Of a stretch of 39,462 nt of DNA, positions 1-39,462 are shown in pieces (position 1 is the first letter of the stretch; the number at the start of each line of letters is the position of its first letter). Source of the stretch: a virus (Duplodnaviria; Caudoviricetes); the IMG/VR virus record IMGVR_UViG_3300012200_000005, positions 1 to 39,462 of that record; one strand, 5' to 3'. Position numbers and translations under genes: made by a program. Under the pieces are notes generated by a model. The model saw only the letters and a program-made list of their open reading frames with translations, was not told where the DNA came from and ran no database searches.

Positions 1-123
1 GGCTGGTACTCGTTAGCCTGCTCGACCGCGCGAGCCGCGGGCTGGATGACCTGCTGCGCCGCTCCCAACGCGCCCTGGGCCGCACTGCCGAGATCCGATG
101 CCACCTGGCCCACCGCACCGCCA
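1..123. repeat. 123-bp terminal direct repeat, copy 1 (circular assembly overlap)
   Basis: Bases 1-123 are identical to 39340-39462, and a minus-strand ORF reads in frame across the join. Confidence 0.95.
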
Positions 124-1790
124 ACCGCGCCTGCGGCCCCGCCCAGCACGTCCTGGGCAGTCTGGATGGGCGTCGGACCCTGAGCGATCTCGTTGCCCTG
201 CGCGTCCTGCATCGCACCGTGGACGTACAGCGGCTGCTTGACGGGCTGCGCGGGCGGCGGACCGAGCGGCGCGTTCTGTGTTCCGCCTCCGCCGCCAAGA
301 GCAACGGACTCATTGCTGGTCGTTGTCGAACCTTTAGCTGGCACGTTCGGGTTGTTGGAAAACAGCGCGCCCTGCGCGGTGCCCATCAGGTTTTCCATCT
401 GCGCCGGCGTCATCCACTCGCTGCCGCCCTTCAGGTCCAGACCCGAGCGTCCAACGTGAAACGCGCCCGACTCGGCGTTGTAGCCGTCCGCGTAGTAGTA
501 GTGACCCGGTGTTGAGATGGTGACCGGATTACCCGTCGCCGCTTCCTTGGCGAAGGCCGACCAGTCGCGGCCGACGGTCCTGGTGTCGATGCCCAGGTTG
601 GTCATCAACTTCTGCTCGCTCTGCAGCCCAGCCATGCCGCCCTGCTCCGTCCAGCCCACCTGCTTCGCCAGGTCGGTCGCCTCGCGCAGCGTGGGGTTAC
701 GCCCGAACCGCTCAGCAAACCTGACCGCTGCCGCGGGACCGCACGCGGCGTACGCCTCCGAGCTCGTGAGCTGGCTATCCCCGAACTGCGAGATGTCGCG
801 AACGGCCTGCTTGCCCAGCTCGACGGCCTGACCAGCAACCTGCTTGCCGGTCGTGACCACGTTGCTGATGGCCGTACCGGCGGCATCCGCGGCACGCTGG
901 GCGTTGCCCATGATCGTCTTGACGTAGCTCTGCGTCTCCGCATACGGCGGAATACCACCGTACTGTGCGACCGCGCCGGACCCAGCGTTGTAACTGGCCA
1001 GCGTCTTGCCCCAGTCGCCGCCGTACTGCTGCAGTCGCTTGGCGTCCTCTGCCGCGGCGGCGTCCAGCGCGGCGTACGGATCGGTCGGATCGACGCCCAC
1101 GCTCTTGGCCGTCTCGGGCATGAACTGCGCGATGCCGATCGCACCAGCGGGCGACCTGGCCGTGGGATTGAAGCCAGACTCTTGTTGAATCTGCGCCGTG
1201 AAGACGTTGGGGTCGATACCCGCGCGTTGCGCCGCGGCCTTGGCGTAGTCCTGGTAGGACATTGACCGATCCGCAGGCGCCGCGGACGGCGTAGGTGCTG
1301 CCACCGGCGGTCCACCGAGCGCGGGGGCTGAGATGGCCTGGTCAGACAGACCACCGAGCGCAGGCGTGGGTTCTGGCGCCTTCGGCACCGCCAGGGACTG
1401 CAGCCCGCTCTGCACTGGCTGCGTGATCGAATCGACGTGATCGAGCAAGCTCTGGCGCACCTGGTCGGCATTGCCGCCGAGGGTGCTGAGCGCGCCGCCC
1501 GCGGCCTGAGCTCCGCCGCCGAGCACCTGCACCGCGGGTTGCGCAGCCTGCTGCGCGGCCTGGGTGATGTTGTCGACGTGCTGCAGCAGCGCTTGCTGCA
1601 CCTGACCAGCGTCAGGCGCCTGGATCTGGGCTGGCATCTGCGCCAGCCCGGCCGCGGCCTGCACCGGCTGAATGACCTGTTGTGCCTGCTGGCCGACTTG
1701 CTGAGCCTGCTTGAGCAGGTCGTTCACGTGCTGGTGGAGCTGGTCCTCGATCGAGGCGTGCAGATCGTCGAGAAGGATCGTGCCCGGCAT
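1..1790 (-). CDS. N-terminal part of a giant (1804 aa) virion/ejection protein with SLT lytic transglycosylase and C39-like peptidase domains; continues across the origin into 39339..35715
   Basis: Manual translation from ATG 1790 (MPGTILLDDLHASIEDQ...) is open to base 1 and in frame with ORF 35715..39452. SLT motifs IQQESGFNPTARSPAGAIGIAQFMPETA and LASYNAG lie at about 1260-910. SQFGD...ACGPAAA...GHYYYADGY lies at about 800-360. It is absent from the ORF track because it runs off the window edge. Confidence 0.88.
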   Translation of the reverse strand, partial: MPGTILLDDLHASIEDQLHQHVNDLLKQAQQVGQQAQQVIQPVQAAAGLAQMPAQIQAPDAGQVQQALLQHVDNITQAAQQAAQPAVQVLGGGAQAAGGALSTLGGNADQVRQSLLDHVDSITQPVQSGLQSLAVPKAPEPTPALGGLSDQAISAPALGGPPVAAPTPSAAPADRSMSYQDYAKAAAQRAGIDPNVFTAQIQQESGFNPTARSPAGAIGIAQFMPETAKSVGVDPTDPYAALDAAAAEDAKRLQQYGGDWGKTLASYNAGSGAVAQYGGIPPYAETQSYVKTIMGNAQRAADAAGTAISNVVTTGKQVAGQAVELGKQAVRDISQFGDSQLTSSEAYAACGPAAAVRFAERFGRNPTLREATDLAKQVGWTEQGGMAGLQSEQKLMTNLGIDTRTVGRDWSAFAKEAATGNPVTISTPGHYYYADGYNAESGAFHVGRSGLDLKGGSEWMTPAQMENLMGTAQGALFSNNPNVPAKGSTTTSNESVALGGGGGTQNAPLGPPPAQPVKQPLYVHGAMQDAQGNEIAQGPTPIQTAQDVLGGAAGAVGGAVGQVASDLGSAAQGALGAAQQVIQPAARAVEQANEYQ

Positions 1791-2324
1791 CTACAGACCA
1801 GTTGGCGGCAGCGGTTGCCCGCTAGGCCCGAGAATGACGGGCGCCGGTGCGGGAGGAGGAGCCAGAGCGATCCCACCAGCAGGCCCCGGCGGCGGAGCGG
1901 GTAACGCTGCTGGAATGCCTGGCGCTGGTAGTGATCCTGGCGCTGCCAGTGGCCCTGGCGGTGGTGCTTGTGCTGCTTGCGCGTTGCGCAGGATGTTGTT
2001 GACGTCGGCGCCTTGTTGTTGGGGTGGTGGCATGCCTGGCGCCGTGCTCGGTGGCTGCACGCCGATGCGCTTGGCGACGTCCAGGAACTGCTGCGGGTCG
2101 CGCTTGGCCTCGGCCTGCAGCCAGGCTCGGTCATTGCTCTGATACTTCGAGCGGTACAGGTCGTCGAGTTGCTGGTTGCTGACCTGCGCCATGTCGGGAT
2201 GGTTCTTGTTGTCGCCAAAGATGCCCTGCGCGATCGCAGGTGCGTCACGGCTGATCTCGCTGGTGATCTCGCCTTGCAGCCTGACGATCTCGTTGGTCTT
2301 GGTGCCGGGCGTGGTGTAGGCCAT
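1791..2324 (-). CDS. Pro/Gln-rich putative virion protein
   Basis: ORF 1791..2399 with likely start ATG 2324 (MAYTTPG), TGATG-coupled to the upstream peptide. Its stop abuts the next ATG at 1790. Confidence 0.6.
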   Translation of the reverse strand: MAYTTPGTKTNEIVRLQGEITSEISRDAPAIAQGIFGDNKNHPDMAQVSNQQLDDLYRSKYQSNDRAWLQAEAKRDPQQFLDVAKRIGVQPPSTAPGMPPPQQQGADVNNILRNAQAAQAPPPGPLAAPGSLPAPGIPAALPAPPPGPAGGIALAPPPAPAPVILGPSGQPLPPTGL

Positions 2325-2431
2325 CAGCACCACCTGCGCCAGAGGTGGCGCGTGAAGTGTGGACAGCCGGCCCAGCCCAGGCCGTTCCACAACAGCCAAC
2401 GCCGCCAGCTATACCGCCGCCCGGTACGCAT
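2324..2431 (-). CDS. 35-aa Arg/Trp-rich peptide (MRTGRRYSWRRWLLWNGLGWAGCPHFTRHLWRRWC)
   Basis: Fills the gap exactly, with TGATG overlaps at both ends. Confidence 0.45.
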   Translation of the reverse strand: MRTGRRYSWRRWLLWNGLGWAGCPHFTRHLWRRWC

Positions 2432-2604
2432 CAACCCAGCTTCTTGAGGGTTTGCGCGAGTCGAGCTCGACGTCCGGTTACGCCTGGCTTGCTAGCGGCA
2501 GCCGCGAGCTTCTTGGCTGGAATCGGCTTGCCTGGCGTGGCGCCCAGTGTCTTACGCAGAGCGCCTGGCTTGCTGATGGCTTTACTTATCCACTTCTCAG
2601 CCAT
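2431..2604 (-). CDS. small basic phage protein (MAEKWISKAISKPGAL...RARLAQTL type)
   Basis: GGAGG RBS before ATG 2604. The KWI..AI.KPGAL...G.RARLA.TL pattern recurs in phage head modules. Confidence 0.7.
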   Translation of the reverse strand: MAEKWISKAISKPGALRKTLGATPGKPIPAKKLAAAASKPGVTGRRARLAQTLKKLG

Positions 2605-2606
2605 GT

Positions 2607-4607
2607 CTACCCTCCTGGTGGCGGACCGCCGCCTGGTGCCGCTTGCGCTCCTGCCATGACCTGACCGTAGGCTGGCGGACCCACACCTGCCCCGTTCGGC
2701 GCCGCGGCCAACGCACCCAGATCGGGCACGCCACCCATGCCTGGACCGCCGCCTTCGAAGACGCCGGGCTGAGGTTGCTGCCCAGGTGGGCCACCGGGAG
2801 GGAGCCCCGCCTGGGCCGGTCCGCCGAGCTGGCCGCCGAGCGCCATCTGTTCCGCCTCCTGCGCCTTCTGCAGCATGTCGCCGCGGCCGGCTTCCATGAA
2901 CACTTCCGCGTCGAGCCATTTCTGATACGCAGGGCTGGCCCTGATCCTGTCTCGAGCGATGCTGCGTCGAATCTCATCAGGGTTGTCGCCCAGGTAGGTG
3001 ACAGCCTCGTCCTTGCCGAATGTGCCGGCGGCCAGGCGCTCGTGGGCGTAACGGGCCTGGATCATCTCGTCGGTCGGCAGCTGGCTCTGGACCTCCCACT
3101 TGATGCGCATCGGACGCTCGAGGTCTTTGGGACCGAAACCGATGAACTCGGCCGCGGCCTTTCCCGAGCCGACGTCGACGCCGCCGCTGAACACGTACAC
3201 CTTCTCGCCGGCTCGCTCGCGAATCAGCGTCCACAGTTTTTCTGTCTGACCCTTGAGCAGGCTCTCGAGGCCGTGTCGCACGGGCCCCACGCGGGTTCGC
3301 GAGTAGGACAAGACCTGGCTGATCGCGAAGCCGGCGCCTTCCATCCCACTCAGCGTGGTAACCCGGGGTGACTCCAGGTCGCGGATGGCGCCGTCGATCA
3401 GGCTCATGTGTTTTTCCAACGTGGCCGCGTCGGGGTACTGGATTCTTTGGAGCTGGCGACCGGGTGGCAGATTCAGGATCTCGCCCGGATGCACGGTCGG
3501 GTCGGTCTCTTTAGGCTTGCCCTCATCGCCGATGATCATCGCCGCGGGCGTTTCGCCGTACGTCACCAGCGGCGAAAGCAGGTCTCGAGCGACATATTGG
3601 GCGTGCATGGCGCGCAGGTACTGGCGGTACTGGACCAGCCACAGCTTGGTGCGGCCGATGCCCCAGCCGACCTTTCGATTGCGCCACCAGTTCATGGTCA
3701 GCCCTGGCGCGTAGTCGTAGGGAACGCCGAACGGATACTTGTGGCGGAATTGCTTGACGATGTAGCCCGTGGCGTCGCCCTTGTAGTTCTGGCCGCAGAT
3801 GGCGTAGCTCACCCAGGTGTCGTCCCAGTGCTCGAGGAAAGTCACGTCGCTGAGCGAGTTGCGGCTGGCCTCGATCAGGTTCTGCGCCTGGCCGAGCTCC
3901 TCGGGCACGATGTTGCCCTGCGAGTCGTAGCCGAGCCGATAGCGCCTGAAAGCGGAGCGCATCGGCATCTCCGAGGCTTCGAGGACCTCGCACAGATAGC
4001 CGTTGCTCCATTGGGGATACACCTTGCGCGGATCGACGTAGGCCCACACGAACGGCGGGCCGGCGCGCTTCTTGGCCTCTTCGGTCAGCTTGTCGTAGTT
4101 CGAGTAGTCCTGGGTCGACCCGCCATTCTTGCTCGGGTCAGGGATGCCGTAGCGTTCCGACCACAGGTCGCTCTGCCACAGAATTTTGGCCCACCCGCCC
4201 CCGTCATTGAGCGTGGCGTCAGTGACCTGCGTCATGGTGTCCGAGCCAGGCTCGCGCGTGCCGCACTCCCACAGCGTCTCTTCGGTGAAGTGCTCGAGCT
4301 TGCTGGCCACGGTCTGCGCCGTGTCACCCTCGCCGCCGACGATGCTTAGTTTCGGTCGCTCGAGCGTCAGGATGGCCGTCTGCTGGAACGCCTCTTCGGT
4401 GATGTCCGGGTCGCGCGGGTCGACATGGACGAGCACGTAGTCTTTGTCCGCCTCCGACAGAGCCGGCCGGCGCATCTCGCGCTGCTCGCGCACCAGGTCG
4501 ATGTCGTTGTCCTGCTGCAGGTACAGGTCGCCCAACTCTGATTGGAGCGAAGTCAGGTACTCGCTCGACGGCGCGCGCAGCTCCTTCTTGCCGCGGTCAA
4601 CAGCCAT
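2607..4607 (-). CDS. portal (head-tail connector) protein
   Basis: 666 aa from ATG 4607 (MAVDRGKKELRAP). It lies downstream of terL, has portal-like size, a WAYVDPRKVYP segment and a Gly/Pro/Gln-rich tail. Confidence 0.75.
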   Translation of the reverse strand: MAVDRGKKELRAPSSEYLTSLQSELGDLYLQQDNDIDLVREQREMRRPALSEADKDYVLVHVDPRDPDITEEAFQQTAILTLERPKLSIVGGEGDTAQTVASKLEHFTEETLWECGTREPGSDTMTQVTDATLNDGGGWAKILWQSDLWSERYGIPDPSKNGGSTQDYSNYDKLTEEAKKRAGPPFVWAYVDPRKVYPQWSNGYLCEVLEASEMPMRSAFRRYRLGYDSQGNIVPEELGQAQNLIEASRNSLSDVTFLEHWDDTWVSYAICGQNYKGDATGYIVKQFRHKYPFGVPYDYAPGLTMNWWRNRKVGWGIGRTKLWLVQYRQYLRAMHAQYVARDLLSPLVTYGETPAAMIIGDEGKPKETDPTVHPGEILNLPPGRQLQRIQYPDAATLEKHMSLIDGAIRDLESPRVTTLSGMEGAGFAISQVLSYSRTRVGPVRHGLESLLKGQTEKLWTLIRERAGEKVYVFSGGVDVGSGKAAAEFIGFGPKDLERPMRIKWEVQSQLPTDEMIQARYAHERLAAGTFGKDEAVTYLGDNPDEIRRSIARDRIRASPAYQKWLDAEVFMEAGRGDMLQKAQEAEQMALGGQLGGPAQAGLPPGGPPGQQPQPGVFEGGGPGMGGVPDLGALAAAPNGAGVGPPAYGQVMAGAQAAPGGGPPPGG

Positions 4608-4691
4608 CGGGGAGTCCAGTACAATTGAGAGCAACTTGCCCCCGCACCGCTTGCGACGGCCGGGGGCTCGGCATCGAAAGGATGAGTTCCG

Positions 4692-5402
4692 ATGCGTTTC
4701 CACCGTACGCCTTTTCCCCCGTCAGCAATCCCGTGTCTCTGTCCGACGTGTGGCGTCGACTTTGCGATCTCGCCATCAGACCTGGCCGACCAGAACTTCT
4801 GCTCGCGGCCGTGTTACTGGCGATGGCACAGCGTCGACCGACCGTGCCCGTGGTGCGCCACGGTGGTGCACTCGACGATGAGCCGGGCGCAACGTGGACA
4901 CGGCCACTTTTGCGACGTTAGCTGCTACCAGAATTGGCGAGCGAAACGCGCACACGAACGGTTGGCGGAGCGCTTCTGGGCGCACGTCATGTGCATCATC
5001 GACACGCATTGCTGGGAATGGCAACGGTCGCGCCTCCCCAATGGCTACGGCCAGCTCAGCGTTGTCGGTGCCGGCCGCCCACTGCGCGCTCCCCGCGTCG
5101 CCTGGGAATTCGAACACGGCCCCATCGCTAAGGGGTTGTTCGTCTGCCATCGTTGCGACAACCCGCCGTGTGTCAACCCGTCGCACCTGTTCCTGGGCAG
5201 CGCAAGGGAAAACACCCGGGACATGCTTACCAAAGGACGTGTCTGGAAAGGAAACACGAAGCTCACACCCGAGCAAGTGCTGGATGCACGCGCACGCTAT
5301 CAATTCCGTGCCGTAACCACGGTCATGCTGGCCGCCGAGTACGGGAGCAGCAAGGAGGCAGTGCGACGAGCCATCAAAGGCGAACGCTACCGCGGCATCT
5401 GA
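4692..5402 (+). CDS. HNH homing endonuclease with N-terminal Cys-rich zinc-finger repeats and a C-terminal HTH
   Basis: CWEWQ...GYG...VCHRCDNPPCVNPSHLFLGS..EN..DM HNH motif; two CxxC...FCs..CY units; KLTPEQV...LAAEYG HTH. It is antisense to the late operon. Confidence 0.9.
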   Translation: MRFHRTPFPPSAIPCLCPTCGVDFAISPSDLADQNFCSRPCYWRWHSVDRPCPWCATVVHSTMSRAQRGHGHFCDVSCYQNWRAKRAHERLAERFWAHVMCIIDTHCWEWQRSRLPNGYGQLSVVGAGRPLRAPRVAWEFEHGPIAKGLFVCHRCDNPPCVNPSHLFLGSARENTRDMLTKGRVWKGNTKLTPEQVLDARARYQFRAVTTVMLAAEYGSSKEAVRRAIKGERYRGI

Positions 5403-5450
5403 CTCGCTGGTCGGCGCCTTGAGCTCTTTCTTCGAGCGATCGACTGCCAC
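5402..5450 (-). pseudogene. displaced second copy of the portal N-terminus (MAVDRSKKELKAPTSE)
   Basis: Matches the current portal start MAVDRGKKELRAPSSE (4607-4560). Similarity ends at the HNH stop codon. Confidence 0.85.
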
Positions 5451-5467
5451 GCTAGCGCCAGTGTAAC

Positions 5468-5493
5468 GCCGTGAAACATCAATGTTTCACGGC
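5468..5493. promoter_or_regulatory. perfect 12-bp inverted repeat GCCGTGAAACAT-CA-ATGTTTCACGGC
   Basis: Lies beside a minus-strand TACACT (-10-like, 5465-5460) upstream of the displaced portal start. Confidence 0.45.
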
Positions 5494-5503
5494 AACGTCT
5501 GGG

Positions 5504-5537
5504 CTAGTCACCGCGGACGTGCAGGAACAGCGGCAGG
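5504..5537 (-). pseudogene. displaced second copy of the C-terminus of the small membrane gene (LPLFLHVRGD*)
   Basis: Matches LPLFLRVRGD* at 6281-6249 and shares the 17-bp stretch gcaggaacagcggcagg. Confidence 0.8.
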
Positions 5538-5569
5538 CGTCTCGATAGCCGGCACTACCGGTTGTGGGA

Positions 5570-5908
5570 TCAACAGCCGCGGCGATCGCGCTCTTGTTCG
5601 GTGACGATCTCGTGGCAGGACACGCACAGCGCCTGGAGGTCGGCTGGGTATTCGTCGCCGAGATGCACGTAGGACGAGTGGTGAACCTGCAACCGACGCT
5701 CCTTGCCGCACCTGGCGCACACGAACTTGGCGCGCTCGATGACCTCAGCCCGACGGCAGCGCCACTGCTGGCTGTTGAGATAGACGGCGTAGTAGTCTGC
5801 GCGCTGCTGCTGTGGCGAGCGGCGAAAATTGCGCGTGCGGTTGCCATCGAACGAGGCGTCGGGCCACAACGCCATCTGCGAAGCGGGGCTATTCCCAGGG
5901 GGCAACAT
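5570..5908 (-). CDS. small HNH endonuclease
   Basis: YLNSQQWR..R..VIERA..CARCG...LQVHH..Y...LQALCVSCH. GAGGAG RBS before GTG/ATG at 5911/5908. Confidence 0.85.
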   Translation of the reverse strand: MLPPGNSPASQMALWPDASFDGNRTRNFRRSPQQQRADYYAVYLNSQQWRCRRAEVIERAKFVCARCGKERRLQVHHSSYVHLGDEYPADLQALCVSCHEIVTEQERDRRGC

Positions 5909-6173
5909 CACTGCGCTCCTCAAACGGACCGACGAACTGCAAGAATCTCTGTACCCGACGAAACCGGTCGTAAAACGTGGTCGCCGACATCCGTTGGACA
6001 AAGTCTCGATGCTGCACAAAATAGACAGAACCCGGGCGTGTCGTCAGGCACAAGGTACGTACCCACGTCGGCGTCACTTTCCCCGGGCGATTACCCCAAG
6101 CCCGTTTGGCGTCCAGCACCAACCGTGTCATCAAGCCGTCGGTCACAACCCGAGGTCTTCCGAGAGTAGCCAT
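5889..6173 (-). CDS. hypothetical protein
   Basis: 94-aa ORF overlapping the start of the small HNH gene, inside the same inserted segment. Confidence 0.4.
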   Translation of the reverse strand: MATLGRPRVVTDGLMTRLVLDAKRAWGNRPGKVTPTWVRTLCLTTRPGSVYFVQHRDFVQRMSATTFYDRFRRVQRFLQFVGPFEERSDVAPWE

Positions 6174-6248
6174 CAGAACGAACTATGACCTTCGCTGGCC
6201 GACTCGCCAATCCGACAATTCCGTGCCTTTTTGTCGGGGGTCCAGGCC

Positions 6249-6359
6249 TCAGTCACCACGAACGCGCAGGAACAGCGGCAGGAAGGCGATGAACAACACG
6301 ATGCCGATGACCATGCCGCACGCGAAGCTGAACAGGTCGACCGTGACACTCGACCACAT
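6249..6359 (-). CDS. 36-aa single-pass membrane protein (MWSSVTVDLFSFACGMVIGIVLFIAFLPLFLRVRGD)
   Basis: ATG directly follows the TAA of the displaced terL C-terminus. It has a hydrophobic span. Confidence 0.65.
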   Translation of the reverse strand: MWSSVTVDLFSFACGMVIGIVLFIAFLPLFLRVRGD

Positions 6360-6461
6360 TTAGCGTCTGCCCGCCGCGAACGCGTAGCTCGAGCGCGCCG
6401 GCACCGGGCTCTGCTCATGTTGGGCGCCGAGATACGCCAGGCCGAGCGCGATGACCGTGTC
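6360..6461 (-). pseudogene. displaced second copy of the terL C-terminus (DTVIALGLAYLGAQHEQSPVPARSSYAFAAGRR*)
   Basis: Aligns with the current terL end DTVISLGLAYLGAQRENSSTARTRYGFSTSGR* (7107-7009). Confidence 0.9.
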
Positions 6462-6942
6462 AGTCGACCCACGCCCAGGTCTTACCGTGCAGGCATTGCC
6501 AGATCGTGCGCTGATCCACGCCGAAGGCTGACGCCAGCAAATGAGTAGATGCACCGCCCCTGGTCGCTGCACGAATGACGCGTACCTTGTCGGCGTTGAG
6601 TTGGGTCGTCCACACCGCCGCGCCGGTCGCAGCACGTCGTCGTCGGACCATATCGGCTGAGTTGTCAGCCGGGGAACCCGCGTACAGATGAGTCGCGTCG
6701 AAGCATTTCCGGTTGTCGCAGCGGTGGCAGATAAACGGCTTGTCCTCGGGAATTGCCCCGTAAGCTTCGATGAACGCGAGGCGATGCGCTGCCCACCGCT
6801 TCGCCGCATGCTGGACGTACAGATACCCGCCGCCTTCCCAAAGTTGCCCAAGGTTGGGTGGGGCAACGAGACACCCCGATGTGGTGCGAACCGCCTGAGC
6901 CTTGATATCGGCCCACCGCGTCCGTGTAATGCGTGATGGCAT
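6460..6942 (-). CDS. HNH homing endonuclease
   Basis: AAHRLAF...ICHRCDNRKCFDATHLYAGSPADNSADM plus a C-terminal HTH (LASAFGVDQRTIW). AGGAGG RBS. Confidence 0.9.
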   Translation of the reverse strand: MPSRITRTRWADIKAQAVRTTSGCLVAPPNLGQLWEGGGYLYVQHAAKRWAAHRLAFIEAYGAIPEDKPFICHRCDNRKCFDATHLYAGSPADNSADMVRRRRAATGAAVWTTQLNADKVRVIRAATRGGASTHLLASAFGVDQRTIWQCLHGKTWAWVD

Positions 6943-6966
6943 TGGGAGTTAGCCCTCCTGATGTCA

Positions 6967-6997
6967 ACCCCCGAGCTGTTCACTGCAGCTCGGGGGT
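6967..6997. other. GC-rich hairpin between the terL stop and the HNH start
   Basis: ACCCCCGAGCTG-ttcactg-CAGCTCGGGGGT forms a 12-bp stem. Confidence 0.55.
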
Positions 6998-7008
6998 ACT
7001 CCACAATG

Positions 7009-8265
7009 CTAGCGCCCGCTTGTTGAGAATCCATACCGAGTTCGTGCCGTCGAGCTGTTTTCACGTTGAGCCCCTAAATAGGCAAGACCAAGACTGATAA
7101 CGGTGTCGTCGTGCATGCCTGACGGTGCGCCGTACCGAATCATGCCTGACGGCAGCACCTGCGCCTCGTACGCCAGCAGCTCGCCGGTTTGCACCTGGTC
7201 GTCGAGCAACGTCACACTGCCCTGTTCGATCGCCAGCCCGAGAGCCTGCACCAGCGCAGCTTTCGACGCATTGGTGGCCTCCCAGGACCAGACTGGTAGA
7301 GCAGCGCGGGGCTTACCGAGCAATCGGGCATAGCCCGTCTGAAGTCGCTCGACAAGCGGTCGACCCATTGCATTCGCCTCAGCCACGACGAGCACTGGTC
7401 GATAGAGCTCACACCAGCGGTGAAGGCGCTCGGTCTGCAGCTCGTAGTCGATCTCTGAGAAACGATCCAGCGCAACCTGCTCCATGACCGTCGCGTCGAT
7501 AACCGCGATCGCCGTGAAGTCATTCGTCCTCCCCCAGTCGACTCCAACCGTGTACTGATGCCCCTTCTCCGGATTCCGCGGGTGGAGCCTGGACACCGCG
7601 TCGACACCGCGGAACACGCCGCCACCCTCCAGCTGCAGGAACTCCGCGCGGTACTCCTGCGCCCAGGCCCGCTCCGGGAGCTCTTGCTGCGCCGAGACGA
7701 GCTCGTCGGTGGCGATGAACGGGTTGACGCTAGTTGGCATCTGCCAGGACGCCCACTCGGACTGGAGTGGGTCCTGGCCCTGCTGGTACAGCAACCAGAA
7801 ATCGTTGAGTCCGCGCGGGGTGGACATGAACCACGCGCCGCCGGCCAGGTCGGTCAACGTCGGGCGTAACGCGAGCTGCCAGATCTCCAGCAGGTCGCGC
7901 ACCATCGCCGCTTCGTCGATGACGATCCGGGCGTATTTTCGTCCGCGGGCGGGGTTGGGATCGTCGAGCGACCAGCACTCGAGCGTGCCGTTGGTGATGA
8001 GCTCGAGACGGTGGTCCTGCTCGCTTTTCATGCGCGTGATCGGCTCCAGAATCGCGCGCAAATCGCGCCAGAATTCGGCCAAAAGTTTGTAGGTTGGCGC
8101 GAAATATCCGGCGGGTTTTCCATGCAGAGCGGTGTCGGCGAGCAGGTGCAGCGCTAGCGTGGACTTGCCAGCCCGCCGTCCGAGCGCGACCACGTTCCAG
8201 CGTCTGGCCTCGTCGAGGATGAGTTGCTGGGCGGGATGCGGCCGTACGAGCTGGATGCGCGGCAT
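7009..8265 (-). CDS. terL: terminase large subunit
   Basis: Walker A GRRAGKS, Walker B IVIDEAA, motif III FMSTP, nuclease motifs GVDWG..ND and HDDTV. Confidence 0.95.
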   Translation of the reverse strand: MPRIQLVRPHPAQQLILDEARRWNVVALGRRAGKSTLALHLLADTALHGKPAGYFAPTYKLLAEFWRDLRAILEPITRMKSEQDHRLELITNGTLECWSLDDPNPARGRKYARIVIDEAAMVRDLLEIWQLALRPTLTDLAGGAWFMSTPRGLNDFWLLYQQGQDPLQSEWASWQMPTSVNPFIATDELVSAQQELPERAWAQEYRAEFLQLEGGGVFRGVDAVSRLHPRNPEKGHQYTVGVDWGRTNDFTAIAVIDATVMEQVALDRFSEIDYELQTERLHRWCELYRPVLVVAEANAMGRPLVERLQTGYARLLGKPRAALPVWSWEATNASKAALVQALGLAIEQGSVTLLDDQVQTGELLAYEAQVLPSGMIRYGAPSGMHDDTVISLGLAYLGAQRENSSTARTRYGFSTSGR

Positions 8266-8615
8266 CAGTGCGCCACGCCGTTGGTGGGCGGGCTCAGCGC
8301 AGCGGATGGGCGGTCGACGTACTCGATTTCGATGACGGTGCGGCCGTCAGTCTGGACCTTCTCGGTGGCCTTGTAGCCGGCGCGATCGAGGATGTCGCGG
8401 GCCGCGGCGAGGGCGAGCTGCGGGTTGTCGTTGTCGGCGATAGTGCGCTGGATGCGATCGAGCGACGGCGCCACGAGGGCTCGGATGCGTTCCTCGGCGG
8501 CCATTTTGACCTGCGGCGCACGGCCGCCGTGAACGACACAGACGCGACTGCCATTGATGGCATGCGCGCGGCAAGGCTCGCCATCAGTGCTGCGATGTGC
8601 GGCACACACAGTCAT
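8265..8615 (-). CDS. terS: putative terminase small subunit
   Basis: Directly upstream of terL. Has CxA...GxxC...VCxxHGG zinc motif and AARDILDRAG segment. Confidence 0.7.
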   Translation of the reverse strand: MTVCAAHRSTDGEPCRAHAINGSRVCVVHGGRAPQVKMAAEERIRALVAPSLDRIQRTIADNDNPQLALAAARDILDRAGYKATEKVQTDGRTVIEIEYVDRPSAALSPPTNGVAH

Positions 8616-8878
8616 GGGTGCAGGAAGTCATGGGTGAGTGGCACGTGCTCGAGGTCGGACGCGTAGGCTTCGCTCAAGTCGTGCCACTCGAGCACGCTGA
8701 GCGCCAGGCGTGGCGTGGTTGCCAGCAACTCGCCCAGAGTAGCCAGTTGGCGCTGGGCACACGACACCGAGCAGTACACGTTCATGGTGCGATTGACGAT
8801 GTCCTGGCCGCAAAAGACGCAGCCGTCGGGCAGGCGCTTGGGGCTGGGATGACCGCAGAACACACAGCTCGTGGTCAC
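8612..8878 (-). CDS. small Cys-rich (zinc-finger) protein
   Basis: CVFCG occurs twice, plus YCSVSC. Start/stop overlaps with both neighbours. Confidence 0.55.
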   Translation of the reverse strand: MTTSCVFCGHPSPKRLPDGCVFCGQDIVNRTMNVYCSVSCAQRQLATLGELLATTPRLALSVLEWHDLSEAYASDLEHVPLTHDFLHP

Positions 8879-9567
8879 GCTTCGACCTGGACCCACTCGC
8901 GTTTGCCGTCGGCGCCAGTGCGCTGCTCGTAGCGTGGGCCGTCCTCGTCGAACTCGAAGCCCGATTGTCTTCGGCGCCTGGGGTTCGTGCCCACCGCTCT
9001 CGGGTTGGAGCCATCGGCTCGAGGGTTAGCCCCAGTCGCTCTTGGATTCGTGCCGTTCGTTCTTGGCGAAGCCCTTGAGCGGGGTTTCGGGGGCTGCGCC
9101 CCTGACTCGGCCCTGCCGCTTGCGGCGGGGTTTTGGGGTAACCCCGGGGACGTCACTTTAGTGACGTCCGGGAGTGGCGTTGGCGTTGGCGTTGGCGTTG
9201 GGGGCCCGGAGTCCCATGTCGCATCGCCGTTCCGTCCGGCGTTCGTCCGGCGTTCCCGAAACGTGCGTTTGCGGTCCGCCGCGTCGGCTCGTTCGTGCAC
9301 AATTTGCTGACGGCTCGCATTCCATTGCAAATAATCGTGGACGACATATCCGCCGGGTGTTTCCTCCCATAATCCAACACGCACCAGGTCGTCGGCGGCC
9401 GGTTTCCAGCCCTTCCAGCCAGCCACCACCTTGCGCGACAACTGCCCGTCAGTGAGTTGGTCGCAACAATACGACAGGCCGAGCGCGTACAGGCCGAGCG
9501 CGGGCAAGCTGGCTTGCAGCACCTTGGGATTGCCGTGGAACTTGTCGTCAAGTTTCGCCCAGGCCAC
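8875..9567 (-). CDS. putative replication initiator protein
   Basis: N-terminus WAKLDDKFHGNPKV...GLY..GLSYC..QLTDG...LV.VGLW...YVVHDYLQWN is typical of phage replisome organisers. Followed by a PTPTPT linker and four G.NPR repeats. Confidence 0.65.
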   Translation of the reverse strand: MAWAKLDDKFHGNPKVLQASLPALGLYALGLSYCCDQLTDGQLSRKVVAGWKGWKPAADDLVRVGLWEETPGGYVVHDYLQWNASRQQIVHERADAADRKRTFRERRTNAGRNGDATWDSGPPTPTPTPTPLPDVTKVTSPGLPQNPAASGRAESGAQPPKPRSRASPRTNGTNPRATGANPRADGSNPRAVGTNPRRRRQSGFEFDEDGPRYEQRTGADGKREWVQVEA

Positions 9568-9569
9568 GG

Positions 9570-9797
9570 TCAGCCCGCCGACTCCTTGCGTTTCAATTTT
9601 TGGCTGCGTTGATAGATGCGCTCCAGGTCCGGCGACGCCGGCCGCAATATGGTCTCCAGCGTCACCTGGTCGATCATGCCCAGGTCGCACACACTCCTGA
9701 CACCATTTACGCACTTGCACGAGATGAACACCCCGTCGTGCGACGTGTACCGCGCGGCCAGGTCCTCCTCCATCTCGACCAGCAGGAAGCGGCTCAC
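9570..9797 (-). CDS. hypothetical protein
   Basis: 75-aa ORF, ATGA-coupled to the upstream gene. Confidence 0.55.
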   Translation of the reverse strand: MSRFLLVEMEEDLAARYTSHDGVFISCKCVNGVRSVCDLGMIDQVTLETILRPASPDLERIYQRSQKLKRKESAG

Positions 9798-10642
9798 TTC
9801 AGGCCTTCCGTCCTCCGCTGGCGCTCGACTTCGATGCTGTCCAGGTCCTCATCCCGCTCAGCCTGCTCACGGTCGAGCTGGTCCTGGCGCTCGGTGATGT
9901 CGGCTCGCACTTCGGTACCCCGAATCTTCAGCTCGTCGCGTTCGATCGGCAGGGTGACGGTCTTCGGGTTGAGCCCGAGCGACTGCGCCTCGGCGAGGAT
10001 GCGCAGCCAGTTCTGCCAGATCTTCTCGTCGGCCGAACGGACGAAGTCGCGATCGTCGACTTCTCGTTCTTTGGTCGGGACGAACGACTCTTCGCGTGGT
10101 GGTGACGGAATCGCCTCGCGCGTCGTCGCCTCCCAATCTTCCTGCAGCTCGTCAGGCGTGTAGATGGCGCCGTTGAACACGTCGGGCGTGTAGGCGCGCG
10201 CACCCTGCGACATGGCCCTCGCCCACAGCATCGCTTTGGGGTATTGCTTCCAGGTTTGCTTGTTCGCCAGGCTGGCGCGGTTGGCGTCGTCCAGCGAGAA
10301 GGTGGATTCACCGACGGACTCGCCGCGGTCGAAAAACTCGATGCGGCAGCGAGAGTCGGTCCACTCGCGCACGCGGTAGCGGTAGGTGCCCGACTTCTGG
10401 ATGGCCGAGGCGATGAGCTGCGCGGAGAGTGACGGGCGTCCGTCGACGATGTAGCAGCCGAGCATGGATGCAATGGGTCCGAAGCCTAACTCGGCGCCAT
10501 AGAGGATCTTGACCACGGCCTGGGCTTCTTCGCGGGTGTCCTTGAAATAGCCGGACTTGACCATGATGGCGCCGAGCTGCTCGGTGCCGATGCTCGTCGG
10601 CTGATACCGCACCCCGTTGGCGCGCTCAATGGATTGGGTCAT
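9794..10642 (-). CDS. single-strand annealing recombinase (RecT/Red-beta-like)
   Basis: KILYGAELGFGP..S....YIVDGRPSL and W.QYPKAMLWARA..QGAR...PDV..G.IYTPDEL pattern. Confidence 0.7.
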   Translation of the reverse strand: MTQSIERANGVRYQPTSIGTEQLGAIMVKSGYFKDTREEAQAVVKILYGAELGFGPIASMLGCYIVDGRPSLSAQLIASAIQKSGTYRYRVREWTDSRCRIEFFDRGESVGESTFSLDDANRASLANKQTWKQYPKAMLWARAMSQGARAYTPDVFNGAIYTPDELQEDWEATTREAIPSPPREESFVPTKEREVDDRDFVRSADEKIWQNWLRILAEAQSLGLNPKTVTLPIERDELKIRGTEVRADITERQDQLDREQAERDEDLDSIEVERQRRTEGLK

Positions 10643-10863
10643 ACGGCGATGCCTCCCTCTTGCGGATACATGGCGCGTTTCACGGCTCGAGCGATGGCGC
10701 GGCCCATCGGCAGCGGCACACCATTCGCGACAGCCTTGAGCTTGGCGTCCTTACGAAACGGCATGTCCTCGGTGAAGTCGCGCCCGCGCACAACACAGAA
10801 CCCCTCCAGCTCGAACGCCCGATCTAAGAGTCCTATCCCAGGAAACAGCGACAGGATCAGCAT
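10639..10863 (-). pseudogene. internally deleted C5-cytosine DNA methyltransferase remnant
   Basis: Motif I (LSLFPGIG) is fused almost directly to motif X (AVANGVPLPMGRAIA). No PC catalytic motif; only 74 aa. Confidence 0.7.
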
Positions 10864-11372
10864 CCGTAGAACCTGACCGCATCAAATTCCCGAGCGCGCC
10901 CGTTGGCGATCATCCAGCTGATGGCCGCCGTGTTGGCCGCGGGATCCCACACGCTCAGGCCCGCCCGACCCTGGGGCGTCGATGCCCACGTTCCTGGAAG
11001 AAACTGTCCCAATCCACTCGCGCCGCTGCGGTTGTAGGCGCGCGGATCGCCGCGGCTCTCGACGCGGATGATGCACGCGACGCGCGTGGAGGAGACACCG
11101 CTCGTCGGCGCCGCTGGTGAGCTCGACGCCGACGGCGGCAGAGTTTTCTCAGACTGTGATGATGCGCGTTCGAGCAGCCCCTCCGAGCGCAGGTACACGC
11201 GCGGATCGACTTGCAATGTGTTGACGACGCCTGCCAGCTCGGTCGGATCGACGCCTGCTTCGGCGGCGGGGGCCTGCACATCTTCGGCCGTGGCAGCGTG
11301 CAGGCCGGCTGCGGCGCCGAGCACCGTACCGACGACGATGCCGAACACCGCGCCAACGACGAACCGCGCCAT
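10857..11372 (-). CDS. exported lysozyme-fold transglycosylase (SLT/Rpf-like)
   Basis: Hydrophobic N-terminus; C-terminal CIIRVESRGDPRAYNRSGASGLGQFLPGTW. Confidence 0.75.
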   Translation of the reverse strand: MARFVVGAVFGIVVGTVLGAAAGLHAATAEDVQAPAAEAGVDPTELAGVVNTLQVDPRVYLRSEGLLERASSQSEKTLPPSASSSPAAPTSGVSSTRVACIIRVESRGDPRAYNRSGASGLGQFLPGTWASTPQGRAGLSVWDPAANTAAISWMIANGRAREFDAVRFYGC

Positions 11373-12166
11373 CAGGCGACGTCCGTCGCGCACAGCACGC
11401 CACACCCGTCTGTCTCGTCTGACTCGTCAAACATGTCGAGTTGACCGCGGTCTTGCTCGCTACGCAGGTCAACCAACGGTAGCGGGATCACATCACGGTG
11501 AACGAACACTTCCTGCAGGCGCGTCCGGGCCCGCACGCGCCTGATCCGCTCATCGAAGTCGACCGCATCAGCCCAGGACGCTGGATCGTTGCGAATCTCG
11601 CGCCACTCGGCACCCGAACGAAGCGGGCACGCGATGCAAGATGACTTGCGCGGTACAGGGTATTCGTGGGCACGCAGCCAGGCGACGCAGCCGGCGCGCG
11701 TTATGCGCCGCTCAATAAGCGGGTAGACGTTCTTGATGTACTTCACGTCCGAGTCGTGCATGCGTTCAGACTCGTCCCAACTGATGCCGACCAACTGCTC
11801 GACCTGGCGACGACATCCGCCATTGAGCGCCGCAACTTGACGGCGGATCGGCCGGATTTTGTAGTTACTGGTGCACTGCCGCTTGAGCTTCTCTTTCTTA
11901 CCCGCCGCATTGACCGAGTACAGCGGCATCCAGGAGGCAGTCTTGTTGTCGAGCGCATCCTGGCGAAGCGCACCTCGACCCACCCGATAGAGCGGGATGC
12001 CCGCCGCTTTCGCCGTGCGCTCAAGTCCGTCGAGGTGCTGATACACCCACCACGGCTCCCAGCCGGTATCGGCGAAGATCGCCGCGTCGAGTTCGAGTTC
12101 GCCTTCGCAGGCCATGAGCAGCAGCGTCGAGGACTGCACGCCGGCACCTAGCGACAGGACTCTCAC
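11372..12166 (-). CDS. PP-loop adenine nucleotide alpha-hydrolase (PAPS-reductase-like) protein
   Basis: VLSLGAGVQSS, AIFADTGWE, RQCT..YKI.PI, YPLI, PRKSSCIACP. Confidence 0.75.
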   Translation of the reverse strand: MRVLSLGAGVQSSTLLLMACEGELELDAAIFADTGWEPWWVYQHLDGLERTAKAAGIPLYRVGRGALRQDALDNKTASWMPLYSVNAAGKKEKLKRQCTSNYKIRPIRRQVAALNGGCRRQVEQLVGISWDESERMHDSDVKYIKNVYPLIERRITRAGCVAWLRAHEYPVPRKSSCIACPLRSGAEWREIRNDPASWADAVDFDERIRRVRARTRLQEVFVHRDVIPLPLVDLRSEQDRGQLDMFDESDETDGCGVLCATDVA

Positions 12167-12249
12167 CCCAAACTCCGTAGGGCAATGAACAGGATGAACG
12201 CGAGCAGCACCACGAACGGCATGGCGATATGCAGATGGTCGTCCGTCAT
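12163..12249 (-). CDS. 28-aa membrane peptide
   Basis: MTDDHLHIAMPFVVLLAFILFIALRSLG with GGAGG RBS; overlaps both neighbours. Confidence 0.5.
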   Translation of the reverse strand: MTDDHLHIAMPFVVLLAFILFIALRSLG

Positions 12250-12671
12250 CTCACCTCCGCCGGCAGTTGGTGATAGCTGCGGTCGAAGCGCGCCGGTATC
12301 GATGTGTCGGCGATCCACCACTCGCCAGCCGCCGCATGGCCGTCGTCCTCGAAGTCTGCCAACCGTAGAGGACCGAGAGTGACACGTTCGGGGGCGTCGA
12401 GCCATGCGCGACAGCGCGCCAGGACGACGGGATCGGCGATCACGTAGCGATACTCCATCCGATCGCAGCGTTGGTGGTTCATCGTCAACCCCGTGGCCTG
12501 CCGGTCGGGCTCGGGGTTACTGGTGAGCCAGACGAGCTTTGTGCCGAGCCACGGATGGAGATGCGGGACCAGCAGCGCGTTGAAGGTGCCAATGTCACGC
12601 TTCCCGTGTGCACAGGTGAAGTGGTAGAGCGCGACAACTGGTACGTCATCGCGTGGCTGGAGCTCAGCCAT
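12246..12671 (-). CDS. hypothetical protein, possible ADP-ribosyltransferase-like fold
   Basis: LYHFT...I....L.P...VWLT pattern. Confidence 0.45.
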   Translation of the reverse strand: MAELQPRDDVPVVALYHFTCAHGKRDIGTFNALLVPHLHPWLGTKLVWLTSNPEPDRQATGLTMNHQRCDRMEYRYVIADPVVLARCRAWLDAPERVTLGPLRLADFEDDGHAAAGEWWIADTSIPARFDRSYHQLPAEVR

Positions 12672-13125
12672 TGCTCAGGCCGTACTGAAAGGTGTGCTCG
12701 ATGGTTATTGCGTCACGCGGGTACCAGATGAACACAACGACTCCGCCCCTGCGCATCGACGGGATCTCGCGTTCCTGATACGGACTCAGATGTCCAGTGG
12801 CGCCCTTGAGCTCCGACCAGAAGTGCTGGCCCAACTCCTCGTGCCACCAGTACCAGTCGGGCACGCCCTTGGCTTCGGTGAAGCCGTCCAGCCGCTCGAG
12901 GTGGACGCTCTCCATCACGCCGTCGCTGTCGCGCGTGTGCACCCCGTTCCACCCGTAGTACTTCGCACAGGCCTTGACCGAGCGGGTGAGCTCGTCTTCG
13001 CCGGCGCCCTCGAGCAGCAGCAGACGGTGTCTGGTGAAGTACGGCCCGCGCGGGCCGACGCGATACGCCTGGGCGCGCACACGCGGATAAGTCAAGCCAC
13101 GCGTGGCGATCGTCACCGCCTTCAC
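12664..13125 (-). CDS. VRR-NUC-like PD-(D/E)xK nuclease
   Basis: KGVPD...FWSELKGATGHLSPYQ...VFIWYPRD. Likely start GTG 13125. Confidence 0.7.
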   Translation of the reverse strand: MKAVTIATRGLTYPRVRAQAYRVGPRGPYFTRHRLLLLEGAGEDELTRSVKACAKYYGWNGVHTRDSDGVMESVHLERLDGFTEAKGVPDWYWWHEELGQHFWSELKGATGHLSPYQEREIPSMRRGGVVVFIWYPRDAITIEHTFQYGLSNG

Positions 13126-13223
13126 CGCAGATACCTGAACCAGCGCGCCAGTCCCGCGGCCACGCACACGCTGGCCAGCAGCCAGCCGACCAGCGCCCAC
13201 ACCAGACCCGCCTCGAACGTCAC
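13122..13223 (-). CDS. 33-aa membrane peptide
   Basis: MTFEAGLVWALVGWLLASVCVAAGLARWFRYLR, with GTGA overlaps at both ends. Confidence 0.5.
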   Translation of the reverse strand: MTFEAGLVWALVGWLLASVCVAAGLARWFRYLR

Positions 13224-13486
13224 GGCGCCTCCGTATGCCAGTACGCGCTGGCGCGTTCGACCTCACGTTCGACGTCGACTTCGGCGTACAGGTTGGCGAG
13301 CTCCTCGAGGCGTTGCACGATCTGGCTCAGGTTCAGGCCCAGGTTGGCGTTGCGGCGGATGGCGTCCCAGCTGCCGGCCTTCCACGCCGCAGCCCAGATA
13401 GCGGACGGGTCCTCGGCCTCGCGCGGATGCAGCCGCTGCCAGGCAAAGAACCGCCCGCGCGCGTCGGTGTCTGCCACCACACTCAC
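13220..13486 (-). CDS. hypothetical protein, paralogue of 17610..17879
   Basis: FFAWQRLHPREAEDPSAIWAAAWKAG versus YFAWRHYHPSESENPSAVWGAAWRAG. Confidence 0.7.
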   Translation of the reverse strand: MSVVADTDARGRFFAWQRLHPREAEDPSAIWAAAWKAGSWDAIRRNANLGLNLSQIVQRLEELANLYAEVDVEREVERASAYWHTEAP

Positions 13487-13659
13487 GCCGCGCTGGGCTC
13501 CGCTTCGGGTGCGGGGCGGCCGTTCTCCATGGCGAGCTCTTCTTGAATCTTGACGTGCAACAGAAAGCCACCCTGCTCGCGGAGCGAACGGTGGTCCCTG
13601 ACTGCGAGCTTGCGCAGCGGGTCTTCGTCCTCGCGGCGCAATTCCACCAGCATGCGCAT
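13483..13659 (-). CDS. putative ribbon-helix-helix (Arc-like) regulator, first gene of the early operon
   Basis: MRMLVEL beta-strand followed by LRKLAVRDHRSLREQ helices. Confidence 0.6.
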   Translation of the reverse strand: MRMLVELRREDEDPLRKLAVRDHRSLREQGGFLLHVKIQEELAMENGRPAPEAEPSAA

Positions 13660-13696
13660 ATCGGCTAGCTTGCATCCCGCCGGGGGGTCCCGGCGC

Positions 13697-13735
13697 GACA
13701 CGTGGAGACACTTACAAAATGTGTCTCGTCGTGTC
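13697..13735. promoter_or_regulatory. operator array A: GACAC-N5-GACAC-N9-GTGTC-N5-GTGTC
   Basis: GACACgtggaGACACttacaaaatGTGTCtcgtcGTGTC. Its outer edge is 38 bp from ATG 13659, and minus-strand CAAGCT lies 7 nt before that ATG. Confidence 0.8.
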
Positions 13736-14212
13736 CGCTGCCGGCGGCTTTTCGGGGTCCCAGCGCGAGGGCGGCCAGTCGTCGGCGCGCAGGCCGTAGG
13801 TCTCCGTCATCGTGCGCACGATAGTCTTGGCCGAGTCGGTCCCGAGCTGGCAGACCGCCTTCTTCGACAGCTTGAGGTCGACATTCCTGGCCTCATCTTC
13901 GAGGTGTTGCATGCTCAGCACGAAGCCCCGCCAGGTACGGTGATCGGGGTTACTGGGCACGTGCCGATGCGGTTTTTGTTCTCGAGCACCCTTCGAAGTT
14001 GCCCGCAACGACCCGATCGTGCCGTCCTGCTTGGCGGTCCTGCGCGCATGCGGGCCGAACGCCTTCTGCGTCAACAACTGGTTGATCGCGGTGAGCGTGT
14101 GTACGGCGTCCACGGCATCAGTGAGCAAGCGGATGAGCAGATCGGTGCGTGGGTCCTGACCTGGAAACATCGGCAACTGCCGCTCCTGGGGATCATCGTC
14201 AACCACCGGCAT
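13712..14212 (-). CDS. putative SOS-induced transcriptional regulator (candidate activator)
   Basis: Directly downstream of the LexA-box promoter. C-terminal HTH-like segment LSKKAVCQLGTDSAKTIVRTM. Start is ATG 14212 or 14257. Confidence 0.55.
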   Translation of the reverse strand: MPVVDDDPQERQLPMFPGQDPRTDLLIRLLTDAVDAVHTLTAINQLLTQKAFGPHARRTAKQDGTIGSLRATSKGAREQKPHRHVPSNPDHRTWRGFVLSMQHLEDEARNVDLKLSKKAVCQLGTDSAKTIVRTMTETYGLRADDWPPSRWDPEKPPAADTTRHIL

Positions 14213-14224
14213 GCGCTCCGGCAG

Positions 14225-14253
14225 GACAACATGAGACACATTTGAAATCTGTC
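14225..14253. promoter_or_regulatory. degenerate operator array B
   Basis: GACAa-catga-GACAC-atttgaaat-cTGTC has the same spacing as arrays A and C. Confidence 0.6.
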
Positions 14254-14308
14254 CCATTGCCGGCGTCGGGTACGTCCGCCACGCGCTCACCGCTCCCACG
14301 CTCCACCC

Positions 14309-14330
14309 AAGATAACAGAACACGTGTTCT
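14309..14330 (-). promoter_or_regulatory. LexA (SOS) box overlapping an extended -10 promoter
   Basis: Perfect palindrome AGAACACGTGTTCT (14317-14330; GAAC-N4-GTTC) abuts minus-strand TGtTATCTT (14317-14309). Confidence 0.8.
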
Positions 14331-14444
14331 ATCGAATGGCTCGCGTTGCTCAGCGTGTGCTCGGTGGGGTGGACACGCGCCGGGCCAGCGCAGCTGCCGG
14401 TGCGCCAGTCCCCTCAGGTTCGGCTGATCGTTTAGGTAAAGACT

Positions 14445-14475
14445 ACGTTAGCGGCACGTAAACGAGACCTGTCAA
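14445..14475 (-). promoter_or_regulatory. possible second leftward promoter
   Basis: TTGACA (14475-14470) and TAACGT (14450-14445) with an atypical 19-bp spacer. TACGT-N7-ACGTA dyad at 14444-14460. Confidence 0.3.
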
Positions 14476-14549
14476 TGTATATGCCGGCGCGCAACGATCA
14501 AGCACACGGCGCTACTAGAAGATAACCTAGGCAACACGTGGGCAGCACT

Positions 14550-14771
14550 ATGCAGCCTCAAGTACGCACACGATCATCGCTGGACGTGCAGTTGCCGCGC
14601 CTGCGAGAACAACGCGAGCGGCGCGCACTCTCGCAGAAGGAGCTCTCAATACTGTCCGGGCTGTCGCGCACGAGCATCATCAAGCTCGAGGGTGGCCGCA
14701 ACGCCTGGCCGTCGACAGTGCGCAAGCTCGCCAAAGCTCTGCGCGTCAAACCCGAGGATTTGCAGGGTTAG
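14550..14771 (+). CDS. XRE-family HTH regulator (short, no peptidase domain)
   Basis: LREQRERRALSQKELSILSGLSRTSIIKLEGG...STVRKLAKAL. Start may be GTG 14538. Confidence 0.9.
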   Translation: MQPQVRTRSSLDVQLPRLREQRERRALSQKELSILSGLSRTSIIKLEGGRNAWPSTVRKLAKALRVKPEDLQG

Positions 14772-14773
14772 GA

Positions 14774-14812
14774 GACACCAGGGGACACTTTTTCAACGTG
14801 TCCGCATGTGTC
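14774..14812. promoter_or_regulatory. operator array C (mirror image of array A)
   Basis: GACACcagggGACACtttttcaacGTGTCcgcatGTGTC. Its outer edge is 38 bp from GTG 14850, and CAGACT lies 7 nt before that GTG. Confidence 0.8.
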
Positions 14813-14849
14813 GCGCCGGGCCACATTGTGACGGCGCAGACTGGATGGC

Positions 14850-15059
14850 GTGCCAGATGCCCGCCCCTATCACCTCGTGGACGCCGCCGAGTACGACACC
14901 AGCCCCGAGGCGGAGGCGAGCTACGTGGGCGACCTCGATGCGCGGCGCGCGCTATGGCACGGCGTATGGGATTGGGTGATCCGCGAGTGCGAGCGATTGG
15001 CGAGCGAGCAGGAGGCTACGCCGCCGCCCGCCCACCATCGAATCGCCAGGCGACCCTGA
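14850..15059 (+). CDS. small protein convergent on the integrase; candidate recombination directionality factor
   Basis: 69-aa ORF overlapping the 3' end of the recombinase and placed behind array C. The RDF role is positional inference only. Confidence 0.5.
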   Translation: MPDARPYHLVDAAEYDTSPEAEASYVGDLDARRALWHGVWDWVIRECERLASEQEATPPPAHHRIARRP

Positions 15060-16761
15060 TCGTCTTCCCTCGCGTCGATAGTGGCCTAAGCCACAAGTCG
15101 CTTTTGCCACTATCGACGCGGTCGATGGGCAGCGACGCCTCGATCTCGTAAGGCGGCAAACCCCACGTGCCGGCTTGAGCGCGGTTGCTCACCGTGATAC
15201 GGACGCCGAGCGCGAGCAGGGTGCGCTGGCGCTCCTCGAACGGCATATTGTCGAGTGCCTGCGCGAGCTGCGGACCGAGACGAAGTCTGAGCTGCTCGAC
15301 GTGGTCGCGCGCGCGTGCCACCGTTGCGCCGCGGCGCTCGACGTGTCCACGCTCAACTTCCAGAGCCGCACGCTGCTCGGCCAACTCGTTCATCTGCTTG
15401 GTGATCAGGACCACCACAGCGTCTTTCGCGGTGCCTAGCGCCAGCGTGTAATTGGCGAGCTGTGCGTCGATGTCGGCAATGCGCGCGGCGATCGCCGACA
15501 GATCCAGGCCGACGTGGTCTGCCTCGGCGAGGCGGCGCAGCTCGGCGTCGAGAAAACCTTCCTCGTCAAGTAGCCGCTTGACGTGATCCCACACCGCCGC
15601 GTCCATGTCCTGGCTGTTTGCCGATGTGCGCGTCGGACCACCCGGACGGTGAGTGTCCCCGGCATTACCGTGGCAAATATAGACGGAGTAGCCGGACTTA
15701 TAGGTCCGGGCGATGAGCGACCCGCCGCATTCAGCGCAACGGAGAAAGCCGCCGCGGAGCAGGAAACCCTCAGGGGTGTGGTTGTTGCGCGCCGCGAGCG
15801 CCTTGTTGGCCTGCCGCACTACCTCTGCGGCCTGCCACGTCGCTTCAGTTACTAGCGGCGGGTAGACGCCTTCCTTGAGGGGCACCCACTCTTCGCGCAG
15901 CCGAGGGCGGGTGATCTTCTTGCCGTTTCTCCTGGTGACCGACCAGCGATTCGCAAAACTGCGGCCAGCGTATGCGTCGTTGCTCAGGATGACCGAGAGC
16001 GTGCCGGTCTTCCAGCGCACCTTACCTGCCGGCGTAAGGATGCCGTCGCGAATCAGATCGGCGCAGATCGCGCGCAGCGGGCGACCGGACTCAACCTCGG
16101 CAAAGATCCGCTTGACCACGCGCGCGGTGGTCGGCTCGGGCTCACAGAAGCAGTTCTTGTCGCGGCGCGAATCGCTGAGAGGTGTGGCCCACCGATACCC
16201 GTAGGGTGGCCTGCCGGCGCCGTATGGCTTGCCGTTTTCGATCACGCGCTCGCGCTTGCCGCGATTGGTGCGCTCTTTGATGGCGTACAGCTCTTTCTTG
16301 GCGACGTAGCCGGCGACACTGCGCAAGAGCTGGCCCTCGGCAGTGTCGTCGAAGTGCTGCAACACGAAGCGCACCTGGAGTTCGGCACGCTTGGCCTCAT
16401 CGAGCACGAGGTCCATATAGAACGGCTCGCGCGCGAAGCGGCTGACATCGTAGAAGTAGACGATGTCGAAAAGCTTCGACTTGAAGTCGGCGCGCAGACG
16501 AGTCAACGACGGGCGCTCCCATAGCTCCTCGGCGGTGTGGACCTCCCAATAGACGTGCTCGGGACGAATACTGACACCGTCCTCAGTCGCGCGCCTAAGC
16601 TCGGCCTTGAGTTGCGAGACAAGCGACCAGCCCTCTTCCTGACCAGGGCTCGACACCCGCGGGTAGACGGCACCGAACGGACCATCTAGCGGGCGCTCTG
16701 CATAGAACGAAAGCCACACTTGCCAGGCGTCATGGGGCAAGCCCTCAGGACAGTCGTTCAT
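15016..16761 (-). CDS. large serine recombinase (integrase)
   Basis: Catalytic YPRVSS..Q...SL..Q, DVSRFAR, PPYGY recombinase domain, zinc ribbon LRCAECGG...YIC, coiled coil. Confidence 0.95.
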   Translation of the reverse strand: MNDCPEGLPHDAWQVWLSFYAERPLDGPFGAVYPRVSSPGQEEGWSLVSQLKAELRRATEDGVSIRPEHVYWEVHTAEELWERPSLTRLRADFKSKLFDIVYFYDVSRFAREPFYMDLVLDEAKRAELQVRFVLQHFDDTAEGQLLRSVAGYVAKKELYAIKERTNRGKRERVIENGKPYGAGRPPYGYRWATPLSDSRRDKNCFCEPEPTTARVVKRIFAEVESGRPLRAICADLIRDGILTPAGKVRWKTGTLSVILSNDAYAGRSFANRWSVTRRNGKKITRPRLREEWVPLKEGVYPPLVTEATWQAAEVVRQANKALAARNNHTPEGFLLRGGFLRCAECGGSLIARTYKSGYSVYICHGNAGDTHRPGGPTRTSANSQDMDAAVWDHVKRLLDEEGFLDAELRRLAEADHVGLDLSAIAARIADIDAQLANYTLALGTAKDAVVVLITKQMNELAEQRAALEVERGHVERRGATVARARDHVEQLRLRLGPQLAQALDNMPFEERQRTLLALGVRITVSNRAQAGTWGLPPYEIEASLPIDRVDSGKSDLWLRPLSTRGKTIRVAWRFDGGRAAA

Positions 16762-16890
16762 TGCTGGTCGTCTGACGCCGAGCGCGCCGGCTTGTCTTGG
16801 TTACACTGGTCATTGCAGATTCAGTCCTTTCCAAATGTCGAGTCTGCCAACGCCCCGGCTGCGTCCTGGCAGCGCGGGGCACTTTTGTGG

Positions 16891-17112
16891 TCAGGGTACT
16901 GGCGTGGTCAAGTCGGTGACCGCGGCGCCGAGCGCGCGGGCCAGCTTGCGGATGGTGCTGACGCGGGGTTGGCGGGCGTCGGCTTCCAGGTAGACGATGG
17001 TTGACTCCTCGACGCGCGCCTTCCGGGCGAGGTCCTTCTGGCTGAGGGCCTGGCGCAGCCTGAGCAGGCGCAGTCGTTCGCCGAAGCCACCTTCCAGGGT
17101 TGATACGGGCAT
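16891..17112 (-). CDS. XRE-family HTH repressor (73 aa, probably leaderless)
   Basis: FGERLRLLRLRQALSQKDLARKARVEESTIVYLE...STIRKLARALG. TATCAT lies 6 nt before ATG 17112. Confidence 0.9.
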   Translation of the reverse strand: MPVSTLEGGFGERLRLLRLRQALSQKDLARKARVEESTIVYLEADARQPRVSTIRKLARALGAAVTDLTTPVP

Positions 17113-17160
17113 GCCAGAATGATACTTGCATTGAGTATCTAGTACCAGTATGCTCCTGGC
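17113..17160. promoter_or_regulatory. back-to-back divergent promoters with a shared operator
   Basis: Plus strand TTGCAT(17126)-17 bp-TATGCT(17149). Minus strand TATCAT (17124-17119). Dyad GATACT-N7-AGTATC at 17121-17139. Confidence 0.75.
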
Positions 17161-17253
17161 GTGGCTTCGCTCCGAGAGAGCGGACCCGCCCGCAGTGTCA
17201 GCTGCGAACGGGCCCAGGGAGCCAACACCTACTGGAGAGGTGAAGAACCCCCA

Positions 17254-17613
17254 ATGACCAGCGTATCGCTCAAACGCCTGACCAGTTTCGACTACGGCCA
17301 GGGCATCGGTTATCTCGAGGTGTGGGTCAACCCCAGCACGGTCGCCTACGTCCAGTCCCGTCGCCGCTACGAGTCCAAGACTGACCGCCACTCCCTAGAC
17401 GGCACGCTCATTTACTTCCAGGAAGAGGCCGGCGTGCTCGCGGTCAAGGAGTCGATCGGCCAGGTCGTGGCGGTGCTGAGTGCCGGCGACAAGGGCATCT
17501 GCCGCGACTGCTACCAGCTGCTCGCCGAAGCCTGGTGCACGCTCTGCGATGACTGCCGTCGCGGTCGTCACGCCGGCGTCGACGCTGACCCGGACGAAGC
17601 GACCGTCGCGTGA
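17254..17613 (+). CDS. hypothetical protein with C-terminal CxxC..CxxC zinc finger
   Basis: ORF 17161..17613; likely ATG 17254 after GGAGAGG. Contains CRDC and CTLCDDC. Confidence 0.65.
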   Translation: MTSVSLKRLTSFDYGQGIGYLEVWVNPSTVAYVQSRRRYESKTDRHSLDGTLIYFQEEAGVLAVKESIGQVVAVLSAGDKGICRDCYQLLAEAWCTLCDDCRRGRHAGVDADPDEATVA

Positions 17614-17879
17614 CGGTGAGCGCCGATCCGTCCGCCGCGTACTTCGCGTGGCGGCACTACCACCCGTCTGAATCCGAAAACCCGTCGGCCGTGTGGGGCG
17701 CCGCCTGGCGCGCCGGCGGCCGCGCGGCCATCGCCGCCTCCAGCGAGCTCGCCGAGCTGGTGCCCGTCCTGCGCGGCCTGCTCGAGACGCTCGAGGATGG
17801 CTACGTCGAGCAGCAGGTTGCTGCGAACGACCGTCGCCCGAAATGGGACGAGGATGACGACACGCGGGTGAGCTGGTGA
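17610..17879 (+). CDS. hypothetical protein, paralogue of 13220..13486
   Basis: Shared FAW..HP.E.E.PSA.W.AAW.AG block; GTGA coupling. Confidence 0.7.
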   Translation: MTVSADPSAAYFAWRHYHPSESENPSAVWGAAWRAGGRAAIAASSELAELVPVLRGLLETLEDGYVEQQVAANDRRPKWDEDDDTRVSW

Positions 17880-18256
17880 GCAGCCCGAACGGAGCTTCGG
17901 GCGATCACGCCTACCCGATGACCGTCGAAGGCGTCGTCGAGGCGGTCAACGCGAAGGGCATCCGCATCAACGGCGAGTGGTTCAACGTCTCGCAGTTCAA
18001 GCCGGTGGCGCTGCCCGAGCAGGGCACACTGGTGCGGCTCGAGGTCCAGCCCAAGGGCTTCATCAAGACGCTGCAGGTCATTCAAGCCACACCTGAGAGC
18101 GGAACTCCCGCAGCTTTCTCCACTGCCCGCGACGACCGCATCAGTCGCCTGGCGGTGCTCAAGGCCGCGGCCGCCTTCGGTGCCAGTCGTCCAGATGCGC
18201 GCTCAAACGACGTGCTGAAGATCGCTGACGCCTGGCTGGCGTGGGTCAACCAGTAG
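17876..18256 (+). CDS. putative OB-fold ssDNA-binding-like protein
   Basis: Beta-rich N-terminal half, a linker, then the C-terminal I.R.A.LKAA...VL.IA..W..WV helical motif seen in phage SSB-like proteins. Confidence 0.45.
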   Translation: MSSPNGASGDHAYPMTVEGVVEAVNAKGIRINGEWFNVSQFKPVALPEQGTLVRLEVQPKGFIKTLQVIQATPESGTPAAFSTARDDRISRLAVLKAAAAFGASRPDARSNDVLKIADAWLAWVNQ

Positions 18257-18259
18257 ATC

Positions 18260-18523
18260 ATGCCTGACTTTCTTCCCTACGCCATCCTGCTCGTGATCAT
18301 GTCGCCGTACGTGGTCATCATCATCAGCGCTACCCGTGACACGTGGGCCACGTCGCACTGGCTCACGGTACGCAACTGGATGATTGCCATCGTCGGCATT
18401 GGCGGAGGCCTGTTTGTGATCGACCACATGACCGCCAACGCCTTCCTGGGCTTATTGTTTACAGGTGGCGTGTTGGGACTGCTGTTCCTTGCGCACGCGC
18501 TCGGCCTGGGCGGACCGAAGTAA
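18260..18523 (+). CDS. small multi-pass membrane protein
   Basis: 87 aa with three hydrophobic spans. Confidence 0.65.
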   Translation: MPDFLPYAILLVIMSPYVVIIISATRDTWATSHWLTVRNWMIAIVGIGGGLFVIDHMTANAFLGLLFTGGVLGLLFLAHALGLGGPK

Positions 18524-18524
18524 G

Positions 18525-18725
18525 CTACAGACCACCGAGCAGTCGCGGGATCAGCACGACGAGCACGAACAGGGTGATCGCCACGCCCGCCAGGAGCAGG
18601 CCCGCAGTCGTAAAACGTGCCTCCCATCGATCAACCTGGCCGCCCACGCGTCGGCGCTCGTAGCCCACGCTGAAAGTGATGTCCAGTCTCAACCCCGAGC
18701 GACGGTCGCTGTTGTCGTCATCCAC
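18525..18725 (-). CDS. small membrane protein (MDDDNS...)
   Basis: 66 aa with a C-terminal TM span. Its start region (24 bp) is repeated at 19383-19406. Confidence 0.6.
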   Translation of the reverse strand: MDDDNSDRRSGLRLDITFSVGYERRRVGGQVDRWEARFTTAGLLLAGVAITLFVLVVLIPRLLGGL

Positions 18726-18729
18726 GTCA

Positions 18730-18757
18730 GGTCGCGCTAAGGGCAGTTATCTCTATC
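18730..18757 (+). other. dif-like site S1
   Basis: GGTCGCGCTAA-GGGCAG-TTATCTCTATC (11-6-11 layout). Confidence 0.45.
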
Positions 18758-19004
18758 AAGTGTTCCGCTCAGCACGATCAAGCGCCAGGCGCCAACTTTC
18801 TATGGCTGCCAGCAGTTGTGCATTCTCTACCCGTAGCCGCTCGTTCTGGTTGCTCAAGTCTCGCCAGTCGCTGAGTAGCTTGACGACATCGATCAGGGGC
18901 GGGCGGAAGGGCTCGATGGCCATCGCCTGCTGAATGCGCTCGACAAGAGCGAGGTACTCGTCTTCGGACATCGGGCCAACGTAGCTGACGGGGTTGTTAG
19001 TCAT
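18756..19004 (-). CDS. hypothetical coiled-coil protein lying exactly between S2 and S1
   Basis: MTNNPVSYVG... starts in one arm of S2 and stops at the edge of S1. Confidence 0.55.
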   Translation of the reverse strand: MTNNPVSYVGPMSEDEYLALVERIQQAMAIEPFRPPLIDVVKLLSDWRDLSNQNERLRVENAQLLAAIESWRLALDRAERNT

Positions 19005-19023
19005 AGCGGCACTTATGGACAAG
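18996..19023 (+). other. dif-like site S2
   Basis: GTTAGTCATAG-CGGCAC-TTATGGACAAG. Confidence 0.45.
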
Positions 19024-19231
19024 CTTTGAGAGACTCGCCTCGTAATTCATGGGCGTGATGGAAAGCTTGCCGCCAAGCGTCCCGCTCTTCTGCGAGCATC
19101 GCATTTGCCCCCCGCAGCCGCTCGATCTCAGCGCGGCACTGGCAATGGCATGCCGGGCCATCGCACATATGCCCGTGGCAGTCTCCACGCTGACAGTCGG
19201 CGCACTCGTCTTTGGTAGCTATAACCGTCAT
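19013..19231 (-). CDS. small Cys-rich protein with CRAEIERLR motif
   Basis: MTVIATKDECADC...; TGATG-coupled to the LuxR remnant. Its stop codon lies inside S2. Confidence 0.6.
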   Translation of the reverse strand: MTVIATKDECADCQRGDCHGHMCDGPACHCQCRAEIERLRGANAMLAEERDAWRQAFHHAHELRGESLKACP

Positions 19232-19383
19232 CAGAAGCACCCCGCGCTGACATCGTCGCCCGGCGGCAGGTAGTGCTGCACTGGCGTCCAGCCCGTGGCA
19301 AACAGCAGGATCACCTGGCCTCGCGCGCTGACGTCGGCCTTGCGGTTGATGGAGTTCAAGTGGCTCTCCACGGTCTTCAGGCT
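19231..19383 (-). pseudogene. diverged C-terminal fragment of the LuxR-type HTH gene
   Basis: SLKTVESHLNSINRKADVSARGQVILLFATGWTPVQHYLPPGDDVSAGCF* aligns with the translation of 19941-19786. Confidence 0.85.
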
Positions 19384-19406
19384 CGCTGTTGTCGTCATCC
19401 ACGTCA
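19383..19406. repeat. 24-bp direct repeat of 18706-18729
   Basis: TCGCTGTTGTCGTCATCCACGTCA is identical at both sites. Confidence 0.9.
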
Positions 19407-19410
19407 ACTA

Positions 19411-19438
19411 GGCGGTGCTAACGGCACTTATGTTTGCC
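19411..19438 (+). other. dif-like site S3
   Basis: GGCGGTGCTAA-CGGCAC-TTATGTTTGCC. Confidence 0.5.
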
Positions 19439-19589
19439 AAAGGTAGCGCGGGGCGATGTGGACGCCGCTTAGCTTGCCGCAACCAAGGCACCGAAACCCC
19501 ACCATGACATCGTCAGCCACAGACCATGTCACCACGTCGCCGTGATTCGAGCCGAGTCGGTGGGCGAGCCAATGCTTGAGAGTCCTCAT
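19428..19589 (-). CDS. 53-aa hypothetical protein (MRTLKHWLAHRLG...CLGCG)
   Basis: TGATG coupling to the upstream gene; its stop codon lies inside S3. Confidence 0.55.
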   Translation of the reverse strand: MRTLKHWLAHRLGSNHGDVVTWSVADDVMVGFRCLGCGKLSGVHIAPRYLWQT

Positions 19590-19768
19590 CAAGACCGCTT
19601 GAGCGCACGCCTGGCGATGTCTGGGACGCCAGTGAATTCGGGTGCCACGTCCTCTATCTCCTGAAGGAACGCCCGCAGCCGCTCAATCTCAGCACGGCAC
19701 GCGAGATGCACGTCGCTGGTCACCTGTGCATTGAGAACGCCGGCTTCACGAACGGGTAGGTCTGTCAT
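19589..19768 (-). CDS. 59-aa hypothetical protein with CRAEIERLR motif
   Basis: Manual translation MTDLPVREAG...ACRAEIERLRAFLQEIE... Confidence 0.55.
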   Translation of the reverse strand: MTDLPVREAGVLNAQVTSDVHLACRAEIERLRAFLQEIEDVAPEFTGVPDIARRALKRS

Positions 19769-19785
19769 GACCGTAAGCCTAGCCT

Positions 19786-20073
19786 TCAGAAGCAGCCCGC
19801 GCTGACATCGTCGCCAGGCGCCACGTAGTGCTCGACTGGTGCCATCGCGCGCGTAGCGAACAGCACGATCACCTCGCCTCGTGCAGTCGTACCGGCCTTA
19901 CAGTTGACAGCGGTCAAGTGACTCTCCACGGTCTTCAGGCTAAGCGTCAGGTGCCGCGCGATCTCGCGGTTGCTCGCGCCACGCACCAGGACCGACAGCA
20001 CACGCTGCTCGGCGGGCGTGATGGCGTAGCGCTCAAGCAGCGCATGGTTGAGCGGGCGCGGATCGATCAACAC
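19786..20073 (-). CDS. LuxR/GerE-family HTH protein
   Basis: ITPAEQRVLSVLVRGASNREIARHLTLSLKTVESHL. Confidence 0.9.
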   Translation of the reverse strand: MLIDPRPLNHALLERYAITPAEQRVLSVLVRGASNREIARHLTLSLKTVESHLTAVNCKAGTTARGEVIVLFATRAMAPVEHYVAPGDDVSAGCF

Positions 20074-20226
20074 TTAGAGCAGACGCGCCAGGGCCACTCC
20101 CCCGATCAACCCGCCCGTCACCAGGTCCAGCCTGCCGATCGCGACAAACACGACACACAGAATCAGCACGAGCAGCGCCAGTACCCAACCAACCGTCGCC
20201 CAGGCGGGCGCGCCTTGAATCACCAC
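20074..20226 (-). CDS. putative holin (50 aa, two TM spans)
   Basis: MVIQGAPAWATVGWVLALLVLILCVVFVAIGRLDLVTGGLIGGVALARLL; directly follows the peptidase gene. Confidence 0.55.
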   Translation of the reverse strand: MVIQGAPAWATVGWVLALLVLILCVVFVAIGRLDLVTGGLIGGVALARLL

Positions 20227-20227
20227 G

Positions 20228-20668
20228 TCAGACTACCCATATGCAGGAGAACCCTCCGAGCCGTTCGTAGTCGGCCCGACTCAAGACATCCCATATGCCC
20301 TTGTAGCCAGGGGCCGAATTGGCGACCCACAGATTGCTGCCTTGCACGCCGCGTACCCCCACCCAGTGGTACCAGCTCGCACCACTCATTAGCCCCGCCG
20401 TCTGAGCGTAGGTCGCGTACGCCTCATCGAAGTTCAGCCAACTCTGCTCCGTCTTCAGCCCAGCACTCGAGCGCAGGACTCTCTGCAACTCCGAGCCGCT
20501 GCCGTCCATCAGGCCATAGCTCGGATTGATGTTGCCCGTGTACCCGATGTCGTACACCACGGCTTCACGATTGGCGTACACGTCCAGGCCGCGGCTCATG
20601 AACGCGGCGCGCTCCATCCACTCGGTGGCACATGCGCTACACGACCAGTCGTAGAGCTGGCCAGGCAT
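20228..20668 (-). CDS. C39-like cysteine peptidase, candidate endolysin
   Basis: Q..DWSCSAC...WYHWVGV...VANS gives a papain-fold Q/C/H/N set. Lies next to the holin-like gene. Confidence 0.6.
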   Translation of the reverse strand: MPGQLYDWSCSACATEWMERAAFMSRGLDVYANREAVVYDIGYTGNINPSYGLMDGSGSELQRVLRSSAGLKTEQSWLNFDEAYATYAQTAGLMSGASWYHWVGVRGVQGSNLWVANSAPGYKGIWDVLSRADYERLGGFSCIWVV

Positions 20669-20708
20669 GCTCGTCCATAGATCGAACTCTGCGACGGGTT
20701 CGGTTGCT

Positions 20709-20894
20709 TCACCGAAAGGGCAACCGGTTAACCCGGTTATCCTCCTCGTAGTACCAGTACTGGCCGTCGCGGCCGAGCGTCAGGCTCACTTTGTGGCCCT
20801 CGTCCATGATGACGTAGCGCTCGTCGCTGCGGGCCTCATCACCGTTGTCGGTGATCGCCTGCGCCACGCCAGGTCCAACGTTGTAATCGGTCAT
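20709..20894 (-). CDS. 61-aa protein, possibly fused to the peptidase by a +1 frameshift
   Basis: ATGA-coupled to the upstream gene; ends CCC TTT CGG TGA. Confidence 0.55.
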   Translation of the reverse strand: MTDYNVGPGVAQAITDNGDEARSDERYVIMDEGHKVSLTLGRDGQYWYYEEDNRVNRLPFR

Positions 20895-21094
20895 GGCGCG
20901 CTCGCCACAATATGGTCGCCGTCGACGCTCAGGTACGCCGGGTCGTAGCGCGTCAGGTTGTCGTACTCGGCCATGTCGTGGATGACCGCTACCTGATTGC
21001 CCTGCCCGACACCGCCCGACGGCTCCATGCCGATGATCAGACGGTCACTTTGGCGGAACACCACCTGGAACATTTGCTCGCTCTGCTCAGCCAA
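20891..21094 (-). CDS. hypothetical protein
   Basis: 67-aa ORF overlapping both neighbours. Confidence 0.5.
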   Translation of the reverse strand: MAEQSEQMFQVVFRQSDRLIIGMEPSGGVGQGNQVAVIHDMAEYDNLTRYDPAYLSVDGDHIVASAP

Positions 21095-21446
21095 GTTGCC
21101 ACCTTCCTATTCCGTCCTGGCGATTGACGTTTAACCTGACGTGCGATTCGGGCGCCGCCGTACTGTCGCCGGGATCGATAGCTCCGCACGCGCAGCCATT
21201 GCGCTCGGTCTTGTTGACGAACATCTGCTGGACCTCGGCAGGTGCAGCGCCGCCGCCCACCGGGTGCGTCGAGGTCGCCCCGCAGCCGTCAGGGCACACG
21301 AGCACAATGCCGAAATGGTTGCCGCTTCCGTCCGGGTTGGTCGCCCATTCGACCTCGGCAACGGGGATCGTACCGCTGTGACCACCCTCGTCGAAGACCA
21401 CGTCGACGCTGCCGTCCGCGTTCAGAAGAACTGGTCGTACGCTCAT
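21087..21446 (-). CDS. hypothetical protein (tail-associated)
   Basis: 119 aa, ATGA-coupled to the tail fibre gene. Confidence 0.55.
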   Translation of the reverse strand: MSVRPVLLNADGSVDVVFDEGGHSGTIPVAEVEWATNPDGSGNHFGIVLVCPDGCGATSTHPVGGGAAPAEVQQMFVNKTERNGCACGAIDPGDSTAAPESHVRLNVNRQDGIGRWQLG

Positions 21447-22585
21447 GGATTGCTTTCCAGGATGATCCGGTCGGTAGCACTGGCATTATTTGCAGCAACC
21501 TGGCCGGCCGCCGTTGACGCCACGTAGAACACGCCACCTTCAACACCTGGGGTTCCATACGCGCCAGGCTTCGCGCCAGTGTTCGTCAGCGTCCAGGAGC
21601 CCGCGATAGTGACCGTTGGCGTGACGGCCTTACGGACCCACCTGAACGAGCCGTAAATATTCTGTGGTCCCGCTGAGGCGTAGCCAGATATCTGAACGCT
21701 AAAGGGAGTCTCGCCCACAATCTCGTAGTACCGCAGACACCGCGCTACATCATCCGCCGGGTGCATCGGCACGTAGTCGGCTGGTTGCGAGCCGAGAACC
21801 AGCATCGCGTTGTCAAGATACACCGTTGCGGACGCAGACAACGCGACGCCTATGCGCACATCAGTCGCTGCGCCCAACGCGAGCGTCGCCGTGAGTGTCT
21901 CGTAACTGCCACCACCCGTGTGATAGGTGCCATAGGTAAGGGTGGTCATGCCGTCTGGGCTGATGAACGCCCGTACGGCGTTGGCGGTCGTTGTGCGGAC
22001 GCGAATAGACAGACTAACCGTTTTGTTCCGGAGTTGTTCGAGGTTGTCGCCCGCGACGAGTCCCTGCCAGATTCTCGAATTCCCTGCACCATTGCCAAGC
22101 GTGAACACGATCACAGCAGCAGCAAGGGAGTTATCAACATTCGTCGGTTCCCGACTAACAGACGCGGTATCAGTACCACTAGGAACTGACCGCCATTTAT
22201 CAGCGATGAGTGCACTACCCGTGAACGGCCCAACTCCACGCTGCCAGATCTCGAAGCCGCCGTTGGTCAGCAGATTGTCACGCGCGGTGTCCGAGCCGAG
22301 CTTGGCGTTGGTAACCGAGGCGTCAGCGATCTTCGCCGTGGTGACCGAGTTAGCGGCTAGGTCCGCGGCCGCAATCGTGCCGTCCGCAATCATGGCCGAC
22401 GTGATCGAGCCCGCGGGAATACCAGTAGCCGCGATCGCCAGTCCCTTGCCAACGCCGTCATGCGTATGCGTCGAGACCGCCGCGGCCAGCGCCTGCACGT
22501 CTTCCTTGACGAAGATATCCGCCGCCGCGGTCGCCCGCGGGAATGTCGGACTGTTGTAGTTAGGGTCGACTGCTATACGCGCCAT
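21443..22585 (-). CDS. tail fibre / receptor-binding protein
   Basis: HTHDG, repeated ADGSIT/VTTAKI stalk, NLLTNGGFEIWQRG carbohydrate-binding-like domain, CLRYYE. Confidence 0.75.
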   Translation of the reverse strand: MARIAVDPNYNSPTFPRATAAADIFVKEDVQALAAAVSTHTHDGVGKGLAIAATGIPAGSITSAMIADGTIAAADLAANSVTTAKIADASVTNAKLGSDTARDNLLTNGGFEIWQRGVGPFTGSALIADKWRSVPSGTDTASVSREPTNVDNSLAAAVIVFTLGNGAGNSRIWQGLVAGDNLEQLRNKTVSLSIRVRTTTANAVRAFISPDGMTTLTYGTYHTGGGSYETLTATLALGAATDVRIGVALSASATVYLDNAMLVLGSQPADYVPMHPADDVARCLRYYEIVGETPFSVQISGYASAGPQNIYGSFRWVRKAVTPTVTIAGSWTLTNTGAKPGAYGTPGVEGGVFYVASTAAGQVAANNASATDRIILESNP

Positions 22586-22596
22586 TTACGGCCTCC

Positions 22597-24549
22597 TCAA
22601 ATCCAACTGCAGGCTTTTACACGAAGCGAGCCCCGCCACTTGCGCCCGATCTCGTCGAAACTCTGCATCAGTGAATACTCGGTGAACATCAACTGCTGCT
22701 GCGTCTCGTCCGGCAGGGTCACGTTGACCGCGCCCGGCGTGTCGACCGCGGCCTCGATCAACTTCTGGATCTGTGTCCGCCCCATTCTGATCGGCACGCC
22801 GTCGCGCCGCACCAGCCCGTCGGCACACAGGATGTCCGCCTGGAACTCCATGATCCGCTGCGGTCTGAGCGCGTGCCCCAGGCTGACCGCGGACACCAGC
22901 GGCGAGCTGGTCGCGGACGTATTGTGCAGATGCACGCGCAACGCCGCCAGGGTGCAGGCCGCATCGATCGGAAACTTGAAACGGTCGTACACCGGCGTGT
23001 TGAACGTGTGCGCCAGCGCCGTGAACAGCGTGCTCGGCGTTGGGTCCAGCTTGTACTCGAGCGTGACGTAGTTGTTGGCGTCGATCTTCGGCCCCGTCAC
23101 GCTGAAGTGCCGCAGGCTCTTCTGGCTGGCGTGGTAGCCGCCGTGCCACGTCGGCAGGTCGACCCACGCGTCGCCGACGAAGTACCTGTAGGCCGAGCAA
23201 CCCGCGGGATTCGGCGTGCAAGGATTCAACATCCAGCCGATTGACCCGTCGCTGAAGCCGATGTACGTCCTGGTATGACCCGCGGCGATGCCGAGCTGCG
23301 AGACGAACAGGTGCTGAATCGCCCGCCCGACAAACGGGATCGACACGCTGCCGTGCCAGGCGTCGATGTGTACCGGCTCGCCCGTGCCTTGCGAGCCAAT
23401 CGCGCTAACCAGCGTGCTCGTCCGCGGCCCTCGAGCTCCGAACGACACCCAGGCACCGAACTTGCACAGGTAGCCCGTGTTGGTGTCCTTGTCGAATAGC
23501 GCGGCGTAGGCGAACATCGTCTCCACGCCCGCGAAGGCCGTCACCCCACCGGAGAGGCCTGAGGCGTTACCTGAGAGGTCGTCAGGCCCGACGGACGTCC
23601 AGGACAGGTCAGCGTCCACCCTGCCGAGAGAGTTGCCGTAGGCCACGTACAGGCCGTTCTCGAAGGTGCCCCAGCGTTTGCCGTTGTCGGGCAGGTCGGC
23701 GTTACGCAGGAACGGGAACAGCTCCTTATCGTTACCCGCGGCGTCGAGGGTGTACAGCCCGTCCGTCTTGGCCACGACCAGCGTGCCGCCGGCCGTGACC
23801 AGCAGCGACGTGATCGACGCCGAGCGATCGCCTGTCCTGAAAATCAGGCTGGTGTAGTTGGCCTCGTTGGTCGGATCAGCGTTCGTGTCCAGTTTCCGCA
23901 GACGGTTGACGTCGTCTGCCCACCAGAACTCTTTGCCGACGACGGTGAACGCCAGCGCCGTGAACGTCGCCATCGCGGTGTACGCCGCACCGTCCGACGT
24001 CCATTGAGCGACACCGCTCGAGAGCGCGAAGAACGCGCGCTGCACGCCGTCGAAGTTCGACGTGAACACGACCACGTCCAGGATCGGCTGCGGGAAGGTC
24101 TTGACCACCGACCAGGTGTCGGTCGTACCGGCAGCCTTCTTGAGCACGTTGGCGCCGTTGGTGGCGTACAGCGCGTTGCCGAGCTCAAAGAACTTGCCGA
24201 TGCCCCTGGTCGCGTCCACGCTCGCGACGGTGTACGTGTTGATCTCCGGGCCCATCAGCCACGGCCAGACCGACAGATCGACCGCGTTGGCCGCCACGTA
24301 GCGCTGGTCGTCCCACTTCTCTTGAATCGATAGGCCGAGCCCGAGCGTCATCTGCTGGAACGGCTCTTCGCGATCGTTGGTCGGGTTCGCGCCCGCATAC
24401 GAGTAATCCGGGGGTGCGACCTGGCTGATGCTCTGCGTCTCGACCGAGACGAGCGCCGGCTGACCGGCTTGCTGCGAGCCGATTAAAAACCCAGTGCCTG
24501 AAATCACCACGTGATACGGCCAGGGCGACCGCTTCGCATACAGCGACAC
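22597..24549 (-). CDS. putative tail nozzle/stabilisation protein (beta-rich)
   Basis: 650 aa from GTG 24549 (TAGTG overlap). Beta-propeller-like composition; sits before the fibre gene. Confidence 0.55.
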   Translation of the reverse strand: MSLYAKRSPWPYHVVISGTGFLIGSQQAGQPALVSVETQSISQVAPPDYSYAGANPTNDREEPFQQMTLGLGLSIQEKWDDQRYVAANAVDLSVWPWLMGPEINTYTVASVDATRGIGKFFELGNALYATNGANVLKKAAGTTDTWSVVKTFPQPILDVVVFTSNFDGVQRAFFALSSGVAQWTSDGAAYTAMATFTALAFTVVGKEFWWADDVNRLRKLDTNADPTNEANYTSLIFRTGDRSASITSLLVTAGGTLVVAKTDGLYTLDAAGNDKELFPFLRNADLPDNGKRWGTFENGLYVAYGNSLGRVDADLSWTSVGPDDLSGNASGLSGGVTAFAGVETMFAYAALFDKDTNTGYLCKFGAWVSFGARGPRTSTLVSAIGSQGTGEPVHIDAWHGSVSIPFVGRAIQHLFVSQLGIAAGHTRTYIGFSDGSIGWMLNPCTPNPAGCSAYRYFVGDAWVDLPTWHGGYHASQKSLRHFSVTGPKIDANNYVTLEYKLDPTPSTLFTALAHTFNTPVYDRFKFPIDAACTLAALRVHLHNTSATSSPLVSAVSLGHALRPQRIMEFQADILCADGLVRRDGVPIRMGRTQIQKLIEAAVDTPGAVNVTLPDETQQQLMFTEYSLMQSFDEIGRKWRGSLRVKACSWI

Positions 24550-25574
24550 TAGCCGGCCGTCCTGACTGCTGGTCCGAACGCCCGCTGGCGGTACAGCTTC
24601 TTCTGCGGCATGTCGGCCACCAGGTGTTCGCGGACCAGGTCGTTGAACGCCGCGACCGCGCTGGCCTGATCCCTGATTAGTCGCTGATTCGCTGCGGGCT
24701 CGAGCAGGTGGCCGAACTGCCGCCAGCCGGCGACCAGCGCTGCGGCTGCCACCCATCCGCGCTCGATCGGCGCCTCGTCCGTCTCCAGGCTCAGCCCCTG
24801 CTGGTCGCCAAAAACACCGCCACTCGCGCGACAGTGATCGAAAGCTCGCTTCAGGCAGCGCAGGTAGATCAGGTCGCCTTCGTTGAAGGTCTGCGGGTAG
24901 GTATTGAGATAGAAATGCCCACCGTCGCGCTCGACCGTGCCGCGGACCCTGCGCTCGAACGGGTCTTGCAGGTTGCGGTCCTCGCCGTTGGCCAGCAGCC
25001 CCACCTGCAGCACATCACCCGTGTCGATCAGCCACGGCGCCACCGCGTTCAGGTCGTGCCTGGTGGTCAGGCTGGTCGGCACACACGCCACTTCGACCAC
25101 GACCCAGCAGTGGCGCAAACCCTCGTTGATCAAACGATGCGACGTTGGCACGTCAAAAGGTCCCAGGACCTCGAACCGCTCGCCGATACCGTTGATACCC
25201 GAACCTTCCAGATCCTGGTAGATGTATTGCTCGAGGTCGTGGTAGGTGAATGCCTCCATGAAGCCGTACGTCGTGCCCGCGGCATCCGAATACGGCGCCA
25301 CCGCCCAATCGATATCCGGCGTGATGGTGCCCGTCGACGGCGCGTAGCCCATCACGTACCGATTGCGGTCGACCTGCTGCGTTGCGTTCGGGCGGTACAG
25401 CGGACGGTCGATCAGCGTGTCCTGCTGCGGGATGCCCGACTGAATCGGATAGATCGTGCACACCAGCTTGGTCAGGTCCGAGCCGCCCATCGCTCGCACT
25501 TCGTAGCTTTCGGGACCGATGTACGGACCCGCTTCCGTCGAGAAGCTCGAGCGGTACTGCTGCAAGCTAGGCAT
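24549..25574 (-). CDS. putative head-tail adaptor / tail tubular protein
   Basis: 341 aa; assigned from its position in the tail module. Confidence 0.45.
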   Translation of the reverse strand: MPSLQQYRSSFSTEAGPYIGPESYEVRAMGGSDLTKLVCTIYPIQSGIPQQDTLIDRPLYRPNATQQVDRNRYVMGYAPSTGTITPDIDWAVAPYSDAAGTTYGFMEAFTYHDLEQYIYQDLEGSGINGIGERFEVLGPFDVPTSHRLINEGLRHCWVVVEVACVPTSLTTRHDLNAVAPWLIDTGDVLQVGLLANGEDRNLQDPFERRVRGTVERDGGHFYLNTYPQTFNEGDLIYLRCLKRAFDHCRASGGVFGDQQGLSLETDEAPIERGWVAAAALVAGWRQFGHLLEPAANQRLIRDQASAVAAFNDLVREHLVADMPQKKLYRQRAFGPAVRTAG

Positions 25575-26699
25575 CTACGGCCTCGACCCCAATGGCGGCG
25601 CGACGGACGGATCGTACGGTTGGAGTGACGGCGCCGTGCTCGCCACCAGGACTGCCAACGGTGGTGCGGGCGATGGCTCCGACGAGCCCAACGACACTGC
25701 CTGACTGGCGATGAGCTCCACCAGAGAAGACGACGTGCTCGTCGCCGACGCGACCAACGCCGGCGCTACGACGCCACCGAACGTCTCCAGCAGAGGTATC
25801 TGACCAGAGCTTGCGCCCACTAGTGCCGGTGGCGTATCCACCTCGAAAGTGACCAGTGGCGGCGCGACTAGTTGTTGGAACGGGTCCAGCGATGGAGCTG
25901 CACTCGGCGGGAACGGGCCCAGCGTCGGCGACGGCGCACGAAGAACCTGGAAGGTGAACTGTCCCCACGAGCGCAGCGTGCCATCGAAGAATGACTGGAT
26001 AGCGATCGGCAACCGCGATACGAACGTGACCGCGCCGCTCGAGCCCAACGAACCAAGCAGAGATAGCAGCTGCGGCGGGAGCGACCGCACCACGGTCAGC
26101 GCGCCAGACGAGCTCAGGACCCCGCCCAGTGCACGAGTAAAGATCTTGCCGAGTAGGACCGCGCCACTCGAACCGAGCACACCCGTCAACGAGCGGGTTA
26201 CCTGACGTTTGAGCGCACCACTTAGCGCCAGAGAACCGCTCAGCGCACGACTGATGCCTCGCCGTACCAGACCGCTTGAACCCAGGGCTCCAGTAAATGA
26301 GCGCGGCAGCGAACGCTGGAGCAGACCACTCGAGCCCAACGTCCCGCCCAGGATGCGGGTGTAGATTCGGCCGAGCAGGATGGCGCCACTCGAGTTGAGT
26401 GCGCCCGCAAACGCACGTCGGAGTGTGCGCGGAACCAGCAGCGAACCAGCCGTAATGAGCGTGCCGATGAGCTTGTGCGTCGCCTGCTTCGGCAACACGC
26501 CACTCGGCGTAAGTCCGCCGCTGATCGAAAGGAGCCGACTGCGCCTGTTGCTGAGCGAACCCGAAGACGGCAGCGTCCGGCCAATGCTCAGCCTGCCGCC
26601 TTCCAGCACGCCGTACGTCGGCGCTGCCTCGAGCGTCGTGTACGTGTTAGTGGTGTTGTCCCACGTCGCGTAGGTGTTCAGGCTGGCGGTGACCGGCAC
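25575..26699 (-). CDS. repeat-rich structural protein
   Basis: About ten imperfect R.l.G.L.SSG.l repeats followed by a Pro-rich C-terminus. Confidence 0.55.
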   Translation of the reverse strand: MPVTASLNTYATWDNTTNTYTTLEAAPTYGVLEGGRLSIGRTLPSSGSLSNRRSRLLSISGGLTPSGVLPKQATHKLIGTLITAGSLLVPRTLRRAFAGALNSSGAILLGRIYTRILGGTLGSSGLLQRSLPRSFTGALGSSGLVRRGISRALSGSLALSGALKRQVTRSLTGVLGSSGAVLLGKIFTRALGGVLSSSGALTVVRSLPPQLLSLLGSLGSSGAVTFVSRLPIAIQSFFDGTLRSWGQFTFQVLRAPSPTLGPFPPSAAPSLDPFQQLVAPPLVTFEVDTPPALVGASSGQIPLLETFGGVVAPALVASATSTSSSLVELIASQAVSLGSSEPSPAPPLAVLVASTAPSLQPYDPSVAPPLGSRP

Positions 26700-26706
26700 T
26701 CACTAT

Positions 26707-27318
26707 CTACCCGCCGCTAGTGATGGTCGCAATATACGTCGCGATGATCGAGTCGCCCGAGTTGAGTGCCAGCCCGGTAAAGACCGAGCGGTCCCATAGC
26801 GTGCCGCCTGGCGCCGCGGCTTGCGAGAACAGACCATGTTCAGCGATGGTCACCGCCGCGTCGACGGTGATGGTCGCCACCGACTGGTACTGATTCGCCG
26901 CGGGCGCCGACTGCGCGCCGGTCGGCCGCACGTTGTCGGTCGAATACTGCGTCGTGAGCTCCGTCACCAGCGTTGTCTGGCCGACAGCCTCCGCGGTCGA
27001 CCCCGTACCCAGACCGTGAAAGTTGAACAACTCCATCTCGAACGTGTTGCGAAAGGCGTTGACGACCTGGGCTACGCCGGCGTCAGTGATCACCTTGCGC
27101 GACACGATGCCGTGGTCTGTCCAGCAACCTTTACGGATCGACTCGAGGCGCAGGCTCGACTCGATCATGACCGTCGATGCCAGCGCCTCGAGCAGTTCCG
27201 CAGCCATGTCGTCTGGCAAATACCAGGCCGCGCGTTGAATGAGCCGGCCCAGCCGCGAGCGTGCCTTCGCAGGAGCGGCGGTGTAGATCTGACGAACTGG
27301 ATGATGCGCCAGGACCAT
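26707..27318 (-). CDS. virion structural protein
   Basis: ITDAG...GLGTGSTA...L.TE...I.EHGLF...GGTL.DRSVF..L...GDS pattern. Confidence 0.6.
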   Translation of the reverse strand: MVLAHHPVRQIYTAAPAKARSRLGRLIQRAAWYLPDDMAAELLEALASTVMIESSLRLESIRKGCWTDHGIVSRKVITDAGVAQVVNAFRNTFEMELFNFHGLGTGSTAEAVGQTTLVTELTTQYSTDNVRPTGAQSAPAANQYQSVATITVDAAVTIAEHGLFSQAAAPGGTLWDRSVFTGLALNSGDSIIATYIATITSGG

Positions 27319-27320
27319 AT

Positions 27321-27686
27321 TCAGGGTTCCTCCAGTGCCGCGGTCGCGACCACGCCGCCGTGTCCGCCAGTTTGCACTAGCACCAGGCTGATCACGTCGC
27401 CAGCGTTGACTGCGGAGCTGGTGGGCGGGTGACTCGTAAATTTGCCCGTCTGCCCACCAGCCAGCGTCGGACGCTGGGCGAGATCGTGGTACATGCTGAC
27501 CTGGTTCTTGCGCACGTCGATGATCGTCGGCGTTGTGCCGCTCGAGCTGGCCACCGCGGCGACGCGCAGGATCTGTCCGGCAGCGACCGCGATCATTGCC
27601 GCAAGCGTGTCGCCCGCCGTGGACGTGGTCAGCACCGCCCCGCTCAGGTAGCCCTGAATGTGGCCGTATGGCGGACCGTCATACAT
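27321..27686 (-). CDS. putative structural protein
   Basis: 121-aa beta-rich ORF in the late operon. Confidence 0.5.
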   Translation of the reverse strand: MYDGPPYGHIQGYLSGAVLTTSTAGDTLAAMIAVAAGQILRVAAVASSSGTTPTIIDVRKNQVSMYHDLAQRPTLAGGQTGKFTSHPPTSSAVNAGDVISLVLVQTGGHGGVVATAALEEP

Positions 27687-28131
27687 GCACGTTGGTTACC
27701 TTCGCGCCGGGTCGCTTGATGATGATCGACGCGCGCACGCCGCCCTGTGACGCGCGGTTGTCGCGTCGACCACACGCCGCTTCGATGGCTCGGTACGCTC
27801 GAGCATAATCGGCGTCGCTGGTAAGGTTGAGCTCACGCATCGCGTCTGCCCTGGGCAGGCTCAGCCACCACTCGCCGTCGACCACGTCGGGCGTGTTGGC
27901 GTCGCCGATCATCGGGTCGCCGTCCAGGCAGTGACCGTCGCGTTCGATGCGGATGTCGCGTACGACGCCGTTCAACAGACGGCACGCCGTCTGGACTTCG
28001 TCCCAGGTCTGCGCAAAACGAACATTGCGCTCGCCATAGCTCAGTCGAAAAAACCCGCTGCCGAAGCGGCAGTCAGCTCGATGCGCTGGCGAGGTCGTGA
28101 CGTACTCGACACGCCCGTGCTCGTCGATCAT
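27679..28131 (-). CDS. hypothetical protein
   Basis: 150-aa ORF tightly packed in the operon. Confidence 0.5.
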   Translation of the reverse strand: MIDEHGRVEYVTTSPAHRADCRFGSGFFRLSYGERNVRFAQTWDEVQTACRLLNGVVRDIRIERDGHCLDGDPMIGDANTPDVVDGEWWLSLPRADAMRELNLTSDADYARAYRAIEAACGRRDNRASQGGVRASIIIKRPGAKVTNVHV

Positions 28132-28133
28132 GC

Positions 28134-28574
28134 CTAGACCGTGGTGAACGTTCGGTCGCTCGAGTAGGTCGTCAATCCGTTCGCCGTCGCGCGGATGCGG
28201 TAGTGGTACGTGGTCACCGTCGTCAGACCCGCCAGCGCTTTTGTTTGCGCGCCGGAGCCCGAGCCCTCAGTGTTGGTCGAGCCATAGGCGGTCGTCAGCC
28301 CGTACTCGACCTGGTTGGTCGACGCTGGCGCCAGCGTGAAGTTGACGGTCGCCGCGGTCGCGGTAATGCCCGTCACCGAGATGGCCGAGATCGTTGGCGC
28401 CAGCGCATACGACGTCGAGCCGTTGGGCGCGACGCCTGCACCAGCCGTCGCCGGCCAACCGCCTGGCTGCGCGGTCGGCGGTGGCTCGTTGCCGCGCCAA
28501 TCGACGGGCGTGTGCGTCCACAGACCACCGGCCGCGCCGGTCTGGCTGGCGATCGCGCCGCTGATGTCAGGCAT
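28134..28574 (-). CDS. fibronectin type III / Ig-like virion decoration protein
   Basis: ITATAATVNF...VEYG.TT.YG...LAGL...TTYHYRIRA. Start ATG 28574. Confidence 0.75.
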   Translation of the reverse strand: MPDISGAIASQTGAAGGLWTHTPVDWRGNEPPPTAQPGGWPATAGAGVAPNGSTSYALAPTISAISVTGITATAATVNFTLAPASTNQVEYGLTTAYGSTNTEGSGSGAQTKALAGLTTVTTYHYRIRATANGLTTYSSDRTFTTV

Positions 28575-28576
28575 GG

Positions 28577-28858
28577 CTACGGTGCCGGAGCCGGAGCAGG
28601 CGCAGGGGCCGGAGCGGGCGCAGGCTTCGCCGCGGCAGACTGCTCGTCGTTCCACGCCACCAGGTCGGGAATCTCGACTTCCTTGCCGATGGTGTAGCCC
28701 TTGCGCAGATACGTTTCCGCGGCCGTTGCGCGACCGACGAACTCGTCGCCGTTGGTGCTGGTGTACATGAAGTACAGCGTGCTCGGTGCCGTCGGCACAG
28801 CCCCCTGCTCGACGGCTGTTTTCGCCAGTGCGGCGTAGTCAGGTTTTTTGTCAGCCAT
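28577..28858 (-). CDS. small protein with (PA)n tail
   Basis: MADKKPDY... after GGAGG; ends PAPAPAPAPAPAP. Confidence 0.6.
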   Translation of the reverse strand: MADKKPDYAALAKTAVEQGAVPTAPSTLYFMYTSTNGDEFVGRATAAETYLRKGYTIGKEVEIPDLVAWNDEQSAAAKPAPAPAPAPAPAPAP

Positions 28859-29465
28859 TGTTTCGGCTCCTCCGTCGAGACTCATCAATGGGATCGTGTC
28901 CGACACTCGGGATCGTGCGCGCTTGCGAGCCTTCGGCGCCGAGCTTGCGTTGGAGGTCCTCGAGCGTCTCGGCACTTTCCACCCCCCGCAGCAACGATGG
29001 CTCGGGTTCGGCTCGCTCGCGCATCGCTTCGACCCGAATCGGCGTGCCGCGAGCTCGAATGTCCTTGATGGTCACCTCGAGCTCTTCAATTGACTGCGCG
29101 TCAATGGTGTCCAGATCGATCAACGCCGAGAGCGTTGGGTCTTTGGCGTCCGCCTTGCGAATGGCGTTGATCAGGCTGGCCTTCCGCTTCTGCTCGACGA
29201 TGATCCGTGGTCGTTCGACACGCTCCCACTCTTCGACCTCGGACAGCGATTGCCCGCGCGCCACGGTATCGGCCAGTAAATGAAAACCCTTATCTGTGTA
29301 ATAGGCACGCGACTGCGGGTCGCTCTGGAGCTGGACGATGTCGCCGTTCGGCTTGGCGAACCAGCGCAGCGGGTAGTTGTAGTTCTGCCCGCGCTTCGGC
29401 TGGAACGCCTGACCGAGCGTCTTTTCCTGCATCCGCTCGGTGAAGGTTTCGGTCGCCTGCGGCAT
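28851..29465 (-). CDS. hypothetical protein downstream of the capsid gene
   Basis: TAATG overlap with the capsid stop codon. Confidence 0.6.
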   Translation of the reverse strand: MPQATETFTERMQEKTLGQAFQPKRGQNYNYPLRWFAKPNGDIVQLQSDPQSRAYYTDKGFHLLADTVARGQSLSEVEEWERVERPRIIVEQKRKASLINAIRKADAKDPTLSALIDLDTIDAQSIEELEVTIKDIRARGTPIRVEAMRERAEPEPSLLRGVESAETLEDLQRKLGAEGSQARTIPSVGHDPIDESRRRSRNNG

Positions 29466-30319
29466 TAGCTCGAGCCCTTGACCCACACGCCGAACGCGTC
29501 CCGCATTTCTTGATGGCCGTAAATCTCTTCGACCGCGAGCTTCCAGGTGAAGACGTCGATGTCGTAGAAGATGTGCGACTTGGGCGTGCGCTGCATGATC
29601 AGCGCAACCGCCTCGCGATGGAACACGGCGTTGTTGGCCTGACCACCCGCCGGCTTGACCAGGTTGGTGGTGATGCCCAGGTTCAGTCCGTACATGTCGC
29701 CGAGCATGCCCGACTTGGCCGGCATACCGCCGTTGCCGATGTACAGAGCGTTGCTCCAGCGGTCCAGCGCCAGCTTGGCGACCTTCTCGGCCGGACTCAT
29801 AAGAAAGAACCGGTCGTTCTGCGGCGCGTCGGCGTTGTCCAGGAACTGCACGGCCGACAGGACGTTGGCGTCTGAGGCCACGGTGCCGAGCGTGCCGACG
29901 GTCTGCGAGAAGCCGGCTACGTCCGTGGCGAGGCTGGTGTCAACGTCTTTGGCGAGCGCGTAGCCAAGCTTCTGCTGGTACTCGTTCTGCACGTCGACGA
30001 TGGATTGCACCTTGACGATGTCTTCGATGCCGAGCGCGGCGTAGCTCCAGATGTTGAGCGTGATCGTGGTCGCCGTCTCAGCGACGGTCTCGTAGACGAT
30101 CGCGGTGTTTTCGGCCTTGGCGCGCGCGGCCAGGTTGCCGATGCTGGCGACCTTGACGGTTTTGCCCACGCTGGCGTCGTTTTCGAAACCGCGATTGACA
30201 CTCTTGGCGAACAGCAGATTCGACTCGGTCGCACGCAAGACAGCCTTGGACCAGATGTCCGGCGAGAACACGCCATCAGCAATCGTTTTGTCGACGTATT
30301 CCAATGCCCCAGTGGCCAT
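29465..30319 (-). CDS. major capsid protein
   Basis: FSPDIWS...GKTVKV...GYALAKDVD...RFFLMSP...IYG pattern of P22-coat/N4-like capsids; follows the scaffold gene. Confidence 0.85.
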   Translation of the reverse strand: MATGALEYVDKTIADGVFSPDIWSKAVLRATESNLLFAKSVNRGFENDASVGKTVKVASIGNLAARAKAENTAIVYETVAETATTITLNIWSYAALGIEDIVKVQSIVDVQNEYQQKLGYALAKDVDTSLATDVAGFSQTVGTLGTVASDANVLSAVQFLDNADAPQNDRFFLMSPAEKVAKLALDRWSNALYIGNGGMPAKSGMLGDMYGLNLGITTNLVKPAGGQANNAVFHREAVALIMQRTPKSHIFYDIDVFTWKLAVEEIYGHQEMRDAFGVWVKGSS

Positions 30320-30334
30320 TGGGTTTACCCCCTT

Positions 30335-31231
30335 CTAGTGTTGTGTGAGGGGGATGCTCCGCGTTGGCCTGTGGCGCACCCCCGGTTTGGGACGGTTGTT
30401 CTCGTCGAACAACGCGTCATACTCTGCGAGTGACATTGCGGCGATCTGCTCATCCGTCACTTCGCGGACGCGACCGGGGGTACCTGAGTCACGCTCGGGG
30501 ACGGGTTCGTCGCCGTTTAGCTCGCTCAACATCGACTTGCGTAGTGCAGACTCGCGCTTGTCCAGCCCGAGCTTGACCGCCCGATCGACGATGAACGCCA
30601 TGTATTCTGCCACTCCTTCGGCGTGGGTCTTGCCGGCGCCGAATGCCTGTCCTGAAACCTCCTTCTGGATAGCTTCCGGTAACTGCTTCTGGAACAGGAC
30701 CACGCCGTCCATGAACGGTCCCGCAGCCTGAGCGGCTTGCTGCGACGCGAGTTGTCCTTGCAACTCGCGCTGAGTCATCTCGCCCAGCGTGTAGAGATCG
30801 TTGTCGGCGGCGGCCTGGAGCTTGGCTCGCTCCTGCGCTTCGCGTTCCTGCCTGGCTTGCAGCTCGCGCGAGCGACGATCGGCGATCTGGCCGATGAGAC
30901 CAGACATGACGTCGTCTTTTTCTAGCTGGTCGCGCGGCAGGTTCTTGGCCAGCAGCCGCAACGCCTCGGTCGGGTCCTTGGCGTCGCGCACCTGGTCGAA
31001 CCAGGCCAGGTCAGGCTGGGCTGGCTGGTCGGACTCGGCGCCATCAGAGACTGGCTCAGCGTCTGATGGCGTCTCGTCCACGGCTGGCGGAGTGGGAGCG
31101 CTCTCAGCCGTCTCGCCCGAGCGACCCCTCGTCGAGCGAGTGCGTCGTTCGGGTCCTGGTGCAGCAGTAGGCTGCGGCTCATCGTCGACCAGGTCGGGGT
31201 GGACCGACCGCTCCCAATCGCCGGTCGTCAC
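30335..31231 (-). CDS. capsid scaffolding protein
   Basis: Acidic disordered N-terminus, coiled coil, C-terminal IAAMSLAEY; lies directly before the capsid gene. Confidence 0.7.
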   Translation of the reverse strand: MTTGDWERSVHPDLVDDEPQPTAAPGPERRTRSTRGRSGETAESAPTPPAVDETPSDAEPVSDGAESDQPAQPDLAWFDQVRDAKDPTEALRLLAKNLPRDQLEKDDVMSGLIGQIADRRSRELQARQEREAQERAKLQAAADNDLYTLGEMTQRELQGQLASQQAAQAAGPFMDGVVLFQKQLPEAIQKEVSGQAFGAGKTHAEGVAEYMAFIVDRAVKLGLDKRESALRKSMLSELNGDEPVPERDSGTPGRVREVTDEQIAAMSLAEYDALFDENNRPKPGVRHRPTRSIPLTQH

Positions 31232-31362
31232 TTCTTCTTCGCTGCCGCCCTCTGTGTCGCGAAGGCTGCCGCGACCGCCTGTTTGACAGGTCGGCCACTC
31301 TTAACCATTTCGCGGATGTTGCTCTTGAACGCTGCCTTACTGGTCGACTTCTTGAGCGGCAT
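31228..31362 (-). CDS. 44-aa basic phage protein (MPLKKSTSKAAFKSNIREMVKSGRPVKQAVAAA...)
   Basis: GGAGG RBS; MPLKK...NI..G.P.KQAVA.A pattern is common in phage head modules. Confidence 0.7.
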   Translation of the reverse strand: MPLKKSTSKAAFKSNIREMVKSGRPVKQAVAAAFATQRAAAKKK

Positions 31363-31445
31363 CAACCACACCTCCACCAATTCGCCATAGCTCCACACCG
31401 GGTACACCGTGAGTGGGTCAACGACATGCCAGGTAGGAATCTCAT
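31362..31445 (-). CDS. 27-aa CxxC peptide (MRFLPGMSLTHSRCTRCGAMANWWRCG)
   Basis: ATGA and TGATG overlaps at its two ends. Confidence 0.35.
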   Translation of the reverse strand: MRFLPGMSLTHSRCTRCGAMANWWRCG

Positions 31446-32782
31446 CCACGACGGACTTGGCCTACTGTGTTGGGCGCATTGAACTGCGGCAGCGTGTTCT
31501 TGATCTGCGTCAGCGAATCGGTCGGATCGAGACCGTACTTCTCTTGCATCGACTGCAGGATCAGGTTCTGCGTTGTCGGCGTCGACCGCAGGAAGCTGGC
31601 CGAGTCGATCTTGTTGGGCGTCGGCGTGGCGTTCAGCCAGGACTCCGCGGTCTGCTGATTCGCCTCGGGCGACTTGATGTCGTCGATCAACTGCTGCAGG
31701 TAGCCCATGCCGCCCTGCGTGTTGCCACCCGCCAGGCCCACGCCGGTGACCCGGTTGGGCGCCTGGAAGCCCGCAGTCGGCATGCCCGCCAGCACACGTC
31801 CAGCCTGACCGATGACCTGCGCCTGGCGGAACGGATTTGCCTGTAATGTCGCAGCAGCGTTGATCGCGCCCATCTGTTGCGCGTACGCCTGCTGCTGCCC
31901 GGCCAGCGTCGTCTGCGGCGTGCCCTGCTGGTTGGGTAGCGGCAACCCACGCTCCTGGTAGGACTGAGTGATGGCCTTGTTGGAGTCGTTGGCCCACTTC
32001 TGCATGGCCGCGTTCCAGTCCGAGCCGTTGGACATGTAGTAGGCCTGCTGCGCGCCCTGATCGAGCTGCTGGAAGGTATGCCCTAACAGATCAGTGCCTG
32101 GCGCGTAGACCTGCGCTGGCGCCTGGTAGATGCCCGTCTGGCCTGCCTGCGCGACCGCCTGGTTCATCGCCGCGGTATTCAGATTGCTATACGACGTCAG
32201 CCCCTGGAGTGTCTGCGTTGGCAACTGCGACGGCGGCGCGCGCTCGAGTTGGATCGCCGTCGTGGCAGGGATGACGTTCATCGTCGACAGGTCGCCGTTC
32301 CAGCCCATCGCCCTGGCCTGCGGGATGTTGACGCGCTGCAACTGGCCGGACGGCAGCACGTAGCTGATTTGCGTCGGCCCGTTCTGCTGAGTGTCATACG
32401 TGTTCGGATCGAGCCGCACGAACGTACCGGGCATGTACTGCGACTGGCTCGGGGGAGCGTAGAAACCCGTCAGGCCTGCCCCGCCCTGAGCCGCGCTCGT
32501 CAGGCCCGCCAGCTCGGCCGACGTCTGGCCGGCATTGACGCCGCTATAGCCAGGGATGTAGCCGATGGCACCGGTTGCCTGACCCGACGCCAGAGTGGCA
32601 GCGCCGATCGGCGCGGGATTGCCAGGTCCGAAGTTCTGCCCGTAGAGCTGCGCCACGTTGTTGGCGTAGGTCAGGTTGAACTGGCGGATGGCTTCCTGGA
32701 CGCCCTGCATATTGCCCGACGCGGTGGCGCTGCCGAGCTGGTCGATGAACGCGGCGAGTTGGGCGCTGGTGATGTCGGCCAT
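31442..32782 (-). CDS. putative internal virion (ejection) protein
   Basis: 446 aa from ATG 32782; Gln/Ala/Gly-rich; TGATG coupling. Confidence 0.6.
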   Translation of the reverse strand: MADITSAQLAAFIDQLGSATASGNMQGVQEAIRQFNLTYANNVAQLYGQNFGPGNPAPIGAATLASGQATGAIGYIPGYSGVNAGQTSAELAGLTSAAQGGAGLTGFYAPPSQSQYMPGTFVRLDPNTYDTQQNGPTQISYVLPSGQLQRVNIPQARAMGWNGDLSTMNVIPATTAIQLERAPPSQLPTQTLQGLTSYSNLNTAAMNQAVAQAGQTGIYQAPAQVYAPGTDLLGHTFQQLDQGAQQAYYMSNGSDWNAAMQKWANDSNKAITQSYQERGLPLPNQQGTPQTTLAGQQQAYAQQMGAINAAATLQANPFRQAQVIGQAGRVLAGMPTAGFQAPNRVTGVGLAGGNTQGGMGYLQQLIDDIKSPEANQQTAESWLNATPTPNKIDSASFLRSTPTTQNLILQSMQEKYGLDPTDSLTQIKNTLPQFNAPNTVGQVRRG

Positions 32783-34866
32783 CAGACGGTCACCGGTGCC
32801 TGGAACTGATTCGGAATGTACGGGATCGCAGACCCAGGTGGTGCCAGCCAGGTCGGGTAGGGTTGCCCCGTCGCCGGGTTGATCGGGTTCCCGGTGGTGC
32901 CCAGGCCGTAATTCTGGCCCGGCACCTGTGCCGGCGCGGCCATGCCGGCCATCTGGACCGGCACTGGTGGTGGCGGCGGTGACTGCGCTGGCTGACCATT
33001 CGGTCCCAGGATGACGCCGCCAGGACCAACGGTGCGACCAGGTGTCGACGCCGCGTTCGCTGGCTGATTCCACTGCAGGCCAGCGGGGTTGTAACCACCC
33101 GTCGTGGTGTCCGGCGCGGTGAACTGCTGATTACGCTGGGCTGGCGGAATGTAGTCCTGACCCGTCTGTTGCTTGTACAGGTCCATCGCGCCGCGCAGCG
33201 CCCCGTACGCCTGCTGAGCAGTGGTCGGATCACCCTTGATAGCCGGATTGGCCTGGTTGACCATCGCCGCGGCCGAGTCGTACACCGGCTGACCACCGCC
33301 CAGGCCGGTCACCCACTCGCTCAGACCGCCGACCAGGTTGGCGCCCATGCCCGCCGGCGCGGAAGTCATCTTCGAGCCGGCGATGGCACCCACCGCGGTG
33401 TTGAAGCCGCTCATGGCGTTGGTGACGCGGTTCTGGAGCAGGCCGGCGCCCGTGGTCGCCGCGTTCTGCGTGGCGGTCAGCACGTCGCTTGCCGCGGTGA
33501 CGCCCAACTTCTGCCGCTCCGTCTGTGCCTGCTGGGCGTTGATGTCGTTGGTCATCTTCGCGTTGGCGGCGTTGATCAACGCGACGGCTTCGTCCTGCGA
33601 CATGTCGCCCGCGACGACCTGGCCCGTCAGCGACGTTGCCATCTGCTTCAGGGCCTCGGATGCGGTGATGCGGCCCTTGTTCTCGATCCACTCCCACTTG
33701 CCCGTATCTGGATTCCACTGCTGGATCTGGCGCGCGGTCGTCGACTGCGCGCCCTGCGTCGTCTGCGGCGCCTGGTAGTTCGTATTCTTCTGACGCCCGA
33801 CCTCGACGCCCTGGTCGGTGTACCAGACGAAGTCCTTGAGCGTGGTGCTGTTACCGACCGTCGCCGCTTCCTGAATGTTGGTCGGCAGCGTGTAGGTCCC
33901 TGCCTTGGGATCGAAGACGTACGCCTTGTCCTTAATGACGACAGACTGTTTATTCGGGTCAGCGGGATCGAGCTTCTGGATGAGGGTGCTGGTGCCCTTG
34001 GCCTTGTCGACCGAGTAGATGCCCTGCGTCGTCTGGACGACCTGGGTGTTATCGGGACCCGCCGAGACGGCGTGCAGCTCGTTGTTGACCGGGTCCCACT
34101 GACCGACGATGCCTGACGCGGTATCCCCAGGTGTTCGGTAGATAGGCTTCCAAGTGCTCGGGTCCGAGTCTTTCGAGCCTGTCGGTGCGGTAACGCTGGC
34201 GCCGATCTTGTTGTTGGCCGGGTCCCACAGGCCGATGATGCGTGGGTTGGCGCTCTTGTCGTTCGGGTCTTTGATGGGCGTCCAGGTCGACGGATCGGTG
34301 GTGATCGTCGGATCGACCTTGAATGGCGCCGTACCAGCGGGCGCGTTCGGGTCACGAACGAAAACCGTCGGCGCGGTCGAGCCCGCGGGTATCGGGTTGA
34401 GGTCCTTGTCCAGACGCTCGAGGCCAGCCGCGGGCGTCGCGGTCCGGGCGGTCGACTCCGGCGCGGCACTCTTCGGCAGGCCCTCGACGGGCTTCAGTGC
34501 TCCGCCGGGGTCCTTGGGGTCCTTCCCGTAAAAGGTGATCGTCTGGTCGTCGTTGCGAACCTGCGTGATATCCGTCCAGCCGCCGGCTCCCGTGGTCGTC
34601 TTGGGCGTGTACTTCGAAACCTCGCCCGTGGGTGCAATCTCGACCGACGTGCCGTCAGCGAAGGAGTACAGGTCGTACGGACCGGGGATCTCGGCGGCGT
34701 TGGGGTCCTTGGGATTCTTGACCAGCGGCGTGCTGGGTGTCCCGACCGCGCCCCCGTGCTGAGCGGCGAGTGTCTTGACGAGCGTGTCGCGCTGCGTCGT
34801 ATCAGGTGGCGCGGCCGCCGGCGTGGGATCCCAGGGCGCTGGGATGTTCGTACCTGGCCACGGCAT
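32782..34866 (-). CDS. putative internal virion (ejection) protein
   Basis: 694 aa from ATG 34866; internal DPSTW.PI...I.G.WDP.NN repeat; Gln/Ala-rich C-terminal half. Confidence 0.6.
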   Translation of the reverse strand: MPWPGTNIPAPWDPTPAAAPPDTTQRDTLVKTLAAQHGGAVGTPSTPLVKNPKDPNAAEIPGPYDLYSFADGTSVEIAPTGEVSKYTPKTTTGAGGWTDITQVRNDDQTITFYGKDPKDPGGALKPVEGLPKSAAPESTARTATPAAGLERLDKDLNPIPAGSTAPTVFVRDPNAPAGTAPFKVDPTITTDPSTWTPIKDPNDKSANPRIIGLWDPANNKIGASVTAPTGSKDSDPSTWKPIYRTPGDTASGIVGQWDPVNNELHAVSAGPDNTQVVQTTQGIYSVDKAKGTSTLIQKLDPADPNKQSVVIKDKAYVFDPKAGTYTLPTNIQEAATVGNSTTLKDFVWYTDQGVEVGRQKNTNYQAPQTTQGAQSTTARQIQQWNPDTGKWEWIENKGRITASEALKQMATSLTGQVVAGDMSQDEAVALINAANAKMTNDINAQQAQTERQKLGVTAASDVLTATQNAATTGAGLLQNRVTNAMSGFNTAVGAIAGSKMTSAPAGMGANLVGGLSEWVTGLGGGQPVYDSAAAMVNQANPAIKGDPTTAQQAYGALRGAMDLYKQQTGQDYIPPAQRNQQFTAPDTTTGGYNPAGLQWNQPANAASTPGRTVGPGGVILGPNGQPAQSPPPPPVPVQMAGMAAPAQVPGQNYGLGTTGNPINPATGQPYPTWLAPPGSAIPYIPNQFQAPVTV

Positions 34867-34900
34867 CAGGCGCACCTCCACGTGAAGTAGACGGGCGCGA

Positions 34901-34950
34901 CGCGTAAGAATCCTACGCGCGGACCGGCGCCGCGCGTTAGAATCTTACGC
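34901..34950 (+). promoter_or_regulatory. tandem dyad operators and leaderless -10 of the antisense moron
   Basis: CGCGTAAGAATCCTACGC (34901-34918) and CGCGTTAGAATCTTACGC (34933-34950). TAGAAT lies 7 nt before ATG 34951. Confidence 0.65.
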
Positions 34951-35529
34951 ATGGACACCCCCGAGACAACTGAACCAAAGGTCGCGCGCGTCGCCGTTTC
35001 TGTGACGGCCGAGCACATCGAGCATGCAGTCCCAATGGATTCCAGCCACTGCATGATCGCTGATGCCATCAAAGCGGCTGTGCCCAAGGCGAAAGCCGTC
35101 AGCGTTGACCTCGCCAGTATCCGCTGGACCGACCCCCGCGCTGGCAAGCGGTATCTATATCTCACGCCGCCTTCGGTCCAGGCAGCGCTCATCCGCTTCG
35201 ACAATGGACAGAAGCCAACTCCTTTCCGCTTCACACTACGTCAACCTGCACAGATCGCCAACTCTGGGGTTGAGACGACCAGGCGTGGAGGTCGCGTGAC
35301 GCACGGGGTCGCACACGTTACAGCCGATGACGGGGATCTGCCGACAAAGATGGGTGGCACGTTACCGCCTATTGGCCCACTCACAAACACGGAGAAGACA
35401 GGCAGGCATCATGATCGCTTGCCTGACCAGACCAATCTCATGCTCCAGGGCCGCCGTCGTGCGTTTGGCATTCGCAGAATGGGGCGTGTCGCAGAGGAGA
35501 TCGATGCCACACCGGATTCCGGGCAATGA
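34951..35529 (+). CDS. hypothetical moron protein
   Basis: 192 aa, antisense within the late operon, with its own promoter. Confidence 0.7.
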   Translation: MDTPETTEPKVARVAVSVTAEHIEHAVPMDSSHCMIADAIKAAVPKAKAVSVDLASIRWTDPRAGKRYLYLTPPSVQAALIRFDNGQKPTPFRFTLRQPAQIANSGVETTRRGGRVTHGVAHVTADDGDLPTKMGGTLPPIGPLTNTEKTGRHHDRLPDQTNLMLQGRRRAFGIRRMGRVAEEIDATPDSGQ

Positions 35530-35771
35530 GCCTGAGTCTGCGGAGAACACTTGAGTACATCCTCACTGTGGCCCTGGTAACCACGGCCATCGTGTTGCCC
35601 TTGCTTGCGCTGCGGGCCTCGCTGACGCTGACCGACAGTCCGGTCATGGTCCTGATCGCTGGATTCGCGTTTCCACTGCTCTTCACACTCCTGCTGGGTG
35701 TGCCATTTTGGGTGTCATCGCTTTGGCACCGGCGCTCGCTCGCCCGACTGCGCATCTCCGGACGAGCGTGA
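35526..35771 (+). CDS. two-TM membrane protein (moron)
   Basis: ATGA coupling; two hydrophobic spans. Confidence 0.6.
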   Translation: MSLSLRRTLEYILTVALVTTAIVLPLLALRASLTLTDSPVMVLIAGFAFPLLFTLLLGVPFWVSSLWHRRSLARLRISGRA

Positions 35772-38700
35772 CGGCAGGGGTGCGCGCGTGTCGGGAGACG
35801 TAAACCCCCCCCCACCGCCGCCACCGCCGCGGCTATAGCGTGGGTTCAGGCCCACCGCTGCCAGTCCGCCCGCCACAAGCGGATTCATGCCACCCTGCAG
35901 GGTCGATTGCAACACCTGCGAGACGCCGATCGGTGCAACGTTTTCCCCGAGCGCAATCGGGCCTGCCTTCGCAATCTGGAAGGGCGGCCTGCCCGCGGCA
36001 CTCAGCGCGACGTCGATGCCCGCGCCCACCGGTGCCGACAACCGATTGACGACGAAGTTGGTCGGTTGTGTTGCGCGTTTGGTCGGGTCGCTGACTTCGG
36101 TATTGGCCAGGTTCAGATACGCCTGGACGTTGCCCGGCAAAATGCCGAAGTGCAGGTAACCGCCGTTGGGATTCTGGACCTCAACCTCGAACTGGTGACC
36201 CGGCTGGTTATCCAACGTCGAATGGCCGCTCAGTGCGTAGTTGGCAACCTCCGTGGTGGTCATCATGCCGGCGATGGTCTTAGCCAGGAAGCCGGCGCGC
36301 ACACCCCGGCCATCCCCGCCGAACATGGCCGAGCCTAGCTGCCGAACGGTCGCCTCGTTCCAGTCGGAGGCTTGCAGCAGCAGTCGCTGCGCGTCGAGGA
36401 GCGTCGGGTTACGCCCCATGGCCGCGTAGTTGAGACCGCCGAATCGCTCATTGACGACGGTGGCCGCCTGCTTCGCGTCCAGGCCGCCCTTCTGCAGGGC
36501 ATCCCAGGCCGTCGCCTTCGCCAGGGGTACCGCGCGGTCCCAGAGCGCCGACTGCAGGATCTCGGGGACCGTCCCGCGCTTGCCGAGTGGCACACCCGCC
36601 AGGGCCAAACCCGCGAGTCCACCCTTGGCGGCATTGGCGCGCGCCTCCTCTTCGGTGCCGCCCGTCAGTTTGGTCTCGGTGTAGCCGGCCGCGGCACCAC
36701 CCGCGCCAGAAACACCACCCGCGACAACTCTGCGCCAGGCCGCGTTGCCGATCTGCGTCCCCACGTCCTCAGGCCGCGCGTGTTCGGCCAGCCCGGTGAC
36801 GCCCGCTCGGGCCGCGGCGTCGATGGTGTCTGCCATGCTGGCGCGCAGTCCCTGGGCGAAGCTGTTGCTGCCAAAGGCACGCGCGTAGTTGCCGAGCGTC
36901 TGTGGCGACGTAAACGCAGCGTTCAACCCTTCGGTCAACGTGTGAAAATTCGACAATGAAAAGAGCGTGCCTTTGGCGGTACCGATGGTCTTCAACACGG
37001 CGCTGCCCAACGGGTTGCCCGCGATCTGCGAGATGTCGACGACCGCCTTGATGGGTCCCACGACATCCGGGCTGAACGCGTAGTTAGCCAGGTACGTGTT
37101 CGGATCGTCCGCGACGGTACGGAACTCGCGCGGCGCATTGCCGATCGGCGCCGCCTTGCCCTGTGCCTGCAAATCCGCGACCAACTTCTGTGCGGCCTGC
37201 TCGCGCAACTCGCCACGGATCTGTTGCACCTCGTCGGCCACCGCAGGAATGTCGAGGCGGGCGCCCGCGGTGCGCATCTGGTTTTCAGCCATCACCCTGG
37301 CCGCGTCCGATTGACGGCCGACCATGTTGGCGAAGTCCTTGAGCACGCCACGCGTGTCGGCCGGCAGGTTTTCCGCAGGGCTCAACGCAGAGGCGACCAA
37401 CTCACCCAAACGTGAAACGGCTCCACCGGGCGCACCGGCGACGCGGGCTAATTGCCTGGTGACATCGCCAGCGGTGACGCCGGCGGCGGCTGACCCAAGC
37501 GCGGCACCAGCACCTGCGCCCAACGCAGCACCACCCGCGATGCGCGCACCACGCTCGAGCGGCCCGGCATCTTCGGGCGTACTCGCGTTGCCGGCGACGC
37601 CACCTGCTACCCCGCCGCCCAGTGTCGTGGCGAACCGCGCCGAGACCTGACCACCCTGGGTGCCGCTGATCGCGTTGCGCACCTTGTCGAGCGACTCGGG
37701 GAAAATGCCTACCGTGGAGTACGGGAGCCGCTCACCGGTATCGGGTCGCAACACCGGATCGCGGTGCGTCGAGACGTCTTTGACGCCATCGAAGCCGGAC
37801 TGTGCGAGGAGTTCAGCGGCACCGTTCGGGTCATTGGTGACACTCGCGGCTTTGACCGCGGTCCAGACCGTCTGCGGGTCCGTCTTGCCGCCACTGATCA
37901 GATCGAAGTGTGTTTGCTCGGTCGGACTCAGCCCTTCGCGCGCCCGTGCGGCCTGTGCCTCCGCAGCCGCACCGGTGGCGTCCATATCGAAAAGCTTCAG
38001 GTCGGACGGCACATCAACCGGCCGTACATTGGGCTGCCACCCTGGGTCGCCAACCACCGATGTCGCGTGCGCTGAGGCCGCCTCGGGATTCTCGGTCAGG
38101 TAGTAGCCGGTCCCGAAACGTCCACGCGTGGTGTCCAGCCACTCGGGGTCGACCTTCGCGAAGTCGGAGCCGGTGCCGTGGAACATGCGCGTCGCCGCTG
38201 GCACGTCACGAACAGCGCTTAGCGGCCCACCAGGCGCGGTGAATCCCCCAGTCTCGGCCGTCACCGGCGTCAGTGCGCGGCGTGTGGCAGCCGTAGGGTC
38301 CATCGCCGCGATCTGCTGCTCGAACGCCGTCAACTTGTCGGAATCGGCACCCTTCGCTCGAGCAGCATCCAGCATCGCCTGCAGCAGGTCCGTCGAGCTC
38401 TGCGTCACCTGCGCACGGACAGGTGCCAGCTCCGCGGTGCCTGGCATCTTGCGCACCTGGTCGATCGCATCCACGAGCGCCGGCGCGGTCACGTGCGTGT
38501 CGTTGACAATCCGAAGGGCCTGCGCGATCTGGAGCGGGTTGGTGCCGGGCTGCAGGATCTCCGCCAGTGCGCGGGCCACGAGCGGTGCCTCGCCAGCAGC
38601 CAGCGGAGCGGCCAGGACCGCAGCACCCAGGTTGGTTAGCGTCGTCGACACGGGCGTCAATGGGTTCTCCGCGCTCAGCGCCTGGTTGACTTCGCTCTGT

Positions 38701-39462
38701 GGTCGACCCGCGCGAATCGTGGTGTTGATCTGCTGCAACTGGTCAGCGATCTCAGTCATGCGCGGGCTGACGCTGTTGTCGCCGCCCATCCTCTGCGTGA
38801 GCAACTGGCGGTACTCGTCCTCAAGCCGCGGCCCGCCGGCTGTTGCGTACTTCTGACCGTACACATCCTCGCCCGCAGCCTCGCGTGCCGCGGTGCTGGC
38901 AATACTCAACCGGTCGAGCTCGTCGGTCGCGGCCTTCGCGACGGTGCCGAGCGCCGACAGGCCCGTACCTGCAGCCTTCGCCGCCAGGTTGCCGGTCTCG
39001 GGGACCTGGACCTGTCCAGCCAGCTCCTGGGCGGTGCGCGCGGGTGCTTCCAGATCGGACACCGTGCCACCCATGGGTAGTGGCAAGTCTCCAGCTACCT
39101 TGAGCGCGCGCGGCCCGAGCGTCTCGAGCGTGTCGCCGATCGCGGAGCGGACTTGCGCGACTGACGCATTCGACGGAAGGTTGTCGATCGTGTCTTGGAC
39201 CTTCTGCCTGATCTGGTCGACACCACCCAGGACAGGTGCCGCGCCCTGGACAGCTTGCTGCACTCCCCCGAGCACTGGCGTGGCAGCCTGCACAGCCTGT
39301 TGCGCCGCCTGCTGTACGACCGGCAACGCTTCGGTGCCTGGCTGGTACTCGTTAGCCTGCTCGACCGCGCGAGCCGCGGGCTGGATGACCTGCTGCGCCG
39401 CTCCCAACGCGCCCTGGGCCGCACTGCCGAGATCCGATGCCACCTGGCCCACCGCACCGCCA
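35715..39462 (-). CDS. C-terminal part of the 1804-aa giant virion protein, including an ART-like domain
   Basis: Continues from 1790..1. RMFHGTGSDF...GRFGTGYYLTENPEAASAHA...GFDGV lies at about 38190-37680. Confidence 0.85.
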   Translation of the reverse strand, partial: GGAVGQVASDLGSAAQGALGAAQQVIQPAARAVEQANEYQPGTEALPVVQQAAQQAVQAATPVLGGVQQAVQGAAPVLGGVDQIRQKVQDTIDNLPSNASVAQVRSAIGDTLETLGPRALKVAGDLPLPMGGTVSDLEAPARTAQELAGQVQVPETGNLAAKAAGTGLSALGTVAKAATDELDRLSIASTAAREAAGEDVYGQKYATAGGPRLEDEYRQLLTQRMGGDNSVSPRMTEIADQLQQINTTIRAGRPQSEVNQALSAENPLTPVSTTLTNLGAAVLAAPLAAGEAPLVARALAEILQPGTNPLQIAQALRIVNDTHVTAPALVDAIDQVRKMPGTAELAPVRAQVTQSSTDLLQAMLDAARAKGADSDKLTAFEQQIAAMDPTAATRRALTPVTAETGGFTAPGGPLSAVRDVPAATRMFHGTGSDFAKVDPEWLDTTRGRFGTGYYLTENPEAASAHATSVVGDPGWQPNVRPVDVPSDLKLFDMDATGAAAEAQAARAREGLSPTEQTHFDLISGGKTDPQTVWTAVKAASVTNDPNGAAELLAQSGFDGVKDVSTHRDPVLRPDTGERLPYSTVGIFPESLDKVRNAISGTQGGQVSARFATTLGGGVAGGVAGNASTPEDAGPLERGARIAGGAALGAGAGAALGSAAAGVTAGDVTRQLARVAGAPGGAVSRLGELVASALSPAENLPADTRGVLKDFANMVGRQSDAARVMAENQMRTAGARLDIPAVADEVQQIRGELREQAAQKLVADLQAQGKAAPIGNAPREFRTVADDPNTYLANYAFSPDVVGPIKAVVDISQIAGNPLGSAVLKTIGTAKGTLFSLSNFHTLTEGLNAAFTSPQTLGNYARAFGSNSFAQGLRASMADTIDAAARAGVTGLAEHARPEDVGTQIGNAAWRRVVAGGVSGAGGAAAGYTETKLTGGTEEEARANAAKGGLAGLALAGVPLGKRGTVPEILQSALWDRAVPLAKATAWDALQKGGLDAKQAATVVNERFGGLNYAAMGRNPTLLDAQRLLLQASDWNEATVRQLGSAMFGGDGRGVRAGFLAKTIAGMMTTTEVANYALSGHSTLDNQPGHQFEVEVQNPNGGYLHFGILPGNVQAYLNLANTEVSDPTKRATQPTNFVVNRLSAPVGAGIDVALSAAGRPPFQIAKAGPIALGENVAPIGVSQVLQSTLQGGMNPLVAGGLAAVGLNPRYSRGGGGGGGGFTSPDTRAPLPSRSSGDAQSGERAPVPKR
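39340..39462. repeat. 123-bp terminal direct repeat, copy 2
   Basis: Identical to bases 1-123. Confidence 0.95.

Follow-up and report, generated by a model that had tools for sequence, protein, structure and literature searches.

A candidate LexA-gated activator and its conserved promoter arrays in a family of uncultured temperate phages

Three DNA arrays of the same geometry in the lysogeny region of a temperate phage are read here as operators of an activator, Act, which appears to be gated by LexA and which would drive the early lytic operon and a predicted excision gene and, probably, the Act gene as well; we put the probability of this reading at about 0.68. The phages that carry the arrays together with Act are a family of uncultured temperate phages. 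The window, that is, the whole stretch of 39,462 nt that was analysed, is a complete temperate phage genome with direct terminal repeats, and it encodes a large serine integrase, RecT, a replication initiator, a terminase and a capsid protein. The array module is its lysogeny region, bounded by the integrase gene and the minus-strand early operon (Table 1). Relatives were collected by protein and DNA scans, which gave 16 related phages and one distant locus (L027); L025 and L026 nearly duplicate L024 and were set aside. In the preliminary description of this DNA the arrays had been taken for Act-dependent promoters, and the sequence comparisons reported below support that reading, with the start of Act and the trigger of induction revised.

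Table 1. Features of the array module and its surroundings, in positions of the window unless otherwise given.
Feature	Position	Strand	Remarks
First early lytic operon gene, ribbon-helix-helix (Arc/CopG-like) protein (RHH)	13483..13659	-	Likely leaderless; assigned by Atlas and PHROG likeness
-10-like hexamer CAAGCT, promoter A	13667..13672	-	-13..-8 from ATG
Array A	13697..13735	-	Three conserved boxes 13697-13725 and window-specific fourth box 13731-13735; overlaps Act stop codon
Array A, detail	palindrome centred at -57; direct-repeat box at -42..-38	-	
Act, candidate activator, 195 aa	13712..14299	-	Possible short form from ATG 14170
-10-like hexamer GACGAT, putative internal promoter B	14195..14200	-	24 nt past outer box; xAnnnT there in 17/17 phages
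Array B, GGACA-N11-TGTCT-N5-TGTC	14225..14255	-	Within Act reading frame
LexA-type box GAACACGTGTTC (14318-14329), then TG-T-TATCTT extended -10-like site (promoter P1)	14309..14329	-	
P0, TTGACA-N19-TAACGT promoter-like element facing Act	14445..14475	-	Candidate XRE1-repressed promoter; inferred role
XRE1, HTH_3-only protein without peptidase domain	14550..14771	+	Likely immunity repressor; start may be GTG 14538
Array C	14774..14812	+	Three conserved boxes 14784-14812 and window-specific fourth box 14774-14778
-10-like hexamer CAGACT, promoter C	14837..14842	+	
Small gene convergent on integrase	14850..15059	+	Predicted recombination directionality factor (RDF)
Large serine integrase	15016..16761	-	Resolvase, Recombinase and Zn ribbon domains; PHROG 95, E=4e-71

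Arrays A and C had been described as two mutually inverted four-box arrays. With 3 mismatches allowed, the four-box pattern matched the 39,462 nt exactly twice, at these two positions, and it matched in 0 of 100 shuffled sequences; the pair also forms the longest inverted repeat in 12500-21500 (47 nt, 79%). The finer points of that account were reproduced as well: the outer flank CCCGGCGC is common to both arrays, the distance from the outer edge to the start codon is 38 in each (37 nt between outer box and start), and each of the two CAnnCT hexamers ends 7 nt ahead of its start. As for the number of boxes, three are conserved, and the promoter-distal fourth is confined to the window, being present at 0 of 16 other scored sites (the box was scored as a promoter-distal GACA; 20 sites were examined and the 2 of L015 were unscorable). 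The conserved three-box core is GGACA-N11-TGTCC-N5-TGTC. When anchored on the start codons, the A and C sites align essentially without gaps as GGACA-N11-TGTCC-N5-TGTC-N24-CAnnnT-N7-start. In 30 of the 32 A/C sites (17 phages), 24 nt separate the last box from CAnnnT, the exceptions being both sites of L015 (19 nt, shifted by 5), and the distance from the hexamer to the start codon is 6-7 nt in 31 of 32; the C site of L044 (24 and 9 nt) was read by eye. No Shine-Dalgarno-like word was found at any of the 32 A/C starts, and a sigma-70 consensus scan of 13400-15200 returned no promoter. From the start-anchored alignment it follows that the palindrome is centred at about -57 and that the direct-repeat box lies at -42 to -38. 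We infer that this position of palindrome and repeat, beside an absent -35, is activator-like. Likeness between A and C is 0.71 within one phage and 0.53 between phages (permutation p=5e-5, n=9), which may reflect a shared protein or gene conversion. A reading of the arrays as RNA hairpins was rejected: the spacer length is constant while its sequence varies, and the inner N5 segments in C are not complementary.

Array B, previously called degenerate, proved to be a full member with the same geometry. A position weight matrix trained on 12 A/C sites of other phages ranks it with A and C (56.0 bits for C, 41.3 for B and 37.8 for A, the next best site in the window scoring -6.1); its left half is absent or shifted in 3 of the 17 phages. 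The earlier choice of ATG 14212 as the start of Act did not hold, this codon being unconserved (CTG in L014, TGG in L017). In 17 of 17 phages the Act frame is open from a start codon just past the promoter that bears the LexA-type box; in the window this codon is GTG 14299, and array B therefore lies inside coding sequence. The start of Act is likely to be 14299 and not 14212. The extended N-terminus carries a conserved W-x-hydrophobic-x-x-PA peptide, and differences at the three codon positions of the frame number 396/298/458, with the fewest at second positions. Because B sits in coding sequence, its spacing may partly mirror the reading frame. The final T of the B hexamer is a wobble base that is kept across Asp (GAT), His (CAT) and Tyr (TAT) codons; elsewhere in Act genes such codons end in T in 75 of 243 cases (31%). 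The fixed hexamer with its conserved wobble T suggests a constraint at the level of the DNA and a third promoter, and array B looks like a further activator-dependent promoter. The next in-frame ATG (14170 in the window) lies 12-24 nt beyond the hexamer in the 11 phages measured, which makes a short isoform of Act plausible; this distance, unlike the 7 nt at A and C, and the left half of B, absent or shifted in some phages, speak against it.

Several lines of comparison bear on which protein goes with the arrays. The arrays lie beside Act in all 17 near relatives, the window included, as had been expected of homologous loci. A search with the DNA pattern returned 13 phage contigs; 7 of these were already known and had been used in shaping the pattern, and all six newly found contigs carry Act. 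A DNA scan of GTDB gave four scattered array matches with GC-rich spacers, none of them with Act. An exact four-box scan returned 0 matches in viral contigs and 13 loci in metagenomes, two of which are the window itself; the other 11 were discarded as unrelated repeats without an Act homologue. The distant Act homologue of L027 (31% identity) keeps the LexA-type box, a TATAAT and GGACA-N9-TGTCC-N5-TGTC, and no XRE or integrase match was found near it in 8.3 kb. In L018, arrays A and B are kept and XRE1 is absent.

Across phages, the half-sites of site C vary with the Act HTH (Mantel r=0.50, p=0.0003, n=12), in contrast to their relation to the adjoining XRE1 (r=0.01) and to RHH (r=0.21); for site A alone the correlation with the Act HTH is weaker (r=0.28, p=0.03, n=13). 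The co-variation analysis left out L018, which lacks XRE1, L047, which nearly duplicates L048, and L025 and L026, both almost the same as L024; also left out were L015, whose array did not parse, and the likewise unparsed C sites of L020 and L024. Mapped on the Act tree, operator type requires one change, a count as low being reached in 0 of 500 shuffles; on the XRE1 tree it requires four (57 of 500 shuffles). The link between Act and operator rests on one branch (support 68/83), the phages are not independent and the type labels were set post hoc; because there is a single event, with modest branch support and labels chosen after inspection, the link is suggestive and not proof. With that weight, the sequences suggest that the operator follows the Act HTH and not XRE1. 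Gene conversion between A and C could carry the linkage of A, which overlaps the 3' end of Act, to C, and in L047 the two arrays have recombined.

Act is modelled as an N-terminal peptide, a coiled-coil helix and a C-terminal three-helix HTH with WPPxxW. Its family comprises 129 clusters at 50% identity and matched no family in Pfam (E<=1) or PHROG, the Ogr/Delta and Mor/C activators included. The C-terminal domain was modelled as a helix bundle with a pLDDT of 90.7, and its best structural neighbours, all at weak scores, are nearly all HTH proteins (TetR N-termini, sigma region 3 and Rex); the top match, a TetR N-terminus, is itself weak (Z 4.5, 57 aligned, rmsd 2.7). We take the domain to be a predicted three-helix HTH of an unnamed family. 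Distant members of the family show sub-threshold HTH Pfam hits, and two of them carry N-terminal PAS domains, as in output domains of regulators. Foldseek returned nothing at E<=0.001 for the full Act model or the domain, and PDB sequence searches gave nothing significant. No relatives of Act were found among 50,697 GenBank phages, and a protein scan of GTDB yielded 20 candidates, none of which was confirmed. No description of the protein or its operator was found in the literature searched, which included PMC8565304 and left aside subscription papers and bioRxiv supplements. An Atlas match of Act at 0.79 serves as a lead only. We had presumed QLPMF in Act to be a clamp motif; this identification was dropped as unsupported, the segment occurring in 32 of 129 members and xQFP in its place in 17.

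Upstream of Act stands a perfect GAAC-N4-GTTC, a LexA motif in Chloroflexota, which is the sole such box in the genome and was absent from the preliminary description. The same motif is given for Firmicutes and Actinobacteria in the available part of PMC3323433. Among 18 phages the box before Act is perfect in all but L019, where it has one mismatch, and in 17 of the 18 a TAnnnT follows within 3 nt; in 188,575 nt a motif scan found just 2 further perfect boxes. Recognition of GAAC-N4-GTTC by the host's LexA is assumed; from its sequence the induction trigger is probably host LexA. Given three sites of the same geometry and a LexA-type box before Act, DNA damage likely turns Act on. Searches for Peptidase_S24 (cleavable repressors of the lambda CI type) and Peptidase_M78 (antirepressors of the ImmR/ImmA type) were negative in all 4 complete genomes (0/4 each), with controls giving a signal in 9/14 and 7/14, respectively. 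Further upstream, the P0 element shows TAA[CG]GT or AAACGT in 14 of 16 phages, and TTGAC precedes it by 19 nt in 6 of 16. A leader hairpin has weak consensus support.

On the output side, the RHH protein behind array A has Atlas neighbours that include RHH_5, RHH_1 and Arc at 0.90-0.93, and one RHH homologue matches the PHROG 'Arc-like repressor' (E=0.009). In each of the 15 phages examined, a long ORF is convergent with the gene behind array C. This facing ORF matches an integrase profile in 11 of 15, is a serine recombinase by Pfam in L016 and L035 and is cut by the contig end in L019; in L044 a tyrosine integrase faces an HTH_17 excisionase-type protein. The nearest neighbour by small protein is also that by integrase in 10 of 15 phages (Mantel r=0.28, p=0.006), compared with r=-0.06 for small protein versus Act and r=0.10 versus XRE1. 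Array C remains with the small gene in L020, 1.9 kb from XRE1. A predicted complex of the small protein with the integrase scored 0.64, the best of 3 controls scoring 0.00; the mark used for this score is reached by 116 of 157 solved complexes and by 2 of 215 mismatched pairs. Contact agreement among the runs was at least 83% and the pLDDT of the partner at least 68. The predicted interface on the integrase comprises residues 398, 491-519 and 544-547 at the coiled-coil base (DBD2 / coiled-coil), and functional RDFs of large serine integrases are predicted at the DBD2 / coiled-coil junction in the available text of PMC12286644. The pass may show likeness only, because similar integrase-RDF complexes have already been solved. 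The excision role proposed earlier for the small gene thus gains independent support from integrase co-variation, the HTH_17 protein of L044 and the predicted complex, and the gene is predicted to encode an excision factor that binds the integrase. As far as the RDFs of large serine integrases are covered in that part of PMC12286644, they are likewise small, unconserved and bound at the coiled-coil base and not its tip; the candidate RDFs seen here differ in being new sequence families that swap with the integrase while the promoter is unchanged.

The switch that we propose would begin when DNA damage removes host LexA from P1 and Act is made. Act would then switch on three weak promoters: A for the early lytic operon, C for the predicted excision factor and, probably, B for its own gene. 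A dimer would occupy the palindrome at about -57 and a further subunit the repeat at -42 to -38, beside the missing -35, recruiting polymerase. Promoters A and C would yield leaderless transcripts, while B would yield an internal transcript from which a shorter Act, starting at the conserved ATG 14170, could be made as a positive-feedback latch. XRE1 would guard P0, a second upstream promoter used on fresh infection. In its fullest form this would be a purely positive, self-latching switch, in which the short isoform made from B keeps induction on after LexA recovers and one cassette fires lysis together with an exchangeable excision factor, either a serine RDF or a tyrosine Xis; we hold this extension tentatively, at somewhat less than even odds.

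Other roles for Act and the arrays were weighed against the same evidence. That Act binds the arrays as a repressor or roadblock, turning down early genes in the manner of Cro, with B only auto-repressing P1, is unlikely. The P1 transcript does run through array B, some 65-95 nt past the LexA box, where a roadblock is plausible, and A and C also occupy 3' ends of genes, at which read-through might be stopped; however, the strictly fixed upstream position, the lack of a -35 and the C at -12 suit activation, and an SOS-induced repression of the excision factor would be backwards. It is distinctly unlikely that Act is a LexA-controlled antirepressor (Tum/Ant-like) and XRE1 the repressor on the arrays. 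XRE1 is a peptidase-less HTH_3 protein that 16 of 17 phages carry in this module, and LexA-controlled antirepressors that act with non-cleavable repressors are established according to the accessible portion of PMC10432266. Yet the operator does not track XRE1, as its correlation and tree changes show, the arrays persist without XRE1 in L018 and L027, the sites lie upstream of -38 and not over the core promoter, and Act itself models as an HTH. Quite improbable is a third role, in which Act is a sigma-like or sigma-adapting factor steering polymerase to CAnnnT promoters. Sigma region-3 folds recur among its matches (1rp3 residues 89-139, Z 4.3, 50 aligned, rmsd 2.6), one distant member hits Sigma70_r3 (E=0.002, below the cut-off) and the -12 T is missing from all three hexamers, but the sigma matches tie with TetR-type HTHs, Act has no sigma region 2, and the palindromic dimer site at -57 is in keeping with a conventional activator. 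Finally, binding of the arrays by a host regulator is very improbable: a protein from one of the host's own regulons might serve, but GTDB species genomes hold only the four scattered, chance-like matches and the site varies with the phage's own Act.

The arrays were also considered as recombination sites of an invertible XRE1-Act phase switch. A and C are inverted repeats beside a serine recombinase, and in L047 the XRE1-Act segment is turned round as compared with its close relative L048, the apparent junction being the inner box that the arrays share. Against a phase switch, the inversion is seen in 1 of 17 phages only, the palindrome centre is odd and variable and not the same in A as in C, the segment itself contains a third copy (B), and contigs of 4 runs, which drop rare variants, contained no strand-switch joint at A/C for the window phage. 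Two of those runs may be the source of the window. Dedicated phase switching is accordingly given a very low probability, and the inversion in L047, which preserves the geometry of the RHH promoter, is read from the sequences as occasional recombination between repeats.

In the textbook prophage switch a repressor is removed. Weak promoters with a dyad or repeat upstream of -35 are the targets of P2 Ogr / P4 delta, Mu Mor/C and lambda CII; these phage activators serve middle or late genes or the establishment of lysogeny and are not known to be LexA-gated. The sites of Act are placed similarly to theirs, whereas Act has no Pfam or PHROG match. A LexA-gated activator is described for Bacillus phage GIL01 in the available part of PMC6182141: host LexA represses gp6, and after DNA damage gp6 activates lytic genes from a palindrome near -35, centred at -43.5 (GaCACAn nTGTGaC). 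The circuits are alike in this gating, the LexA box being present here at motif level in 17 of 18 phages, but they differ in protein, site and targets. While gp6 is a homologue of the LexA N-terminus, Act is not homologous to it (hhalign probability 2.3%, with Act alignment A3 as the query). The gp6 site has a 2-nt centre (GACACA-nn-TGTGAC at GIL01 P3), in contrast to the 11-nt A/T spacer and direct repeat of the Act sites, and the N9-spaced array core had 0 matches in GIL01 1-5600. From what PMC6182141 states in that part, gp6 drives one late promoter of a non-integrating tectivirus; here the phage is tailed and integrates, and the Act sites belong to an early operon, a predicted excision gene and the Act gene. 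The antirepressors 186 Tum and N15 AntC and the TF-smORF modules, as presented in the accessible text of PMC10432266, likewise bring about induction without a self-cleaving phage repressor, and there too a small SOS- or TF-controlled module lies upstream of lysis. In that source, however, Tum and AntC inactivate the repressor by protein contact, whereas the sequence evidence here points to direct DNA binding at a constant distance upstream. What we describe is a real, conserved regulon and, with the probability given at the outset for its mechanism, a variant of SOS-gated positive control that is new in protein, site and targets.

On this reading, an SOS-gated activator with positive feedback appears to be what commits the whole phage family to lysis, and it would couple excision to lytic entry. 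An unnamed HTH family is defined together with its candidate operator, and natural protein and operator variants (GACAA versus GACAC types) open specificity to direct tests. Excision genes are marked by the promoter cassette as well, which gives about a dozen candidate integrase-RDF pairs. A match to the array in a Dehalococcoidia genome of GTDB was rejected as host evidence, since it looks like chance and lacks Act. There is a weak hint that the host is probably a member of the Chloroflexota, and in that case the inducible activator and its promoter set could serve as a genetic tool there. The nearest Atlas clusters of the RHH protein are mostly from Chloroflexota, among the few members with an assigned phylum.

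A second module, formed by XRE2 and a small divergent operon (see the table below), contains TTGCAT-N17-TATGCT as well as the palindrome GATACT-N7-AGTATC, and several relatives are syntenic for it. One of its ORFs (17610–17879) is a paralogue of the early gene at 13220–13486. The gene at 17254 adjoins XRE2, and immediately upstream of this gene, antisense to it, lies a PtaRNA1-like RNA, which was matched at 40.8 bits (E = 7.5e-6), below the gathering threshold of 47. The RNA and the 17254 gene possibly constitute a type I toxin–antitoxin or regulatory pair. The LuxR-type gene is duplicated approximately 555 nt away, at about 19231–19404.

Additional features of the window
Feature	Position	Strand	Remarks
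GC-rich hairpin	14380–14420	−	G-U pairs, GGCAG loop; between P0 (promoter-like element) and LexA-type box
Second module	16891–18256	− (XRE2)	XRE2; small operon divergent from XRE2
PtaRNA1-like antisense RNA	17178–17253	−	Rfam RF01811
LuxR-type HTH gene	19786–20073	−	GerE, E = 9e-11

The hairpin was found in several relatives, with weak support for a consensus fold. Many A promoters (those of the early operon) of relatives carry a TTGAC-like word at about −25 to −20, 6 nt upstream of the −10-like hexamer, whereas in the C promoters (fronting the predicted excision gene) it is not recurrent. This spacing is too short for a −35 element.

The segment carrying the likely immunity repressor XRE1 and the candidate activator Act is naturally inverted between two related phage loci (L047, 2450–3390, versus L048, 2600–3590), and the array contains the junction. 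In L018 (1864–2345) the integrase is cut off immediately ahead of the LexA-type box, and XRE1, C and the small gene are missing. Protein P0008 is an in-frame integrase–Act fusion; together with L018, it suggests recurrent deletions.

In many distant Act homologues (among proteins P0072–P0134) the C-terminal tail is hydrophobic and terminates with the motif DGxLD, and these are possibly membrane-associated. Two members of this set contain PAS domains.
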